From Candidatus Aceula meridiana (GTDB lineage: Bacteria; Omnitrophota; Gorgyraeia; Zapsychrales; Aceulaceae), in assembly GCA_030765185.1 (NCBI GenBank), contig JAVCDE010000024.1:187538-251537 (forward strand): 64,000 bases of DNA. Reading direction: 5' to 3'. How positions within the stretch are numbered: position 1 is the stretch's first letter; each line of letters opens with the position of its first letter. Shown here one piece after another: positions 1 to 64,000 of this stretch. The notes below the pieces were generated by a model, which saw only the letters and a list, made by a program, of their open reading frames with translations, had not been told where the DNA came from and did no database searches. The translations under genes were made by a program, and so were the position numbers.

Positions 1-952
1 AGGCACCAGTTTTAAAAGCTTCAAGATATTGATTGTAGATTTCTTGCTTGATTGCAGGATCTTCAGTATTAATGCCTTGGGTTTTCTTCTGGTCTACATA
101 GACCTTTCCTAAAAGACTTTGCTTTAAGGTCTCTTTAAACCAATTAGCAAGAATAAGAGAATTGTAGATTTGACGTAGTTGTGCAAAATGTTTACCAAAA
201 TTGACTTCTTTTTCAATTTCAGGGATAACAATGTCTCGGATAATGGCTGTGGAGATAGCATTGTTTGATTCTTTGACTTTGATATTTTTGTTGCTACTTA
301 AAGCCACGTAGTCCTCTTCAAGCATAACTTTTAGAGAGCTCTCTGTGACAAAGACACGATTTCCATGCTCATAAACTGTGGCTTTACCCGGCAAGATCCA
401 AACCTTGTGGAAGGTCTCTGTAGAAATTTCAGTAGTACCGAACTTCTCAAAGGATTTTTTGTAGACTTTGTCCCAGAACTTCTTTCCGAGTTCATCTTCA
501 GGGTAGAGGACAGATGCCATCAATTGCTTTAACATGTAATCTTCAGCTAAAAGGTCTCGGCCTAATTCTGTGGTAGATAAGGTATCTTCAATGATGCGGT
601 CTTTTTCATAAGGAGAAAGATTGACCCATAAATCATTCTCCGGCATGGTTAAAGATGCCAAAAAGTATCTAATTAGTTTTTCAGCCTCTGCCTTTAACGC
701 TTCTCCTTGAAGATTGTCTTCGCCGGAGTTGACAAAAAAGTTAAATTGAAACGGATTGTCAGGATTGATTTCAAGACCTTTGATAATAGGCGGAGCAAAT
801 GCCGGCGTTATACCTATCATCGTGCCCGGGGCAGGAAGCGCAAGAGCTTGCGCAAAACCCTGTGTTGGCAAGATGAAGTTACCTAAAAAGGCAATAGTGA
901 TAATGAAGCTGACAGTCTTTCGACAGCGTGGCTGGGTTTTAAAAGTAAACAT
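1..952 (-). CDS. 5' part (N-terminal ~317 aa) of a large secreted protein, paralogous to the N-terminal module of the 2029-aa ORF at 41749..47838. The rest of the gene lies beyond the window start.
   Basis: Minus-strand translation from the ATG at 950-952 gives MFTFKTQPRCRKTVSFIITIAFLGNFILPTQGFAQALALPAPGTM...YFLASLTMPENDLWVNLSPYEKDRI...FGTTEI...KVWILP.... This is collinear with, and highly similar to, residues 1-330 of the 2029-aa ORF. The DNA itself is visibly similar (compare 590-800 with 47460-47700). It is absent from the ORF track because it runs off the window edge. Confidence 0.6.
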   Translation of the reverse strand, partial: MFTFKTQPRCRKTVSFIITIAFLGNFILPTQGFAQALALPAPGTMIGITPAFAPPIIKGLEINPDNPFQFNFFVNSGEDNLQGEALKAEAEKLIRYFLASLTMPENDLWVNLSPYEKDRIIEDTLSTTELGRDLLAEDYMLKQLMASVLYPEDELGKKFWDKVYKKSFEKFGTTEISTETFHKVWILPGKATVYEHGNRVFVTESSLKVMLEEDYVALSSNKNIKVKESNNAISTAIIRDIVIPEIEKEVNFGKHFAQLRQIYNSLILANWFKETLKQSLLGKVYVDQKKTQGINTEDPAIKQEIYNQYLEAFKTGA

Positions 953-1206
953 GGGTCGACTCCTTTGGATGAGCGCGTGTTTTACGAAAGCTAAAACAAC
1001 GTAAATCATCTACGCGAATTAATTCCGTTCTTTGCAAAACAAAAAATCGGATAAATGACTATATCTTTGTTTGCGTATTTTCACTCTTTTCTACAGTTTC
1101 TTTAAAAATAGATAACCGTGACGAGTTGAAATAATCGAAAAATACTGCTGATATATATAATTAAAATGATTATGAAAGCGCTTTCCTTGAGGAAACTTAT
1201 AGAAAG

Positions 1207-1233
1207 GATAGCATACATGAGAGAAATTACAAG
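1207..1233 (-). promoter_or_regulatory. Conserved upstream box (sense strand CTTGTAATT-N8-GTATGCTATC) followed by a short hairpin. It is shared with the region upstream of the giant gene at 47944..47970.
   Basis: Plus strand reads gatagcatacatgagagaaattacaag here and gatagcatacccctaagtaattacaag at 47944. Both are followed on the gene side by a 5-7 bp inverted repeat (GTTTCC..GGAAAG here, GCGTTTTC..GAAAACGC at 47914-47932). Could be a promoter (TTGTAA -35, 16 nt spacer, TATCYT -10) or an operator. Confidence 0.35.
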
Positions 1234-1358
1234 AGTAAGCAAAAATCTCAAAGATTATATAAATATATGGTATATAACACTTTATAGAATTATAAAAAAA
1301 ACTTCTAGATAAATAATTTTTTTTGTTCTAAGTGTAGCGCTTGAAAAGACTTTTGTTC

Positions 1359-2150
1359 CTAATAAAGTCCATAACCGCTCATAATCCATGCAATAAGCGG
1401 CTGCGAAAAGAAAAGCGCAATAATGGCCCCAATGGCCAAAAATGGGCCATAAGGAATAAGGCTTTCCTTCGTGCGGATTTTGACAATGATTCCAAAAATA
1501 GCTCCAAAGAAAGGAGCGATAAAAAAAGCTAGCAGCGCAGATTGCCAACCTAAAAAAGCACCGATCATAGCCATAAGCTTAACATCTCCCCCGCCCATGG
1601 ATTCTTTTTTAAAAATAAAGTCACCGATAAGTCCCATAATATAGATTGAACCACCGCCAACTAAAATACCAACGAGAGATCTTACACCTCCCCAAAGAAA
1701 ACTATCTGTACCATGTAACTGAGGAATAAGAATGCTAAGAATAAGCCCAACAGCAGCCCCGCCGATGCTAATCTCATCCGGAATAATGCGGTGTTCGATA
1801 TCAACAAACGTTGCGACAATAAGCCCGGAAACCATAATAAGATATGGTATCAATATCGCGTTAGGACCAAAATAACCATAAAGAACAACAAAAGAACAAG
1901 CAGCAAGAAGTTCGATTAAAAAATAACGAAAAGAAATTTTTGTACCACAAAAACGGCATTTGCCACGCAGCACAATAAAACTAACAAAAGGAATATTATC
2001 ATACCAAGGAATTGTTTTCTTACATTTAACGCAATGAGATCGTGGCGTAACGACAGATTTTTCATGCGGCATGCGAACGATGCAGACATTTAAAAAACTT
2101 CCGATAATAGCACCAAATATAAAAACCAGAATTGCACAGATATCTATCAC
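1359..2150 (-). CDS. pilD: Type IV prepilin leader peptidase (A24 family, PilD)
   Basis: N-terminal Cys-rich zinc-binding CxxC...CxxC region and the multi-TM peptidase A24 body with the typical order of features. Start coordinate uncertain. Confidence 0.8.
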   Translation of the reverse strand: MIDICAILVFIFGAIIGSFLNVCIVRMPHEKSVVTPRSHCVKCKKTIPWYDNIPFVSFIVLRGKCRFCGTKISFRYFLIELLAACSFVVLYGYFGPNAILIPYLIMVSGLIVATFVDIEHRIIPDEISIGGAAVGLILSILIPQLHGTDSFLWGGVRSLVGILVGGGSIYIMGLIGDFIFKKESMGGGDVKLMAMIGAFLGWQSALLAFFIAPFFGAIFGIIVKIRTKESLIPYGPFLAIGAIIALFFSQPLIAWIMSGYGLY

Positions 2151-2151
2151 T

Positions 2152-3021
2152 TTATTTTCCTTTCAGTCTGTCGACAAGGGCTTGCTTCATCTTATCTTTT
2201 ATCTCATCAGGCAACTCAATTTCTGCCCAATGCTGAAAAGCCAATACACCTTGATAAAAAAGCATGCCTAAGCCATTTGACGTCTTGGCCCCACGGACGG
2301 CGGCCATTTTTAAAAGTTTGGTTTCTGCCGGATTATAAACTAAATCATAAACAAACATGTTAGGATGCAACAGTTCTTCTTCAATCAAAGCAGGATCGCT
2401 TGTCTTTAAGCCAATGGGTGTTGCGTTAATTAAAATATCTGAAAGTTCAATATTCAAGTCATCAATGCTTTGGGCAATCTCAACAATGCTAAGATCTAAA
2501 TTCTCTCGTAATTCCTGGACGAGTGTCTCGGCCTTTTCGCGCTCACTGTCAAAAATCTTAATAAGCTTCGGCCTCTCAGGAATCATGCAAAGTGTTGAAA
2601 GCACAGCCCGCGCTGCACCTCCAGCTCCTAAAATTGCAACGCGCTTATCTTTTATGTTAACTCCAAGCTCTGTAAAGTGTGCTAAAAAACCCGGGCCATC
2701 AGTATTCAGGCCAATTAATTTCCGATCCTTATCAATAACAATGGTATTAACAGCTTTAACTTTTTGTGCGTATGGATTAAGAGAATCTAAATAGGAAATA
2801 ACAGCTTCTTTATAAGGAACAGTAACATTCAGCCCAAAAATTGGGCTTTCTTCTTTTTTTAATTCCTGAAAAAAATGATCAAGGTGATCTTCTTGCAGAG
2901 GAAGAAGTTTATAGGTCGCCTGAAGGCCCAGGGCTTTAAAAGCTGTATTATGCATTACAGGCGATAGACTATGTCCTAGCGGAAAGCCTATCAGCCCGTA
3001 AGTTGAGATACGTTGAGTCAT
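2152..3021 (-). CDS. aroE: Shikimate 5-dehydrogenase
   Basis: Substrate-binding N-terminal motif GLIGFPLGHSLSPVMHNTAF and NADP-binding GAGGAARAV. Confidence 0.85.
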   Translation of the reverse strand: MTQRISTYGLIGFPLGHSLSPVMHNTAFKALGLQATYKLLPLQEDHLDHFFQELKKEESPIFGLNVTVPYKEAVISYLDSLNPYAQKVKAVNTIVIDKDRKLIGLNTDGPGFLAHFTELGVNIKDKRVAILGAGGAARAVLSTLCMIPERPKLIKIFDSEREKAETLVQELRENLDLSIVEIAQSIDDLNIELSDILINATPIGLKTSDPALIEEELLHPNMFVYDLVYNPAETKLLKMAAVRGAKTSNGLGMLFYQGVLAFQHWAEIELPDEIKDKMKQALVDRLKGK

Positions 3022-3025
3022 AAAG

Positions 3026-4546
3026 TTATTTGGCCTGTTGCGCGATCATCTTATTAATGGCATTCAAATATGCCTTGGCAGATGCCTCTAAGATGTCAGT
3101 TGACGCGCCATGTCCGATGTATTTTTTATCTTTAAGCTTTACCTTAACAGTTACCTCGCCTAAAGCATCTTTTCCGCGTGTAACCGATTGAATCGAGTAA
3201 TCTAAAAGCTCACCTTTGCCTTTGGCGATCTTCTCAATAGCTTTATAGCAGGCATCGACAGGACCATCTCCCGATGAACTAGCCTCACTTGCCTTGCCTT
3301 TTGATTTGATAACCACCGTCGCCTTAGGAGCGATTTTTGTACCACTCGTTACGACCAAGCTTACCAATTGCCATGTCTTTGGAACAAGCTTAGTTTCATC
3401 CTCAGCAATGGCAATCAAGTCTTCATCAAAAACTTGTTTCTTTTTATCAGCCACTAATTTAAACCTATCAAAAGCATGATCTAAAGCATCGTCTTTTAAA
3501 TTAATTCCTAAAGATTTTAAACGTACGCGAAAAGCGTGTCGCCCAGAATGCTTTCCTAAAACCAATCCGGTCTCAACAAAGCCGACATCTTCAGGCTTCA
3601 TAATTTCATAAGTTGTGCGTTCTTTTAAAACACCATCTTGATGGATACCCGCCTCATGACGAAAAGCATTGGCTCCAACAATGGCTTTGTTCGGAGCAAC
3701 AACAAACCCTGAATACTTGCTAACCAAGCGTGATGCGCGACAAATTTCTCGTGTTTTAATATTTGTAGTGCATCCATAATAATCATTGCGGGTTTGAAGC
3801 GCCATAACAATTTCTTCTACAGCAGCGTTGCCGGCTCGCTCGCCGATACCGTTAACTGTGCATTCGACTTGCCTAGCACCATTTTTAATTGCTGCCAAAG
3901 AATTGGCAGCTGCCAGCCCTAGATCATTATGGCAGTGAACAGAAATAACAGCTTTGTTAATGTTCGGGACATTGTTTTTAATATCCGTAATTAATTGTCC
4001 GAACTCGCTTGGAACTCCATATCCAACAGTGTCAGGAATATTAACCGTCTTGGCACCGGCTTTGATGACTGCCTCAACAACACTAAACAAAAAATCTTTG
4101 TCGGTTCTTGAAGCGTCCTCAGGCGAAAACTCAATATCATCATTTTTTGTTCTCGCATAACGAACAGCATCAACCGCCATCTTTAAAATTTCTTCTTTGG
4201 TGCGTTTAAATTTATACTGAAGATGAATTTTCGACGTTGCCAAAAAGACATGAATACGTGAACTCTTAGCCGCTTTAACAGCATCGGCACACGCGTCGAT
4301 ATCCTTTTTTATGGAACGTGCCAAACCGCAAACAGTTGAATTTTTAATATGCTTGGCTACGCTTTTGACAGAATTAAAATCCCCTTTTGAAATAACAGGG
4401 AATCCAGCTTCAATAATATCAACTCCTAAGCGCTCCAAAGTAAAAGCGACGTCCAACTTTTCCTTTTCGTTCATGCTAGCACCTGGTGCTTGCTCGCCGT
4501 CACGCAAAGTAGTGTCGAATATATATACTTTATCTTTTTTACTCAT
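3026..4546 (-). CDS. leuA: 2-isopropylmalate synthase (a citramalate synthase CimA-type enzyme cannot be excluded)
   Basis: DRE-TIM motifs [24 protein letters not shown] and a C-terminal LeuA-type regulatory domain. 506 aa. Confidence 0.8.
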
Positions 4547-4571
4547 AATAGTTACCTCTTCATACAGAAAA

Positions 4572-5561
4572 CTATTTCATCCAAGGCATCATGCCGCGAA
4601 GATCACGTCCTACCTTCTCAATAGGATGTGCATCCGCGTCTTTTCTCATTTGGATAAAATTTGGTCTTCCTTTTTTATTCTCACGAATCCATTCTCTAGC
4701 AAATTTGCCGGTTTGGATATCTGTAAGCATTTTTTTCATTGTTTTGCGCGTCTTATCAGTAACAACTTTTTTACCACGGGAAAGATCGCCATATTCAGCG
4801 GTATCTGAAACGCGCTTTCTCATTCCTTGAATGCCTGTCTTATAAATAAGATCTGTAATGAGCTTGAGCTCATGGAGACATTCAAAGTAAGCAATTTCTG
4901 GCTGGTATCCAGCTTCAACAAGGGTATCATACCCTGCCTTGATTAACTCGCTTGCACCGCCACAGAGAACTGCTTGCTCGCCGAAGAGGTCTGTTTCGGT
5001 TTCTTCTTTAAAAGTTGTTTCAATGACACCTGCACGAGCCCCACCAATACCATTAGCATAAGCTAAAGCAGTTTTTAAGGCATTGCCTGTAGCATCCTGA
5101 TGAATAGCAACGAGACATGGAACACCTTTGCCCTCTTCATATTGGCTTCGAACCAAAGCGCCCGGGCCTTTAGGAGCAACCATAAAAACATCCACATCAG
5201 CAGGTGCAACAATTTGATCAAAATGAATATTAAATCCATGAGAAAAAACCAAAGAATCTCCTGCCTTTAGATTTCTTTTGATGGACTTGCGGTAAACAAG
5301 AGCCTGAACATGATCTTGTGTTAAAATCTGGATAACGTCTGCTTTTTTTGCAGCCTTTTTTGCATCCATTGGAGCAAAACCATCTTCGACAGCTTTTCTA
5401 AAATTTTCTGTATCCTCAAGCTCACTAACAATAACTTTAAGGCCACTATCACGCAGGTTAAGCGCTTGTCCTCTGCCTTGAATGCCATAGCCGATGATTG
5501 CGATAGTTTTATCTTGGATAAATTTTAAATCTGTATCTTTTTCATAATAAATCTTTGCCAT
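4572..5561 (-). CDS. ilvC: Ketol-acid reductoisomerase
   Basis: MAKIYYEKD...[21 protein letters not shown] Rossmann motif. Start set at the ATG at 5559-5561, which is preceded by AAAAGGAGGAAAAA. The track start 66 nt further upstream is probably an over-extension. Confidence 0.9.
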
Positions 5562-5652
5562 TTTTTCCTCCTTTTTCTTCAGGGAAAAATTTAAATATCT
5601 TCTCCGAAGGTTCGTCCTTAAAGCCAACGACTTTAGGATTTTGGTTATTGTT

Positions 5653-6627
5653 TTAAGTCAACGTTTTAATTAAATTACAATATTCATCAATCGGAACGAT
5701 ACTCATGGTGCAAGCCTGTCCGAGCTCAACAATATTTATTTTATTTTGCAAAACTCCTACAGCGCGTCCGTGTTCTCCTCTTAGAAGACAATCAACAGAA
5801 GCAGCCCCTAGACGTGTAGCTAGAATGCGGTCTGGTGCCGTGGGAGACCCTCCTCTTTGAATATGCCCTAAGACAACGTAACGGCTTTCAAATTTTGTAA
5901 TTTCTATTACTTTTTCAGAAACTTGATGGGCTTTGCCGGCACCCTCGGCAACAACAATAATCCAACTGATTTTCCCAATGTCATGACCTTTTTTAATCCC
6001 CTCATATAGTTTCTGATAATCAAATTTTCGTTCTGGGATAATGACATCTTCTGCGCCAGCGCCAAGAGCTACTTGCAAAGCAATATAGCCGGAATGATGC
6101 CCCATGACCTCAACAACAAAAATGCGTTCCATGCTGTGGCCTGTGTCACGAATTTTGTCAATAGCCTCAAGGGCCGTATTAACCGCTGTGTGGCAACCGA
6201 TGGTCTGATCTGTTCCGTAGATGTCATTATCAATCGTGCCAGGAAGGCCCACTGTCGGAATCTTCCACTTCGAGTAGAGATCGTGGGCTCCCGCATAGCT
6301 GCCATCACCACCGATAACAACTAAGGCGTCGACATTATATTTCTTAAGAGTTGCAACTGCTTTTTTCTGCCCTTCCGCTTCTTTAAATCGCGGTGAGCGT
6401 GCAGTTTTTAAGAACGTGCCTCCCTTATCAATAATATTGGCAACCGAGCGATGATTAAGTTCAACAGCATTATCATCGATCAGGCCTTCATAACCGCGAA
6501 TAAATCCTGTCACTCCAAGTCCATGATGAACAGCGCTGCGCACAACAGCGCGAATCGCAGCATTCATGCCTGGTCCGTCACCACCAGATGTTAAAACACC
6601 TATTTTTTTAATTTGTTTATCAGCCAT
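5653..6627 (-). CDS. pfkA: ATP-dependent 6-phosphofructokinase
   Basis: [20 protein letters not shown] and GGDGS motifs. Confidence 0.85.
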
Positions 6628-6639
6628 GATATCCTCTTT

Positions 6640-8049
6640 CTAATATCGATAATGTTCTGGCTTGTAAGGGCCTTCAACAGGATACCCAATATATTTTGCC
6701 TGTTCCTCAGTCATCTTGGTTAATTTTACCCCAATTTGATCAAGATGAAGGCGGGCAACTTCTTCATCAAGTTCTTTCGGTAAGCGATACACACCAATTT
6801 CATAATTTTTAGTCCACAACTCAATTTGCGCCAATGTCTGATTTGTAAAAGAATTACTCATAACAAATGACGGGTGGCCTGTGGCACATCCTAAATTAAC
6901 GAGACGTCCTTCTGCTAATAAAATAATCGAATGGCCATCGGCAAAATAATACTGGTCAACCTGCGGCTTCACATTAACTTTCTTAATACCTTTTAAAGCC
7001 TCAAGCTTAGAAACTTGAATCTCATTATCAAAATGGCCAATGTTACAGACGATAGCACCGTCTTTCATTTTTTCCATATCTTGAGCCGTAATAATATCAC
7101 GGTTTCCTGTTGTTGTTACATAGATGTCCCCGATATCCAAGGCATCTTGAAGAACTTTAACTTCAAAACCCTCCATAGCGGCTTGAAGTGCACAGATAGG
7201 GTCAATCTCGGTAATGATAACGCGTGCTCCGTAGCTTCGCATTGAGCGCGCGGATCCTTTGCCCACATCGCCATAACCGCAAACTACAATGACTTTCCCG
7301 GCGATCATAATATCCGTGGCACGCTTGATACCATCGGCCAATGATTCGCGGCAGCCGTAAAGATTATCAAACTTTGATTTAGTAACAGAATCATTAACAT
7401 TAAAGGCCGGAAACAATAATTTCTTTTCTTCAAGCATTTGATAAAGGCGGTGAACACCGGTTGTCGTTTCCTCAGAAACGCCTTTAATCTCTTTAGCAAT
7501 TTTATGCCAAAACTGCTTATCTTCTTTTAAGGTTTCCTTTAAAATACCAAAAAGCTCGACCTCATCTTCGATATCAATTTTTGCGTCTAAGACAGAAGGA
7601 TTGTCTTCGGCTTCACAGCCTTTATGTATCATCAAGGTTGCATCTCCACCGTCATCGACAATCAAATTCGGGCCAAGGCCACCCGAAAAAACTAGCGCCT
7701 TTTGAGTACACCACCAATATTCTTTTAATGTTTCGCCTTTCCAAGCAAAAACAGGAACGCCTAAATCAGCAATGGCTGCAGCTGCATGGTCTTGTGTTGA
7801 GAAAATATTGCAACTTGCCCAACGAACTTGAGCACCTAAAGAAAGCAACGTCTTGATCAACACGGCGGTCTGAATAGTCATGTGTAGCGACCCTGTAATG
7901 CGTGCATCTTTTAAAGGTTTTTGGCCTGCATATTTCTTCTGAAGAGCCATCAAGCCTGGCATTTCCTTCTCGGCGAGCTCAATTTCTTTGTGCCCGAAAG
8001 CAGTCAAAGACATATCTTTAACTTTGAAATCTTGAAATTTCGATGTCAT
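6640..8049 (-). CDS. ahcY: Adenosylhomocysteinase
   Basis: Conserved AhcY N-terminus ([18 protein letters not shown]) and the NAD-binding domain. Confidence 0.9.
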
Positions 8050-8062
8050 GTGTTATTTCCTT

Positions 8063-9220
8063 TTATTTTTTAACAGACTTTGCTAACTTTGCAGCTTTGT
8101 CAGTTTTTTCCCATGAAAAATGACCACGCCCAAAATGACCATAAGCCGCAGTTTTACGATAAATCGGCTTTAGAAGATTTAAATTCTTAATAATCCCTCG
8201 CGGCGTTAAATCAAAATTCTTCTTAACTAAAGAAACGAGTTTTTGCTCAGATACTTCTCCTGTGCCAAGCGTATCGATAGTGATACTGACAGGTTCTGCT
8301 TTACCAATAGCATAACCTAACTCAACCCAGCATTTCTTAGCAAGCTTTGCAGCAACGATATTTTTAGCAATGTATCGTGCCATGTAGGTCGCTGAACGAT
8401 CAACCTTGCTCGGATCTTTTCCGGAAAATGCCCCACCACCGTGAGAAACAACACCACCATAAGTATCAACAATGATCTTTCGTCCTGTAACACCAGTATC
8501 TGACTTTGGACCGCCGACAACGAACTTTCCAGTTTGATTTACATAATATTTTGTTTTCTTATCAAGAAGTTTTCCTAAAATCGGCTTGATAATAACATCA
8601 ATCATTTGCTTACGGGCTTTATCGGTAATCTTGTCCCCTTTTTTATTTAAAATTTCTTCGGTGTGCTGGCAGGCTAAAACAACCGCATCAATGCGAATTG
8701 GCTTTCCGTCTTTGTATTCAACGGTAACTTGACTCTTGCAATCAGGCCCTAAATATTTTAACTTTTTAGATTTTCGAACATCTTCAACACGCTTAACCAA
8801 TTTATGCGCGAGCATAATTGGCAAAGGCATCAACTCTTTTGTCTCATCGCAAGCGTAACCAATCATAATGCCTTGGTCACCGGCACCGCCTGTATCAACG
8901 CCTTGAGAAATATCAGGAGATTGGCTGACGATTGCATTTAAGATTGCGCAAGTATGGGCTGAAAAACCATATTTCTCATGGTCGTATCCAATATCTAAAA
9001 GAACATCTTTAACAAGTTTCTGAATATTGATATATGTTTTTGTTGTGATCTCTCCACCGACAACAACCAAGCCTGTTGTAATAAATGTTTCACAGGCAAC
9101 ACGTCCTTTAGGGTCTTTAGCTAATACAGCATCTAAAACTGCGTCAGAGATTTGGTCGCAAACTTTATCCGGATGTCCGTTTCCTACAGATTCAGATGTA
9201 ATAAAATATTTTCCTTTCAC
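8063..9220 (-). CDS. metK: S-adenosylmethionine synthetase
   Basis: [25 protein letters not shown] signature. Confidence 0.9.
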
Positions 9221-9256
9221 TTGTCTACTCCTCCTTGCAATGCACTGCTTTAATAA

Positions 9257-9997
9257 TTAATTTTTAAATTCTTCCTGTGCTTCATTATAAGCTTCGATAC
9301 TTCCGATATCATACCACTTACCTTCAAACTGAAAACCGCATAACAGGTCTTGCCCGCAGAGCCATCCAATATAATCGCCGGCACGGTCCTGCTTTCCGCC
9401 CTCTGTAATGTATTTATCAATCAAGGCCATTGTGTTTTTTGGAAAATAATACAAACACATAGCAATCAAGCTTGTTTTCGGCTCTGCTGGTTTCTCATAA
9501 AAAGAAACTACCTTTTTGTTTTCACCGATAGCGGCAACACCAAATTTACTGGCTTGCGCGATCTCCTTGATATCATAAAGCCCAACAGTTACCTTGTCAG
9601 AATTCTCACCTGAAAACTTAAGAAAATCATCTAAATCATAATCAAAAAGATTGTCGCCACCGATGACAAGAAGATCTTCTTCAATTTTTTCTTTTTCGAC
9701 AACAAACCGAATATCTCCAATCGATCCCAATCGGTCATCAGGTGTTTTTGTCCCGTCGCTTACAACTGTTAACTTAACCGGGAAATCCTTATTTTCTTTA
9801 GCCCATGCGTTAAAGATATCATAAAATTTATCATTTGTTACTGTTATGATTTCGCTAACCAAAGATGCATCTTGAAATTTCTCAATAAGATAATTTAAAA
9901 TCGGCTTTTCACTAATCGGCAAAAGCGGCTTTGGCTTCTCTTTTGTTAAAGGATAAAGTCTTGTTCCATACCCTGCAGCTAAAATAAGAACTTTCAT
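9257..9997 (-). CDS. Sugar-1-phosphate nucleotidyltransferase (NTP-transferase family)
   Basis: MKVLILAAGYGTRLYPLTKEKPKPLLPI motif. Start placed at MKVL (9997), which avoids overlap with ptsI. Confidence 0.65.
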   Translation of the reverse strand: MKVLILAAGYGTRLYPLTKEKPKPLLPISEKPILNYLIEKFQDASLVSEIITVTNDKFYDIFNAWAKENKDFPVKLTVVSDGTKTPDDRLGSIGDIRFVVEKEKIEEDLLVIGGDNLFDYDLDDFLKFSGENSDKVTVGLYDIKEIAQASKFGVAAIGENKKVVSFYEKPAEPKTSLIAMCLYYFPKNTMALIDKYITEGGKQDRAGDYIGWLCGQDLLCGFQFEGKWYDIGSIEAYNEAQEEFKN

Positions 9998-10001
9998 AAG
10001 A

Positions 10002-11777
10002 TTATTTCCTTGCGCTATAAATATGCGGAGCAATTTTTTTCAACTTCATCGATAAAAATTCCTCAACATAATCTCCTGTCGATAACTCGACTGCCTGCTG
10101 GGCAATCTTTTTAGCATCCTGATATTTAATGCTTCTAATTAATTTCTTAATCTGCAAAATATTTAGCGCTGACATACTAAACTCGTTTAAACCTAGGCCT
10201 AACAACAAAAGAGCTAAAATAGGCTCACTCGACATTTCTCCGCAAAGCGCCACATCGATTCCCGCTTTTTTTCCAGCTTCAATGGTCTGCTTTATAAGCC
10301 TTAAAACTGACGGATGGCCTGGCTCATAAAGATTTGCAGTCTGCTCGTTAGTACGGTCAACAGCCAAAGTATATTGAATCAAGTCATTGGTGCCGATGCT
10401 AAAGAACGCGGCCTCTTTTGCTAAAAGATCTGCTGTAATAGCTGCCGAAGGAACCTCGATCATGACACCCACCTCAAGATTAGCATTAAACGGAATCTTT
10501 TCTTTTCTAAGGTCGTCTTTGACTTCTTGCAAAAGTGCATTTGCCTCTCTCAATTCGCAGACACCGGAAATCATAGGATACATCATCTTTAAGTTTTCAT
10601 TGACCGAGGCACGCAAAATAGCCCTTAGCTGCGTCTTAAAAATTTCAGGCCTACCTAAACAAAAACGAATTGCCCGCCAACCTAAGAATGACTTCATCTC
10701 TGCCGGGAATTCAATAGAAGAAACAAACTTGTCTCCACCTAAATCCAAAGTACGGATAACAACTGGCAAAGGTGCCATTTTCTCTGCAACATATTTATAC
10801 GCTTTATACTGCTCTTCTTCGCTCGGCAACTCTTGCCTATTCATATAAAGATATTCTGTGCGGTAAAGCCCGATTCCATCACTTCCTTGCGTTAAAATCG
10901 TTGAAATCTCTTCGGGAAACTCCAGGTTAGCCATAATACGAACACGACGACCGTCTTTAGTTTCTGCTGGCAATTCTTTAATGTCATCAAACCGCGCCCT
11001 AGAGGCCTCAATTTTATCTCGTTCAATGTTATATTTGCCGTGGGTCTTTTCAGAAGGATTAACAATTAAAAGCCCTTTTCGACCATCAACAATCACGTAA
11101 TCCTGATTACTAATTTTTAATGTCGCATCTTTTAAGCCAACAACAGCCGGAATCCCTAACGATTTGGCCATAATCGCCGTATGCGATGTGCGCCCCCCGA
11201 TATCCGTTGCAAAAGCCAAAATTCTTTTGCTATACATTCCAGCAGTATCAGACGGCGAAAAATCATTCGCAACAACAATAGTCTCTTCGTCTAGCTCTTC
11301 AAGATCGTGAAGCTTTGTCTCTCCCATCAAGTTTTTCAAAACACGCTTGCTAACATCGCTAATATCACTCGTGCGGTCTCTTAAATACTCATCTTCAATT
11401 TCAGCAAAAACCTTGGCATACTTCTTCATAACCTGTGAAAAAACATACTCAACACAAAACTTTTGCTTTTTAACATTTTTAATAACTTCTTGGATAACAG
11501 TCCTGTCCTCTAAAACCAAAAGATGCGCATCAAAAATCTGCGCATGGCGAACACCCATTTCTTTGGAAATTTTTCTTTGAATGTTCAAAATTTCTTCACG
11601 CGTCTTTATAAGGGCTTCTTCGAAGCGGGCAATTTCAACAGGAATTTCTTTTTCTAGGATAATCCGAGAGGGGATAAAAACATCCTGCTTATCAAGGATA
11701 AACGCTGGGCCGCAAGCAATCCCTGGTGCTGCCGGAATGCCTTTTAAAATAACTTCTTTTTTCTTTTTCGTCGGCAT
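10002..11777 (-). CDS. ptsI: Phosphoenolpyruvate-protein phosphotransferase (PTS Enzyme I)
   Basis: EI N-terminal domain, the [21 protein letters not shown] His-domain motif and a PEP-utilising C-terminal TIM barrel. Confidence 0.9.
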
Positions 11778-11790
11778 ATTGTCTCCTGGC

Positions 11791-12057
11791 TTACTGGCTG
11801 GTGCTCGTTAAAAAAGCTGTCAATTCTTCACAAGCGGCTTGCGCATCATCGCCGTCGACACTAATGGTTAGCTTCGATTCCTTCTCTGCTGCAAGCATCA
11901 AAATACCCATGATCGATTTTCCATTAACCGCATCGTTTCCTTTGCGGACAATAATCTCTGAATCAAATTTTCCGGCCAATTGAACAAATAAGGCCGCCGG
12001 CCTTGCGTGCAGACCCTGATCATTTTTTATAATAATTTCTCGCTCAATTTTTGGCAT
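11791..12057 (-). CDS. ptsH: Phosphocarrier protein HPr
   Basis: GLHARPAA (His15) and GKSIMGI (Ser46) motifs. Confidence 0.85.
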
Positions 12058-12069
12058 AATAAATCTCTT

Positions 12070-13311
12070 TTAACGTTTAATAACGCGATGTTGTTCAACA
12101 AGGTTAATCAAAGCGCGTGTTAACTTTTCCGCGTCATGACGAACATAATCACTAACGCCTAACAAATCTTCCGCAACAGCTTTGCACCCCATGGCCTTAA
12201 TCTTTCCAGCATCTGGATTAACCGGATACGAATTCTCGCCCTGATACTTTTTCAAAAATTCTGCTGGCGCAATCGCGGAATTGATCAAACAGGCGTCAAC
12301 AACTTTATTGCTGGCGTGACTATGCAATGCCTCTAAATGTTCTGAAGCGCTATAGCCCTCGGTCTCGCCTTCCTGGGTCATAACATTGCAAATATAAATT
12401 TTAAATGCCGAGGAATTTTCAAGGGCTTCAGTCATTCCATTAATGATCAAATTTGGAATAATACTCGTATACAAACTTCCTGGCCCTAAAATAACAACAT
12501 CCGCACTCGCAATAGCATCTAAGGCATCTTGTGTCGGCTTGGCATCTTCAGGCTTCAAATAAAGATGTTTAATTCGACTGTTTGCTTTCGGAATCTTTGC
12601 CTCGCCCTCGGTTTGTGAACCATCCTCATACTCAGCAACAAGGTTAACGTTACTTACCGTTGAAGGGACAACTTTTCCACGGATAGCCAAAACTTTACTA
12701 GACTCCTTCACAGCTTTTTCAAAATCACCACCGGTTAACTGCACCATAGCTGTTAAAAAAAGATTTCCAAAATTATGCCCTTGAAGCTGCGAGCCTTTTG
12801 GAAAGCGAAACTGAAACAAATCGCCCATCAATGCCGGCGCATCGGCTAACGCCACAAGGCAATTACGAATATCTCCGGGGGCCACAATGTTAAATTCTTC
12901 ACGCAAACGGCCGGATGACCCACCACTGTCAGCGACGGTAACAACAGCTGTCAAGTTAGCTGTATATTCTTTTAAGCCAAGAAGCAAATTCGAAAGCCCA
13001 TGGCCACCACCAATGGCTACAATCTTCGGCCCTCGTTCGAGATACCTTCGCTGGTAAAGAATATTAACCAGATCCCTTTCTCTCTCAGGCAAAAAAACCG
13101 TTATCAAGGAAACAATGATCTTTCCAATTCCTAAAACAACAAATACAACCCCACATACAATAATGACAAAACCAAAAAAACTAACCATCTTATAGGCATC
13201 AGCTGCAAAAATAGCACCCAAGGCTACAATAAAAATTCCGAGTAAAGTCATCAGCAGCCATCGCTTAACGCGCATCCCCGGATAAAACCATTTAACAATA
13301 TTATTAATCAT
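12070..13311 (-). CDS. YvcK/CofD-family gluconeogenesis-factor-like protein with an N-terminal extension of ~90 aa containing two TM helices
   Basis: VAIGGGHGLSNLLLGLK...VADSGGSSGRLR motif block. Two hydrophobic helices precede it (LLMTLLGIFIVALGAIF; FFGFVIIVCGVVFVVLGIGKIIV). Confidence 0.7.
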   Translation of the reverse strand: MINNIVKWFYPGMRVKRWLLMTLLGIFIVALGAIFAADAYKMVSFFGFVIIVCGVVFVVLGIGKIIVSLITVFLPERERDLVNILYQRRYLERGPKIVAIGGGHGLSNLLLGLKEYTANLTAVVTVADSGGSSGRLREEFNIVAPGDIRNCLVALADAPALMGDLFQFRFPKGSQLQGHNFGNLFLTAMVQLTGGDFEKAVKESSKVLAIRGKVVPSTVSNVNLVAEYEDGSQTEGEAKIPKANSRIKHLYLKPEDAKPTQDALDAIASADVVILGPGSLYTSIIPNLIINGMTEALENSSAFKIYICNVMTQEGETEGYSASEHLEALHSHASNKVVDACLINSAIAPAEFLKKYQGENSYPVNPDAGKIKAMGCKAVAEDLLGVSDYVRHDAEKLTRALINLVEQHRVIKR

Positions 13312-13399
13312 GGCAATATATTACGTTCGATAGAAATTTGACTAATCCGAAAGACACCTTAATCATCTTATCGGTGTTGGCCCTGAACTAACTTGGACA

Positions 13400-13870
13400 T
13401 TAGCCGATACGTTCATCCTCGAGGGCGATGAGCTTTAGGACAGCTTTAACATTTTCAGCTGACTTAAGGTTGTCTCTAAAAAATTTATCTTTGAGAAGAC
13501 GCGAAATTCTAGCCAACGCTTTTAAATGCGGCCCGGCAGAATCAATAGGCGCGATAAGAAGAAAGAAAATATGGGCAGGTTCCCCATCTAAAGAATCAAA
13601 ATTAACGCCATTTTTGCTGATGCCTAAACTGGCTGTTAATTTTTCCATCCCGTCAAACTTGGCATGCGGGATAGCAACGCCCTGACCAATTGCAGTAGAG
13701 CCCAGCTCCTCCCTCGCCATAATAATATCAAAAACCTTTGCTCTGTTCTTTTTGTCGACAACATTCGAATCAATTAAAAGGTCAATCATTTCGCGAACAA
13801 CATCTTTTTTAGTCGACGCTTTTAGGTCAACCGAGATCGCCTTCTTGCAAAGAAAATCACCTAGTCTCAT
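13400..13870 (-). CDS. ptsN: PTS EIIA-Ntr-type (fructose-family) IIA protein
   Basis: Active-site GQGVAIPHAKFDG. Start set at MRLGDF (ATG 13868-13870, preceded by GGAGGAATA). The longer track ORF runs into tRNA-Gly and is an artefact. Confidence 0.8.
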   Translation of the reverse strand: MRLGDFLCKKAISVDLKASTKKDVVREMIDLLIDSNVVDKKNRAKVFDIIMAREELGSTAIGQGVAIPHAKFDGMEKLTASLGISKNGVNFDSLDGEPAHIFFLLIAPIDSAGPHLKALARISRLLKDKFFRDNLKSAENVKAVLKLIALEDERIG

Positions 13871-13918
13871 TATTCCTCCTTGAAAAACGTGGATATTTTT
13901 TAAAAAAAATAAAAAGAG

Positions 13919-13988
13919 CGGCGAATGGGGCTCGAACCCATGACATCTACCTTGGCAAGGTAGCATTCTACCACTGAATTACCGCCGC
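13919..13988 (-). tRNA. tRNA-Gly (GCC)
   Basis: Reverse complement GCGGCGGTAATTCAGTGGTAGAATGCTACCTTGCCAAGGTAGATGTCATGGGTTCGAGCCCCATTCGCCGCT. The anticodon loop matches tRNA-Gly-GCC. CCA is not encoded. Confidence 0.8.
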
Positions 13989-14015
13989 AAATCTTTTGTT
14001 CCATTGATTTCAAAG

Positions 14016-14096
14016 TGGGCGGAAGAGGACTTGAACCTCCATGAGTTTCCCCACTAGTTCCTAAGACTAGCGCGTCTACCATTCCGCCATCCGCCC
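14016..14096 (-). tRNA. tRNA-Leu (TAG), long variable arm
   Basis: Reverse complement GGGCGGATGGCGGAATGGTAGACGCGCTAGTCTTAGGAACTAGTGGGGAAACTCATGGAGGTTCAAGTCCTCTTCCGCCCA. Anticodon loop CTTAGGA. Confidence 0.8.
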
Positions 14097-14138
14097 GTAA
14101 AAAGTTTATCATCGCCGATAAAGCTGACGGAATAAAAT

Positions 14139-14214
14139 TGGTGACCCACCCGCGACTTGAACGCGGCACACCAGCCTTAAAAGGGCTGTGCTCTACCGGA
14201 TGAGCTAGTGGGTC
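14139..14214 (-). tRNA. tRNA-Lys (TTT), CCA encoded
   Basis: Reverse complement GACCCACTAGCTCATCCGGTAGAGCACAGCCCTTTTAAGGCTGGTGTGCCGCGTTCAAGTCGCGGGTGGGTCACCA. Confidence 0.8.
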
Positions 14215-14347
14215 AAAAATATCAACCCTAATTTTTCATTTGGATATTTTTTCATTTTAAATCATAAAATAAAAATATACAAATAGAAAACGCCTTATGG
14301 CGAGGGTAACCCCGCAAATCTTTAAAAATTAAAACACTGCGGCCCTA

Positions 14348-14377
14348 TGGGCGGATTTTGCATTAGCAAAATCCGGG
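14348..14377 (-). terminator. Hairpin (CGGATTTTGC-ATTA-GCAAAATCCG) immediately downstream of frr. Possible terminator, but the U-tract is weak.
   Basis: 10-bp perfect inverted repeat about 10 nt after the frr stop. Confidence 0.3.
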
Positions 14378-14385
14378 TCAAATAA

Positions 14386-14952
14386 CTATTTGCCGAAGTC
14401 TTCAAGCTCTTTATCTTTAGCTTCTAAAATGCCTTCAACTTCTTTAATGTATTTATCTGTCAATTTCTGAACCTGATCATGTGCTAAAAACCCATCATCT
14501 TCAGAAATGGTCTTATCCTGTTCAAACTTTTTAATTTTATCATTAGCTTCTCGGCGGATAGAACGAACTGAAACACGCCCCTTCTCTGCCATGTCTTTAA
14601 CAACCCTGACAAGTTCATCACGACGCTCTCTCGACAATGAAGGAATGTTTAAACGAATCATTTTTCCATCATTAGACGGCATAATGCCCAACTTTGAATT
14701 TGTAATAGCTTTTTCAATCGGTTCAATAGCACCAGGATCCCATGGCTGAATCAAAACAGTCTTGGCATCTGGAACGGTAATGGAAGCAACCTGCTTAATC
14801 ATCGTGGGCGTACCATAGTAATCAGCATGAAGCCCTTCGATTAACCCTGGATGAGCCCGGCCAGTTCTTACCTCGGCAAACTCTCGAGAAACGGACTGAA
14901 TAGTTTTTTTCATCTTATCTTCTATTTGATGGATAAATTCTTTAATTGCCAT
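14386..14952 (-). CDS. frr: Ribosome recycling factor
   Basis: Full-length similarity to Frr (188 aa). Confidence 0.9.
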   Translation of the reverse strand: MAIKEFIHQIEDKMKKTIQSVSREFAEVRTGRAHPGLIEGLHADYYGTPTMIKQVASITVPDAKTVLIQPWDPGAIEPIEKAITNSKLGIMPSNDGKMIRLNIPSLSRERRDELVRVVKDMAEKGRVSVRSIRREANDKIKKFEQDKTISEDDGFLAHDQVQKLTDKYIKEVEGILEAKDKELEDFGK

Positions 14953-14968
14953 ATCCTCACCCTCCGTT

Positions 14969-15697
14969 TTAGTTGACGGTTGTTCCTATTTTCTCACCGA
15001 AAACAGCTCGCTTAATATTTCCTTTTTTTGTCAAATTAAAAACAACAATAGGTAAATTATTATCCATACACATACTAATCGCTGTCGCATCCATAACTCT
15101 TAAATTTTTCTTTAATGCATCAATAAATTTAATATTTTTAAATTTTTTGGCATTTTTATCTTTCATCGGATCAGCGGAATACACACCGTCAACTTTCGTT
15201 GCTTTTAAAATAACCTCAGCCCCAATTTCTTTAGCTCTAAGCGCCGCCGCTGTATCGGTTGTAAAATATGGATTCCCAGTTCCAGCAACAAAAATAACAA
15301 TACGATTTTTCTCTAAATGGCGCATCGCGCGTCTTCGAAGATACGGCTCTGCAACAGCATGAATATCTAAAGCAGTCATAACCCTTGCCGAAACGCCAAT
15401 TTGCTCTAAAGCATTCTGTAAGGCAAGGCCATTTAATACCGTAGCCAACATGCCCATATAATCAGCAACAGACCGATCAAGCCCAAACTTCTTTGATTCA
15501 AGTTGTCCACGGAAAATATTACCACCGCCAACAACAAGCGCAATTTTTACATTCGCTTTCCAAATTTCCTTAACCTGTATGGCCAAAGAAGCACATACCT
15601 CAGCATCGATTCCATGACCTTGCTTTCCCTGCATGGCCTCACCGCTAAGCTTCAAAAGAATGCGCTTGTAGATGGGTTTTTTACTTAACTTCGCCAA
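14969..15697 (-). CDS. pyrH: UMP kinase
   Basis: [12 protein letters not shown]...[10 protein letters not shown] motifs. The track start is a TTG at 15748, which would overlap tsf by 68 nt. A TTG at 15695-15697 gives an E. coli-like N-terminus ([16 protein letters not shown]). Start uncertain. Confidence 0.8.
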
Positions 15698-16214
15698 CTT
15701 TAAACCTTTCGAAACGGCTGATGAGCATATTTTCGCCAATTTTAGCAACGAGCGTATTAAGATAATCCTGGATAGTCATTTTCGGATCTTTAACAAAAGG
15801 CTGCTCCATAAGACAAGATTCTTTAACAAAAGCGTCTGGATCTTTTTGCTCTTTAAGAACATCTTCGGGGATGTCTTCTTTTCGAATATAGGTCGGATTC
15901 ATTGCCGCAATGTGCATCGCAACATCTTTAGTAAACTTACAGAAATCTTCATTCTTGGCCACAAAATCTGTTTCGCAATTAGCTTCTAGCATAACGCCAA
16001 TTTTTGCACCTAGATGAATATAAGCTTCAACGCGGCCTTCATTAGTGCTGCGGCTTCCTTTTTTTACGGCTAACTCAAGCCCTCTTTTTCTGAGAAATTC
16101 CTTGGCTTTTTGCAAATCGCCTCCGACATGCTCTAAGGCCTTTTTACATTCCATAACTCCGCAAGAAGTCATTTCTCTTAATTCTTTAATAATATCTGCT
16201 GTTATTGTCATCAA
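15681..16214 (-). CDS. tsf: Elongation factor Ts (short form)
   Basis: N-terminal UBA-like [25 protein letters not shown] and the EF-Ts dimerisation core. Confidence 0.85.
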
Positions 16215-16265
16215 AAAAATCCTTTCTTATGCCAATCTTATATCTTTGATAAGAGTAGCTTGTTC

Positions 16266-17045
16266 TTAAGAAGTGGCTGGTGCTTCTTTGCTCGATTTTT
16301 CTTCTGAGGCCTTTGGCTTATCGGAAGCTTGAGCTTTCTTCTCCATCGAGACGCTCGTCATATATCCTTTACGGCCTTCAATAATACTATCTGTAATAAG
16401 GGTCATAATCGTGCGGATAGATTTCAAGGCATCGTCATTACCTGGAATCGGATAAGCAACAGCATCAGGGTTACAATTTGTATCCAGAATAGCGACTACA
16501 GGGATGCCTAATTTATTCGCTTCGCGGACAGCAATTTCTTCCTTTTTGGTGTCAACAACAAATACCGCTTGAGGCAAAGTTTTCATCTCGCGAATACCGT
16601 CAAGATCTCTGGCTAATTTATTCTTTTCTTTAGTGATGCTGGCAATCTCTTTCTTTGTTAATTTTTCGGCAACACCGTTTTCTAAAATATTCTCGAATCG
16701 AAAAAGCTTGTCCAAAGACTTCTTAGAAGTCTCAAAATTTGTCAAAAGTCCACCGGGCCAGCGATAATTCATATAGAACATGTCCGAACGTTTGGCCTCT
16801 TGGCAGATAATGTCTTGCGCCTGCCGTTTTGTTCCCACAAAAAGAACGCGGCCGCCTTTAGCTGTGACCTCTTGAAGAAAATCACATGCCTCATGCAGAC
16901 ATTCTACAGTTTTTTCCAAATCAATAATATAAATTTTGCTTCGGGCCCCGAAAATGAAAGGCTTCATTTTAGGGTTCCATCGCTTAGTTTGATGGCCAAA
17001 GTGGACACCGGCTTCTAGTAAACTTTTGATTAATTCATTTGCCAT
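16266..17045 (-). CDS. rpsB: 30S ribosomal protein S2
   Basis: LLEAGVHFGHQTKRWNPKM signature. Confidence 0.9.
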   Translation of the reverse strand: MANELIKSLLEAGVHFGHQTKRWNPKMKPFIFGARSKIYIIDLEKTVECLHEACDFLQEVTAKGGRVLFVGTKRQAQDIICQEAKRSDMFYMNYRWPGGLLTNFETSKKSLDKLFRFENILENGVAEKLTKKEIASITKEKNKLARDLDGIREMKTLPQAVFVVDTKKEEIAVREANKLGIPVVAILDTNCNPDAVAYPIPGNDDALKSIRTIMTLITDSIIEGRKGYMTSVSMEKKAQASDKPKASEEKSSKEAPATS

Positions 17046-17200
17046 ACGCTTCTTTAAACTCCTTTTTTCTTAGTTATTTAATATTATATATGTTTATATA
17101 CTTAATTTTTTAATTTACCTAGTATACAAAAGAATTAATTTTTATGCAATAGTTTATTTTTTATTCATTTTTTAATAAAAACGGGCATTTTTGGAAGGTT

Positions 17201-18994
17201 TTACATCTGGAACTGGGTCTCATAAAGCTTTTTATACAGCGGGCAGTCTTTAAGAAGTTCAGCATGCGGCCCTAAACCTACCATGCCTTCGTTTTGAAGA
17301 ACTGCAATTTTAGTAGCTTTCTTGATCGTAGAAAGTCTGTGAGCGATGCAGACAACAGTGCGTCCCTTCATCAGTTCATCCAGTGCCTCTTGAACATATT
17401 TCTCAGATTCTGAATCTAATTGCGAAGTCGCCTCATCTAAAATAAGAATTGGCGGATTTTTTAAAATTGCCCTAGCAATGGCAATGCGTTGCTTTTCGCC
17501 ACCGGAAAGACGAAAACCACGGTCACCAATAACAGTCTCGTAACCTTCTGGCATGTCTAAAATAAAATCATGAGCAAAGGCCTTTTTAGCAGCTTCCTCC
17601 ACTTGATCCTGAGATGCCTCGAGATGTCCATAAGTGATATTTGCCTTAACCGTATCATTAAACAGAATCGTCTCCTGCGTTACAATGCCAATCTGATTGC
17701 GTAAAGATTTAAAAGTAACATCTCTTAAATCAATCCCATCAGCAAGAATCACTCCTTCGATGGGATCATAAAAACGCGGAATCAAGTTAACTAAGGTAGA
17801 TTTCCCAACGCCAGTAGGCCCTACAATCGCAACAATTTCCCCAACATTAATTTCTAGGTTAATTCCCTTAAAAATAAGATTATCCTCATCGCTGTAGCGG
17901 AATGCTGCGTCTTTAATGCTAATGCCTTTTTGAATACTCCCAAGCACATGGGCATTCTCTTTTTCGGCAACAGTTGGTTTCGCATTTAAAACATCATGAA
18001 TGCGCTCGTTAGCAGCTAAGGCCTGCTGGACAATCGCGTTAACATTGCTAAGTTTTTTTATTGGGCTGAGCATCGACATAAGGGCTCCGAAAAACAAGCC
18101 AAACACACCAAAAGAAACCTGACCACTGATGACCTGGCGACCAATCCACAACATTACACCGGCCCCAGCTGTTGCTCCAACAAGCTCTGTAATCGGGCTG
18201 ATTGCGAGTGTGCGCTTGACAGATTTCATCTTTAATTTATAAAAATCATGATTCTGCCCCTTAAAGCGTTTTGTCTCATAGTCTTCCATTCCAAAGGCCT
18301 TAACAACCCGAACTCCGGAAATTGTTTCTAAAAGAAGAGAGTTAATATCTGCCATTTTCCCTTGAGACTTAAATGAAAGCTTTTTAAGCCTACGCCCAAT
18401 TTGCCGCATGGGGACAGCAATGAAGAATCCTAAAGCAATCGCAGCTAAAAAAACCTTTGGATAAATCGAAAGAATAATTGTTGTAAAAATAAGAAGACGG
18501 AAAGATTGATAAAAAAGGTCGATAATTCCGTAAGAAACTGCATTCTCGACGATAGAAACATCATTAGTAATACGAGAAATAAGCTCCCCTGTTCGTTTCT
18601 TGCTAAAATAATCTAAAGAAAGATTTTGAATTGTCTGATAAAGCTTCAGACGCATATCCCTCATAACGCGCTGCGAGACCTCATTCATCAAATAGCCTTG
18701 CGCAAAAAGAAAGAATCCCTTCAAGATAAAAAGCCCTAAAAGACTAAAAGCAAAGATAGTCAGCAATTGCTCTGAAGGAGTCGCATTGATCTTAGCTATA
18801 ATATCATTAATAAATTGCGGGGCCTGCCCAGGGAACGTAATTTCCCCTTTTCCTAAAATCTTATCCGTTACCGGAACGATAAGGGAAAGCTGAAGCCCAT
18901 CAAAAATAGCCGAAAAGAACATGCATCCAGCGGCCAAAACCAAAATACGGACATGCCCTTTAAGAAACTTGAGTAATTTTATATAATTTGACAT
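17201..18994 (-). CDS. ABC transporter permease/ATPase, MsbA-like lipid exporter
   Basis: Six-TM domain plus Walker A GPTGVGKST, signature LSGGEKQRIAIAR and Walker B ILILDEATS. Confidence 0.8.
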   Translation of the reverse strand: MSNYIKLLKFLKGHVRILVLAAGCMFFSAIFDGLQLSLIVPVTDKILGKGEITFPGQAPQFINDIIAKINATPSEQLLTIFAFSLLGLFILKGFFLFAQGYLMNEVSQRVMRDMRLKLYQTIQNLSLDYFSKKRTGELISRITNDVSIVENAVSYGIIDLFYQSFRLLIFTTIILSIYPKVFLAAIALGFFIAVPMRQIGRRLKKLSFKSQGKMADINSLLLETISGVRVVKAFGMEDYETKRFKGQNHDFYKLKMKSVKRTLAISPITELVGATAGAGVMLWIGRQVISGQVSFGVFGLFFGALMSMLSPIKKLSNVNAIVQQALAANERIHDVLNAKPTVAEKENAHVLGSIQKGISIKDAAFRYSDEDNLIFKGINLEINVGEIVAIVGPTGVGKSTLVNLIPRFYDPIEGVILADGIDLRDVTFKSLRNQIGIVTQETILFNDTVKANITYGHLEASQDQVEEAAKKAFAHDFILDMPEGYETVIGDRGFRLSGGEKQRIAIARAILKNPPILILDEATSQLDSESEKYVQEALDELMKGRTVVCIAHRLSTIKKATKIAVLQNEGMVGLGPHAELLKDCPLYKKLYETQFQM

Positions 18995-19050
18995 TTTCCT
19001 ATTATTAATAAATTTAAAATTTTATAATGGGGTAAATCGTAGCATACCGA

Positions 19051-19079
19051 TTGACTTTTGTCGAGTGATTTGTTATAGT
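19051..19079 (+). promoter_or_regulatory. Sigma70-like promoter for the Gfo/Idh/MocA-lpxB operon
   Basis: TTGACT (19051-56), a 17 nt spacer, then TATAGT (19074-79), about 35 nt upstream of the ATG at 19115. Confidence 0.45.
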
Positions 19080-19114
19080 GCTCACTATACTTTTTAACAT
19101 TATATTAATATTCT

Positions 19115-20047
19115 ATGAAAAATAAACTCAAAGTTGCTGTTGTTGGAATTGGACACCTTGGTGCCCGACATCTTAAGATCTATAGCGAACTGGCAGGCCA
19201 AGTAGAATTAGTCGGTGTCTGCGATATTAAGCACAGACGCACCCAGAAACTTGCCGAGCATTACAAAATTCCTTTTTTTAAAAAACATACAGACCTTATT
19301 GGTAAGGTTAACGCTGTTAACGTCTGCACCCCCACGTCCGCGCATTATGATGTCGCTAAAGATTTTCTTGAAGCCGGCATCCATGTTCTTGTCGAAAAAC
19401 CTATTACAACGACTATTGAACAAGCAGATAACCTAATTGCTTTGGCGGAAAAAAACAAATGCACCTTACAGGTTGGGCATGTTGAAAGATTTAATTCCGC
19501 TTTTGAAGGCATCAAACATTTTGCTAAAAACCCACGGTTTATTGAGTGTCACAGGCTTAACCGTTTTCCTAATCGCTCCTTAGACGTCGGTGTTGTCATG
19601 GACTTGATGATTCATGATATTGATATTATTTTAGGGCTAACGTCTTCTAAGGTAGAACGTGCTGAAGCCGTTGGCGTAAAAGTCTTGACTAAATTAGAAG
19701 ATATCGCTAATGCCCGCGTTACTTTTGAAAATGGTTGCGTCTGCAACTTAACAGCTAGCCGTGTTTCTGACGAGGTAATGCGCAAAATTCGTATTTTTCT
19801 TCCAAACGCCTATATTTCTCTAGATTATGTTAAGCAGGAAGCCTTTATTTATAAGAAATTTGGAAAACTTATCACCAAGCATGCTCTTCCAATTGAAAAA
19901 GAAGAACCTCTAAAAAAAGAACTTGTCTCCTTCATCAATTGCATTCAAAAAAAGAAAAAACCAATCGTCTCCGGTGTTGAAGCCCGCGATGCTCTAAAGC
20001 TTGCTTTGCAAATTACCAAAGACCTATGGGACAGAACAATCATCTAA
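19115..20047 (+). CDS. Gfo/Idh/MocA-family NAD(P)-dependent oxidoreductase (possibly a GnnA-like UDP-GlcNAc 3-dehydrogenase)
   Basis: N-terminal Rossmann LKVAVVGIGHLGARH, the EKP motif and a C-terminal alpha/beta domain. Overlaps lpxB by 22 nt. Confidence 0.7.
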   Translation: MKNKLKVAVVGIGHLGARHLKIYSELAGQVELVGVCDIKHRRTQKLAEHYKIPFFKKHTDLIGKVNAVNVCTPTSAHYDVAKDFLEAGIHVLVEKPITTTIEQADNLIALAEKNKCTLQVGHVERFNSAFEGIKHFAKNPRFIECHRLNRFPNRSLDVGVVMDLMIHDIDIILGLTSSKVERAEAVGVKVLTKLEDIANARVTFENGCVCNLTASRVSDEVMRKIRIFLPNAYISLDYVKQEAFIYKKFGKLITKHALPIEKEEPLKKELVSFINCIQKKKKPIVSGVEARDALKLALQITKDLWDRTII

Positions 20048-21162
20048 TCATTGTTGCCGGCGAAGCATCCGGCGATACACACGCAGCTCATCTCGTTGAA
20101 GCTATCAAAACTATCAATCCAAAAATAACTTTTTCCGGGTTAGGTGGTCCCAAGATGCATGACGCTGGAGTTGAACTTTATGAAGATTTAACAAAGTTCG
20201 CTGTTGTGGGATTTATTGAAGTTTTACGCCATCTAGGAACATTTCGCAAAAACTTCAGCCTCATTCTCAAAAAAGTCAAAGAAACAAATGCCGAGGCTGT
20301 CATTTTAGTAGACTATCCGGGATTTAACCTACGGCTAGCCAAAGAATTAAAAAAACTTAACGTCAAGGTCATCTATTACATCAGTCCTCAAGTTTGGGCA
20401 TGGAAGGAAAGCCGCGTCAAGCTTATCCGTGAAGTTGTTGATAAAATGATTGTTCTCTTTCCTTTTGAAAAGGACTTTTATCACAAGCACGGCCTCGAAG
20501 TTTCTTATGTCGGACACCCACTTGTAAACGCTGTTTATGCAAAAACACCTAAAGAAAATATTCTTGAAAAGCTTAGGCTCTCAGCCGTAAAAACAACTGT
20601 AGGGCTCTTGCCGGGATCACGCATTAAAGAAATTAAAAGCCTTCTACCTGTAATGATAAAAAGCGCCGAACTTCTCTACCAAGAAAACCCTAAGCTTCAA
20701 TTTATCGTTGTCAGGGCTCCTGGAATTAACCTTTCCATTTTTGAAAAATATCTTCCTGAAAAACTACCCATAAAAATATTTGATGAAAATTTTTATGATG
20801 GAATTAACGCAACAGATGTCTGCATGGTCGCCTCTGGTACGGCAACCCTAGAAACTGCTCTTCTTGAAAAACCCATGGTGGTTATCTACAAAACTTCGTT
20901 GATAACCTGGGCCATGGCCAAACTCCTTATTAAAATTCCTTATATCGGTTTGGTTAATGTTGTCGCAGGTGAAGAAATTGTACCAGAATGTATTCAGTTT
21001 GATGCAAGCCCAAAGAAAATCTCCAAAACTCTTAAAGAAATTCTTCCCCCTTCTTCCCGTCATGCGGCAATTGCCCAGGCTCTAGCTCAGGTAAAACACA
21101 GCCTCGGAGATCCAGGCGCGAATACACGCGCAGCACAAGAAATTATTAAATTTTTAAAGTAA
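20026..21162 (+). CDS. lpxB: Lipid-A-disaccharide synthase
   Basis: IVAGEASGDTHAAHLVEAIK N-terminus and a GT-B fold of about 380 aa. Confidence 0.85.
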   Translation: MGQNNHLIIVAGEASGDTHAAHLVEAIKTINPKITFSGLGGPKMHDAGVELYEDLTKFAVVGFIEVLRHLGTFRKNFSLILKKVKETNAEAVILVDYPGFNLRLAKELKKLNVKVIYYISPQVWAWKESRVKLIREVVDKMIVLFPFEKDFYHKHGLEVSYVGHPLVNAVYAKTPKENILEKLRLSAVKTTVGLLPGSRIKEIKSLLPVMIKSAELLYQENPKLQFIVVRAPGINLSIFEKYLPEKLPIKIFDENFYDGINATDVCMVASGTATLETALLEKPMVVIYKTSLITWAMAKLLIKIPYIGLVNVVAGEEIVPECIQFDASPKKISKTLKEILPPSSRHAAIAQALAQVKHSLGDPGANTRAAQEIIKFLK

Positions 21163-21173
21163 TTAAAAAAGAA

Positions 21174-21581
21174 TTAAACGCGGGAACCCTCTAAGTCTTG
21201 CATATGCTTAAGGAGTATGTCTTTTTCGATAGGCTTGGTAATAAAATCATCCCAACCCATATTGTATTTTTCCATCAAAGAATCTTTATAGGCTGTGATC
21301 ATCATGACGATGGCCTCTTTGACCTTTTCTTTTCTTTTTTCTTCTTCGCCACGCAGAGCTTTTAAAACTTCAAAGCCATCCATCCTGGGCATGGTGACAT
21401 CAAGCAAGACAAAATCAAAAGGCTTTTTGCTTTTAATGGCTTTTTTAAAAACATCGAGGGCTTCTTGGCCGCTAGTGGCAAGTGTGCATTTGGCGACACC
21501 TTTAAGAGCTTCTAAAAGTTTCTGTTGGTTGGCAAGGTCATCTTCGGCAACAAGAATTTTCCACATAGAATTTGCTTTCAA
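21174..21581 (-). CDS. Stand-alone response-regulator receiver domain protein (CheY-like)
   Basis: ILVAEDD...DFVLLDVTMPRMDG...K motif order. Confidence 0.7.
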   Translation of the reverse strand: MKANSMWKILVAEDDLANQQKLLEALKGVAKCTLATSGQEALDVFKKAIKSKKPFDFVLLDVTMPRMDGFEVLKALRGEEEKRKEKVKEAIVMMITAYKDSLMEKYNMGWDDFITKPIEKDILLKHMQDLEGSRV

Positions 21582-21690
21582 TAAATTTCTCTGAAGGTTA
21601 CTTTATTATAACCCTGTTTCTTTGCTGCCTAAGAATTTTTTTCTTTATTTAATGCCCTATATAATGCTACTCAAAAAAATGGCCTCTCGC

Positions 21691-22464
21691 CTATTTCGGC
21701 TGGATATACTCGAGACTCCCTAGCGTTATCCAACCCATTTTACCATCTTGACGTCGAACTTTAAGCCAATCTGAATCTTTCTTAACAACAAAAACCTTTG
21801 CCCCTGGATAAAGAGTATAATGTGTTGTCGCATCTTCACGGGGTTCAAATTTCGCTGATGCCTCTTTTAAAATAATAGAAGTTTTTGATTCTATAAATAT
21901 TTTTTGCGTTAACAAAGAAATACCGATAAAAAAAGTAATAAAAATAACCACGGTTACGCTTATTAAGATTTTTTGGTTAATTTTAAAAAGCACTCCTAAG
22001 GCCCAAAGAAGTCCTGCCACGACATACAGAAAGAACAAGAACAATGTCATCTCTGACGTTGTAAAGTCCTCACACACATTTTTCCAAATTCGGGCTGCCA
22101 AAGTTCTTTTAATCTGAACAACCCTCCCCTGGACCAAAGACAATGCATATTGATAATTAGACCTAAGGTCTCCATCTCGGGGAATGAAGCACCTGGCGCG
22201 TTCATAGTTTAAAACTGTTTTTCCTAAATCTTTAAGCTTAAAATAGCTATTAGCCAAATTATAATATAATGAAGGGCTTTCAAATCCTTGCGATAAAATC
22301 TCTTCATACGATTCGACAGCCCTTTGATAATCTTTTTCTTTGTAGGCAAAATTTGCCTGATAAAATTTGGATAAAATGCTATGATCTTGAGCCGCTGCAA
22401 TGCCGACATTAGAAATTATAATAAAAGCGAAAATAAAAACAGCGCTATGCTTCAATTTCTTCAT
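21691..22464 (-). CDS. batE: BatE-like protein: TPR repeats, TM segment and C-terminal SH3b domain
   Basis: Signal peptide, TPR-like YYNLANSYFKLKD, and C-terminal GAKVFVVKKDSDWLKVRRQDGKMGWI. Confidence 0.55.
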   Translation of the reverse strand: MKKLKHSAVFIFAFIIISNVGIAAAQDHSILSKFYQANFAYKEKDYQRAVESYEEILSQGFESPSLYYNLANSYFKLKDLGKTVLNYERARCFIPRDGDLRSNYQYALSLVQGRVVQIKRTLAARIWKNVCEDFTTSEMTLFLFFLYVVAGLLWALGVLFKINQKILISVTVVIFITFFIGISLLTQKIFIESKTSIILKEASAKFEPREDATTHYTLYPGAKVFVVKKDSDWLKVRRQDGKMGWITLGSLEYIQPK

Positions 22465-24308
22465 AAATTTAGCCTCTCTAGGGCATCAACAATTTCTTTA
22501 AGGGCTTGGCAACTTTCTTGCATTTTTGTTTTGTCGGATGAAAGCGCTCCATAGCGGATGGCTTCGCATTCGGCAAAGGCCGCGCTTATTTTTTTCGAAA
22601 GCAGCTCGGACACTCCTTTTTTCAATAAAGAATCCTGAATCTCATGAGCTGTTACGCTCCCTTCGGAAACAGCGAGCTTATAGTGCAAATATTCTTTTAG
22701 GAATTCAAAAAGCCCATCATAAAACTGTTTTTCTTTGCCTTCATGTATTAATTGATAAATTTTCTTTAAACCTTTGCGCGCTTTAGCCGGGGCCTTAAGA
22801 CGTTTGGCATAAACAAGGTCGGTTCGAACGCGTTCCTTGCGCTTATAGAAAACAAAAAATAAGACAATGACAATTGTATATAAAATCACGACTGCTAAAA
22901 AGAAAATATTTTTGTAAAGAGCTTTGCCGATTGGCGTAAATTTTCCAGGACTATCTTTAATAAAAACAATATCCCGGCCAAGCTGATCTTTTGTTTCTGT
23001 AGCCATAGGTGTATTCGGCAAAGCGATTACGTTAAGAGGTTGCTGTTCTTTAGCCGGGCTTACCGATATTTCAAAAGGCCCGCGCGTAAGCGTTTGATAG
23101 ACCCCTGCATTAACATCAAAATAGGTAAATTGAATAGCTGGAATATGCGTAATATTTTCTTTTTTTGGAATCAATACCTGCTCCAAAATTTTTGATCCCT
23201 CTTCTTCTTTAATTTGGGGGTCATAAACCTTAAACTCATCATTCTCTGAAAAAACCGGCATCTTCACATTCTTAAGATTTCCGTTACCAGACAAATCCAT
23301 GCGTACCGTAATAGGGTCGCCAACATTTACTTTTTTAGGGCTTGCTGTTACCGTAAAATTAAACTGGCCAACCGCTGATGAAAAATTATTCGGCACCGGC
23401 TGAGGTAAAGGTTTAACATTAATCTTAAGAGGATCTGCCTGAAACGTAATCGGATATTTCTCATAGCTGCCAAAAAGATCTCCAAAAAAACCATCGTCCA
23501 TCATTCCAAACTCATCAAAGAAAGACCCTCTTTGCCTCTGCTTTTTATAAAGAATATTGGCATCAACCTTAGCCGGCCCTACAGAAAGACCCCCTTCCCT
23601 GACAGGATAAAGCGTTAAATAAAATTCTACCGTGTCATAATAAGCGCCATCTTTAAGTTCTTTGCTCTGAGAAGGCTGGGCAATCTGTTCCGCCACAAAC
23701 CCCTCTGTATTAATTTCTGGAAAACTAATGTCTCTTAAAGCAACTTGCGAGACAAAAAGCTTTACCGATATATCTATTTTTTCATTCAAGTAAACACTGT
23801 TTTTGTTAGCCTGCATCGTTAGGAAAACTTTATCCTGTACGTTTGCCGAAGGTGCCGTCGAAGACTGATCATCACTCTTCACCTGCTCGTTGGACTCAAC
23901 AACATCTATAGCAATTGGATTCGAAGAATAAGTTTTCCCTCCGAGTTCAATTTGTAAAGCCGGAATTTGAAATGTCCCGATTTTTTGTGGAAACAATAAA
24001 TAACGGTGAGAAACAGAAGAAGAATGTTTTCCGTTGATAATGGAGACGCTCGTAGACGGACCTAAATACCTAGATTGAAAGCCGTCTATCTCAGGAAGCT
24101 TAAGCGCACTAGCCTGTTGATTACCATAAACCGTAAGACTCAGCTGAATAGCATCGCCTAAAGTTACGCTCTTGCGGTCAACTGATGCCTCAAAGCCGAC
24201 ATTTTGAGCCTGGGCAGGCAAAGTAATGCCGAGAAACCCTATGGCCAAAAAAATTATCAAAAGAAAAATAAAAGGGAATCTTAGCTTCATCTTACCAATC
24301 TTTCCCAA
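22461..24308 (-). CDS. batD: BatD-like oxygen-tolerance protein
   Basis: Signal peptide, a large extracytoplasmic domain and a single C-terminal TM followed by a cytoplasmic tail. The position in the operon also fits. Confidence 0.55.
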   Translation of the reverse strand: MGKIGKMKLRFPFIFLLIIFLAIGFLGITLPAQAQNVGFEASVDRKSVTLGDAIQLSLTVYGNQQASALKLPEIDGFQSRYLGPSTSVSIINGKHSSSVSHRYLLFPQKIGTFQIPALQIELGGKTYSSNPIAIDVVESNEQVKSDDQSSTAPSANVQDKVFLTMQANKNSVYLNEKIDISVKLFVSQVALRDISFPEINTEGFVAEQIAQPSQSKELKDGAYYDTVEFYLTLYPVREGGLSVGPAKVDANILYKKQRQRGSFFDEFGMMDDGFFGDLFGSYEKYPITFQADPLKINVKPLPQPVPNNFSSAVGQFNFTVTASPKKVNVGDPITVRMDLSGNGNLKNVKMPVFSENDEFKVYDPQIKEEEGSKILEQVLIPKKENITHIPAIQFTYFDVNAGVYQTLTRGPFEISVSPAKEQQPLNVIALPNTPMATETKDQLGRDIVFIKDSPGKFTPIGKALYKNIFFLAVVILYTIVIVLFFVFYKRKERVRTDLVYAKRLKAPAKARKGLKKIYQLIHEGKEKQFYDGLFEFLKEYLHYKLAVSEGSVTAHEIQDSLLKKGVSELLSKKISAAFAECEAIRYGALSSDKTKMQESCQALKEIVDALERLNL

Positions 24309-25215
24309 CTGGAGCCGTTTTTCCTTGAGGGTTGAGATTAAGAAACCCTTTTGGCTCTTCAGTCTGCTGATAATGGTCTAAAAACATTTTAGCTTCTTGG
24401 CCCGACATCTTTGATTGATCTTGTTGCGCAGTGCCTTGCCCCTCTTGCTGCTTTGATTTTTGGGCATCTTTCTGCCCTTCAGATGAAGAGGAAGACGATT
24501 GTCCTTTTTTCTCTTCCTCGCCTTGAGAAGATTTTGGTGTTTGCTCGTTAGACTGCTGCTGACCTTTTTGTTGATTCTGCTCTTGTTGTTGCTCCTGCGT
24601 CTTGTCCTGATCTTTATTTTGTTGTGCCTGATTCTTTTGAGAGCTTTGCTGCTTATCTTGTTGCTGTTGGTCTTTCTGATCTTTATTTTTTGATTCAGAA
24701 CTTTGTTGAGACTGTGCCTTGTTTTGTTTTTGTTGCTGCATTTCTTTCTTTAGTCGCTCAAGCTCTTTTTTAACAAATTCATAATTATGCTTTGCCTTAG
24801 AATCTTGATCTTCAAGATCTATAGCTTTTTTAAAAGAGGCTAAACTTTTTTCCAAAGATTGAACGGCAGAAGGTAAATCTTTTTCCTCCTGCATGATACC
24901 GTCTTGGTAAAAAGCATTGCCGAGATTATAATGTGCTTTTTGTTTTAACGGCTCCTGGTCGCTTAAAAGGGCTTTTTGAAAATGCTCAAGAGACTGCGCA
25001 TAATCTTCATTTTTATAAAAAGCAGAGCCCAAGTTAAAATTGATGATATCAGAATTTTCGTTTTCCTTCAAAGCCTTCTTATAATTTTCTAGGGATTTTT
25101 GGTATTCTTTTTTTTCATAAAAATGGTTTCCCTGCTTAACCTGCGACCGCACAGATGCTAAACAAGTTTTCGGAAAAAAAGAAAGAATAACTAAAATCCA
25201 GAGAATTTTCTTCAT
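24292..25215 (-). CDS. batC: BatC-like TPR protein with a ~120-aa Q/K/S/E-rich low-complexity C-terminal tail
   Basis: Signal peptide, TPR repeats, then a QQQ/KDQ-rich tail. Confidence 0.55.
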   Translation of the reverse strand: MKKILWILVILSFFPKTCLASVRSQVKQGNHFYEKKEYQKSLENYKKALKENENSDIINFNLGSAFYKNEDYAQSLEHFQKALLSDQEPLKQKAHYNLGNAFYQDGIMQEEKDLPSAVQSLEKSLASFKKAIDLEDQDSKAKHNYEFVKKELERLKKEMQQQKQNKAQSQQSSESKNKDQKDQQQQDKQQSSQKNQAQQNKDQDKTQEQQQEQNQQKGQQQSNEQTPKSSQGEEEKKGQSSSSSSEGQKDAQKSKQQEGQGTAQQDQSKMSGQEAKMFLDHYQQTEEPKGFLNLNPQGKTAPVGKDW

Positions 25216-26216
25216 ATTTTCTTTCGCGTTGAAATAAGCGTTTCTAAAATAAGAAGTAAAAGCGCTAAAAAAAGAGGATACTGAAACCTTTCAATATATT
25301 GTTTTTTCATTTTGCTTTCTATCTCGCGCTTCTCCATCTTTGAAAGCCGTGTTTCATAAATATAGTCTAACCCAAACTCAGCCCCACTTGCGCGAACATA
25401 GGCCCCACCGGTAGATAATGCAATAGACTTTAGAATACTTTCATTCAAGCGGGATTTAACAAAATTCCCTTGGTCATCTTTTAAGAATTCATATTCCCCG
25501 CCTTCATTTTTGATGCGGATGAGCTCGCCCTCCGGAGTCCCGATGCCAATACAAAATATTTTGATACCTTTCTTCTTAGCTTCCTCAACCGCTACCATGG
25601 GGTCACCCTCAAAATTTTCTCCATCCGTGATAATAACAACAGCGCGGTAATCACTCGTTGCATTCTTATATCCTTTAACAGACTGTAAAATCGCAGCAGA
25701 AAGAGACGTCCCACCGCGCGAAATCGTGTTTGGGTCCAGATCATCTAAGCTTAAAAGAAACCCACTATAGTCCACCGTTAGAGGACAGACAAGAAACGCC
25801 GTTCCCTCAAAAGCAACAAGGCCAATGCGGTCGCCATCTAATTCTTTAACCAAATCTTTAACCGCTAACTTTGCTTTTCCCAAACGATTAGGCTTTACAT
25901 CTTGAGCTAGCATGCTGTTCGAGGTATCTATCGCAATAACGATATCCAGGCCTTGATGCTTAACCTCTTGCCAATGAAATCCCCATTGAGGCCGCGCTAT
26001 GGCTATGGCACAAAAAATAATAATGACGACAAGAATAATAGACTTAAGAACTTCCCTCTGGCCATAGCGATTAAACGCAATAGCGTCCATAAGATTAACA
26101 TTCACAAATTTTTGCATGCGTTTCTTTTTATACCCGGCTGCAAACCACAAAAAAAGGCTAAGGCCTAAAGCCAACCATAAGAAATTCATTCCTGAAATAT
26201 TAGCAAATCGTATCAT
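25212..26216 (-). CDS. batB: BatB-like VWA-domain membrane protein
   Basis: DIVIAIDTSNSM MIDAS motif with N- and C-terminal TM segments. Confidence 0.7.
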   Translation of the reverse strand: MIRFANISGMNFLWLALGLSLFLWFAAGYKKKRMQKFVNVNLMDAIAFNRYGQREVLKSIILVVIIIFCAIAIARPQWGFHWQEVKHQGLDIVIAIDTSNSMLAQDVKPNRLGKAKLAVKDLVKELDGDRIGLVAFEGTAFLVCPLTVDYSGFLLSLDDLDPNTISRGGTSLSAAILQSVKGYKNATSDYRAVVIITDGENFEGDPMVAVEEAKKKGIKIFCIGIGTPEGELIRIKNEGGEYEFLKDDQGNFVKSRLNESILKSIALSTGGAYVRASGAEFGLDYIYETRLSKMEKREIESKMKKQYIERFQYPLFLALLLLILETLISTRKKI

Positions 26217-26219
26217 AGT

Positions 26220-27218
26220 TTAAGGAATCTTTAAAAGCCATGTTCTTGAAAGAATAATTTCCAAAAATAAAATACCCATTCCAAGCAAAAGAAAAATCCA
26301 AAAAAGCGGGTCATAACGCTTGTATCCAGTCTGAAAAATTTCCGTCTTTTCCATCTTATCAATTTCTCCATAAACCGCTCGGAGAGAATCCGTATCTGTT
26401 GCCTCGAAGAATTTCGCACCCGTTGTTTTCGCAATAGCTTTAAGAGACTTATCATCTAAATTAATTTGCACATTCTGATAACCTCGTCTTCCCCAAACAT
26501 CCGTAACCGGAAAAGGAACCAACCCTTTTGTCCCCGCACCTATGGTATAAACACGGATGCCGAGCGCCTGCGCCATTTTTGCAGCAGTTTCAGGCGAAAT
26601 TTTTCCGGCATTATTAACGCCATCGGTCAAAAGAATAATAATTTTACTTTTAGCATGGCTATCGCGAAGCCTAGCAACTGATGAGGCAATTGCCGAACCG
26701 ATGGCCGTTCCGTCTTCAATAAGCCCTAATTTAATCCGCTCTAGGTTCGTCAAAAGCCAATCTTGGTCAAACGTCAGCGGACAGACCGTATAGGCAAACC
26801 GTGCAAAGGCCACAACACCGATGCGGTCATCAGGTCTTTTGCTAATGAATTCTTCGACAACATTTTTAACAACATCTAAGCGGTTAACTCTTTTGCCGTT
26901 TACTTTAAAATCTTCGGCGGCCATACTACCGGAAGTATCGATTGCTAAAATAATATCAATACCTTCGGTTTTATATTTCGCTTGTTCAAGAATTTTGCGA
27001 GGGCCAGCAAGGGCGAGAAGAAAAAACAAAATAGCCAAAAATCGTAAAACAAAAAGACGTTGATTTAAATAAATTTTTAACCCTTGCGGTAATCCCCTTG
27101 CGAGATTAACGGAAGAAAATTTAAATGAAGGCGGCTTGTTACCTCGGTTAAAAAAATATACCAATCCAAGGACAATCGGAATTAAAACAAGAACCCAGGG
27201 CGTTTGAAAATCGATCAT
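26220..27218 (-). CDS. batA: BatA-like VWA-domain membrane protein
   Basis: DIILAIDTSGSM MIDAS motif with flanking TMs. Confidence 0.7.
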   Translation of the reverse strand: MIDFQTPWVLVLIPIVLGLVYFFNRGNKPPSFKFSSVNLARGLPQGLKIYLNQRLFVLRFLAILFFLLALAGPRKILEQAKYKTEGIDIILAIDTSGSMAAEDFKVNGKRVNRLDVVKNVVEEFISKRPDDRIGVVAFARFAYTVCPLTFDQDWLLTNLERIKLGLIEDGTAIGSAIASSVARLRDSHAKSKIIILLTDGVNNAGKISPETAAKMAQALGIRVYTIGAGTKGLVPFPVTDVWGRRGYQNVQINLDDKSLKAIAKTTGAKFFEATDTDSLRAVYGEIDKMEKTEIFQTGYKRYDPLFWIFLLLGMGILFLEIILSRTWLLKIP

Positions 27219-27772
27219 TTTTTTAAAATAATGCCTTCTGTTTGCTTGGTTTCATCGATAAGCTTTTTGGCTGCTGTAAAGCCTTCTTCCATCTCAGAAA
27301 GACTCGGGCCATATTTTGCAAATTTGACTAAATCGCATAAATTTAAAAAATGAAATAATAACTCCTTGTGACGGGCGACCAAAGACGGCGAAAGGTGCAA
27401 TGTATGTAAAAATTCTTCTGTCGTCATCTCAGGGGCATGAATGTCAAATTGAGACTCAAGATACCTGCGCACAATATCTGAAAGCACTGTGTAATATTCT
27501 TTAATTTTTCCCGCAGCTGGCAAGTTGAGGCGTTTTAATTCTTCAAGGGCCTCATAAGCAATTAAATAAGAAGGCTTGGCCGGCAAAACAATTTTTTTCT
27601 GCGCTTTCATTCTTTTTCTCAAAAAGCGAATAATGAAAAAAGCTCCTACAATTAAAGCTATTGCTAGAAGGAGAAAAAGCAAAAAATAATTTGGCGGAAA
27701 ATCAACCGGCGGTTGAATGTCCTGAAGCCCCTCTATTTCGTTTTGCGCAAAACAATCCAAAGCAAAAATCAT
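27215..27772 (-). CDS. Small single-TM protein, DUF4381-like, conserved in Bat loci
   Basis: One N-terminal TM helix. Its position between the DUF58 gene and batA matches other Bat operons. Family call is from memory. Confidence 0.4.
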   Translation of the reverse strand: MIFALDCFAQNEIEGLQDIQPPVDFPPNYFLLFLLLAIALIVGAFFIIRFLRKRMKAQKKIVLPAKPSYLIAYEALEELKRLNLPAAGKIKEYYTVLSDIVRRYLESQFDIHAPEMTTEEFLHTLHLSPSLVARHKELLFHFLNLCDLVKFAKYGPSLSEMEEGFTAAKKLIDETKQTEGIILKK

Positions 27773-28665
27773 GATGACCGAGACCTCTTCTGTCTTTTTA
27801 AAAAGAATTTAACAAGCTCCTGAGCATAGGGTTTATCTGTCGAAATATCAACATGGTCAACACCAATTGAAGTAAATAGGTCACTGCGCTCTTTCATCCT
27901 TTTTTGAGCGTTCTCCCCATACTGACGCCGAACCTTAAGGTTGTTTGTATCAAGAACACAAAGCTCCCCTGTTTCTGCATCTTTAAGTTCAACAAGGCCA
28001 CAATTCGGCAAATCTGCTTCTAAGGGATCATTTAAAGTAATTGCGACTAAATCATGACGCTTGTTGGAAACAGAAAGTTTCTTTTTAAGATTCTCCAGTG
28101 ATCCTTTCTCAAAGAAATCCGAAATAACAAAAGAAACGCTCTTGCGCGGCGTAACCCGATTTAAATAATCAAGGCTTAAGGCAATGTCTGTATGTCTTCC
28201 TTCTGGGTCAAAATAAAGAACTTCGCGAATGACGCGAAGGACATGGCGCAGCCCCTTGCGAGGCGGAATAAACTTCTCAATCTGATCGGTAAACATAATA
28301 AGGCCTACTTTATCGTTATTGCGAATGGCGGAAAACGCCAGGATGGCTGCGATCTCAGCCGCTAATTTACTTTTTAGATTGTTGACTGTGGCAAATTGGC
28401 AGGAAGCGGACACATCGACTAAAAGCATAACAGTCAGTTCCCGCTCTTCAATGTATTTCTTAATATGAGGCCGGCCAGTCCTTGCCGTAACGTTCCAATC
28501 GATGGCGCGGATATCATCTCCAGGTTGATATTCACGCACCTCATCGAATTCCATGCCGGACCCTTTAAAAACGCTATGATAGGCGCCAGCGAAAACATCG
28601 CTCACAAGGCGAGAGGTCGTAATTTCAATACGCCTAACTTTTTGAAAAAGTTCTTTAGGAATCAT
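27769..28665 (-). CDS. DUF58 protein (VWA-like, MoxR partner)
   Basis: EFDEVREYQPGDDIRAIDW...LLVDVSAS signature. Confidence 0.75.
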   Translation of the reverse strand: MIPKELFQKVRRIEITTSRLVSDVFAGAYHSVFKGSGMEFDEVREYQPGDDIRAIDWNVTARTGRPHIKKYIEERELTVMLLVDVSASCQFATVNNLKSKLAAEIAAILAFSAIRNNDKVGLIMFTDQIEKFIPPRKGLRHVLRVIREVLYFDPEGRHTDIALSLDYLNRVTPRKSVSFVISDFFEKGSLENLKKKLSVSNKRHDLVAITLNDPLEADLPNCGLVELKDAETGELCVLDTNNLKVRRQYGENAQKRMKERSDLFTSIGVDHVDISTDKPYAQELVKFFLKRQKRSRSS

Positions 28666-28684
28666 GTTGTATCTACGGGACTTT

Positions 28685-29683
28685 TTATGGAACTTCTACT
28701 TCTTCAAAAATACGCTTAATCAAATCTTCTGATGTCTTTTCTTCGGCTTCTGCTTCATAACTGACAATAACACGATGACGCAGCACATCAAGTCCAATGG
28801 ATTTAACATCCTGAGGTGTCACATAGCCGCGTCTTTGGACAAAAGCATAAGCTTTAGCGGCAATGGCTAAATAAATCGTAGCCCGCGGAGAAGCACCATA
28901 TCGGATGAGCCCTTTAAGTTCACCAAGATTATAATTTTGCGGCTCACGCGTGGCTGTAATTAAGTCTACAATATAATGCTCAATCTTTTCATCCATATAA
29001 ATTTCATCAATAATATTGCGAACCCTGATAATGTCCTCAGGCTTAATAATCTCTTGAGTTTCAAACTGCTTATTTGTGTAGGACATTCTCTTTAAAATTT
29101 TATACTCTTCCTCTTTACTGGGATAAGTAATGTTGACTTTGAGCATAAAACGATCTACTTGCGCCTCCGGCAAAGGATAGGTTCCCTCCTGCTCAATCGG
29201 ATTTTGTGTCGCTAAAACTAAAAACGGATCATCTAATTTTAAAGTTTGATCGCCAATCGTGACTTGCCTCTCTTGCATAGCCTCAAGAAGTGCGCTTTGA
29301 ACTTTTGCCGGAGCACGGTTAATTTCATCAGCTAAAATAATATTCGCAAAAAGAGGCCCCTTTTTGACACTGAATGAAGATGTCTTTGGCTCATAAATCA
29401 TAGTTCCGGTAAGGTCAGCCGGTAGCATGTCAGGAGTAAACTGGAGGCGTTGAAACTTCGCTTGAATCGCCCCCGCCAGAGCCTTAACAGCCGTTGTCTT
29501 GGCTAGGCCTGGAACGCCTTCGATTAAAATATGGCCATTAGCTAAAAGACAGACTAACAGCCTCTCAAGCAAATATTTTTGCCCTACGATAATCTTTTCC
29601 ATCTCAAAAAAAATGCCATCTAAAAAAGCGCTCTCTTTTTTTACTTTTTCATTAATCGCGGTAATATCTTTATTTTCTACCAT
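28685..29683 (-). CDS. MoxR-family AAA+ ATPase
   Basis: Walker A GVPGLAKT and LIEGVPG...DMLPADLTGT; 332 aa. Confidence 0.85.
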   Translation of the reverse strand: MVENKDITAINEKVKKESAFLDGIFFEMEKIIVGQKYLLERLLVCLLANGHILIEGVPGLAKTTAVKALAGAIQAKFQRLQFTPDMLPADLTGTMIYEPKTSSFSVKKGPLFANIILADEINRAPAKVQSALLEAMQERQVTIGDQTLKLDDPFLVLATQNPIEQEGTYPLPEAQVDRFMLKVNITYPSKEEEYKILKRMSYTNKQFETQEIIKPEDIIRVRNIIDEIYMDEKIEHYIVDLITATREPQNYNLGELKGLIRYGASPRATIYLAIAAKAYAFVQRRGYVTPQDVKSIGLDVLRHRVIVSYEAEAEEKTSEDLIKRIFEEVEVP

Positions 29684-29770
29684 AGCTTCCTCCTATGTTA
29701 AATAATTCTTTTACCATTATTTATAATGCAAAATTTTTAAAAATTCAATATTTTTTTAAAAGCACGCCGC

Positions 29771-32700
29771 TTAAAAGAAAACGTCAATACGCTCAACTTG
29801 ATTATCCCGCACCGCATTAGCATGCGGCGCCGGAATAACCTCTGCATTAATTTTAATTTTCTTTTTAGGCTTTAGGTAAGTTAAAACAATTTCTTTTATT
29901 TTTATTTTATAGGTGTCTCGCCGCTTAGGATTATGATAAACGACTAAGGTCGATCCCATAAAATTAAAAGCATAAGTATCTTTAAGAAAATTAATGTTTT
30001 GCCACTTTTGGTTTTTATTAAAATAGCGAATCGTCGTGGGCTGAGTCGTAAAAAAGCTTCCTTTTAAGACCGGCTGAAATTGAAGCGCAAGAGCCCCTTT
30101 AGCATCTACTACGAATGGCCTTAAGCCTGCATTCATCAAAAGCCAAATATGTACAAATTCCGCCGTTGATCCGCTCAAGCGAGCTACATAGCCTCGTCCA
30201 TGCTGATGGGGATCCTCATGAGCGCTAGAGACAATAAACGAAGAATTCTCTAAAATGCTGCGTCCGTATTTCTCAGCGTTAAGAAACGGTACTGCAGTCT
30301 TTGACAAATCTTCGTGAAACTCTTCATAAAGCCCGCAGCGCAAAGTTTCTAGAAGAAATTTGTATTCCATGTGTAACCATATGGATTGATTTTCTAACCA
30401 CCCAGCCGGAAAAACACGCGCCCGTCCTATCTCCGAAGTTTCTTTTGATAAATCTGTATTAACACGATACATTTTTAACTTTTTATCAAACAGTGCGCTC
30501 CGCCTTACCTTTTGATAAATCTCTTGCGCTTGCTTTTTATCTTTCTCAACACGTAGCGCATGGACAAAGCCTTCTAAAAATAAAGGTAAATTATGTCTCT
30601 TAAATCCTAAAGGAGCAACAAACGGCAATCCTTGAGCGCTTATTCTATTCAATTTTTTATAATGTGTGATCTCATGAAAGAAATATGTCGCCATACCTTT
30701 CTTGCCCTTCGCCAAGCGGACAGATTTGTCGGTTCGCTTGATAACAAGAGAAAGAAATTTCTTAATCTCAAGAATAGAAATCTTCTTTTCTTTTCCTGTT
30801 AGGCCTGTCAAAACCGAAAGACGATAGCGCTCCTTGATTTCATTTGATTTTTCCCAATAAGAAAGTGAATACGGTTCATCACGCAAAACATCATATAATT
30901 TCCTAACAAATTCTGCCAATTCTTCAAATAAAAGAATACTGTCATTATCATCTACTCCAAGAGTATTCAATGAATCTGACAAAAACAAACAAAACCGTTT
31001 TAACTCAAGAGTCTCAGAAAGTGATGACCCCAAAAGACCAGGAAGCCCATTTAAGGCGTCATACCAATTTGGCTTGTTCGCTTCCATTTCAACGCCAACC
31101 CCAGACGGATCCAAAGAAGCAGCTTTATTGGAGACAAGACATAAAAGTTTTGCAATTAGCGTTGTTTGGTAAACACTTTTTTTTCCTTTTTTCATGCGTA
31201 ATTTATCATCCTTTTTGTGCAAGAGCATTTCTTCAGGCATTTTTGCAACTGAATGATACTGACGAGGCCCACGTTCTGTCAAAATATAACGATTTCGTCT
31301 CGGCAAAACATAATGATCATTATGATAAAAACTAAAAACTTTTTTCTTTAAAAGCAGCTGACGCAATTGATCAGGATAAACATTTAAATAACTCTCGATC
31401 AAGTCTAAATTATATGTCCAGTGGTCTGTCCAAAAGCCTTCACCATGGTCAGCAAGTTCGCGCTCATGACAGAGAGCTAAAATTTTCATTAAAAAACTAT
31501 CCGGCGGTGTTTTAAGATGAATGTCCTCCTCAAAAATAGTTTTTAGAACTCGGCCGGGAAAGAAATCTCCTTTTAAAAGGTTACGTACAAAAGCTACGTC
31601 CTCGCATTGGACATACTGCTTAATTAACTTCTCGGCCTTTTTGCTATCACGAAAATAAAATGCTGTCCCCCTTACAACAAGGGGGTTGTACCCATCGGCC
31701 TGTGTCAAATTTAAAAAATCGACGATACTGCCATCTTTTAAATCACGATTAAACCAAACATCATTGCGTCTATTTTGATTAACATCGCGATAGTTTCCAT
31801 TTCCCTGTGAAAGAAATGTTGGATCAAGAACAAAATAATTATAATCACGTTCAGGATCACCATGCTTACGACTAAAAACATTTAAAACAGAAGTGCCAAT
31901 ATCAGTTTTAAGAGAAATCGGCAAACCTCCTCGCAAGACGTTATCAACAAATGTCTGCATCGAATACAAATTTAGCTCTCTTGATTCACTATTCGTTAAA
32001 ACATAATTTTTAAGTTCATTAATAATTTCTTCGTTACGATGCATTTTCTTTTGAACATATTCACCCAAGACACTCTTTCTTACAATCCGATTAAGCTGTG
32101 GCTTGCTATGAATATGTCCCACCATAGATGTAATGGTCGTAGCCTCTCCTTTTTTAAGCGAAAACTTCGCGAAGCTCATCGCGCTTGGTGTTTTATTATT
32201 TGTCTTCTGCTTAGCAGGAACCTTAAAATTCTCCTGAGCTAAAAAATTCTTTGGATAATCAAAATCCTTAGACTGACCAAAAATACATTTTGGCTGAACA
32301 ATCGGCTCCAAAAGCTTTGGTTTTGTTTTATGGTTTAAGAAGCTAAAATAAAAATTTCCCTCATCAATATTCTCAACATAAGGCTTGTCTGAAACAATAA
32401 CTTTTAGATTATAATACGGGGCCTTCTTCTCTAGGTTACTAACTTGAATCCATGCTTCAACAGTGCGAGATAAATCTTTTAAGAGCCTGTCATTAAACCC
32501 ATAAGGAACAATCGAAGGCATCCCGTCTAAAACTTCAAATTGATAATTAGCGGCCGAAATATTCTCTACAGTCACCTTTCGAATCAAGGCCGCATATTGC
32601 TCTTCGGGGAGAGTTGCATAATTAACGCGGACGACAATACCTAATGTTTCATTCGTTTCTTCAATCGTCAAATCATGAGCTGTCATGGCCATTTTGTTGT

Positions 32701-33046
32701 GGCGTTTATATACCTGGTTGGCAATACTATCTTTAAAAGGTTCATAAAAGGAAACCTTCTTTCCTTTCTTAACCTTTATAAATGTTCGAAATCCTTGTGC
32801 CGCAGTATAGCGATAGGCCTTATTCGCAGGCTGAAATTCCATAATCGCCTTATCTTTGCTTTCAATTCCAAAGCTTGAAATACACTGTCCGCGGTTCACA
32901 TAAAACACCCACATTGGAATTCCCCAAACTCCTGCAATGCCCGGAAAGAAATTCGTAAACGGTTTAGCCGTATTATAATTTTCGATAATAAATCGACTGT
33001 CGTTATCAAGATAATACTTTGGTGTTTTTACTTTTACTTTTGTCAT
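29771..33046 (-). CDS. Large (1091 aa) cytoplasmic protein of uncertain family. Probably an (alpha/alpha)6-barrel glycoside phosphorylase/hydrolase-like enzyme.
   Basis: No signal peptide. Motifs resemble six-hairpin glycosidases/phosphorylases: GEGFWTDHWTYNLDLI, PNWYDALNGLPG (DWND-like), GWLENQSIWLHMEYKFL. No exact family recognised. Confidence 0.35.
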   Translation of the reverse strand: MTKVKVKTPKYYLDNDSRFIIENYNTAKPFTNFFPGIAGVWGIPMWVFYVNRGQCISSFGIESKDKAIMEFQPANKAYRYTAAQGFRTFIKVKKGKKVSFYEPFKDSIANQVYKRHNKMAMTAHDLTIEETNETLGIVVRVNYATLPEEQYAALIRKVTVENISAANYQFEVLDGMPSIVPYGFNDRLLKDLSRTVEAWIQVSNLEKKAPYYNLKVIVSDKPYVENIDEGNFYFSFLNHKTKPKLLEPIVQPKCIFGQSKDFDYPKNFLAQENFKVPAKQKTNNKTPSAMSFAKFSLKKGEATTITSMVGHIHSKPQLNRIVRKSVLGEYVQKKMHRNEEIINELKNYVLTNSESRELNLYSMQTFVDNVLRGGLPISLKTDIGTSVLNVFSRKHGDPERDYNYFVLDPTFLSQGNGNYRDVNQNRRNDVWFNRDLKDGSIVDFLNLTQADGYNPLVVRGTAFYFRDSKKAEKLIKQYVQCEDVAFVRNLLKGDFFPGRVLKTIFEEDIHLKTPPDSFLMKILALCHERELADHGEGFWTDHWTYNLDLIESYLNVYPDQLRQLLLKKKVFSFYHNDHYVLPRRNRYILTERGPRQYHSVAKMPEEMLLHKKDDKLRMKKGKKSVYQTTLIAKLLCLVSNKAASLDPSGVGVEMEANKPNWYDALNGLPGLLGSSLSETLELKRFCLFLSDSLNTLGVDDNDSILLFEELAEFVRKLYDVLRDEPYSLSYWEKSNEIKERYRLSVLTGLTGKEKKISILEIKKFLSLVIKRTDKSVRLAKGKKGMATYFFHEITHYKKLNRISAQGLPFVAPLGFKRHNLPLFLEGFVHALRVEKDKKQAQEIYQKVRRSALFDKKLKMYRVNTDLSKETSEIGRARVFPAGWLENQSIWLHMEYKFLLETLRCGLYEEFHEDLSKTAVPFLNAEKYGRSILENSSFIVSSAHEDPHQHGRGYVARLSGSTAEFVHIWLLMNAGLRPFVVDAKGALALQFQPVLKGSFFTTQPTTIRYFNKNQKWQNINFLKDTYAFNFMGSTLVVYHNPKRRDTYKIKIKEIVLTYLKPKKKIKINAEVIPAPHANAVRDNQVERIDVFF

Positions 33047-33057
33047 TATTTCCCCTT

Positions 33058-33840
33058 TTAATACGGATGAACCGATTTTCTAAAAAGATTATAGTAACCA
33101 GATAATTTACCCCAAAGAATAATAGCAAACCTATCTTTATCACCAAACCGAATACGATTAAGCTCATAAAGATTGCGATTAAATCGATCATAACCACGAT
33201 TAGTAGTGCAGGCTGCCTTGTAGCCAACCTCACGAGCCAATTCTTGAACACGAGGGGTAAAGCCACCCGTTGGATAACATAAAAATAAAATTTTGTGATT
33301 TAATTTACTTTCAATAACTCTCTTACTCTTTTTAATCTCCCTTTCCTGGTCAACCTCAGAAAGCTCCGGCAAGTAGGATCCATTCAAAGTATGGCTTTGA
33401 ACCATAATACCAAAAGCCTCCATTTCCTGTGTCTGATCCCAAGTTAAAAATCCTTCTTTGCCAATATCCTCAGGAACAATAAAAATTGTCGCCGGAAAAC
33501 CATGCCGCTTTAAAATCGGAAACGCTTTATAATAATTATCCGCATACCCATCATCAAATGTAATAACAACGCTATTATGCGGCAATGCATTTTGGCTAGT
33601 ACTAGCATCAACAAGCTCTTTGAGAGAAATAACATTGTATTTCCATTTTTTTAAAAATGTCATTTGCGTGTCAAAGTTTACAACGCTTGTGCCGTTCAAA
33701 TGATCAACATTTTCCTCATCCTCTACGTTGTGGTACATCATAATCGGGACAACATATTTTCTAGAAAATTCAACTCTATATGTCCAGACAACAACAGCAA
33801 TTAAAAAAATAACAATAAGGATGCGTCCAAATTTTTTCAT
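33058..33840 (-). CDS. Polysaccharide deacetylase (NodB homology, CE4)
   Basis: ITFDDGYADNY...HT motifs with an N-terminal TM anchor. Confidence 0.75.
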   Translation of the reverse strand: MKKFGRILIVIFLIAVVVWTYRVEFSRKYVVPIMMYHNVEDEENVDHLNGTSVVNFDTQMTFLKKWKYNVISLKELVDASTSQNALPHNSVVITFDDGYADNYYKAFPILKRHGFPATIFIVPEDIGKEGFLTWDQTQEMEAFGIMVQSHTLNGSYLPELSEVDQEREIKKSKRVIESKLNHKILFLCYPTGGFTPRVQELAREVGYKAACTTNRGYDRFNRNLYELNRIRFGDKDRFAIILWGKLSGYYNLFRKSVHPY

Positions 33841-33866
33841 TTTATTTTACGTCCATTAATTTTATT

Positions 33867-34310
33867 TTAAGATAAAGCCTTGCGTACTAAATCAGAGACC
33901 ATTTTGTTATCTGCGCGGCCTTCAAGCTTGGGAACAGCGGCCTTCATGACCGCACCCATATCTTTCATGCTTGAGGCCCCAAGCTTTTTAACAGTTTCGT
34001 CAATAGCAGCTCTTACCTCATCTTCAGAAAGCTCTTTGGGTAGATAGGCTTTTAAAATCTCTAATTCTTGTCTTTCTTTGGCAGCCAGGTCTTCTCTGCC
34101 GCCTTTTTCAAACTGACTAATTGAGTCCTGGCGCTGCTTAACTTGCTTTTTAATAACCACGATGACATCTGTATCTTTAAGGTCTTCACCTTTTCGCTCA
34201 ATGCCAAGATTCTTAATCTGGGCTCTTAAAAAGCTTAACGTATCCCTCTTAAGCGTATTTTTATCTTTCATTGCCTGGATATAATCTTGAGAAATTTGAT
34301 TTTCTAGCAT
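33867..34310 (-). CDS. GatB/YqeY domain protein
   Basis: Full-length similarity to the YqeY family. Confidence 0.8.
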   Translation of the reverse strand: MLENQISQDYIQAMKDKNTLKRDTLSFLRAQIKNLGIERKGEDLKDTDVIVVIKKQVKQRQDSISQFEKGGREDLAAKERQELEILKAYLPKELSEDEVRAAIDETVKKLGASSMKDMGAVMKAAVPKLEGRADNKMVSDLVRKALS

Positions 34311-34327
34311 TTTCTCTTACCCCTCGT

Positions 34328-34570
34328 TTAAAGTCCTTTTATATTAATTGTTTTATGGCGCGATTTCAAACCTTTTATAATTGTAATATCAGCCTTTCGC
34401 ACATTATAATGCTTTGCCAAGAACTGAATTAAAGCCTTATTAGCTTTTCCATCAACAGCCGGTGCTGTTAAATAAACTTTACCCCCACCGAGCTCCTCTT
34501 CAAACAAGTCAGCGTCTTCTTTAAATAAATTACGTTTTGCCCCAGGGATAACTTTAAGTATTATTTTCAT
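34328..34570 (-). CDS. DUF167 (YggU-like) protein
   Basis: 80 aa with VDGKANKALIQFLAK motif. Confidence 0.7.
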   Translation of the reverse strand: MKIILKVIPGAKRNLFKEDADLFEEELGGGKVYLTAPAVDGKANKALIQFLAKHYNVRKADITIIKGLKSRHKTINIKGL

Positions 34571-34728
34571 ACAAATATCTACAGCCTCTCAGGGCACTTC
34601 TCAGATTTCCTCTCTAGGGGGTCATCCTAAATCCCGAAGGGCTCAAGATTATTCTAGATCCTTTTAGCTTTTTATATATTTATTACTAAAAATATCAACC
34701 CTAATTCTACACGAAGAAAGGCAACGGC

Positions 34729-35502
34729 TCAAGATAAAACCATTAATCCTCCGTAGCGGTCGAGCCAGCTCTCGCAAGAAGAATAATCCGGGCAAACTTT
34801 CTTAATCTTTTGCCAAAAACGCTTCGAATGGTTTGGAACCTTAAGATGCGTTAGTTCGTGAATAATAATATAATCAATAACCGCTTGAGGTGCCATAACC
34901 ATTTTCCAATTTAGATGAACGCTTTGACTATGATAATGGCAACTTCCCCAAATTTTCTTCTGGCTGCGAACAGTGACCTTTGAAGGATCCACCCCTAAAA
35001 ACCGTGCTAAAGGAAAAATGCGTCCCGCCAAAATTTCTTTCGCTTGTTTTCGGTACCAGACGATTAAAGCTTTTTGTACAGAAGGCTCCACCGCATGCGC
35101 AGGCATATCAAAAGGAATGCCGACTTCCAAATATTTATCTGTTAAACTAATTTTCAGACGCTTACCATCTGAAGGCGCATAACGCAGACTGTATCTCTCA
35201 CCTAAAAATAAAAATTCAGCTCCATTGCGGTAGGATCTTTTTCCCCTAGTAAAAAAACGCTTTTCAAATCCCTTAATTTTATCAAAAATCCACCTTGCTT
35301 TTTGCCGGATAAAATCTGCAATCTCCTTTTCTCGGAGAGACTTCGGTGCAAAAACTTTAACTTTAAGGTCTTGATCAATCTCAATTGCAATGGTAAACCG
35401 ACGGGCAGAACGAATAAGAAGATAGGAAATCTCCCCAAGCGGAGTTGTAATCTCGCGCGACGTAATTTCTCGCGGTGTTTTATTCAAAAAACGATACGTC
35501 AA
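34729..35502 (-). CDS. DUF45/YgjP-like zinc metallohydrolase
   Basis: HEXXH as IIIHELTHLKVPNHS near the C-terminus. Confidence 0.7.
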   Translation of the reverse strand: MTYRFLNKTPREITSREITTPLGEISYLLIRSARRFTIAIEIDQDLKVKVFAPKSLREKEIADFIRQKARWIFDKIKGFEKRFFTRGKRSYRNGAEFLFLGERYSLRYAPSDGKRLKISLTDKYLEVGIPFDMPAHAVEPSVQKALIVWYRKQAKEILAGRIFPLARFLGVDPSKVTVRSQKKIWGSCHYHSQSVHLNWKMVMAPQAVIDYIIIHELTHLKVPNHSKRFWQKIKKVCPDYSSCESWLDRYGGLMVLS

Positions 35503-36634
35503 TGTTAACTTTTGGCCCTACGTTAGGAGCTGCTGATGCACTATTAACTGACTCGCCATCTCGAATAATATATCCTCGGTTACCCTGGGCTAACTCAATC
35601 TGATCTTTTTGTCGTTGAACTTCTCGACGGGCTGAGGCGGCTTGGCGTTTAAGCTCATGGATGCGCTGTTTGGCAAGTCCGATTCCTTTTTTATGGTCAA
35701 AAATACGAGCCATTAAAGTTGAGTATTTTAAGTCCGTCATTTTTAATTGGGCATCGTCAACACGTGACTGATAAGCAGCTGAATTATTTCTCCAGACTTC
35801 TGGATCCTGAGAGATAGCAGCATTCATCTCTGTCTTAAGGGCTGCTAATTCCTGGCGTAAAATATCACGCTCTTTTAAAAGCGATACCGCTTGCTCATTT
35901 AAATTTGCTGTTTGCGCCTTAGAAAGTTCAATTTTTAGGCCACTAATTTCTTCTTGAGTTTGTTGGTTTTCTACCTGGGTCCTGGCAAGTAAGCTTTCAG
36001 TCTGCGCCAGAATAACACGGGTCGCGTTGTACTCGTTATTTAGCTCTGTCAAAACCTCTGCCTGGATTGTATATTGTTCCCTCGAAAAACGCAAAAGCCC
36101 TGCCTGGTTTGTCGCTGCACCCATCATCAAATGGTTTGATTTCTCAATAGTACGATGAACGCCTACTTGCTGACGCAATACAATAAATCCTAAAACGACT
36201 AAAATAAGAAAAAGCGCAATATTAACGATGTCTTTAAAATTATCCATGCGCTGAATGCTGACAATACGGCTTTGAACTCTTGTCTTTAGGCCCGTCAAAT
36301 CCTCTGCGGATGGATTAACAAATTCAATCCCACAAAGCAGGCTATGATTAAAAAATCCCTTTTCCTTTGACCAAACAACGCGCCCTTGCGATGGTAAAAA
36401 ATTATCTTTACTCTCTCTTTCCAGTCGAAGGCCTAAAACAGTCCCATTGCCAATAGGCCTTAAGGCTTTTGCCTCAAGCAGAGCCCCGGTTGAACTGATA
36501 TCTTTAATTCTTCCCGAGCCAAAAAAAGTGCTAATCTCAGACGACAGATTAACAGCCAGGTTTTCTCTGATACGAAACTTCCTTCGCCCTTCCTGATAAA
36601 GCTTCGCTGGAAAACCAAACATATTTCTTTTCAT
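35480..36634 (-). CDS. PilZ-domain protein with a TM segment and a long C-terminal coiled coil
   Basis: N-terminal RRKFRIR...DISSTGALL PilZ motifs, a TM segment (IVNIALFLILVVLGFIVL), then a heptad-rich region. Confidence 0.55.
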   Translation of the reverse strand: MKRNMFGFPAKLYQEGRRKFRIRENLAVNLSSEISTFFGSGRIKDISSTGALLEAKALRPIGNGTVLGLRLERESKDNFLPSQGRVVWSKEKGFFNHSLLCGIEFVNPSAEDLTGLKTRVQSRIVSIQRMDNFKDIVNIALFLILVVLGFIVLRQQVGVHRTIEKSNHLMMGAATNQAGLLRFSREQYTIQAEVLTELNNEYNATRVILAQTESLLARTQVENQQTQEEISGLKIELSKAQTANLNEQAVSLLKERDILRQELAALKTEMNAAISQDPEVWRNNSAAYQSRVDDAQLKMTDLKYSTLMARIFDHKKGIGLAKQRIHELKRQAASARREVQRQKDQIELAQGNRGYIIRDGESVNSASAAPNVGPKVNIDVSFFE

Positions 36635-36793
36635 AATGCCTCCTAAAATTTAGGCACAAAAAAAACCCCACAAAAAGGGCTTTCTTCTATGATAAAATTA
36701 ATAAATTTATTTTTGTCATTTATATACATATAAGGATTAATATTATAAAAATATTATAGCGCAGAAATCAGCTTATCACAATAGAATTTTCTT

Positions 36794-36955
36794 CTACCAG
36801 CGAACAGTATAGCCGTCCTTTTTGCGCGCCTCATCAATCTCCCTTTGGCGCTGCTGGTACTTTTCCTGCAGATTATAATCTTTCTGAGTGTAATTGCACC
36901 CGAAAATACTTAAACTTGCGGTAATAAAAATGCAGTATACAAAAATTTTCCTCAA
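36794..36955 (-). CDS. Small (53 aa) putative lipoprotein/secreted peptide
   Basis: TTG at 36953-36955 preceded by AAAGGAG. Signal-peptide-like RKIFVYCIFITASLSIFGC. The longer track ORF overlaps the preceding nuclease gene. Confidence 0.3.
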   Translation of the reverse strand: MRKIFVYCIFITASLSIFGCNYTQKDYNLQEKYQQRQREIDEARKKDGYTVRW

Positions 36956-37746
36956 AACAAAAACTCCTTTTGCTCCTCGGCCTTTGCTGTCGCTGGCTCC
37001 AAAGCACTTTGAGCGGCCGCCCGATATTGACAATGTTCACAATTATCTGCCGAATCCGGAATATCATCATTCATTAAACATGCATGGGCTTGATCAATAA
37101 AATCGTCAACCCAAGCATCGCTACCCTTGTAAGGAATGATTTCAACATCAAAATCTAAGTGATCTTCAAAACCCGCCCTATCTCTTCCTGCATTGCAATA
37201 AACAAAATATCCGGTATCGGAGATATCAAATTCATTGCGGCGCAAAAGCCATTGGTAAATTTCCATCTGACGCTTATACGCCTCTTTCCACCGACCATCA
37301 AGAGTAATCGGTCCTTTGGTACTCGTTGCCTTATAATCAACAACATAAAGCTTTTTATCCTTGGCAATCCAAAGATCATCAATAGCACCAAAAATAATTA
37401 AATTGTGTTTTGTATCGTAGGCTTGAACTCCTACAAAATTTTCTCTCCAAGTATCTAGTCTCGAATGGGCAAACGGAATCGCATCGACATGATATTTTTC
37501 CATCAAAGGGTGTGGCTCTCTACGAGCACGATAAACATCAAACTCTTTTTTTAATAATGCATCTACGGCGCTATTTAAAGTAAATGCCGGCATACTAGGC
37601 TTATCAACACCTAAGCGCCTATCTAAATAGAAACAACGCGGGCATTGAGAAAACATTTCTAAACGACTACGGCTTAATTTGAAAGGTGTTTTTGATTTAG
37701 GATTAAAAAGATTGCGCGTGCGTTTATACGAATTATTTCTCATCAT
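36952..37746 (-). CDS. PD-(D/E)XK nuclease with a Cas4-like four-Cys Fe-S cluster arrangement (RecB-family nuclease domain)
   Basis: N-terminal QCPRCFY, a D...VVDYK catalytic-like motif, and C-terminal C...C-x2-C (CLMND...CEHCQY). Confidence 0.55.
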   Translation of the reverse strand: MMRNNSYKRTRNLFNPKSKTPFKLSRSRLEMFSQCPRCFYLDRRLGVDKPSMPAFTLNSAVDALLKKEFDVYRARREPHPLMEKYHVDAIPFAHSRLDTWRENFVGVQAYDTKHNLIIFGAIDDLWIAKDKKLYVVDYKATSTKGPITLDGRWKEAYKRQMEIYQWLLRRNEFDISDTGYFVYCNAGRDRAGFEDHLDFDVEIIPYKGSDAWVDDFIDQAHACLMNDDIPDSADNCEHCQYRAAAQSALEPATAKAEEQKEFLF

Positions 37747-39635
37747 TTAAAAATTGTGTCTAGGATGTCTGTAATTAGCTTCTCTTCAGGCGCTGGCTCT
37801 TTACTTTTCTCGCCGCCTGTTGGTGCAGAACCCTCTCCCCTTGCCTGCGGCTCATCTTCCTCGTCGTTGCCTAAAGCTTTCTTAAGAAGTTTTTGAAGTT
37901 CCTGCTTCCCTCGCTTTTTCAAGAATTGCTGTCCGATATAAGATAAATCCGGCATGTATCTTAGTCCATCAGGAATTTGCCCGCTAATATTAACCGGAAT
38001 CATAATTTGCCCAGTGTCATCAACCAAGAAATTTAAATCTTTAACCGTCTCAGCCATGGCTTTTGATAAATCTCTTGGAATCAAAAGCCTCGCCTGCATC
38101 TTGCAATTTAAATCAAAATCAAAAACACCTTGACCTTTAAGCACAAAAGCATCGCTCTCAACCAATGCTTCATCGAGATAAATATTATTATCTTGAATAT
38201 GCAATTTAACACGGACGTCATTAAGGGGCGTATCTTTATCTTGAAGTTTTTCTTTGTACTTTGGAGGCAAATTTTCCTCAAGCTTTTCCGCTAAAGAGGG
38301 AATTGCGTCAATCTGGCTTAAGATAAGTTTTAGGACATTAATGTCGGTAAGCTTCCCATCTTTAATCGTTAACTGATTTGTCCCAGCCTGAGGACGAAGA
38401 GAAACTAAAGAAACTAAACCCTTGCCATTAATTTGCGCATCAGCTGAAACAAGTCCCTCGAGCTTAACGTCTTGGCCTTGCTGATTAATCACTTTTGCAA
38501 TATCAATCTTATCGATATTAAGATTAAACTTATAATCTTGAGCCTTTGTGTAATCCCGAATAGAACCTTCAAAGAAAACTTTTCCATCTCCTAAGGAAAA
38601 CCCAGCTTTATCCACCTGGACATTACCGTCTTCAACCTCAAGTGCTGCATTAATATTCTCTAAAGGAACTTTTAATTTCTCGACATGTGCTGTTGCGTCT
38701 TTAATGCCGGCATCCATAGTTAAATCCGAAATTCCTTTTGCTCCAATTTCAGCTACGCGGATATTTGCGGTCAATCTACCTTGAAGCGGATCTTTGAGCC
38801 CAACAGCCTCTAAGGCCGGAGATATTTGTTCAAATTCTTTAGCGGAAAGTTTTGACAAGTCGAAGTCAATCTTGACGTCGCGAAGATACAGCAAAAGATT
38901 GGCTAGGTCAATTTTGGTTTTTCCAGAAAGAGAAAAATTTTCCTCATCCCCAAAAATAGCGGCTTTCGCCGAGAAAGAAAACGGTTTAACTAAAGAAAAA
39001 TCATTAATACTAAGACTTAAATTCTCAACTTTGGCCCCGGATCCAACCTGCTCTGTTTTGTCGCTAAAGCTCACAGAGGCATTGCTGACCTCAAAATCAC
39101 GAATCAACAAAGATGACAAAGCGGCTAAAACATTCGCTGGGATAGAATTGTCCTGCGTTGGCTTTGGGGCACTCTTTTTTGCTTCAAAAACATCCTGCGC
39201 TGCTTTGTCCTCTTTTAAAAAATCAAAAGATAAAATATTTAAAAATCCTTGGGTATCCCGAACAATGTAAATTTTGGGTGAGTCCAAAGAAATCTCAGAA
39301 ACAAGAACTTCTCTTTTTTTCAAAAATGGTAAGATTCCGACTCCCAATCGCACGGCCTCAACACTAAAAAGATTTTGATTAGAAAACTGCAAACTATCGG
39401 AGATCTCAAAACCTTCAAGCGAAAGATCAATACCGTCTTTGAAAGAAAAATTAAGTGCAATGTCTTTTAATCTAACATCCCGCCCCAAAACAGTCTCAAG
39501 TTTCTCTATAATCTGCGGCTTTAGCGTATTTGCATCAAAATTCTTAACTAAAAAGAATACTCCGCCACCTATTAAAAGGGCTACTAAAGAAACCAAAATA
39601 ACAAATACAATCAAAATAATTTTTAAAACTTTCAT
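37743..39635 (-). CDS. AsmA-family outer-membrane assembly protein
   Basis: N-terminal TM anchor and an AsmA-like repetitive beta-rich periplasmic domain. Confidence 0.65.
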   Translation of the reverse strand: MKVLKIILIVFVILVSLVALLIGGGVFFLVKNFDANTLKPQIIEKLETVLGRDVRLKDIALNFSFKDGIDLSLEGFEISDSLQFSNQNLFSVEAVRLGVGILPFLKKREVLVSEISLDSPKIYIVRDTQGFLNILSFDFLKEDKAAQDVFEAKKSAPKPTQDNSIPANVLAALSSLLIRDFEVSNASVSFSDKTEQVGSGAKVENLSLSINDFSLVKPFSFSAKAAIFGDEENFSLSGKTKIDLANLLLYLRDVKIDFDLSKLSAKEFEQISPALEAVGLKDPLQGRLTANIRVAEIGAKGISDLTMDAGIKDATAHVEKLKVPLENINAALEVEDGNVQVDKAGFSLGDGKVFFEGSIRDYTKAQDYKFNLNIDKIDIAKVINQQGQDVKLEGLVSADAQINGKGLVSLVSLRPQAGTNQLTIKDGKLTDINVLKLILSQIDAIPSLAEKLEENLPPKYKEKLQDKDTPLNDVRVKLHIQDNNIYLDEALVESDAFVLKGQGVFDFDLNCKMQARLLIPRDLSKAMAETVKDLNFLVDDTGQIMIPVNISGQIPDGLRYMPDLSYIGQQFLKKRGKQELQKLLKKALGNDEEDEPQARGEGSAPTGGEKSKEPAPEEKLITDILDTIFK

Positions 39636-39667
39636 TTATTATCCTTCGTTTAATTCGCGCTAAAAGG

Positions 39668-41155
39668 TTAAAAATCTTTTTCGGAAAAAACTTGTGCTGT
39701 AAAAACTTCTAGGGTGACCGAGGGGTCCTTCCACGCATCTGCAGGCAAACCTGCTTTCTGAGTGCACAAAACAGATAAAAATTGTTCTTTAGTCCACCCC
39801 TGCTCAGTTCCGACTTGCGGCAAGAATAACCCTTTATGAAACAAGCCCTTGCTAACAATAACACCGTGTGTACCAATAACAATCTCATCAGCGCTGTTGA
39901 CTTTCCAAGGCTTGGACAAAACCGAAATCTCAATTTCTAAATCTTTTAATTCACTTGTCCCAACCGGGCTAAAACGCGGATCTTGAGTTGATGAGGCGAT
40001 TGCCATGTCACGTATAGTTTTATAAAGCGGCCCGCGCCCTAAAATATTTCCGATGCACCCCCGTAAATTCCCATTCTTATAAATCGTAACAAATGCCCCC
40101 TCTTCTAGGTTAAGCCGAGGATCTGCTTCTTTAAAATCTAATTTCTTTCCGGTTTTAATATACGTTGTCATGGTTTCCTTGGCTATCTCTAAAAGGCGTT
40201 TTTTCTGCGCGTCATTTAGGACAACGGTCTTATCTTTTAAAATCTTTTTTTCATTCTTTTTTTCATCCGGATAAAAAACTGCAGAAAAATATCCCACCAC
40301 AGCGCTCTTGTCTCCAGTAACATCACCGGAGTCTGCATATTTCAAAATCTTTGAGACAAGGCCCCTCTTTTTGGCATACAAAAGTGCTGTTGCTACAGGT
40401 CCAAATCCGCACAATTCAACTTTTTTCTGTTGACACCCTTGCCAAAGGGCTTCAGCTTCCAAATTTTGAACCAGCGCCATAGCCATCTTGTCCATTTTGC
40501 CAGCGGTTGTCGCATCATGATAATGTGACATGTCTGTGCTAATCACGATAAGCACATCATCACGATTACCGATAGCTCCATCCAAAGCCAATGCCAATTC
40601 TTGGCATGTTTTAAAATTCGGCCTGCCCATTAAAATTGGGACAATCTTAAAATCTTTAAATGTTTTTTGTATAAAAGGAATTTGAACTTCCAAGGCATGT
40701 TCACGAGAAAAAGCCTCTTTAATAAATTTAAAATTTGCATCTCTTGCACTAATATTGTCAGTAAAGTCCTGATCCACTTCAACTGAACCTAAAGGTGTTT
40801 CAAAGCTGCCTTCCGGCCAAATTGAAGCACCATCAAACCCTACGAAATGACTCGGAGCAATAACAACAATGGTTTTATATTCTCCTTTGCTTGCAGCTTT
40901 ATAGCCATAGGCGGCCACGCCGCCGGAATAAACATACCCGGCATGTGGAGCAATTAGAACTTCAACGTGTTCGGCAAGCGGAGAAATATCTGCCTTGTTT
41001 AAAAAATTGTCAATATTTTGAGAAAGTTTTTTGGGATTGGAAGAATAGAATTGCCCGCTAACGTTGGGGCGTTTGATATTATCTTGAGTAAAACCCTTAG
41101 CGCACATAAGAAATAAAAGGATAAAAAGAGTGGTTTGAATGAAAAAACGTTTCAC
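39668..41155 (-). CDS. Fusion of a Memo-like protein (AmmeMemoRadiSam system protein B) with a C-terminal AMMECR1 domain (protein A). Possible N-terminal signal peptide.
   Basis: IAPHAGYVYSG Memo motif and C-terminal GAFVTIYKNGNLRGCIG AMMECR1 motif. Start tentatively at the GTG at 41155 (MKRFFIQTTLFILLFLMCAKG-FTQ). The track start at 41230 runs through what looks like AT-rich promoter DNA. Confidence 0.65.
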   Translation of the reverse strand: MKRFFIQTTLFILLFLMCAKGFTQDNIKRPNVSGQFYSSNPKKLSQNIDNFLNKADISPLAEHVEVLIAPHAGYVYSGGVAAYGYKAASKGEYKTIVVIAPSHFVGFDGASIWPEGSFETPLGSVEVDQDFTDNISARDANFKFIKEAFSREHALEVQIPFIQKTFKDFKIVPILMGRPNFKTCQELALALDGAIGNRDDVLIVISTDMSHYHDATTAGKMDKMAMALVQNLEAEALWQGCQQKKVELCGFGPVATALLYAKKRGLVSKILKYADSGDVTGDKSAVVGYFSAVFYPDEKKNEKKILKDKTVVLNDAQKKRLLEIAKETMTTYIKTGKKLDFKEADPRLNLEEGAFVTIYKNGNLRGCIGNILGRGPLYKTIRDMAIASSTQDPRFSPVGTSELKDLEIEISVLSKPWKVNSADEIVIGTHGVIVSKGLFHKGLFLPQVGTEQGWTKEQFLSVLCTQKAGLPADAWKDPSVTLEVFTAQVFSEKDF

Positions 41156-41241
41156 AAAAATATTTTTATAAATATTATTAATAAATAAAAAAATGAACGA
41201 CTTTATTATAGCAAAAAAGAAAAATAACAAGGAGAGTTTTT

Positions 41242-41673
41242 TTAAGAGGTAATTTCGCCTTGATCGCGGTTTTTATCTAGGAAGGTTAGCATTTCTTTGG
41301 TGTAATAATCCATAAATTTCCGGCCTGCCTCGGAAGCAGTTTCCGCTAGCTTGACACCTGTTTCATAGGCTGCGCCCTCTTCAATTTTCTTAAACCAGAT
41401 AACACGCGCCGCTAGAGTCACTTTCCCTTTATCAGGAATTTCAAAGCTTAAATGAACTTCTTCGCCAATCGATGGCTTATCTTTGATGCGAAGCCTTAGG
41501 CCGTTACCGCTGATATCTAAAGTCGAGGCTTGATTAAGGTCGTCTTGAATAGCCGCCAGCTTGTATTCGATGGGAAGCTGAACTGAAAAACGCTTGTATG
41601 CACGCGATTCCGGAGGTGGCGGATGATGAGGCTCGTTAGGTTTCTGCCCTTCGTCAGGCTTCTGTTCTTCCAT
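41242..41673 (-). CDS. Small PilZ-domain protein (c-di-GMP-receptor-like) with a Pro/His-rich N-terminus
   Basis: RAYKRF...DISGNGLRL PilZ signature. Confidence 0.55.
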   Translation of the reverse strand: MEEQKPDEGQKPNEPHHPPPPESRAYKRFSVQLPIEYKLAAIQDDLNQASTLDISGNGLRLRIKDKPSIGEEVHLSFEIPDKGKVTLAARVIWFKKIEEGAAYETGVKLAETASEAGRKFMDYYTKEMLTFLDKNRDQGEITS

Positions 41674-41696
41674 ACTTTATGAATAGCATTAAAAAA

Positions 41697-41725
41697 CCCC
41701 TTTGTCAAAGATAAAGGGGTTTTTT
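41697..41725 (-). terminator. Intrinsic, potentially bidirectional, terminator downstream of the giant gene
   Basis: Minus strand reads AAAAAA-CCCCTTTATCTTTGACAAAGGGG-TTTTTT, a 7-bp G/C stem plus U-tract, 24 nt after the stop at 41749. Confidence 0.6.
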
Positions 41726-41748
41726 CAATTCTTATTTTCTATTTATGA

Positions 41749-44700
41749 TTATTTTAGCAAACTTAACTCTTTTGGCTCGTCGGCTAATATTTCTGCTGTT
41801 TCACTACCGTCATCTCTCTCTTCAATGTTCTGAAATCCTAAAAGCTGAGGCAGCTGCGGCATTGGCATAATATTAATAATCACAGGTACAAGTCCGTCAA
41901 TTTGAATCTGCTCTAAATTCTGCATCTCAAGAGGAAGCGGTACACCTTCCCCATCAATTTTAATATTAAGATCCTTATAAATTCCCGTTAAATCAATACC
42001 ACCGGTCCGCGTTGCTGCCGAAGAATTTTTTTCTTCCTGATTAAACCCTGCAACAATGCGCACAATCGTATCCAAATCTACACTTGACTCTTTGCTTAGC
42101 TCATAGGCAAACATTGCAGCCGTAAATCCGGAAGGTTCAGCAGCACGTCTTTTAATATTATATTTCTTGTATATTTTCTCAACTCCATTTATTTCTTGAT
42201 AAATAATGACTCTTGTGCCTACAAGGTTCTCTGCGCCTTCCTCAAAAGATTTCTCGGCCTGAACTTGCCACTGTGGATGATTCTCAACAGCCTTTTTTTC
42301 TGAAGTCTCTACGGAAGAGCTTACCACTGTCTCACGCAACAGCGCATGGGCAAATCGGCGTCCTTTCTTTTTCTGAGAGACCTCGCTCAGCATAACAAGA
42401 ACAAATAAAAATGGGGCATTGATCTCATGAAAAACTTTCCTATCATTGCCATCTTCTCGAAATAGGATTCTTGTCGGTATTTCACTGCTCATACTGGCAG
42501 GACCTCTTGAGTAATTCCCAATAATCCATTCTAACTCCTCGTTTTCTTCAAGAAGGCCCCAAACATATTCCGGAACCTCAAAACTTTTCTTTTCCAAGAG
42601 ACTATAATTAGAATAAGAAATCAAAGGATCATCAAGATTTGCAATTTGCGCTCTTGCCGCCTGCCACACGTGTTTTATCAAATCATCTGATTCAGATTGC
42701 AAGGCAATCTGTCTATAAAGCTCTCGGGCATAAAGAGGAGCTGCATCCAGGAGTTCTGCCATTACAATATAAAAGTTATCTTTTGTTATCCGATAAAGGC
42801 CCTGTCCACCTGAGGCTTCGATTTCTATAAAATCTCTTGCTTCAAGCTCTTCTTCCGGAAGAGCAGCCCTTTCGCTCTTTTCCTCAAAATACAAATCCCA
42901 AAGAATCGAAATTTTATTGCGGCAAAGAGTTAAGATATTTAATGAGACAGTGTGTTTTCTTTTATTTACAAAGAGCTGGCCGATCCTATCTACTCCTTTT
43001 TTAATTCTAACCTGTATAAGAGGATCCTCAATCTTCTCAATCATCTGTCTTGCCATGGCCGCGCTGCTGATTTTTATCCTGACTTTTTCTTGTGCCTTTA
43101 ACAAAGCTTCTCGATGAGCCTTTACTTGATAAGCCTTTAACAAAGCTTCTCGATAACCGCCTTCAAAAGAAGTTTCTGCACCACTATAAAGCTCTTTCAG
43201 GGTAACAGGCTCTCCAAAAACCTTCTCTAAAATTTTAGTAGCATTTTCCCCTTCATAGTCTTTAGCAAAAACAGGAAGGAGCTCCCCACTAAACTTACCG
43301 TCATCAGACAAAGAGGCGTTCGTCCAAGAAACATCCAGTCTTGCCGAAGCAAATTCTAAAGAATTTATTAAAGCAACAAGTCCCTGGACAACTTTTCTTT
43401 TATTTTCTTTTATTTTTTCTTTATCTGGATTATTCCAATCAACTGCTCTTTTACGCAAAGTTCGAAAAGGCTTTTTCCCTTGTTCAACCCAATCATCATA
43501 GCTTTGCGTGTAGACTCCTCCCTTTTCATCCACATAAATAACAGCATCACTTACCTTATAATTTCCATCCCTTCCTAAATAAAAAGGAAGAGGTCTTTTT
43601 TTAGTAGGAAGGGATAAACTCTGGCTCTCATTTAGAAACGCCTCATCTTCCTTGCTTAAAACAAAAGGTGGGTTTAATTTAAATTTCCCCTTAAAATCAC
43701 TTTCGATAATAACATTATCGCCGATATCCACATCCGTTAAATCAAGCTGCCCTTTTCTAACAACTCTAGCATATTGCGCCAACTTTTCTTGCTCTTCTTT
43801 GTTTAGTTCGGCAAATCCAAGACTATAGCGGTCTTTAAAATAGGCAGGATTAATGTTTTTACCAACCTCGTCCCTTGCTTCATCAATTACAATATCTAAA
43901 TCTACTCCTGTATCAATTCCAATAGCTTCAAAAAAGGAAAGTATATCTTCCATAGGAATATTTCCAACCTGATGTGCAGCTTTGGGCGATCCTCCTTGGT
44001 TAAGCAAGCTTACATCTATTTCTCTTATACCTGCAACAATCGCAGCTAAAACGTTAACGATCCCCTGTTCAGAATCAGTATGACCATGATAGGTAAAGCG
44101 AATTTCTCCTCTTTCAATCTCTTTTCTAAAATGCTTAAAAATCTTTCTTATAGCTTTAGAGGTTTCTTGGGCTGTTGCCTCACCCGTCGTATCACTTAAC
44201 GCAAAGACCTTAATGCCCGCCTTTTTATGCATTGTTTCAATCATTGGGATAATATCATCCTCAATGCTAATCTCTTCCTTCTCTCCTTTATCATTTGTAT
44301 AACCCCAAACATTGCTCAAATAACAAAGTGTTTCGACATCTATGCCTAAAAGTTTATTTTGCTCGTTAACATACCTAAACGAATCTTTTGTTGGATCATA
44401 GCTTTCTAAATTACCAGGCTCAGAATAACCGGCAAGCTTATAGAAAAAATCTAAAGGATTGTTCTCGCCTACGTTGGATTTGGCATATCCTTTTGCTGCC
44501 TGAATATTAATAGCGATGCGTGCCAAGCCAGGGTCGTCTTCAAAAATACGCATAATCTGATTTAAACTAAAAGCCAAATAACCTCTTTTAATACCAGTGT
44601 CTTTATGTTTAGTATAAAGTTTTTTTGCTAAAGACCGCGCATGTATATTAATCGGAATAACCTTTTCATGAACATAAGAAACAGGCTCAATACGATTAGT

Positions 44701-47700
44701 TACAAGATTTCCTTTGGCGTCATAGCGTTTACGCGCAGAAAAAGCCCGAATGAGAGCATCTGTAATCTTAAACAGGGCTTCCTCGGTGATAACGTCTTCT
44801 TTTTTCAACATCTGAAAGGATTCCCGCGGAACCGCATTAAAAGCAATCGGATCATTTTTAGCGATCTCAATAATTTCTGCAAGATTAATCCCATTTTCAT
44901 TAATTAAGCGGATAAGCTTATCTAGATTTCTTTTGGCTGTCGGATAATCAATGTTGAGAATCTTATTCTTTGCAGTAGAAGATGCTTTGGCATAAAAAAC
45001 AATGACCTTGCCCTTACCTTGGAGGGTAATCACATGGGCATGGACTGCATCGATTTCTTCGTCTTCAAAATCCTTTCTTAAAAGATGGATAGTGCCGTCA
45101 GGTCTTAAAATGCTATTAAAATCTTCTTCAACAATATCTTCGTGGTCAACAACCTGAATATATTCGCCGCTTTGAGGCTTAAAAATTTGTTCTAACCCCT
45201 CCGCATCTTTGATAATGACATAGTGATAATCAACTGTTATATCAAAAACATCTTTAATTGTTTTTCTTAAATTTTTCTCACTTTCGTTAGAAAACCGAGC
45301 GCTATTCTCTTTCGATCTCGTTAAATCAAGGAGAAACTTTCTTAAGTCGTCTATAGATTGATATGCCGCAGGTTTTTCCATTTCAATCTCTTCAGTATCA
45401 GCCGATCCTCTCCTTGCAAGGCTCCAGAAACCGTCTTTTTTCAAAAAACCAATTAGCCCTTCCTCTTTAGTTTTCACACCGAAACCTTGTAAAGCAGAAG
45501 GCCAATCTTTAGAATCTAGCCCCTCATTATTTTCTCCGTAAACTTTTTCAATTGTTAAATGTCCTTTAAAAGCATTCTTAGCCGCCGAATAAACCTCTTT
45601 CGCCGGGACATTGTCTGCAAAGCTGGGGATGGTGATTGAGGAGGAAGAGACCCATAAAGCGAGGGAATACTCATCTTCAGTTGCAACCGGCATTACCTCG
45701 CTGCCTTTGAATTTGCTAGCCAAAGTTAAAAGATTCGACTGAACAGCTGCAATCAAGTCAGGTGATTTTTCTTTATTGCTCTGGATCACTTTGACCAAGA
45801 CACCTTTTTGTTTCTTGCCGTTAACTTCTCGTATAAAAGGCTTAGCTTCAATAGAAAAATCATAGTTCGGCTTTAATTCTAAGCTTATATCCTGATTCAT
45901 AAATTCACGCACAAGCGTTTCGACTTTCTTCACAACAGAAGAGCTCGTCTTTAGCCCAGAGATTTGCACAACCTGCCATTTATTATTATCTTCCGATAGG
46001 GGACGAATCTTGACAAACTGGCTTGAATATCCGCTAAAAAATACTGTTATTTCCTTAATGTCATCACTTCCATCAAGCTCAGGCCAAACATCTTCTATCC
46101 CATCTTTGGCATTTCCAAACGAAAAATCTAACGTTTCACCATCGTCAAAAGTAGCAACAACCTTACGAGGCAGAACTTTAGGATAGGCATCAGCGATATG
46201 CTGCAAAATTTCGCTTCCGTCTTTTTCGATTATCTCTTTTACTCGCAACCCCGAACTCGACCTTGAGAAAACAGCAACTTTACCGCCGGCTTCAAGAATA
46301 TAAGATGTCAAAGAAACTTTTTGGCTCTCTCTTTTTTCGCGAATTGCAGCAATATCTACGGGAGCTAAATTTGATTCATGGAAAACAGGAACGCCCTGAT
46401 TTTGAAACCTAAGCAAAGCTTCCTTAATTGCGGATGGAGTTTGATAGGTTCTTTCTCTCCGGCCTATGCTTAAAGGGATTCTAGAGCTTTTTCTTAAAGG
46501 GATTCTAGAGCTTTTTTTATAAGAAATTTTAAAAGCTTTAATTGCCTCTGCACTCGGGCTGTAATTTTGTCCGTTTCTTGTTTTAATAATCTTTTTAAAA
46601 TGATCAGGAGGTAGGCTTTCAGCTCCAACAACTCTCGTTGGCCCGGTAAACACTACTTTTTCTTTAAAATTATTTCTTTTCTTTCGGACAATATTCTTTC
46701 TTTGTTCTAAAGTCGCAAACGCGGCATTAGTAATCTTCTTTATTTTTTCAGAAAAATTGTTCCAATAAAACTTAATCCCGCCGGAAAAATATTTACGAGG
46801 GAGATTTTTGTTCGTGTAAGGGTCATATTCAGCTTTAATATAGTTGTAGGCACCTTGCTTGTAGGCCTCAAGGTATTTTTGGTAAATAACTTCTTTTCCT
46901 TCTTGTTCACTTACTAAATCAATTCCTTTAGTCCTATTTTTATCAACATAGGCTTGGCCCAAAAGGCTTGTCTTGGCGGCTTGCTTAAACCACGCGGCAA
47001 GAATAAGCGAATGATAAATCTGGCGCAAAGGTGCAAAGTTGCGGCCAAAATTAACTTCTTTTTCCAGCTCGGGAATAACGATTTCACGGACAATCGCCGA
47101 AGAGACAGCGCTTGTTTTTTCAATCTCTGATTTTTCTATTTGATTGGTTGCAATATCTTTTCGCCCTTGATTTTCTTGTAAGGCCAGATAGTCTTCCTCC
47201 AGCATAACCTTTAAAGAACTCTCTGCCACGAAAACCATATTGTCATGCTCATAAACTGCAACTTCATCCGGCATAATCCACACCTTATTAAAGGTGTTGA
47301 TTGGAATTTCTGTTGTGCCAAAGGTCTCATATGCCTTTTTATAAATTTTCTCCCAAAATTTCCTTCCAAGATCGTTCTCAGGGTAGATAAGTGATGCGGT
47401 AATTTGCTTTAAAAGATAATCCTGGGCGAGCATGTCACGACCCATTTCTGTTTTGCCAAAATCATCAGCAACAATGCGGTCTTTTTCATAGGGAGAAAGA
47501 TTGACCCAGAGGTCTTCTTCGGGGGTGGTTAATGACGCTAAGAAATAACGGATCATCTTTTCAGATTCAGATTTAAAAGCTTGTCCCTCAAGCCCATCAT
47601 CGCCGCTATTGACGATAAAATCAAACTCAAAAGGATTGTTTGGGTGAATTTGAATGCCTGTAATAATGGCTGGCTGGTAAGATGTGCTTAATGGCACCAT

Positions 47701-47838
47701 GGTTCCCGGAGCTGGCAGCTGCAACATTTGTGCAAATCCAGTTGATGGCAAGACAATATTGGTCAAAAATACGAAACAAACAAGAAAGGAAACAGTCTTG
47801 GCGCAACGGCCTTTCTTGCTGCGATGAAGCGATGGCAT
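41749..47838 (-). CDS. Giant (2029 aa) signal-peptide-bearing protein of unknown function. It has a conserved N-terminal module shared with the paralog at 1..952 and an internal HMGL-like (DRE-TIM) half-barrel.
   Basis: Uninterrupted 6090-nt ORF. Signal-peptide-like N-terminus (KTVSFLVCFVFLTNIVLPSTGFAQ). Residues ~1180-1330 line up with LeuA motifs (DTTG, YHGHTD, GNIPMEDI). Rho-independent terminator downstream. Confidence 0.7.
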   Translation of the reverse strand: MPSLHRSKKGRCAKTVSFLVCFVFLTNIVLPSTGFAQMLQLPAPGTMVPLSTSYQPAIITGIQIHPNNPFEFDFIVNSGDDGLEGQAFKSESEKMIRYFLASLTTPEEDLWVNLSPYEKDRIVADDFGKTEMGRDMLAQDYLLKQITASLIYPENDLGRKFWEKIYKKAYETFGTTEIPINTFNKVWIMPDEVAVYEHDNMVFVAESSLKVMLEEDYLALQENQGRKDIATNQIEKSEIEKTSAVSSAIVREIVIPELEKEVNFGRNFAPLRQIYHSLILAAWFKQAAKTSLLGQAYVDKNRTKGIDLVSEQEGKEVIYQKYLEAYKQGAYNYIKAEYDPYTNKNLPRKYFSGGIKFYWNNFSEKIKKITNAAFATLEQRKNIVRKKRNNFKEKVVFTGPTRVVGAESLPPDHFKKIIKTRNGQNYSPSAEAIKAFKISYKKSSRIPLRKSSRIPLSIGRRERTYQTPSAIKEALLRFQNQGVPVFHESNLAPVDIAAIREKRESQKVSLTSYILEAGGKVAVFSRSSSGLRVKEIIEKDGSEILQHIADAYPKVLPRKVVATFDDGETLDFSFGNAKDGIEDVWPELDGSDDIKEITVFFSGYSSQFVKIRPLSEDNNKWQVVQISGLKTSSSVVKKVETLVREFMNQDISLELKPNYDFSIEAKPFIREVNGKKQKGVLVKVIQSNKEKSPDLIAAVQSNLLTLASKFKGSEVMPVATEDEYSLALWVSSSSITIPSFADNVPAKEVYSAAKNAFKGHLTIEKVYGENNEGLDSKDWPSALQGFGVKTKEEGLIGFLKKDGFWSLARRGSADTEEIEMEKPAAYQSIDDLRKFLLDLTRSKENSARFSNESEKNLRKTIKDVFDITVDYHYVIIKDAEGLEQIFKPQSGEYIQVVDHEDIVEEDFNSILRPDGTIHLLRKDFEDEEIDAVHAHVITLQGKGKVIVFYAKASSTAKNKILNIDYPTAKRNLDKLIRLINENGINLAEIIEIAKNDPIAFNAVPRESFQMLKKEDVITEEALFKITDALIRAFSARKRYDAKGNLVTNRIEPVSYVHEKVIPINIHARSLAKKLYTKHKDTGIKRGYLAFSLNQIMRIFEDDPGLARIAINIQAAKGYAKSNVGENNPLDFFYKLAGYSEPGNLESYDPTKDSFRYVNEQNKLLGIDVETLCYLSNVWGYTNDKGEKEEISIEDDIIPMIETMHKKAGIKVFALSDTTGEATAQETSKAIRKIFKHFRKEIERGEIRFTYHGHTDSEQGIVNVLAAIVAGIREIDVSLLNQGGSPKAAHQVGNIPMEDILSFFEAIGIDTGVDLDIVIDEARDEVGKNINPAYFKDRYSLGFAELNKEEQEKLAQYARVVRKGQLDLTDVDIGDNVIIESDFKGKFKLNPPFVLSKEDEAFLNESQSLSLPTKKRPLPFYLGRDGNYKVSDAVIYVDEKGGVYTQSYDDWVEQGKKPFRTLRKRAVDWNNPDKEKIKENKRKVVQGLVALINSLEFASARLDVSWTNASLSDDGKFSGELLPVFAKDYEGENATKILEKVFGEPVTLKELYSGAETSFEGGYREALLKAYQVKAHREALLKAQEKVRIKISSAAMARQMIEKIEDPLIQVRIKKGVDRIGQLFVNKRKHTVSLNILTLCRNKISILWDLYFEEKSERAALPEEELEARDFIEIEASGGQGLYRITKDNFYIVMAELLDAAPLYARELYRQIALQSESDDLIKHVWQAARAQIANLDDPLISYSNYSLLEKKSFEVPEYVWGLLEENEELEWIIGNYSRGPASMSSEIPTRILFREDGNDRKVFHEINAPFLFVLVMLSEVSQKKKGRRFAHALLRETVVSSSVETSEKKAVENHPQWQVQAEKSFEEGAENLVGTRVIIYQEINGVEKIYKKYNIKRRAAEPSGFTAAMFAYELSKESSVDLDTIVRIVAGFNQEEKNSSAATRTGGIDLTGIYKDLNIKIDGEGVPLPLEMQNLEQIQIDGLVPVIINIMPMPQLPQLLGFQNIEERDDGSETAEILADEPKELSLLK
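46469..46516 (-). repeat. In-frame 24-bp tandem duplication inside the giant gene
   Basis: CTTAAAGGGATTCTAGAGCTTTTT occurs twice, encoding (K/R)KSSRIPL twice. Confidence 0.7.
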
Positions 47839-47943
47839 AAGGAAAACCCTTCTTTTTCTTCGTGGCTGGTTAACTATTTAAAATTTAGGAAATACAATAT
47901 GTTATTGCAAGAGAGCGTTTTCGATCAAAACGCTTTTTACAAA

Positions 47944-47970
47944 GATAGCATACCCCTAAGTAATTACAAG
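47944..47970 (-). promoter_or_regulatory. Conserved upstream box plus covarying hairpin (47914..47932), shared with 1207..1233
   Basis: See the feature at 1207..1233. Here the box lies ~106 nt upstream of the giant gene start. Confidence 0.35.
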
Positions 47971-48084
47971 TCCTTTGGCCCATAGTAAAGATGACGCAAC
48001 ATACTGTTAGGTATGAACTTACAATCTTAATAAAATATTTCTAGGAATTTAATAGAAATTTAACTTTTTGGAGGAAGAATTGCC

Positions 48085-48756
48085 CTAGAAAAGCAGAATT
48101 CCCTGAAAAAGAAAGTATCCTGCGGCTATAAATAAAATGGCAGCTGAGGCCTGTTTGACTCGCAAAAGCCATCTACCAGATTTTGGAAGGCGTGCCAAAA
48201 ATCCTGAAAACGTCCCTGCTAAAATAAGTGAGAACCCAACTCCATAGGCAAACACAAACAATAAACTTATAGCATGAAAAAGGTTCTGTTTTGAGCTTAC
48301 ATATAAAAGAAGTGTTCCTAAGACCGGCGCTGTACAAGGGCCCACGACAAACCCAGAAACCATGCCAAACAAAAACACAGCTATAAAACCCTTAGGTCGA
48401 ATTCTGTTCTGAAGTTTAGCACCAACAACCGGAAATGGAATGATGTTGAGCATGATAAGCCCAAAAACAACCAAAACACAGGCAACAACAATAAAAATAT
48501 AAGGATTATTTTGAAGCTGTCCAAATAATTGGCCGGTTAAAACCGCAATCGCGCCGAGAGCGCTATAGGTTATTGCCATGCCAAGAACATAAATGCACGA
48601 AAGAAAAAATCCTACCCTCTTCGTGCCTTGAGCATTTGCGCCGGCGATAAATCCGGCAATGATGGGAATGACTGGATAGACGCAAGGGGTGAAACTAACC
48701 ATCACCCCCGCGCCTAAAACAATAAAGTAATCTAAAAAATTTCCGGAAAGCTCCAT
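48085..48756 (-). CDS. ccdA: CcdA/DsbD-family thiol-disulfide transporter (cytochrome c biogenesis-type)
   Basis: Six TMs with FTPCVYPVIP and a second conserved Cys (GPCTAPVLG). Confidence 0.75.
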   Translation of the reverse strand: MELSGNFLDYFIVLGAGVMVSFTPCVYPVIPIIAGFIAGANAQGTKRVGFFLSCIYVLGMAITYSALGAIAVLTGQLFGQLQNNPYIFIVVACVLVVFGLIMLNIIPFPVVGAKLQNRIRPKGFIAVFLFGMVSGFVVGPCTAPVLGTLLLYVSSKQNLFHAISLLFVFAYGVGFSLILAGTFSGFLARLPKSGRWLLRVKQASAAILFIAAGYFLFQGILLF

Positions 48757-48787
48757 AGCGTGATTATCTTATCACTCTTTCCTTAGC

Positions 48788-51700
48788 TTATCCTTCTTTT
48801 TGTTTCGGTGTAAACGCCTCTGAAGCCATGGCTTGATAAATAGCCCAGCGTTCGTCCACGTCTTGTTGCGCAAGTCCAAAAAGCATTTTTGCTCGCTCAG
48901 GATCAGCTTTCATCAAACTTCTGAAACGGTTTTCTTTTAACGCGTATTCTTCAAAAGTCATCTTAGGAGCTTGAGAGTCCATAATTAAAGGATTCTTCCC
49001 CTCGTCTTTAAGAAGCGGGTTAAAACGAAATAGTGGCCAATAACCACAGTTCACAGCATCTTTTTGATACTGAAGCCCACAGCCCATATCAATACCATGG
49101 GCGATGCAATGACTATAAGCAATAACCAAAGATGGGCCAGGATAATGTTCAGCTTCTAAAAGTGCTTTAACAGTATGCTCGTCTCGGGCACCGATGGCAA
49201 CATTAGCAACGTACACATTGCCATAGCTCATAATCATGCGTGCTAAATCTTTTTTAGGCGCCGGCTTTCCAGCTGCAGCAAATTTGGCGATAGCACCTCG
49301 AGGTGTTGCCTTTGACATCTGTCCTCCGGTGTTTGAGTAAACTTCAGTATCTAAAACTAAGAAGTTAACATCAAAACCAGATGCTAAAACGTGATCAAGC
49401 CCGCCGTATCCGATATCATAGGCCCATCCGTCTCCACCCATAATCCAAACACTCTTTTTAACAAGCGTATCAGCAACGGACATAAGTTGAATTGCTTCAG
49501 GAGACTTATCGTCTTTTATTTTTTCCTTAAGCGTTTCAACACGCTCTCGTTGCTCAAAGATATCAGGCTCTTCGATCTGATTAGCTTCAATAATAGCCTT
49601 AGTTAAATCGCCTCCGATTTTACCCTCAAGCTTTTTAACAAGTTCGCAGGCGTATTGTTTTTGCTTATCAATAGCTAGCCTGAATCCAAGACCAAACTCA
49701 GCGTTGTCTTCAAAAAGCGAATTAGACCATGCAGGACCTTTGCCTTGAGCATTTTTAGACCAAGGTGTTGTCGGCAAGTTGCCACCATAAATAGATGAAC
49801 AACCCGTTGCATTAGCCACAACCATACGGTCTCCAAAAAGCTGACTGACTAAACGAACATAAGGTGTTTCACCACATCCAGCGCACGCGCCTGAGAATTC
49901 AAATAATGGTTCAAGGAATTGTGCTCCACGGACATTTGTCTTTATTTTGCTGCGATCAATGCGAGGAATCTTGCAGAAAAATTCCCAATTTTTAACTTCT
50001 TTTTCACGCAAAGGTGGCTGCGAATGCATATTGATTGCTTTAAGCTCTGGGTTTTCCTTGCTCTTGGCAGGACATGCTGTAACACAAAGTCCACAACCTG
50101 TACAATCTTCCGGCGCAACCTGAAGAGTAAACTCATTGCCGGCTAAATCTTTATCTTTCGCTGGAATGTGTTTAAAAGTCTCTGGTGCCCCTTCGAGGCC
50201 TTTAGGATCATAAACCTTAGCACGAATAACTGCGTGTGGACACACAACTGAACACTTTCCGCACTGAATACAAATATCTTTTTCCCAAACAGGAATCTGC
50301 AAAGCAATATTGCGTTTTTCCCATTGCGTTGTTGCCGTCGGGAACGTTCCGTCAATTGGAAAAACACTAACAGGTAAATCATCGCCACAGGCTTGCATAA
50401 TCTTAGCTGTAACATTTTGTACAAACTCCGGGGCTTGAGCGGAAACCGCAGGTGGCATATCAATGGTGCTTGTGACTTTATCCGGATATTCAATCTGGTT
50501 CATATTTTCAATGGCCTTATCAACAGCGTTGAAATTCATCTGAACGACTTCTTCGCCTTTTTTACCATAAGCTTTTTTAATAGCTTTTTTAATCTCTTCG
50601 ATTGCTTGTTCTTTTGGAAGAACGCCTGATATCGCAAAGAAACATGTTTGCATAATCGTGTTGATGCGTCCGCCCATGCCTGCCTCTTCGGCGACTTTAT
50701 AAGCATCGATGGCATAAAATTTTATTTTCTTATCAATAATTTGCTGCTGAACCGGCTTTGGAAGATTATCCCAAACTTCATCTTTTCCATAATAACTATT
50801 AAGAAGAAAAACGCCTTCCTGATCAATATGCTTTAGAATGTTATATTTCTCAACAAAAACAAACTGATGACATCCCAAGAAATTAGCACGTGATATCAAA
50901 TACGGTGAATGAATAGGTTCTGGTCCAAAACGCAAATGCGATACGGTCATAGCCCCGGCTTTTTTCGAGTCGTAAACAAAGTAACCTTGTGCATAATTTG
51001 GCGTATTCTCACCGATAATCTTAATCGAATTCTTGTTAGCTCCAACGGTTCCATCAGACCCTAGTCCGTAAAAAACAGCTCGCACGCCTTTAGGATTTTC
51101 CGTTGAGAAATTTGGATCATATTCTAAAGATGTCTTGGTGACATCGTCATTAATACCAAGCGTGAAATGATTTTTAGGAGCATCTTTAGTCATTTCGTCT
51201 AAAAGGCCTTTGATCATAGCCGGAGTAAACTCTTTCGAAGACAATCCGTAGCGGCCGCCAATAACCTTTGGTAAAGTTTTAAATTTCGCAGCACCACCTT
51301 CAACTAATGCATCGATAACATCTAAATAAAGAGGCTCAGATGCACCTGGCTCTTTTGTTCTATCTAAGACACCAATGGTCTTTGTCGTTGCAGGCAAAGC
51401 GTCAACAAGATGCTTAATTGAAAATGGTCGATAAAGTCTAACTTTCATAACGCCAACTTTCTCGCCTTGGCTCGTAAGATATTCAATAGTTTCTTGAGCT
51501 GTCTCAACGCCGGAACCCATTAGCACAATAACGCGTTCGGCATCTTTAGCGCCAAAGTATTGAAAGAGCTCGTATTTTCGCCCTGTTATTTTTTCAAATT
51601 TCTGCATAGCCTTTTCGACGATGCCGGCGCACTTATTATAGTAAGGATTGACCGTTTCACGGGCTTGAAAAAAGACATCTGGATTCTGAGCAGTTCCGCG

Positions 51701-52348
51701 AACTACAGGATTATCCGGTGAAAGCGCACGCGCTCTATGGGCAAGAACCAAATCATCAGAAATCATTTGCTTAATATCATCTTCTGCGACTTGGTCAATT
51801 TTAGCAATTTCGTGTGAACTTCTAAACCCATCAAAAAAATGAACAAACGGTATACGTGACTCAAGGCTTGCCGCATGAGAAATTAATGCAAGGTCCATGA
51901 CTTCCTGGATAGAGCCAGATGAAAGAAGTGCAAATCCTGTTCCACGAGTTGCCATAACGTCAGAGTGATCGCCAAAAATCGAAAGAGCATGCGTTGCCAC
52001 AGATCGAGCTGCAACATGAAAAACAGTCGAAGTCAACTCACCTGCAATTTTGAACATGTTCGGAATCATTAAAAGCAAGCCTTGTGATGCGGTAAACGTT
52101 GTTGTAAGTGCTCCGCGTTGCAGTGCACCATGAACAGCGCCAGCAGCTCCACCTTCAGACTGCAATTCACTTACCAATGGCGTTGTGTCCCAAATATTTT
52201 TTTGCCCTTTAGCGGCCCAATCATCAGCCCACTCACCCATACCGGATGATGGGGTAATTGGATAAATTGCCACAACCTCGCTGCACTTAAACGCGACATG
52301 CGCTGCTGCTTCGTTTCCATCGATCATGATTTGCTTCTTACTCATCAT
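48788..52348 (-). CDS. nifJ: Pyruvate:ferredoxin (flavodoxin) oxidoreductase, single-chain PFOR
   Basis: 1186 aa. Two 4Fe-4S ferredoxin motifs (CIQCGKCSVVCP, CTGCGLCVTACP) and a TPP-binding C-terminal domain GDGW. Confidence 0.9.
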   Translation of the reverse strand: MMSKKQIMIDGNEAAAHVAFKCSEVVAIYPITPSSGMGEWADDWAAKGQKNIWDTTPLVSELQSEGGAAGAVHGALQRGALTTTFTASQGLLLMIPNMFKIAGELTSTVFHVAARSVATHALSIFGDHSDVMATRGTGFALLSSGSIQEVMDLALISHAASLESRIPFVHFFDGFRSSHEIAKIDQVAEDDIKQMISDDLVLAHRARALSPDNPVVRGTAQNPDVFFQARETVNPYYNKCAGIVEKAMQKFEKITGRKYELFQYFGAKDAERVIVLMGSGVETAQETIEYLTSQGEKVGVMKVRLYRPFSIKHLVDALPATTKTIGVLDRTKEPGASEPLYLDVIDALVEGGAAKFKTLPKVIGGRYGLSSKEFTPAMIKGLLDEMTKDAPKNHFTLGINDDVTKTSLEYDPNFSTENPKGVRAVFYGLGSDGTVGANKNSIKIIGENTPNYAQGYFVYDSKKAGAMTVSHLRFGPEPIHSPYLISRANFLGCHQFVFVEKYNILKHIDQEGVFLLNSYYGKDEVWDNLPKPVQQQIIDKKIKFYAIDAYKVAEEAGMGGRINTIMQTCFFAISGVLPKEQAIEEIKKAIKKAYGKKGEEVVQMNFNAVDKAIENMNQIEYPDKVTSTIDMPPAVSAQAPEFVQNVTAKIMQACGDDLPVSVFPIDGTFPTATTQWEKRNIALQIPVWEKDICIQCGKCSVVCPHAVIRAKVYDPKGLEGAPETFKHIPAKDKDLAGNEFTLQVAPEDCTGCGLCVTACPAKSKENPELKAINMHSQPPLREKEVKNWEFFCKIPRIDRSKIKTNVRGAQFLEPLFEFSGACAGCGETPYVRLVSQLFGDRMVVANATGCSSIYGGNLPTTPWSKNAQGKGPAWSNSLFEDNAEFGLGFRLAIDKQKQYACELVKKLEGKIGGDLTKAIIEANQIEEPDIFEQRERVETLKEKIKDDKSPEAIQLMSVADTLVKKSVWIMGGDGWAYDIGYGGLDHVLASGFDVNFLVLDTEVYSNTGGQMSKATPRGAIAKFAAAGKPAPKKDLARMIMSYGNVYVANVAIGARDEHTVKALLEAEHYPGPSLVIAYSHCIAHGIDMGCGLQYQKDAVNCGYWPLFRFNPLLKDEGKNPLIMDSQAPKMTFEEYALKENRFRSLMKADPERAKMLFGLAQQDVDERWAIYQAMASEAFTPKQKEG

Positions 52349-52491
52349 ATACCTCTTTCTTGTTAAAATTTACAAATTACAATAAACAAATTACAAAAAA
52401 TATTCAAATCTCAAATTACAAAACTACTCTTAATTGTTGTCTACTATTTATTGGGGCTTGTTTGTCATTCGTCTATTGCTTATTGTGTATT

Positions 52492-54123
52492 CTATAATTT
52501 TGGTCCACCCTTGACGGCCATTTCTTTACCTTTTTCATTTGTCTCAAACGCTTTAAAATTCTCAGCAAACATGATAGCTAATTTCTTAAGCGTCTCATCA
52601 TAAGCATCTTTGTCTTTCCAGGCATTGCATGGATTTAAAACCTTCGCATCTACACCAGGTAAAGATTTTGGAATTTGAAAATCAAAAGTTGAAAAAACTT
52701 CAAATTCAGCATCTTCGATGCTGTCATCTAAAATAGCATCGATAATAGATCGCGTAGCATTAATATCCATACGTTTTCCAATACCATACTTTCCGCCGAC
52801 CCATCCGGTGTTAACTAAATATGCCTTTGCTCCATGATCTGTCATTTTTTGACCTAAGATTTCACCGTACTTCGTAGGATGCAGCAACAAAAACGCCTGG
52901 CCGAAACCGGATGAAAATGTTGCAATAGGTTCCTTAATCCCAAGTTCAGTCCCGGCAACTTTCGCAGTATATCCGCTTAAAAATTGATACATGGCCTGAT
53001 CTTTTGTCAGCTTCGCCACAGGAGGTAAAACACCATAAGCATCACATGTTAAAAAAATAATTTTCTTAGGATGCTTGCCAATAGGATTTGGTTTAACAAT
53101 TTTATCAATGTGATGAATCGGATAAGAAACACGGGTATTTTGCGTCTTTTCAATTGATGTAAAATCTACATCCCCCTTGTCATTAATAACAACGTTTTCT
53201 AAAAGCGCGTCTCGCCTAATTGCATCATGAATTTCTGGCTCTTTCTCTTTAGAAAGATTAATGCATTTAGCATAGCAGCCGCCTTCAAAATTAAAAATCC
53301 CGTGATTGTCGCACCATCCATGCTCATCGTCACCGATAAGATATCTTTTAGGATCTGCTGAAAGGGTTGTTTTTCCTGTTCCGGATAGTCCAAAGAAAAG
53401 CGCGGTATCTCCCTCACCTTCTTTTTCTGCTGAGGCATTCGCTGAGCAGTGAAACGAACCGATTCCTTCCAAAGGAAGATAATAATTCATGATTGAAAAA
53501 ACCCCTTTTTTGATTTCTCCGCCATACCAGCTCCCTAAAATCGCAGCTGTTTTTTCGCCAAGGTTAAAAGCCGCACAAACTTCAGTGCGCATGCCATGGG
53601 CCTCAAAATCTTTAAACGTGGCTTTGCAAGCGTTCAAAATAGTAAAATCCGGCTTGAAATTCTTAAGCTCATCTTCAGTCGGACGGATAAACATATTCTT
53701 AACAAAATGTGCCATCCAGGCAACTTCGGTTACAAGCCTTACGCAAATACGGGTTTCTTCAAATGGCCCACAATACCCATCCATAACATAAAGCTTTTTG
53801 CCGCTTAATTGCTCAGCGGCAGCTTGCTTAACAAACTTCCATGTTTCTAGCTTCATGCGCCTGTTATCCGAACCATTGTCACCGTCTTTCCACCAGACAT
53901 GATCTTTTGAAGTTGACTCTTCAACGATATATTTATCTTTTGGAGACCGGCCTGTAAAACGTCCAGTATCGACAGATACAGCGCCTAAGTTGGTTAGCAC
54001 GCCTTTATCAAACCCTTCTAGAGAGGGGTCCATTTCATGCTGAAACAGTTCCTCATAGGAAAGATTATGAAAGATTTCTTTAATATCTCTTATTCCGTGT
54101 TGCTCTAATATCTTATTATCCAT
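52492..54123 (-). CDS. pckA: Phosphoenolpyruvate carboxykinase (ATP)
   Basis: [13 protein letters not shown] kinase-1a and LIGDDEHGW motifs. Confidence 0.9.
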
Positions 54124-54245
54124 ATTTATTATTAATCTCCTTTTTCTTTAATATTTAGACTTAGATTAATATATAAAATAATCTCGAAAGTTGCAAAAAT
54201 TATACCACGATTGAAATAAATTGGAAGGATAAAATGTAGCTTATT

Positions 54246-54935
54246 TTAAGCCTTAGTTTCAATCCCTACGCTATAAAGGGCAGCTAGCTGTTCAAATTCA
54301 TCTGCTGTATAATCCGGCTTATCTAAAAGGCTACTATCTAAAATACCGCTTTGATAGCTAAACTTTTGCAAGTCATAACGTTTTGCCCCTTTAATAATTT
54401 CTAGCAAATTCTTTATATCTTCGCTCGAAAGAAACGCTTTACACACCGTTGTGCGGAAATGATAATCTAATCCGGAGGTCATGATTAAATTTATGCTTTT
54501 CAGAATATTTTTTTTATCAACTGCAATACCAGCGGATTCATCATATTTCTTCAAAGGCGCCTTGACATCCATGGCAATATAATCAATAAGCTTTTTATCA
54601 ACAAACTCTTTAACTGCATCCGGATTGTTGCCGTTAGTATCAAGCTTAACAAGAAATCCTAATTCCTTGATTTTAGATAAGAAAACGCCAAGGTCTTTTT
54701 GGATGGTCGGTTCCCCACCGGTTACGACCACTCCTTGCAATTGACCTTGGCGCGTTTTAAGAAAATCGAGAACAGCTTCCTCGCCTATGGCATCAGAAAA
54801 CTTTTCCGATAGCACTAAATTAACATTTTGACAAAAAGGGCATCTAAAATCACAGCCTTGCGTAAAAACAACAGCTGCGACTTTTCCCGGATAATCAATC
54901 AGGGAAAATTTTTGAAGTCCGCCTATCCGCAACAT
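54246..54935 (-). CDS. nrdG: Anaerobic ribonucleoside-triphosphate reductase activating protein (radical SAM)
   Basis: GCDFRCPFCQN CxxxCxxC cluster motif. Overlaps nrdD by 13 nt. Confidence 0.85.
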   Translation of the reverse strand: MLRIGGLQKFSLIDYPGKVAAVVFTQGCDFRCPFCQNVNLVLSEKFSDAIGEEAVLDFLKTRQGQLQGVVVTGGEPTIQKDLGVFLSKIKELGFLVKLDTNGNNPDAVKEFVDKKLIDYIAMDVKAPLKKYDESAGIAVDKKNILKSINLIMTSGLDYHFRTTVCKAFLSSEDIKNLLEIIKGAKRYDLQKFSYQSGILDSSLLDKPDYTADEFEQLAALYSVGIETKA

Positions 54936-57049
54936 TCTGGTTTTTGAATGCGATAAGTCTTTCTTTGACTAAACTCTTCTTTTTTACCCTTATTCCACTG
55001 CTGAACCGGGCGCAGATAGCCGACAACGCGAGAATAGACCTCACAGTCAGTCTGGCATTTTGGACACGTGGCATGCTCTCCAGCGATATATCCACAGTTT
55101 GAGCAAACACTAAATGTCGGCGTTACTGTAAAATACGGAAGCTTATATTTATGACACACGGTCTTAATAAGATTCTTCAAGGCTTTGGTATCATCAATCT
55201 TTTCCCCAACAAAACCATGTAAAACCGTACCTCCCGTATAACGAGCCTGAAGATCATCTTGCTTATCTAAAACCTCAAAGATGTCATCTGAGTAACCTAC
55301 CGGCAAATGTGTTGAATTTGTATAATAAGGCTCACGTCCTTCTTTGACGCATTCCTCGTTGGCGCAGACAATATCAGGGAAAGCATCCTTGTCTATGCGG
55401 GCCAAGCGATAAGAAACTCCTTCAGCCGGTGTGGCTTCTAGATTATAATTGTTTCCGGTTTCTTCCTGAAATTTTATCATCTTATCGCGCATGTAGTCTA
55501 AAACAAAACTAGCAAATGCACGTCCTCTCTCTGAAGCAATATCTTCCCCAAAAAGGTTTAGGCATGCCTCATTCATTCCCACCAGCCCGATGGTTGAAAA
55601 ATGATTCTTCCAGTATTCACCGAAACGCTCTTTAACACTGCGTAAATAAAAACTGATATATGGGTAAAGATTGCCATCAGTAAATTTTTCTAAAATTTTA
55701 CGTTTAATTTCAAGGCTTTCCTTAGCTAAAATCATCAATTCGTCTAAGCCTTTGAAGAATGTTGCCACATCCGAAGACGTATATCCTAAGCGCGGCATAT
55801 TAATGGTAACAACGCCAATAGAACCGGTTAAAGGTGACGATCCAAAAAGCCCTCCCCCACGCTTTCGAAGCTCGCGGTTATCTATCCTTAAACGACAGCA
55901 CATACTGCGAGCATCATCTGGACTCATATCAGAATTAACAAAATTAGCAAAATAAGGAATACCATATTTGGCTGTAACTTCCCAAAGTTTATCAAAATTA
56001 GGATTATCCCAATCAAAATCTTTATCAATGTTGTAAGTAGGAATTGGAAATGTAAATACACGCCCCTTGGCATCACCCTCAATAAGAACTTCCAAGAAAG
56101 CTTTATTGAACATGTCGATCTCTTCTTGAAAATCCTTATATGTCTCCGGCTTTAATTCCCCACCAACAAGAACATTTTGATCTAACATGTGCTTTGGCGG
56201 ATGCAAATCGCAAGTAACGTTAGTAAATGGTGTCTGAAAACCAACGCGTGTTGGAACATTGACGTTAAAAACAAATTCTTGAAGAACCTGCTTTACATCT
56301 TTATAGGAAAGCTTATCGTAACGGATAAACGGCGCCAAAAGGGTATCAAAGTTTGAAAATGCCTGAGCCCCAGAAGCCTCGCCCTGTAGAGTATAAAAGA
56401 AATTAACAAGTTGACCTAAAGCACTGCGAAGATGCTTGGCTGGTTTTGACTCCATCTTGCCAACAGCGCCCTGAAAACCAACGGCTAGCAAGTCATGAAG
56501 ATCCCAACCAACACAATAAACGCTTAATAGTCCTAAGTCATGAACATGTAAATCACCAACTGTATGAGCATCCTTGACCTCAGGCGGATAAATCTTGTTA
56601 AGCCAATAAACCTTGCTGATCTCAGATGATACGTAGTTGTTAAGCCCCTGCAAAGAAAAAGCCATGTTGGAATTCTCATTAACCTTCCAATCTGCGCGGC
56701 TTAAATATTGTTCAACGAGATTAACATTGCTTGTGGAGCTTATTTCGCGAATTTTATGATGCTGGTCGCGATAAATAATGTAGGCTTTAGCTGCCTTCTT
56801 ATAAGGAGAAGAGATTAGAACCTCTTCAACAATATCCTGAACCTCTTCAACGGTTGGAGAACGATCAGTGCCAACAATTTGCTGGGCAATATTAACAACG
56901 CGAAGCATAAGCTTTTCTGCAGCAGCGCGGTTAAATTCGCCTGTAGCTTCCCCGGCCTTTTCAAGGGCACGGGTAATTTTTGCGGCATCAAAATGCTCCT
57001 CGGCACCGTTTCTTTTAACAATTTTTGTCAGGACATCGGTGATCTGCAT
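54923..57049 (-). CDS. nrdD: Anaerobic ribonucleoside-triphosphate reductase
   Basis: ATP-cone N-terminus, glycyl-radical domain and C-terminal Zn ribbon CSNCGY...CPKC. Start set at MQITDV (57049, preceded by GGGGGGA) rather than the longer track start. Confidence 0.9.
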   Translation of the reverse strand: MQITDVLTKIVKRNGAEEHFDAAKITRALEKAGEATGEFNRAAAEKLMLRVVNIAQQIVGTDRSPTVEEVQDIVEEVLISSPYKKAAKAYIIYRDQHHKIREISSTSNVNLVEQYLSRADWKVNENSNMAFSLQGLNNYVSSEISKVYWLNKIYPPEVKDAHTVGDLHVHDLGLLSVYCVGWDLHDLLAVGFQGAVGKMESKPAKHLRSALGQLVNFFYTLQGEASGAQAFSNFDTLLAPFIRYDKLSYKDVKQVLQEFVFNVNVPTRVGFQTPFTNVTCDLHPPKHMLDQNVLVGGELKPETYKDFQEEIDMFNKAFLEVLIEGDAKGRVFTFPIPTYNIDKDFDWDNPNFDKLWEVTAKYGIPYFANFVNSDMSPDDARSMCCRLRIDNRELRKRGGGLFGSSPLTGSIGVVTINMPRLGYTSSDVATFFKGLDELMILAKESLEIKRKILEKFTDGNLYPYISFYLRSVKERFGEYWKNHFSTIGLVGMNEACLNLFGEDIASERGRAFASFVLDYMRDKMIKFQEETGNNYNLEATPAEGVSYRLARIDKDAFPDIVCANEECVKEGREPYYTNSTHLPVGYSDDIFEVLDKQDDLQARYTGGTVLHGFVGEKIDDTKALKNLIKTVCHKYKLPYFTVTPTFSVCSNCGYIAGEHATCPKCQTDCEVYSRVVGYLRPVQQWNKGKKEEFSQRKTYRIQKPECCG

Positions 57050-57205
57050 CGGGTAAATCCCCCCTTCTTTGAGAAAATAATTTAGATGAATGGAATAAAA
57101 TAACAAGTCTTCAAAATCCTAAATACATCATAGACCACTATATATTGTGTGTCAATAGCTTTTTTTTACAATATATAGTGTTAGTGGACAGACCTACAGA
57201 AAGAG

Positions 57206-57985
57206 CTACTTTCGGAATTGGCCATGACGAGAGGTTGTTTTTTTCTCGTCAAAAGGATGGTATTGTTTTTGTTCGAGATCGTAAACAGAAACAACATACA
57301 GACCATCAAAGGCTTTTTTAATATCATTTAAATCGCCTCTTGTCAAAGGTTTTGTTCCGCAAGGACGAAGCGGGGTGTTCAATTGGACTTCATCTGGGCT
57401 GATCTTACGGGCCAAATTAGCAATTTCCTCCACTTTATTTTTGTTTTCCTCCAGGAGCATTATCTGCAAAGCAAATTTTCCCTTAAAATCCTTTTTAAAA
57501 ATATGCATCGCATCAACAAGCTGATCAAAAACAAGTGCGTCAGAAGGCTGATTCACATTTTGAAATATTTTTTCATCACTTGCATCAAGCTTGGCTAAAA
57601 CAAAATCGGCAAGACTTAAATCTTGCTGTACATCAAGGCGGGTCATCAAAGAAGAATTGGTAATGACAGCGATCTTTTCTTGACGGAGAAGACGAACTTC
57701 CTTTATCATCTCGCCTAAATTTTTTGCCAAAGTTGGCTCCCCTCTTCCGGAAAAAGTAACATGATCGATTTTAACTTCAGGCAATTCTTTTATTTCATTA
57801 ATAATATTTTGGGTAGGGACAAAGACTTTACGCTCGTTTGTGTGCTGCTGTGTTTTTCCTAGCTGACAATAAGTACAGTCAAAATTACAAATCTTCTCGT
57901 CACAAGAAATCGGATCAACGCCTAAGGACATTCCTAAGCGCCAAGAATAAACGGGACCATAAATATATTGATACTGACAGGACAT
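57206..57985 (-). CDS. Radical SAM protein of unassigned subfamily (N-terminal CNFDCTYC cluster)
   Basis: CxxxCxxC at residues ~33-40 and a GRGEPTL SAM-binding motif. 259 aa, no SPASM domain. Confidence 0.65.
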   Translation of the reverse strand: MSCQYQYIYGPVYSWRLGMSLGVDPISCDEKICNFDCTYCQLGKTQQHTNERKVFVPTQNIINEIKELPEVKIDHVTFSGRGEPTLAKNLGEMIKEVRLLRQEKIAVITNSSLMTRLDVQQDLSLADFVLAKLDASDEKIFQNVNQPSDALVFDQLVDAMHIFKKDFKGKFALQIMLLEENKNKVEEIANLARKISPDEVQLNTPLRPCGTKPLTRGDLNDIKKAFDGLYVVSVYDLEQKQYHPFDEKKTTSRHGQFRK

Positions 57986-58015
57986 ATAAAGGAAAGTTAA
58001 AAAGAAATAAAGAAA

Positions 58016-58408
58016 TTACTTTTTTAAAAGCTCTTTGATTTTGCCTAAAAGCTCATCTCGTTCAAAAGGTTTAGCAATTGTTTCATACCAATCTTCATCG
58101 ATGTTAATTTTTAAAGACCCATGGCGTTCTTCTTCAGGCTTGACCATCGCGGTGATAAACAAAACCGGCGTTGTTTTAAATTCAGGATAATTTCTCAATA
58201 CTTTGATTGCATCTGCGCCGCCCATATCCGGCAAAAGGACATCCATCAAAATAAGATCCGGGGCGACCTCTTTAGCCTTATCAATACTCTCTTTCGCTGT
58301 TTTCGCCGTTACAACTTCATAGCCGCCTTCCAAAACATCTTTTTCAAGAACTTTAAGAATATCCGGTTCATCGTCAACTATTAAAATCGTTGCCATCATC
58401 GCCCCCAT
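58016..58408 (-). CDS. Stand-alone response-regulator receiver domain protein
   Basis: ILIVDDEPDI...LILMDVLLPDMGG...K motifs. Confidence 0.7.
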   Translation of the reverse strand: MGAMMATILIVDDEPDILKVLEKDVLEGGYEVVTAKTAKESIDKAKEVAPDLILMDVLLPDMGGADAIKVLRNYPEFKTTPVLFITAMVKPEEERHGSLKINIDEDWYETIAKPFERDELLGKIKELLKK

Positions 58409-58480
58409 TGTAAAATGATTATTGTGTTAGCTCTATTTTATCGTACGACGAAAAAACCACAAATAAATACTTATAAATCT

Positions 58481-58903
58481 CTATTTTGAAAGGGCAATGT
58501 TTAAAACATCATGGCGGCCTAGGACACCAACAAGCTTTTCGCCATCATAAACAGGCAGGGTATGAACATTCTTGCGATGCATAATGGCAATAGCTTTAAC
58601 AACCTTATCATTTTTTTGAAGCGCAACGACCTTGCGACTAGCATACTTGCTGACAGGATCATCACCAATTTTGCCTAGTTCGTCAATGCGGTGAATACCT
58701 TTTTCAACTCCCTCTGCCATCAACCGCAAAAGATCAGTTGTTGTAAAAATACCAGCGAGTTTATTCTCATCGGTATCAGAAACAACTAAAATTCCATTAA
58801 TTTGATAACGAAAAAGTAAGTGAGCGACATTGCCAACCGAGGTACTTTCTTTAACCTTAATCGGATGGTCGCACATGATGTCTTCTAGAGAAATGTTCAA
58901 CAT
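58481..58903 (-). CDS. CBS-domain pair protein
   Basis: Two CBS motifs in a 140-aa protein. Confidence 0.7.
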   Translation of the reverse strand: MLNISLEDIMCDHPIKVKESTSVGNVAHLLFRYQINGILVVSDTDENKLAGIFTTTDLLRLMAEGVEKGIHRIDELGKIGDDPVSKYASRKVVALQKNDKVVKAIAIMHRKNVHTLPVYDGEKLVGVLGRHDVLNIALSK

Positions 58904-58912
58904 ATTCTTACA

Positions 58913-59437
58913 TTATCCTCCAGCAATCTCGCCGTTAGGTTGAAAAACTGGCAATGCCCTTGCTCCCAATTCTTTATCCATCATTAAAATACCGGCAGGC
59001 TGATTCACAACATATTTTAATTTTCCTAAAATATCAGATGGATTCTTTTCCTCTTCTACCTGTTCTGTAACAAACCACTCTAGAAATATCAGCGATGCAT
59101 TGTCATTAATTTCCTTGGCTAAAGTATAAAGATCGTTGATGCTTGCTGTGACAAACTTTTCATGTTCTAAGGTCTTTTTAAAAACATCTTCAGGTGAAAC
59201 ATATTTTGCCGGCGGCTTATCAATAGCCTCTAAGATAACTGTGCCCCCTCTTTCATTGATATAATTAAAAAATTTCATCGCATGAGAGATTTCTTCTGCA
59301 GCCTGAATTTTCATCCATTGAGCAAACCCACCTAAATTTTCTGCCTCAAAATAAGCCACCATCCCAAGATAAAGATACGAAGAATACAACTCCTTCGTAA
59401 TCTGCTCGTTCATGGCTTTTTCCATCTTTTTATCCAT
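58913..59437 (-). CDS. Ferritin (non-haem, Ftn-like)
   Basis: Ferroxidase-centre residues spaced as in Ftn: E...EExH...E. Confidence 0.7.
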   Translation of the reverse strand: MDKKMEKAMNEQITKELYSSYLYLGMVAYFEAENLGGFAQWMKIQAAEEISHAMKFFNYINERGGTVILEAIDKPPAKYVSPEDVFKKTLEHEKFVTASINDLYTLAKEINDNASLIFLEWFVTEQVEEEKNPSDILGKLKYVVNQPAGILMMDKELGARALPVFQPNGEIAGG

Positions 59438-59463
59438 AAGGTTTTCCCTTTCTCGTTCTAAAA

Positions 59464-59856
59464 TTATTCAACAACTAACGGCTTTGCATTTTCCCAAAGC
59501 CCATGAATATTGCAATAAGATGTTGCTAAAATCGTTCCCGATTTTTCTGTCTTCAGACTAACAACAGCCTGCGGAACGGTATAAATCGTAGACGTGTTCG
59601 GCCCTTGTGCTGATGCGCCATGTGAAGAAAATTCAAACTTTCCAACTTCTAAAGCAAACTTCTCACCATCCGGTAAAAAATAAACAACAATAGAACTAAT
59701 ATGATGCTCAGTAGTGTTCGGGTGAGCGATTTCTTTTCCAACGCCGACGGTGATAGCAACGACTTCGCCTTTTTTGACCTTTTCCGAGGCGTCAATCGAA
59801 GGCACATGTTTTTCAGCCTTCCAGTCCCCGCTTTGATAAAGCTCTTTAATGCTCAT
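59464..59856 (-). CDS. sor: Superoxide reductase (1Fe-SOR, neelaredoxin type)
   Basis: EKHVP motif and CNIHGLW Cys/His ligands near the C-terminus. Confidence 0.8.
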   Translation of the reverse strand: MSIKELYQSGDWKAEKHVPSIDASEKVKKGEVVAITVGVGKEIAHPNTTEHHISSIVVYFLPDGEKFALEVGKFEFSSHGASAQGPNTSTIYTVPQAVVSLKTEKSGTILATSYCNIHGLWENAKPLVVE

Positions 59857-59951
59857 AAGTATTTCCTCCGTAAAAAAAATAGTATACTCTATTTTTAGAA
59901 AAATTTGGACATTTTTTTAGAGCGCCTTAAAGGCGCCCTAAACCATTTTTA

Positions 59952-60491
59952 TTAGCTAAGACTCAAATCAGCTGGCTCATAATATTCTTTTGGATGCTTA
60001 CAAGACGGACAAACATTAATTGGCTCGACTCCTTCGTGGATATATCCACATTTGCTGCATTTCCACTTAATTGATTTTTCTCTCTTAAAGACTGTCCCAT
60101 CTTCAACCATCTTTAAAAGTTTTTTGTATCTCTCCTCATGTCTTTTTTCAACTTTAGCAACTTGTTCAAAAAAACGAGCTGCATCATCGAAGCCTTCTTC
60201 TTTAGCAATTTTAGCAAAATCAGGATACATCGAAACAGTTTCATAATGCTCACCGCCGATGGCTTCTTGTAAATTGGCAACGGTATCACCGATACCATTT
60301 AAAAGTTTAAACTCATCTTTGGCATGCTGCATTTCATTAATAGCAGTCTCCTCAAAAATACTGCCGATATAGTGATAACCTTGTTTACGGGCGATTTTAG
60401 CAAAGTAGGTATATTTGTTTCTTGCTTGAGATTCACCTGCAAAGGCAGCCTTCAAGTTCTCTTCCGTTTTTGTTCCTTTTAACTCTAACAT
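59952..60491 (-). CDS. rbr: Rubrerythrin
   Basis: Di-iron four-helix bundle (ExxH x2) plus C-terminal rubredoxin-like CSKCGY...CPSC. Confidence 0.85.
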
Positions 60492-60613
60492 TTTCTCCTC
60501 CTTAAATGAGCGCCTGGCTTACGAAACCATTAGGTAACGTCAAGTCAGCCGCACGAATTTATCCTTTTTTGGCTGCGGCCTAGCAGCCGAAAAAGAACTT
60601 CTCTATTTTTTTA

Positions 60614-61321
60614 TTAATACCCTATGAAGTTTTCCGTCTTCACCTTATTCATATCGCAGCCGAGCCCTTGACAAATCGTCCTCATGGCCTCAACCATCTT
60701 AGGCGGCCCGGAAATAAAAAAAATACGGTCCTTAAAGTCCGGGATCTGGCTTGAAACCAAATCTGCGGTAATCACTCCTTTAAAATAATCTTTATTTTGA
60801 GGATTTTCCTCTACAATCGTATAAATTACCCGAATATTCTCCTTTTCTCGCCAAAGATCAAACTCGCCTTTAAAAGGAATATCATTCTCTTGTAGATTAG
60901 AATAAACAACCGCTGCATCCACAGGAAGATTGTTATAAACAATGTGTTCTAACATCGAAGTGACAGGCGTAATGCCGATGCCGCCAATTAAAAATGCAAT
61001 TTTCTCAAATGCCTTGTCAAATACACAGGTCCCCATTGGGCCTTTTAAAAGGACTTCGTCTTCTTTTTTTAAATCTAAAAGTTTTTTACAAAAGTCGCTG
61101 TCACTTTTACGCTTGGTTAATTCAATGAAACCCTTCCCTGGCCTGCAGGAAAATGACAGATACTTATTAAGGCTCTTGTTGGTGCGATTCCCTTGGTCAA
61201 AAATAACCTGCAAAAATTGACCTGCGCAAAAATCAACAGGCTCTTTAGGTAAAAAACGAAAACTGCTTACAGTCTCAGTCCTATCGATGCGGTCCAAAAA
61301 TGTCGCTCTGATTTCTTTCAT
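60614..61321 (-). CDS. FAD/NAD(P)-binding ferredoxin-reductase-type oxidoreductase (FNR-like)
   Basis: RFLPKEPVDFCAGQF FAD-binding beta-barrel motif and GGIGITP NAD-binding motif. Confidence 0.65.
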   Translation of the reverse strand: MKEIRATFLDRIDRTETVSSFRFLPKEPVDFCAGQFLQVIFDQGNRTNKSLNKYLSFSCRPGKGFIELTKRKSDSDFCKKLLDLKKEDEVLLKGPMGTCVFDKAFEKIAFLIGGIGITPVTSMLEHIVYNNLPVDAAVVYSNLQENDIPFKGEFDLWREKENIRVIYTIVEENPQNKDYFKGVITADLVSSQIPDFKDRIFFISGPPKMVEAMRTICQGLGCDMNKVKTENFIGY

Positions 61322-61728
61322 TTAGCGTCCTTTTGGCAATCACGGCAAATACCGTAAAAATATCCTTGAAAATCTTCTATCGAATGTCCCTCAACGGCAC
61401 AATTTTTTAAGACGTTGCAAACAGGCATTTCAACATCAAGAATCTTTTTACACTTTCTGCACAAAAAATGATGGTGAATCCCTTCTTTAAGCTCGTACAA
61501 AGATTTATCAAAATCAATCTTAATCTCGGAAATAATATCATTAATTTTAAAATTTTCTAAAATGGAATATACCGTCCCTAAAGAAATCGCAGGAACTTTT
61601 TTACGAGCCTTCTGATAAACCTCATCAGCGCTCAAATGCCCTTTACCGTTAAAAGCCATGTATACGCTTAAACGCTGTGGCGTTACCTTAATGTTTTTTT
61701 CTCGTAAGATTTGACTAGTCTCGTTCAT
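61318..61728 (-). CDS. perR: Fur-family transcriptional regulator, probably a peroxide sensor (PerR-like) given its context
   Basis: Winged-helix N-terminus (VTPQRLSVY) and HHHFxCxxC...CxxC metal sites. Confidence 0.7.
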   Translation of the reverse strand: MNETSQILREKNIKVTPQRLSVYMAFNGKGHLSADEVYQKARKKVPAISLGTVYSILENFKINDIISEIKIDFDKSLYELKEGIHHHFLCRKCKKILDVEMPVCNVLKNCAVEGHSIEDFQGYFYGICRDCQKDAK

Positions 61729-62200
61729 GACATTTTTGCTTCCAGGTCGCCGGTGGCGAGAGATTTATAATATTGCTAACGCTAACCTCGATTAAATATT
61801 TAGGCGCAACAGGTAAATGCGCCTCATGATGCTTGTGAGACTTTTTTCCCATCCGGACGCTTTTGGCGACGCGCGTTGTAATACGGGATGCGACCTTTTT
61901 CTCCCATTCTTCCAAAATCGCTTCTTTAATTTTCACAAGAGGAATAATTTTGGCTTTTCCTTGAAGGCTGTATCCTTTAAATAGGTGCTCATCAACCGCT
62001 GTCAGGCTAATAGTTGGATTCTTTTTTAAATTGCAAAAAGTTCGATAAAGATACAGATCAATTAAAAAAATCTTTCCTGTGCCCTTAACACTGACAACGC
62101 CTTTAACCGAAGAATGAATTCTTCCTTTACTATCCAAGGTGGCCACAACAACCCCACCCTGCTTTTCAAAGAAATTTATAATATCTTTAGAAAGTTTCAT
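61715..62200 (-). CDS. Pyridoxamine 5'-phosphate oxidase-like FMN-binding protein
   Basis: PNPOx split-barrel-like N-terminus. 161 aa. Confidence 0.55.
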   Translation of the reverse strand: MKLSKDIINFFEKQGGVVVATLDSKGRIHSSVKGVVSVKGTGKIFLIDLYLYRTFCNLKKNPTISLTAVDEHLFKGYSLQGKAKIIPLVKIKEAILEEWEKKVASRITTRVAKSVRMGKKSHKHHEAHLPVAPKYLIEVSVSNIINLSPPATWKQKCHERD

Positions 62201-63378
62201 TTAGTGCTGACCTTTTCCTTGATTAAAGGTAAATACTCTTCTAGGCTTTTAATTTCATCACTGTCAGGCACAAACTGGATATATTTTCCATCGGTTAAAA
62301 GCTCAAAGCCTGCGTCCTTAATTGAATCTTCAAATTCTTTAAAACCAATTTTAGACCATCCGTAAGAGCCAAATGTTAACGCAAAACGATTTTTGGTTTT
62401 AAGGCCTTTAAGATACATTAAAAGTGCTGCCATGGTTGGAAGCATTCTATTGTTTAGTATCGGCGTACCAAACAATACAATCTTAGCCGTTAAAACATCT
62501 GTGACAATATCCGAAATGTGGGCTTCTTGAAGTCCAATCATTTTAACGGCGATACCGGTTTTATCAATAAGCTCTTGGAACCGCGTTGCCATCTGACGCG
62601 TCGAATTCCACATCGTATCATAGATGATTAAAACTTTATCGTCAGCCTCATAACTTGCCCACTTTTTGTAAGCAGCAACAATGGACTCAATGTCTTCTTT
62701 TTTGCGCCAAATAAGGCCGTGTGACGGTGCGATAACATCGATGGCTAAATCTTTAATAGCCTCAAGAACTTTTAAAACTTGATTTCCGTAAGGCATTACG
62801 ATGTTGGCATAATACTTAGCTGCATCTTCCATAAGAATATCGGTTCCATATTCATCTACATAACGTTCAGATGAGGCACGATGCTGACCAAAAGCATCAT
62901 TAGGAAATAAAATTTTATCTTGAGGGCTATATGTTGCCATGGAGTCCGGCCAATGCACCATCGGCATAAGTAAAAACTTTAACTTTCTTTTACCGATATC
63001 TAATTCATCGCCTGTGTTGACGACCTTAAACTTCCAATCTTTTTTAAAATGGCGCTTAAGCTCTTCCTCCCCTTTAGGCGAACAAACAATTTCGGCATTG
63101 GGGCAAAGCTCTAAAAGTTTATCGATAGAACCAGAGTGATCCATTTCAGTATGATTGGAAATAATATATTGAATTTTGGCAGGATCAATAATTTCTTTAA
63201 TTCTGGTAATCATCTCATCAGCGCCATAGTATTTGGCAGTGTCTATGAGCGTTGGTTTTTCATCAACGATTAAATAAGCGTTATAAGTTGAACCGGTTGG
63301 AGTTTCATAACCATGAAAATTGCGCAAATCCCAATCAATATATCCAGTCCAAAAGATATCCTCTTTAAGCTTATGCAT
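62197..63378 (-). CDS. fprA: Flavodiiron protein (rubredoxin:oxygen oxidoreductase / FprA)
   Basis: Metallo-beta-lactamase-like di-iron N-domain (HxExD-like HTEMDHSG) plus a C-terminal flavodoxin domain. Confidence 0.8.
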   Translation of the reverse strand: MHKLKEDIFWTGYIDWDLRNFHGYETPTGSTYNAYLIVDEKPTLIDTAKYYGADEMITRIKEIIDPAKIQYIISNHTEMDHSGSIDKLLELCPNAEIVCSPKGEEELKRHFKKDWKFKVVNTGDELDIGKRKLKFLLMPMVHWPDSMATYSPQDKILFPNDAFGQHRASSERYVDEYGTDILMEDAAKYYANIVMPYGNQVLKVLEAIKDLAIDVIAPSHGLIWRKKEDIESIVAAYKKWASYEADDKVLIIYDTMWNSTRQMATRFQELIDKTGIAVKMIGLQEAHISDIVTDVLTAKIVLFGTPILNNRMLPTMAALLMYLKGLKTKNRFALTFGSYGWSKIGFKEFEDSIKDAGFELLTDGKYIQFVPDSDEIKSLEEYLPLIKEKVSTK

Positions 63379-63403
63379 TTTTTCTCTCTCTTTAATTTAT
63401 TTT

Positions 63404-63565
63404 TTATTCAACAACTTCAAAGTCTTCCTTAGAAACTCCACATTCTGGGCAAACCCATGTGTCTGGAATGTCTTCAAAAGCAGTGCCTGCGGCAACACCG
63501 TTATCTGGATCACCGGCAACTGGATCATAGATATAGCCACAAACTGTGCATTTGTATTTTTTCAT
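63404..63565 (-). CDS. rd: Rubredoxin (53 aa). Not in the ORF track because it is under 60 aa.
   Basis: Minus-strand translation [53 protein letters not shown] with the canonical CxxCG...CPxCG pair. Confidence 0.8.
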
Positions 63566-63868
63566 AAATGAGCTCCTTCTTTAAAAGTTAATATAAATTA
63601 TTGAGCGAATTTATCCCAGGAAGTTCGCTTTTACTTTATGGCGAACGCCCGTGGGATTTCCTTAATCTACCTTAAAATCAAAATAATTCTTTTCTTCATC
63701 AATCCTTGCCAGAGTCAGCAAGGACGAGTTCGTCGTAATGAATCAAACGACTCACTCAGGAATGATTATTATATAGAAACTATTCCTATTGTCAAGAAAA
63801 AAATAGACACAGTTATCCGGATTGCCTAGCCTGGCAACTTGCTTTAGATTAAAAATTTTCTTTTGAAT

Positions 63869-64000
63869 TTACTGCGCGTAGCTTAGCTGAAGATTTTTAT
63901 CGCCTTCTTGAACGGCGCCAAGAAACACAGGAAGATTAACAACCGGGGTAACGCTAATAATAACTGGATAAAGTCCATTAATTTCGATATTTGAAGAGCT
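63869..64000 (-). CDS. 3' end (last 43 codons) of an unidentified gene entering from beyond the window end
   Basis: Open minus-strand frame from the window edge to a TAA at 63869-63871 (...VNLPVFLGAVQEGDKNLQLSYAQ*). Confidence 0.3.
   Translation of the reverse strand, partial: SSSNIEINGLYPVIISVTPVVNLPVFLGAVQEGDKNLQLSYAQ

What the first reader, a model, noticed from the sequence alone, without database searches (positions are those of the whole stretch)
43850..44320. Cryptic HMGL-like (DRE-TIM metallolyase) half-barrel embedded in the giant secreted protein
Residues ~1180-1330 read IKVFALSDTTGEATAQE...IRFTYHGHTDSEQGIVNVLAAIVAGIREIDVSLLNQGGSPKAAHQVGNIPMEDILSFF. These align motif-for-motif with the C-terminal half of the LeuA TIM barrel encoded in this same window: [11 protein letters not shown]...[50 protein letters not shown]. 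The matching elements are DTxG, the H-x-H-x-D metal ligands, and G(E)xxGN...E. I did not find the N-terminal R-D-G-x-Q half of the barrel. A metallolyase-type fold inside a signal-peptide protein is unexpected. It could be an exported enzyme domain, a degenerate binding module, or a domain recruited from a cytoplasmic enzyme.
Basis: partly seen in the sequence, partly recalled or inferred. Interest (0 to 1): 0.6.

Follow-up and report, generated by a model that had tools for sequence, protein, structure and literature searches.

The report
Complete HMG-CoA-lyase-like barrel in exported protein
The flagged stretch is real, but it is half of a complete, probably still active HMG-CoA-lyase-type enzyme domain, carried as cargo in a 2029-residue, signal-peptide-bearing, almost cysteine-free protein from a large family found in Omnitrophota that places cytoplasmic-type enzymes between two conserved end modules.

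Summary
The motif match is real: Pfam PF00682 hits residues 1196-1317 at E=1.4e-13, above the gathering score. The "half-barrel" reading is wrong. The N-terminal half is present as P-R-E-S-F-Q at residues 1004-1009. An AlphaFold model of residues 990-1345 superposes on whole HMG-CoA lyases (TM 0.81-0.86). The domain is closer to HMG-CoA lyase than to the LeuA in this window.

Against human lyase, six of eight critical residues are identical: Arg41, Glu72, Tyr167, His233, His235 and Asn275. Asp42 is Glu and Cys266 is Ser. Thirteen embedded copies in Omnitrophota long proteins share this pattern, and some are fused to acyl-CoA dehydrogenase and enoyl-CoA hydratase.

The host ORF (window 41749-47838, minus strand; Ca. 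Aceula meridiana) belongs to a family with >3400 hits. It has a Sec signal, a ~325-aa N-module, variable enzyme cargo and a ~70-aa C-module. Mature regions hold 0.055% Cys against 1.05% in neighbouring proteins, yet GAPDH cargo keeps its catalytic Cys. Orthologues are syntenic with a downstream PilZ gene. The lyase cassette has been swapped between lineages.

Best reading: an exported, metal-dependent C-C lyase with altered chemistry. Localisation and activity are inferred. This is a new variant of a partly described phenomenon.

The parts
41749..47838 (-). Host ORF, 2029 aa. Identical to NCBI MAG Candidatus Aceula meridiana hypothetical protein P9M07_04425.
   Evidence: P0001, 100% identity
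47731..47838 (-). Predicted Sec / signal peptidase I signal peptide, residues 1-36. It has five K/R, then the hydrophobic stretch VSFLVCFVFLTNIVL, then P-S-T-G-F-A|Q.
   Evidence: this is the only strongly hydrophobic segment; 111 of 118 family members have [G/A/S/V]-x-A|Q near position 37, with a median of 4 K/R and 0 D/E before the hydrophobic region. The prediction comes from sequence rules only; SignalP was not run.
46759..47730 (-). Family-defining N-module, residues 37-360 (LPxPG...NPFxFDF...WVNLSPYE...TFNKVW...PRKYFSGG). No known family or fold match.
   Evidence: 49-63% identity across paralogues with different cargo; no PDB fold, Pfam or NCBIfam match; at least 589 loci, the named ones being Omnitrophota MAGs.
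43774..44946 (-). HMGL-like cassette, residues 965-1355. It comprises a clade-specific N-terminal helix, the barrel and a C-terminal S-L-G-F-x-x-L tail. Its history differs from that of its flanks.
   Evidence: features shared by 13 embedded copies; 51-54% identity to P0180 but 25-26% to P0002, while the flanks show the opposite relation.
43834..44841 (-). Complete (beta/alpha)8 DRE-TIM barrel, residues 1000-1335, of the HMG-CoA-lyase branch.
   Evidence: AlphaFold2 pLDDT 86, pTM 0.87. Foldseek top hits 6nds, 1ydo, 2cw6 and 2ftp, E~1e-18, target-normalised TM 0.81-0.86; clade profile against 1ydo E=2e-45 and 2cw6 E=9e-43.
44803..44829 (-). Beta-1 motif P-R-E-S-F-Q-M-L-K (1004-1012). R1005 matches Arg41. 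E1006 replaces the metal ligand Asp42. Q1009 is invariant.
44677..44694 (-). Beta-2 motif R-I-E-P-V-S (1049-1054). E1051 matches Glu72.
44320..44322 (-). Y1173, which matches catalytic Tyr167 of human HMG-CoA lyase. It is invariant in all 13 embedded copies.
   Evidence: Y209 of alignment A5; alignment to 2cw6_A with an offset of +27; residue list from PMC6941031.
44080..44088 (-). H-G-H (1251-1253), matching metal ligands His233 and His235.
43984..43995 (-). G-G-S-P (1282-1285). S1284 takes the place of catalytic Cys266 in the lyase G-G-C-P loop.
   Evidence: the position is Ser or Asn in every embedded copy.
43960..43965 (-). G-N (1292-1293). N1293 matches metal ligand Asn275. The invariant E-D follows at 1297-1298.
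41809..42036 (-). Family-defining C-module, residues ~1935-2010 (TGGIDLTGIY...GLVPVIINIMPMP..LLGF). No known family.
   Evidence: shared by ~114 of 119 homologues at 33-65% identity; no Pfam or NCBIfam hit.
41242..41673 (-). PilZ-domain gene (143 aa), 75 nt downstream on the same strand. The pairing is conserved in all orthologous loci examined.
   Evidence: PF07238, E=4e-13; the same position in L001-L004.
48085..48756 (-). DsbD_TM / CcdA-type membrane protein directly upstream. It is a conserved neighbour, listed for context only.

Best explanation
Residues ~1000-1335 form a complete divalent-metal (beta/alpha)8 DRE-TIM barrel of the HMG-CoA-lyase branch. It is the one recognisable catalytic cargo of a 2029-aa protein.

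The protein is built as follows: a Sec signal peptide, a ~325-aa conserved N-module, a variable middle, and a ~70-aa conserved C-module. The family is very large, occurs in several copies per genome, and all named members come from Omnitrophota MAGs.

Proposed mechanism:
- The protein crosses the inner membrane by Sec and the signal is cleaved after Ala36 (inferred).
- It acts outside the cytoplasm, in the periplasm, on the surface, secreted, or delivered to a partner cell (inferred).
- The barrel binds Mg2+ or Mn2+ through E1006, H1251, H1253 and N1293. It uses R1005, E1051 and Y1173 to stabilise an enolate and break or make a C-C bond in a 3-hydroxyacyl-CoA-like or oxo-acid substrate (inferred from residue conservation).
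- Every embedded copy has lost Cys266 and gained clade-specific insertions, so the chemistry or substrate probably differs from canonical HMG-CoA cleavage.

Shown: fold, homology, residue pattern, family architecture, cysteine depletion, synteny and cassette mosaicism. Inferred: export, metal binding, catalysis and substrate.
For: Homology and fold:
- Pfam hit above the gathering score.
- Full-length alignment to stand-alone lyases.
- Confident model with whole-chain superposition on HMG-CoA lyases.
- Clade profile against PDB lyases at E=2e-45.

Likely catalytic competence:
- Six of eight critical residues named in PMC6941031 are identical and one is a conservative change.
- These residues are invariant across 13 copies that are 22-54% identical.
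- Other embedded copies are fused to acyl-CoA dehydrogenase plus enoyl-CoA hydratase (P0183) or to enoyl-CoA hydratase (P0187). That is an acyl-CoA pathway context.
- GAPDH cargo in P0029 and P0080 keeps its S-C-T-T-N cysteine although almost every other Cys is gone.
- The PGK cargo of P0003 scores 343 bits against Pfam.

Export:
- A signal-peptide pattern conserved across the family.
- A single hydrophobic segment.
- Cys at 0.055% over 243,719 mature residues, against 1.05% in other ORFs of the window. For this protein P=1.9e-7.
- Family member P0072 lies inside a type II secretion operon.
- The literature places such enzyme domains in predicted extracellular regions, near type II secretion loci and upstream of pilZ genes.

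Long-term retention:
- P0003 and P0004 are positional orthologues in the same gene order, NrdD-NrdG-PEPCK-PFOR-DsbD-giant-PilZ-Memo/AMMECR1-AsmA.
- An HMGL cassette is kept at the same place even after cassette exchange.
Against: - Cys266, listed as catalytically critical, is Ser here, and Asp42 is Glu.
- The NCBIfam HMG-CoA-lyase model scores 57 bits against a cutoff of 246.
- The Pfam match covers only the C-terminal half, at 51 bits. This is far weaker than the PGK cargo of an orthologue.
- CoA thioesters are not expected outside a cytoplasm, so an exported acyl-CoA lyase has no obvious substrate.
- No dedicated signal-peptide or topology predictor was available. No experimental data exist for any family member.
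- This window contains no secretion-system genes.
- The N-module model is mediocre (pLDDT 62) and has no fold match.
Confidence: 0.6

Rival explanations
1. The barrel is a pseudoenzyme. It is an intact fold kept as a metal-, metabolite- or partner-binding module on an exported scaffold or adhesin, with no turnover.
For: - Cys266 is lost in all embedded copies, and Asp42 is Glu in this subgroup.
- The scores against the curated lyase models are weak.
- The cassette is the least conserved part between this protein and its closest relative P0002.
- No CoA is expected outside cells.
- The giant-protein literature favours adhesion or scaffold roles.
Against: - Pseudoenzymes usually lose catalytic and metal ligands. 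Here R, E, Y, H-x-H, N and E-D are invariant over deep divergence.
- Family cargo keeps catalytically essential Cys against a strong purge.
- Fusion partners of other copies are consecutive acyl-CoA pathway enzymes.
Confidence: 0.25
2. The protein is not exported. The N-terminal hydrophobic segment is an uncleaved membrane anchor, and the enzyme-bearing bulk faces the cytoplasm as a tethered metabolic enzyme.
For: - The cargo enzymes of the family need ATP, NAD or CoA, which are cytoplasmic.
- The authors of bioRxiv 10.1101/2023.11.21.568195 themselves note that localisation may have been mispredicted for glycolytic domains.
- The downstream partner PilZ is cytoplasmic.
Against: - Five K/R lie before the hydrophobic segment, and no charged residue lies within the ~25 residues after it. 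This predicts N-in, C-out.
- The small-x-Ala|Gln site is conserved in 111 of 118 members.
- The near-total cysteine purge has no rationale for a cytoplasmic protein, and it matches the low Cys of envelope proteins here, such as AsmA at 0.16%.
- One family member lies in a type II secretion operon.
Confidence: 0.1
3. The resemblance is a chance motif coincidence, or a decayed fragment recently copied from the LeuA gene of the same genome.
For: The pairwise BLAST to that LeuA is modest (29% over 95 aa, E=5e-5).
Against: - E=1.4e-13 against Pfam.
- Full-barrel alignment and fold match to HMG-CoA lyases.
- A deep clade of embedded copies with shared insertions.
- Syntenic orthologues in distant relatives.
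Confidence: 0.01

Closest known systems
HMG-CoA lyase (EC 4.1.3.4; PDB 6NDS, 1YDO, 2CW6/3MP3, 2FTP)
   Same: - The same (beta/alpha)8 DRE-TIM barrel over its whole length (target TM 0.81-0.86).
- The best sequence and profile matches.
- Arg41, Glu72, Tyr167, His233, His235 and Asn275 are identical.
- The Q and K of the R-D-G-L-Q-N-E-K motif are kept, as Q1009 and K1012.
- Some embedded copies sit next to acyl-CoA dehydrogenase and enoyl-CoA hydratase domains, as in leucine catabolism.
   Different: - Asp42 is Glu, and catalytic Cys266 is Ser. The second conserved Cys, in F-G-C-P/T, is also gone.
- There is an extra N-terminal helix, a longer alpha1-beta2 loop, a ~20-30-aa insert after beta-4 and a C-terminal S-L-G-[LF]-x-x-L tail.
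- It is embedded at residues 1000-1335 of a 2029-aa signal-peptide protein, not a ~300-aa soluble enzyme.
- It scores far below the NCBIfam cutoff (57 against 246 bits).
Other DRE-TIM metallolyases (2-isopropylmalate synthase LeuA, citramalate and homocitrate synthases, 4-hydroxy-2-oxovalerate aldolase)
   Same: The same superfamily fold, the H-x-H and G-N metal motifs, and the beta-1 Arg.
   Different: These are more distant. Foldseek E is 1e-13 to 1e-14 with TM 0.6-0.7, against 1e-18 with TM above 0.8 for the lyases. Pairwise identity to LeuA is 29% over only 95 aa. There is no LeuA regulatory or dimerisation domain.
Omnitrophota giant proteins ('Archaeovorins', 'multi-enzyme metabolic clusters'; bioRxiv 10.1101/2023.11.21.568195 and 10.64898/2026.06.07.730766)
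   Same: - The same phylum.
- Central-metabolism enzyme domains inside signal-peptide proteins predicted to be extracytoplasmic.
- A pilZ gene directly downstream.
- A link to type II secretion loci, seen here for family member P0072.
   Different: - 2 kaa rather than 10-147 kaa.
- One hydrophobic segment rather than tens of TM helices.
- No HEAT, TPR or glycosyltransferase content detected.
- Defined by an N-module and a C-module that I did not find described.
- The terms 'HMGL' and 'HMG' are absent from these papers, and 'cysteine' does not occur in either.
Polymorphic effector / toxin cassette proteins (Rhs, CDI, MafB-type architecture; analogy from general knowledge)
   Same: Conserved trafficking-type ends, a hypervariable swappable payload, many paralogues per genome, rapid divergence compared with neighbouring genes, and evidence of cassette exchange.
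   Different: - The payload is internal and bracketed by two conserved modules.
- The payloads are housekeeping-type metabolic enzymes rather than nucleases, deaminases or pore formers.
- No immunity gene is evident.
- No homology to those families was tested or found.

Membership tests
Pfam PF00682 HMGL-like / DRE-TIM metallolyase superfamily | Significant match to the family model above the curated gathering score | tested here: met
   51.3 bits against 29, E=1.4e-13. The orthologues also match.
Pfam PF00682 HMGL-like / DRE-TIM metallolyase superfamily | Complete (beta/alpha)8 TIM barrel that superposes on solved members | tested here: met
   AlphaFold2 pLDDT 86 and pTM 0.87. Foldseek hits to 6nds, 1ydo, 2cw6 and 2ftp over ~335 columns, target TM 0.81-0.86.
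Pfam PF00682 HMGL-like / DRE-TIM metallolyase superfamily | Beta-1 catalytic Arg (Arg41 in human lyase numbering) | tested here: met
   R1005 is invariant in alignments A2 and A3.
Pfam PF00682 HMGL-like / DRE-TIM metallolyase superfamily | Beta-1 Asp metal ligand (Asp42) | tested here: not met
   The position is Glu1006. It is Glu in P0001-P0004, P0180, P0184 and P0185, and Asp in P0181, P0183, P0186, P0187 and P0193. The carboxylate is kept, so metal binding remains plausible but is untested.
Pfam PF00682 HMGL-like / DRE-TIM metallolyase superfamily | Beta-2 Glu (Glu72) | tested here: met
   E1051 is invariant.
Pfam PF00682 HMGL-like / DRE-TIM metallolyase superfamily | H-x-H metal ligands on beta-7, plus Asn on beta-8 | tested here: met
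   H1251, H1253 and N1293 are invariant.
Pfam PF00682 HMGL-like / DRE-TIM metallolyase superfamily | Divalent-metal-dependent C-C bond chemistry | not testable with these tools
   This needs a metal analysis and an enzyme assay of the recombinant domain.
HMG-CoA lyase proper (EC 4.1.3.4) | Score above the curated NCBIfam cutoff (NF004283) | tested here: not met
   57.2 bits against a cutoff of 246.
HMG-CoA lyase proper (EC 4.1.3.4) | Catalytic Cys in the G-G-C-P loop (Cys266) | tested here: not met
   The position is Ser1284. It is Ser or Asn in all 13 embedded copies. The importance of this residue is taken from PMC6941031.
HMG-CoA lyase proper (EC 4.1.3.4) | Catalytic Tyr167 | tested here: met
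   Y1173 is invariant in A5 and aligns to Tyr at index 140 of 2cw6_A, which is residue 167 with the +27 offset.
HMG-CoA lyase proper (EC 4.1.3.4) | Stand-alone soluble enzyme of ~300 aa, cytoplasmic or in an organelle | tested here: not met
   The domain is embedded in a 2029-aa ORF with an N-terminal signal.
Omnitrophota N-module / C-module cassette family (unnamed; defined here) | N-terminal signal peptide plus the conserved ~325-aa N-module | tested here: met
   49-63% identity to paralogues.
Omnitrophota N-module / C-module cassette family (unnamed; defined here) | Conserved ~70-aa C-terminal module | tested here: met
   Residues ~1935-2010 are shared with ~114 of 119 homologues.
Omnitrophota N-module / C-module cassette family (unnamed; defined here) | Variable middle region carrying enzyme domains of cytoplasmic type | tested here: met
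   The cargo here is HMGL-like. Elsewhere it is PGK, PGM, PGI, GAPDH, enolase, FBA, TPI, PEP-utilising enzymes, ICL, malate synthase and others.
Omnitrophota N-module / C-module cassette family (unnamed; defined here) | Near absence of cysteine in the mature chain | tested here: met
   There are 2 Cys in 1989 mature residues. The family stands at 0.055% against 1.05% in the window's other ORFs.
Giant 'Archaeovorin'-type proteins (bioRxiv 10.1101/2023.11.21.568195) | Length of tens of thousands of residues with many TM helices | tested here: not met
   2029 aa with one hydrophobic segment.
Giant 'Archaeovorin'-type proteins (bioRxiv 10.1101/2023.11.21.568195) | pilZ gene immediately downstream | tested here: met
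   The PilZ ORF is at 41242-41673, and the pairing is conserved in orthologous loci.
Giant 'Archaeovorin'-type proteins (bioRxiv 10.1101/2023.11.21.568195) | Type II secretion-like locus upstream | tested here: not met
   The Pfam scans covered ~35.5-57 kb and 21.7-33.8 kb of the window and found no secretion genes. Paralogue P0072 does lie in a T2SS E-F-G-K operon.

The most novel reading that the evidence does not exclude
Omnitrophota carry a phylum-wide, multi-copy cassette system: a Sec signal, an N-module, swappable cargo and a C-module. It exports catalytically competent central-metabolism and acyl-CoA enzymes, here an HMG-CoA-lyase-derived C-C lyase. These would be delivered onto or into partner cells, where their cofactors exist. 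In effect they would be 'metabolic effectors' of host-dependent nanobacteria. The cysteine purge that spares only catalytic cysteines would be the signature of this export route.
Probability: 0.3. Interest if true: 0.85.

Novelty: new variant of a known kind. Interest (0 to 1): 0.62.

Why it matters
1. Annotation. Family members are named in GenBank after their cargo. The 2702-aa orthologue in Ca. Aceula lacicola is called 'phosphoglycerate kinase', and others are called 'glucose-6-phosphate isomerase'. Metabolic reconstructions of Omnitrophota MAGs may therefore count exported cargo domains as housekeeping enzymes.

2. Tractability. The function of the 10-147-kaa Omnitrophota giant proteins is an open question, and they are almost impossible to handle. 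These 1-3.5-kaa relatives carry the same kind of enzyme content, have clear boundaries and a single domain of interest. They could be expressed and assayed.

3. Biology. The family is almost free of cysteine, yet keeps the catalytic cysteine of its GAPDH cargo. That argues from sequence alone that the cargo is both exported and active. If so, metabolic enzymes working outside the producer's cytoplasm would be a new trait of host-dependent bacteria.

4. Enzymology. The embedded clade is a distinct HMG-CoA-lyase variant that lacks Cys266 and has Glu or Asp at position 42. It may catalyse a different reaction.

Tried and rejected
- N- and C-modules scanned alone against Pfam and NCBIfam gave no hits.
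- The unannotated regions 401-989 and 1346-2029 gave no PDB hits with phmmer and no Pfam hits.
- The profile search with the 13 embedded domains and the single-domain search returned only short stand-alone lyases. A wider census of domain partners was therefore not possible. The exhaustive phmmer search supplied the embedded relatives instead.
- Look-ups of the other two Ca. Aceula meridiana paralogues (P0009, P0048) found no record.
- A pilZ gene downstream is not universal in the family. It is absent after P0029 and P0102.
- Origin from the LeuA in this window is rejected.
- I looked for a remnant of the Gly-zipper lipoprotein gene that separates DsbD and the giant gene in the orthologous loci. 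None was found.
- No dN/dS was attempted, because the closest relatives are too divergent (at most 56% amino-acid identity in the cassette).
Full report
**1. Observation**

The finding lies in a 2029-codon ORF on the minus strand (window 41749-47838). This ORF is identical to a hypothetical protein of the MAG Candidatus Aceula meridiana, phylum Omnitrophota. The quoted peptide is residues 1209-1303, which is window 43930-44214.

Pfam PF00682 (HMGL-like) matches residues 1196-1317 to profile positions 144-253 of 260. The E-value is 1.4e-13 and the score 51.3 bits, against a gathering score of 29. phmmer against PDB sequences puts HMG-CoA lyases first: 6nds at 7.5e-13, 2ftp at 7.6e-10 and 1ydo at 1.6e-7. 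The motif match is therefore real and far beyond chance.

**2. It is a whole barrel, not a half**

The 1ydo alignment already reached back to residue ~1150. MAFFT alignments with three giant homologues and with stand-alone lyases show the N-terminal half:
- A-V-P-R-E-S-F-Q-M-L-K (1002-1012) aligns with E-V-G-P-R-D-G-L-Q-N-E-K.
- R-I-E-P-V-S-Y-V (1049-1056) aligns with I-E-V-G-S-F-V.

Pairwise BLAST to a 315-aa Crassaminicella lyase covers its residues 5-279 (25% identity, E=4e-15). BLAST to the LeuA in this window (3026-4546, minus strand) covers only 95 residues (E=5e-5).

An AlphaFold2 model of residues 990-1345 has pLDDT 86 and pTM 0.87, and shows eight strand-helix units. Foldseek against PDB ranks HMG-CoA lyases first: 6nds, 1ydo, 2cw6 and 2ftp, with E of 1e-16 to 1e-18 and target-normalised TM of 0.81-0.86 over ~335 columns. 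Aldolases and the synthases (IPMS, citramalate and homocitrate) follow at lower TM.

**3. Active-site ledger**

A review (PMC6941031) lists Arg41, Glu72, Tyr167 and Cys266 as the critical catalytic residues of human lyase. It lists Asp42, His233, His235 and Asn275 as the metal ligands. I mapped these through the hmmsearch alignment to 2cw6_A, whose chain index is offset by +27, and through A2, A3 and A5.

| Human lyase | This protein |
|---|---|
| Arg41 | R1005 |
| Glu72 | E1051 |
| Tyr167 | Y1173 |
| Cys266 | S1284 (lost) |
| Asp42 | E1006 (conservative) |
| His233 | H1251 |
| His235 | H1253 |
| Asn275 | N1293 |

Six residues are identical, one is conservative and one is lost. NCBIfam's HMG-CoA-lyase model scores only 57 bits against a cutoff of 246. 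The domain belongs to the fold family but is not a curated equivalog of the enzyme.

**4. A clade of embedded copies**

An exhaustive phmmer search of 1.84 billion representatives found 1233 hits.
- The best hits are other long proteins: P0180 (2060 aa, 56% identity), P0181 (2863 aa), P0183 (2421 aa), P0187 (1773 aa) and P0004 (1742 aa), plus fragments.
- Stand-alone ~300-aa lyases rank below them.
- The named members come from Omnitrophota MAGs.

Aligned together, all 13 copies keep E (beta-2), Y, H-x-H, G-N and E-D. The beta-1 Arg is kept in every copy that includes that strand. All have Ser or Asn in place of Cys266. They share an extra N-terminal helix, an insert after beta-4 and an S-L-G-[LF]-x-x-L tail. 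Position 42 is Glu in one subgroup, which includes this protein, and Asp in the other.

P0183 also carries acyl-CoA dehydrogenase and enoyl-CoA hydratase domains. P0187 carries enoyl-CoA hydratase, and P0181 carries AceK. Acyl-CoA dehydrogenase, hydratase and lyase are consecutive steps of leucine catabolism (my own knowledge). This argues that the clade still works on acyl-CoA-type substrates.

**5. The host protein family**

The full-length search gave 3467 hits among the 8000 candidates scored. The named hits come from Omnitrophota/Omnitrophica MAGs or unassigned metagenomes. Their lengths run from 1100 to 3500 aa. BLAST coverage shows they share only two parts:
- residues 1-~360, at 50-60% identity;
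- residues ~1935-2010.

The middle is variable. By precomputed Pfam it carries PEP-utilising enzymes, phosphoglucomutase, glucose-6-phosphate isomerase, PGK, hexokinase, GAPDH, enolase, aldolases, TPI, PEPCK, isocitrate lyase, malate synthase, acyl-CoA dehydrogenase and others.

Neither end module has a Pfam, NCBIfam or PDB-fold match. A scan of GTDB species representatives found at least 589 loci encoding the N-module. The records that name a phylum are Omnitrophota; many others carry only a generic 'uncultured Planctomycetales' or 'bacterium' label. Several loci come from the same genome. A second member starts at window 952 and runs off the left edge.

**6. Export signature and cysteine purge**

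The protein has one strongly hydrophobic segment, at residues ~15-30. Among 118 family members:
- the median is 4 K/R and 0 D/E before the hydrophobic region;
- 111 have small-x-Ala|Gln(Lys/Arg) near position 37.

This is the pattern of a cleaved Sec signal. It is my inference, since no dedicated predictor was available.

Mature regions of 120 members hold 133 Cys in 243,719 residues, or 0.055%, and 61 members have none. The pooled other ORFs of this window have 1.05%. This protein has 2 Cys in 1989 mature residues (binomial P=1.9e-7).

In GAPDH-bearing members the surviving cysteines include the catalytic Cys of S-C-T-T-N: positions 635 and 1075 in P0029 and position 603 in P0080. Cysteine has therefore been removed almost everywhere except where catalysis needs it. 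This points to an extracytoplasmic fate and to active cargo.

By the same logic, the uniform loss of Cys266 suggests that it is dispensable for whatever reaction the embedded lyase domain performs.

**7. Genomic context and evolution**

The loci of P0004 (three contigs) and of P0003 have the same gene order as the window: NrdD-NrdG-PEPCK-PFOR-DsbD_TM-(Gly-zipper)-giant-PilZ-Memo/AMMECR1-AsmA...PD-(D/E)XK. P0003 belongs to Ca. Aceula lacicola and is annotated 'phosphoglycerate kinase'.

Flanking orthologues are 52-84% identical to those of the window, except AsmA at 36%. The giant protein is only 31% identical, and P0003 has gained a PGK domain.

The cassette has a different history from its flanks:
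- Against its closest relative P0002, the flanks are 40-77% identical, but residues 965-1355 are only 25-26% identical.
- Against P0180 the relation is reversed: 51-54% in the cassette and 20-39% in the middle flanks.

The lyase cassette has therefore been exchanged while the same enzyme type was kept at the same place.

Family member P0072 lies inside a T2SS E-F-G-K operon. The window itself has no secretion genes nearby. Positions 21691-29683 hold a Bat/MoxR-type operon.

**8. Comparison with the literature**

- West-Roberts et al. (bioRxiv 10.1101/2023.11.21.568195) report glycolytic enzyme domains in predicted extracellular parts of giant Omnitrophota proteins over 30 kaa. They also report upstream T2SS-like loci and downstream pilZ genes. 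They themselves question the localisation.
- A 2026 preprint (10.64898/2026.06.07.730766) defines 'multi-enzyme metabolic cluster' long proteins, most with a signal peptide and/or TM helices.
- Neither paper contains the words 'cysteine' or 'HMGL'/'HMG'. I did not find the N-/C-module family described in them.
- The paper that named Ca. Aceula (PMC8542988) did not surface these proteins in a term search.

**9. Verdict**

The domain is a complete barrel derived from HMG-CoA lyase, with a conserved metal and catalytic site but an altered loop. It is the cargo of a 2-kaa member of an exported, cysteine-purged cassette family found in Omnitrophota. Activity, substrate and final location are inferred, not shown.

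The main rival is a non-catalytic binding module. A cytoplasmic tethered enzyme is less likely, and chance is excluded.

Noticed in passing
window 1-952 (-): A second member of the same N-module family starts at the ATG at 950-952 (MFTFKTQPRCRKTVSFIITIAFLGNFILPTQGFAQALALPAPG...). It is 60% identical to the N-module of the giant protein and runs off the left edge of the window, so its cargo is unknown.
   Followed up: partly
window 41242-41673 (-) and 35480-36634 (-): There are two PilZ-domain genes. The 143-aa one lies 75 nt downstream of the giant ORF, and this position is conserved in all orthologous loci (L001-L004). A 384-aa PilZ protein lies further downstream, and a comparable 390-aa one is present in L004.
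   Followed up: partly
window 47839-48084; L001 7305-7751: In the orthologous loci a 148-aa Gly-zipper lipoprotein gene lies between DsbD_TM and the giant gene. In this window that gene is missing. The gap is 246 bp, and tblastn found no remnant.
   Followed up: yes
P0003/P0328 (L004 1517-9625); P0014, P0042, P0085 and others: GenBank names family members after their cargo. Examples are 'phosphoglycerate kinase' at 2702 aa and 'glucose-6-phosphate isomerase' at 1895 and 2829 aa. Metabolic reconstructions of Omnitrophota MAGs could therefore count exported cargo domains as the housekeeping enzymes.
   Followed up: no
P0029 residues 635 and 1075; P0080 residue 603: These proteins are otherwise almost free of cysteine, yet the surviving Cys include the catalytic Cys of the GAPDH S-C-T-T-N motif. 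P0029 carries two GAPDH units plus an acyl-CoA dehydrogenase.
   Followed up: partly
L006 (locus of P0072): A 1714-aa family member with no Pfam-recognisable cargo sits inside a type II secretion operon, between T2SSE and T2SSF-T2SSG-...-T2SSK.
   Followed up: no
window 21691-29683 (-): A Bat/MoxR 'aerotolerance'-type operon: MoxR AAA, DUF58, DUF4381, BatA (VWA), BatB (VWA), a TPR protein, BatD, and a TPR-SH3 protein.
   Followed up: no
window 29771-33046 (-): A 1091-aa ORF with no Pfam hit at E<=1e-4 and 0.64% Cys. It is not a member of the N-module family.
   Followed up: no
window 39668-41230 (-): A Memo-like domain fused to AMMECR1 in one 520-aa protein. It is conserved next to PilZ in all orthologous loci.
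   Followed up: no
window 13916-14214 (-): A cluster of three tRNA genes: Gly-GCC, Leu-TAG and Lys-TTT.
   Followed up: no
P0181 (2863 aa, Ca. Abzuiibacterium) and P0187 (1773 aa): These long Omnitrophota proteins lack the N-module but carry embedded HMGL-like domains. P0181 has one Cys, in its signal region, and P0187 has none. The cysteine purge therefore extends beyond the N-module family. P0181 also carries a complete AceK (isocitrate dehydrogenase kinase/phosphatase) unit.
   Followed up: partly

Follow-up and report, generated by a model that had tools for sequence, protein, structure and literature searches.

Extended -10 promoters followed by putative LacI-type operators upstream of genes for large anchored proteins in the Omnitrophota

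The closest described counterparts of the elements considered here are the operators of two LacI-family regulators of Bacillus. The cre consensus of B. subtilis CcpA is TGAAARCGYTTTCW or WTGNNARCGNWWWCAW, and sites of an AGAAA type are among the cre sites that have been listed (PMC3463425); for Bacillus IolQ (DegA) a perfect palindrome, AGAAAGCGCTTTCT, has been deduced, and repression at iolX involves two sites, located at +4 to +30 and +68 to +88 (PMC5504672). The sequence class nGnAAnCGnTTnCn is common to these defined LacI-family sites (cre and IolQ; PMC3463425, PMC5504672) and to a palindrome found in the present study upstream of genes for large proteins in the Omnitrophota. These are uncultured, mostly ultra-small bacteria that have very long proteins of unassigned role, and in the literature on the large proteins of Omnitrophota no mention of promoters, operators or LacI was found. 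A sigma-70 promoter and a LacI-type operator are textbook parts, and no link of such parts to an Omnitrophota large-protein family was found in that literature; a shared operator, together with an adjoining autoregulated LacI gene, would provide a cheap experimental handle on when the large proteins are made.

The window, by which is meant the whole 64-kb stretch of DNA that was analysed, contains two paralogous genes of this family:

41749..47838, minus strand: giant gene, encoding 2029 aa, with an N-terminal membrane anchor or signal, a family domain of ~330 aa and an HMGL-like domain at residues 1196-1317
1..952, minus strand: paralog gene, present only as its N-terminal 317 codons and running off the start of the window

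The two proteins are 60% identical over the N-terminal 320 aa (E 2e-135). The N-terminal ~330 residues of the giant protein have 1257 homologs, for which nearly all named sources are Candidatus Omnitrophica/Omnitrophota MAGs, and several copies of the family are present per genome in single genomes. Family loci were confirmed in species-representative genomes in 581 cases, and 79 loci (L001-L079) were fetched; the closest is that of Ca. Aceula lacicola, with 64% identity. Upstream of five family members there are c-di-GMP-I riboswitches.

The comparisons described below suggest that the two paralogs are probably expressed from sigma-70-type extended -10 promoters under the control of a LacI-family repressor that binds to palindromic operators downstream. 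It should be noted that the transcription start sites, the mode of repression, the binding protein and the presence of the regulator in the organism from which the window comes are all putative components of this reading.

The shared box and the two promoters

Upstream of both genes, the minus strand carries a 27-nt box, CTTGTAATT-N8-GTATGCTATC, of which exact copies are located at 47970-47944 and 1233-1207; there is no third copy in the 64-kb window, and a search of the window that allowed up to 3 mismatches gave no further copies (0.02 expected). The distance from the box to the start codon is 106 nt for the giant gene (ATG 47838) and 255 nt for the paralog (ATG 952). A gapless alignment of the two upstream regions reveals three conserved blocks with diverged DNA in between: CTTGTAATT, identical at 9/9 positions, GTATGCTATC, identical at 10/10, and a third block, GAAAACGCTCTC in the giant gene and GAAAGCGCTTTC in the paralog, identical at 10/12. 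In the spacers, as counted by eye in this alignment, 2/8 positions are identical between the -35 and -10 blocks and 9/21 in the second spacer. A preliminary description of this DNA had reported the box at both genes, its distances from the start codons and the divergence of the surrounding DNA, and all of these were reproduced; its list of elements is correct for the two blocks of the box but overlooked the third block, which lies in the same register at the two genes.

The first two blocks contain the elements of a predicted promoter at each gene:

47964..47969, minus strand: -35 element of the giant promoter, TTGTAA, within block CTTGTAATT at 47970-47962
47942..47952, minus strand: extended -10 element of the giant promoter, consisting of TATG (TRTG, -16 region), C and TATCTT; 16-nt spacer; predicted transcription start at ~47935
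1227..1232, minus strand: -35 element of the paralog promoter, TTGTAA, within block CTTGTAATT at 1233-1225
1205..1215, minus strand: extended -10 element of the paralog promoter, consisting of TATG, C and TATCCT; 16-nt spacer; predicted transcription start at ~1198

The box is therefore predicted to be a promoter of the sigma-70 type, in which 16 nt separate the -35 TTGTAA from a TRTG-extended -10 (TATGC-TATCYT). Gram-positive -16-region promoters are laid out in this way, with TTGnnn as the -35, a spacer of 16 nt and TATGn immediately 5′ of TAnnnT. In both promoters the -35 sequence matches TTGACA at 4/6 positions, and the -10 sequences TATCTT and TATCCT each match TATAAT at 4/6, with A2 and T6 present and the 16-nt spacer preserved. 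A plain two-hexamer scan for the -35/-10 consensus did not call the box promoter, because 8/12 matches (4/6 in each hexamer) fall below its threshold of 9; the weak hexamers are made up for by the extended -10, TATG-C-TATC, in which the TRTG lies directly 5′ of the -10 and which is found at both genes. A sigma-54 or other class of promoter was set aside by eye, the conserved blocks being a fit to the -35, TRTG and -10 elements.

When the upstream regions of homologs were anchored on TRTGnTAnnnT, 37 instances were obtained, 25 of which have a TTG 17-19 nt before the TRTG; the density of this motif is 1.05 per kb on the sense strand upstream of homologs, as compared with 0.045 per kb of coding sequence. 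In a 4-way alignment of the two window promoters with two Ca. Aceula loci, the invariant columns are CTTG and TATGCTAT. The TRTGnTAnnnT layout is found also 5′ of an ABC-transporter gene in the window (19046-19036) and 13 times in the other intergenic DNA of the fetched loci, which amounts to 30 kb, and the same promoter type is present at the LacI-gene promoters of Omnitrophota loci. In metagenomes, the exact 27-nt box is found in 4 contigs of unrelated DNA (GC 31-55%) that have no family gene and no similarity to the window. Because the same architecture precedes unrelated genes and the exact box is present in these 4 unrelated contigs, the 27-nt box is generic and not family-specific, which is the outcome that the preliminary description had linked with occurrence of the box at unrelated loci. 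Of the alternatives put forward in that description, the one supported by the conserved -35, -16 and -10 blocks and the palindrome downstream is a promoter, composed of TTGTAA, 16 nt and TATCYT, that is combined with an operator; its proposal that a cis-element co-regulates the family also stands, but the specific element is the palindrome and not the box.

The palindromic element as a DNA or RNA site

The conserved unit that follows the box is a palindrome of 12-16 bp with a central CG and the consensus aAGAAArCGyTTTCTt, and is represented in the window by the following candidate operators:

1174..1185: operator of the paralog, a perfect palindrome (GAAAGCGCTTTC); 16-mer AGGAAAGCGCTTTCAT at 1187-1172; centre at ~+19, 25 nt past the last position of the -10
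47911..47922: giant operator copy 2, GAAAACGCTCTC on the minus strand; 16-mer TCGAAAACGCTCTCTT at 47924-47909; centre at ~+19
47926..47937: giant operator copy 1 (weak), AAAAGCGTTTTG on the minus strand; position weight matrix (PWM) score 9.1; centre at ~+4 from the predicted transcription start

The paralog site GAAAGCGCTTTC is the sole exact match to GAAANCGNTTTC in the window and has the top PWM score there, 21.5; GAAAACGCTCTC, which is in the same register as the paralog operator, has one mismatch to GAAANCGNTTTC and a score of 14.1, rank 4 in the 64-kb window. The two best intergenic PWM sites of the window are those that follow the two boxes. The sites of the giant gene are weak (14.1 and 9.1), while ~20 sites in the window score at least 9.8. 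Both giant copies retain the central CG, and equivalent first copies are present at the matching position in L001 (AAAACGTTTTT) and L019 (AAACGTTTTC). High-scoring palindromes at 29620-29639 and 35249-35268 of the window, and at L004:244 and L021:382, were rejected as operators since they are located inside coding sequence. A PWM match at 47838-47857 was also rejected, as it overlaps the ribosome-binding site of the giant gene and has GG rather than CG at its centre, and an L004 site at -31 was discarded on the same grounds (overlap with the ribosome-binding site and a non-CG centre).

In the anchored promoters of homologs, the palindrome GAAArCGyTTTC recurs shortly 3′ of the -10. In the 400 nt that precede the genes of the 79 family loci, exact GAAANCGNTTTC has a density of 0.575 per kb, as compared with 0.0063 per kb in the remainder of these loci, a difference of ~90-fold. 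The PWM, which has the consensus aaAGAAArCGyTTTCTtt with the central C and G at 0.95, gives a site density per kb of 0.996 in the regions 5′ of family genes, as against 0.068 for the remaining intergenic DNA and 0.023 for coding DNA; these densities are partly circular in that the matrix was trained on regions that were later scored, a circularity that is lessened, although not abolished, by the seed-regex counts and the other-intergenic control. A perfect G.AA.CG.TT.C core is present in 24/79 loci, where 0.57 are expected, and 44/79 family loci are without any site. Operators of this type appear to precede about a third of the family members across the Omnitrophota, and the palindrome, not the 27-nt box, is the informative family-specific element. 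The distance from the -10 to the centre of the operator is 9-26 nt in 16/20 promoter-operator pairs, and the distance from operator to start codon ranges from 17 to ~300 nt across the family loci. Five loci (L042, L026, L052, L057 and L072) have the site 5′ of the predicted -35 or overlapping it.

These observations bear on whether there is a dedicated element at all, as opposed to leftovers of the gene duplication combined with chance palindromes in AT-rich DNA. The number of matches to GAAANCGNTTTC with one mismatch in the window (5 found, 5.3 expected) and the high PWM scores that coding sequence also yields would fit the latter reading. However, identity between the proteins is no more than 60% and the DNA that separates the blocks is randomised, while the blocks themselves fall precisely on the promoter elements and the operator; in addition, the element is enriched 15- to 90-fold upstream of homologs across the phylum and its spacing from the -10 is constrained. 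An origin from duplication and chance is consequently extremely improbable.

Stem-loops can be drawn in the same region of both genes:

47915..47933, minus strand: giant stem-loop GCGTTTT-GATCG-AAAACGC, with a stem of 7 bp (8 with a flanking A-U) and a 5-nt loop
1182..1195, minus strand: paralog stem-loop TTTCC-TCAA-GGAAA, with a stem of 5 bp, in which a remnant right half-site pairs with the left half of the operator

Each hairpin is the right half of one site paired with the left half of the next, which in the giant gene means copy 1 and copy 2, respectively. Hairpins of the same kind are formed in L019 and L001, which have two adjacent copies each (-9.7 and -6.3 kcal/mol, respectively). The preliminary description had given the stems as GCGTTTTC-gatc-GAAAACGC for the giant gene and GTTTCC/GGAAAC for the paralog; the giant stem-loop exists, but neither stem is as described, their lengths being 7 and 5 bp. 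The paralog stem stops at 5 bp since the bases that flank it on the outside are G and G, which do not pair; the sequence reads GGAAAG and not GGAAAC.

It is known that 5′ stem-loops can protect mRNAs, and the element might be a 5′-terminal leader hairpin, common to the family, that functions as RNA, whether as an mRNA stabiliser, an attenuator or a protein-binding RNA. The giant hairpin, which has similar counterparts in L019 and L001, is stable as RNA (-10.7 kcal/mol, z -3.1) and would occupy ~+2 to +21 of the predicted transcript; also, the 250-nt leader of the paralog folds better than shuffled sequences (z -2.5). However, the paralog hairpin itself (-3.3 kcal/mol, z -0.49) is no better than shuffles, 58/200 of which fold equally well, and most family loci have a single palindrome, which alone folds at only -1.6 kcal/mol. 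For 35 related sites, the covariation is 0.095 as compared with 0.087 ± 0.018 for shuffled sites, with 153/500 shuffles as high; the sites are 78.1% paired, compared with 77.5% in shuffled controls, and deviations in the palindrome core are one-sided, only 1/18 being compensated. Across the phylum it is the sequence that is conserved and not the pairing. The preliminary description had argued for a selected structure from compensatory changes between the two stems, but two sequences provide no statistical basis for such an argument and it is contradicted by the lack of covariation in the larger set; the folding and covariance check that it proposed likewise goes against an RNA structure, the paralog hairpin having a z of -0.5 and the covariation equalling that of shuffles.

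The position of the element and its surroundings also speak against a role as RNA. It is within or 5′ of the predicted promoter in at least 5 loci, and a site that is upstream of a promoter, as in several loci, cannot belong to the transcript of that promoter, with the qualification that the promoter calls are predicted. The giant stem is followed by TCTCTTGC, and no terminator-like site was found in 47500-48400; the terminator/attenuator reading was rejected because there is no U-run after the stem. Searches with Rfam gave nothing but 3 tRNAs for the whole window at the gathering score and nothing credible for the two leaders at E ≤ 1, neither leader having a convincing match. A leader hairpin acting as RNA is very unlikely in the light of these results; for the stronger two-copy hairpins such a role is conceivable, but none of the observations calls for it, and the interpretation that we favour is that the element acts as a protein-bound site in DNA.

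A LacI-family regulator and its putative sites

Searches of the window and the fetched loci by tblastn, with the sequences of CcpA, PurR and LacI as queries, identified one LacI-family gene, in L077, immediately upstream of a family member. No LacI-family gene was found by tblastn in the 64-kb window, and a scan of its ORFs of at least 150 aa and of HPr gave no matches to LacI or other HTH families of Pfam. The L077 gene has >120 orthologs with 42-100% identity, and all of those with a source name are from Omnitrophica/Omnitrophota. The orthologs have the LacI HTH (Pfam PF00356) and periplasmic-binding-protein folds, and the leucine of the hinge helix is kept; recognition of a central CG with the hinge leucine is the mechanism seen in the structures of PurR and LacI with DNA. 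Because they score below every named NCBIfam equivalog cutoff, the orthologs are assigned, from their sequences, to an unnamed LacI subfamily.

Nine distinct ortholog loci were read, among L077 and L080-L091, and in 9/9 a palindrome of the TGTAAnCGnTTACA or GAAAnCGnTTTC type is located at the promoter of the LacI gene or operon; that of L083 has the arrangement TTGCAA...TGATAGTCT-attg-ATGTAAGCGCTTACAT, and that of L084 contains GTGTAACCGGTTACAA. In 4/9 of these loci (L077, L080, L081 and L082) the LacI gene is followed by a family member with 40-54% identity to the N-terminal domain of the giant protein, and its promoter consists of an extended -10 followed, after 4-5 nt, by the operator, as in L080 (CTTGACA...TATGGCATACT-ttaa-ATGTAAGCGCTTACAT) and L081 (...TGGTATGGT-gttat-ATGAAAACGTTTTCAT). 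In three other ortholog loci the next gene codes for a large anchored protein of another kind, and sites of this sort are present there too.

Next to LacI genes, most sites are of a TGTAA type, ATGTAAsCGsTTACAT, and the dispersed family sites are of an AGAAA type, AAGAAArCGyTTTCTT; genome OFTM38 has both (L080 and L073). This difference between LacI-adjacent and dispersed sites, the presence of both types in one genome, and the fact that the window is without a LacI gene would fit an operator that is read by a different regulator, either a further paralog of the LacI family that is specific for AGAAA or a dimeric factor from a different family. Intermediate or hybrid sites exist, however, namely ATGAAAACGTTTTCAT in L081, ATGTAAGCGCTTTCAT in L077, AAGAAAACGCTTTCCC upstream of lacI in L082 and AGGAAAGCGCTTTCAT at the window paralog, and a single LacI-family protein, CcpA, tolerates variation at exactly these positions (WTGNNARCGNWWWCAW; PMC3463425); furthermore, the central CG and the conserved hinge leucine fit recognition by a LacI-family protein. 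A separate regulator for the dispersed sites is therefore regarded as unlikely, and we infer that one protein reads both the TGTAA- and AGAAA-type sites.

In the mechanism that is proposed for control by a LacI-family repressor, each paralog would be transcribed from its TTGTAA / 16 nt / TRTG-extended -10 promoter, a strong one, and the palindrome, in one copy (paralog) or two (giant), would cover the predicted transcript from about +1 to about +27. A dimeric repressor of the LacI family would bind at ~+4 and +19 in the giant gene or at +19 in the paralog and, by covering the start and the early transcribed region, would block RNA polymerase at initiation or early elongation; a small-molecule effector would relieve or strengthen this binding. 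The gene for the regulator would be autoregulated and often beside a family member, and about a third of the family would be under shared control. A more far-reaching model, which is advanced tentatively and is possible rather than probable, is that a single phylum-specific, autoregulated LacI repressor, usually encoded beside one family member, might be the master switch of the whole family of large anchored proteins, acting through dispersed cre-like operators in response to a single small molecule, perhaps a sugar that comes from a host or prey, with the c-di-GMP riboswitches as a second input at some members. If this were true, the long proteins of these ultra-small, host-dependent bacteria would constitute one inducible regulon, the inducer of which could be identified biochemically.

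Comparison with known systems

The window promoters resemble sigma-70/SigA promoters with a TRTG-extended -10 in having TTGnnn, a 16-nt spacer and TATGn abutting TAnnnT, but differ from them in that their hexamers match the consensus at only 4/6 positions each and that their start sites are predicted.

Among LacI-family systems, IolQ (DegA) has an operator, AGAAAGCGCTTTCT, that agrees at every position with the 14-nt core of the consensus aAGAAArCGyTTTCTt from Omnitrophota, and also has two operator sites 3′ of the transcription start that mediate repression (PMC5504672), an arrangement like that proposed for the window, where binding and start sites are predicted. The two systems differ in phylum and in their targets, which are genes of inositol catabolism for IolQ and large membrane-anchored proteins here, and the regulator of the Omnitrophota falls outside all named LacI-family equivalogs.

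In the case of CcpA and cre, the Omnitrophota palindrome has the same core as the cre consensus TGAAARCGYTTTCW, the site of the window paralog, AGGAAAGCGCTTTCAT, is one position removed from the cre consensus (PMC3463425), and in both systems many sites are 3′ of the transcription start (predicted in the present case), as roadblocks, and few are upstream. The idea that the Omnitrophota protein is a CcpA equivalog was rejected, however, from its scores of 128-147 bits on TIGR01481, for which the cutoff is 442; its putative targets, in the ~0.7 Mb sampled, are a single paralog family plus the gene of the regulator itself, as opposed to a broad catabolic regulon. The window has a set of PTS regulatory genes that includes HPr (11791..12057) with the Ser46 motif GKSIMG; no HPr kinase was seen.

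Local repressors of the LacI/lacO and PurR type are similar to the Omnitrophota system in that the regulator gene adjoins its target and has autoregulatory sites at its own promoter, and in having a central-CG palindrome between +1 and +20 relative to an extended -10 promoter. They differ in that the Omnitrophota operator extends beyond the adjacent target gene to many unlinked paralogs of it, and in that large secreted or anchored proteins, and not a catabolic operon, are the targets.

Regulator gene pairs and riboswitches of the large-protein family

A conserved gene pair is present in Omnitrophota, in which a gene for a large N-terminally anchored protein (795-995 aa) comes after a LacI-family regulator gene on the same strand, and LacI-type palindromes precede each of the two genes. 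The pair is found in these loci, which are among those read for orthologs of the regulator.

Locations of the LacI-family regulator/large-protein gene pair
L077, 1730-2770
L080-L083, 6001-7041
L084 and L090, 5001-6041

The large proteins of L083, L084, and L090 are without the N-terminal domain of the family, and those of L084 and L090 have Radical_SAM matches. In L077 and L081, the family member next to the LacI gene has in common with the giant protein (41749-47838) a C-terminal block of ~100 aa (residues 1903-2007 of the giant protein). In the giant protein, residues 1196-1317 also match an HMGL-like (TIM-barrel) domain with E 1.4e-13; a genuine HMGL gene, of the 2-isopropylmalate/homocitrate synthase type, is located elsewhere in the window (3026..4546).

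In 5 of the 79 homolog loci, a c-di-GMP-I riboswitch aptamer lies upstream of the family gene, matching RF01051 or RF03167 (the GGC variant) with 61-62 bits, at or above the gathering score. These are the sole riboswitch matches in ~520 kb.

c-di-GMP-I aptamers upstream of family genes
L029, 2438-2588, sense strand
L035, 2609-2764, sense strand
L039, 2518-2664, sense strand
L065, 2611-2691, sense strand
L079, 2859-2937, sense strand

In L035, an operator and a promoter precede the riboswitch, which is followed by a second promoter, another operator, and the gene. LacI-type and c-di-GMP control thus seem to be combined in some family members. No c-di-GMP-I riboswitch was found in the leaders of the giant gene and its paralog in the window; a PilZ-domain gene at 35480..36634 indicates c-di-GMP signalling.

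Leaders of the giant gene and its paralog

The sequence immediately 5' of the ATG of the giant gene, AGAAGGGTTTTCCTTATG (47838-47857), resembles the weight matrix of the LacI-type operator, and AAGAAAGGGTTTTCTTGATG occurs in the same context in the homolog locus L004 (2970-2990). However, the sequence at 47838-47857 has GG at its center and overlaps the ribosome-binding site, so that these are probably not operators, and the two probably represent a shared ribosome-binding-site region. In the hairpin of the giant gene, the loop, which is the spacer separating one operator copy from the other, includes a GATC site of the Dam methylation type (47922-47926), which is conserved neither in the paralog nor in the two homolog loci from Aceula. 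The paralog has a long predicted 5' UTR, and its 250-nt leader (950-1199, minus strand) folds better than shuffled sequences (−50.7 kcal/mol, z −2.5). Comparison of this leader with Rfam gave no convincing family match, the best being the idnO motif at 25.6 bits and E 0.07, where the gathering score is 100.

Metabolic and phosphotransferase genes of the window

The gene context at 22461-29683 and 48788-63378 is typical of an anaerobe, and includes PEP carboxykinase, the anaerobic ribonucleotide reductase NrdD with radical-SAM activases, a BatA/BatD-MoxR-VWA-DUF58 operon, ferritin, rubrerythrin, a flavodiiron-like protein, and PFOR (48788..52348). Also in this context, a DsbD-like membrane protein (48085..48756) is encoded directly upstream of the promoter of the giant gene. 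Three clustered tRNA genes (Gly-GCC, Leu-TAG, and Lys-TTT) occupy 13916-14214 on the minus strand. The stretch 10002-13966 holds a PTS regulatory gene set.

PTS regulatory gene set
13400..13966, minus strand, EIIA-2
12070..13311, minus strand, CofD/YvcK-like protein
11791..12057, minus strand, HPr
10002..11777, minus strand, Enzyme I

Since the EIIA-2 reading frame as called overlaps tRNA-Gly by ~50 nt, the real start of this frame probably lies downstream of the called one. An HPr kinase was not seen. The HPr has both the His15 (GLHARPA) and Ser46 (GKSIMG) motifs; in Firmicutes, HPr with the Ser46 motif is the corepressor of CcpA.
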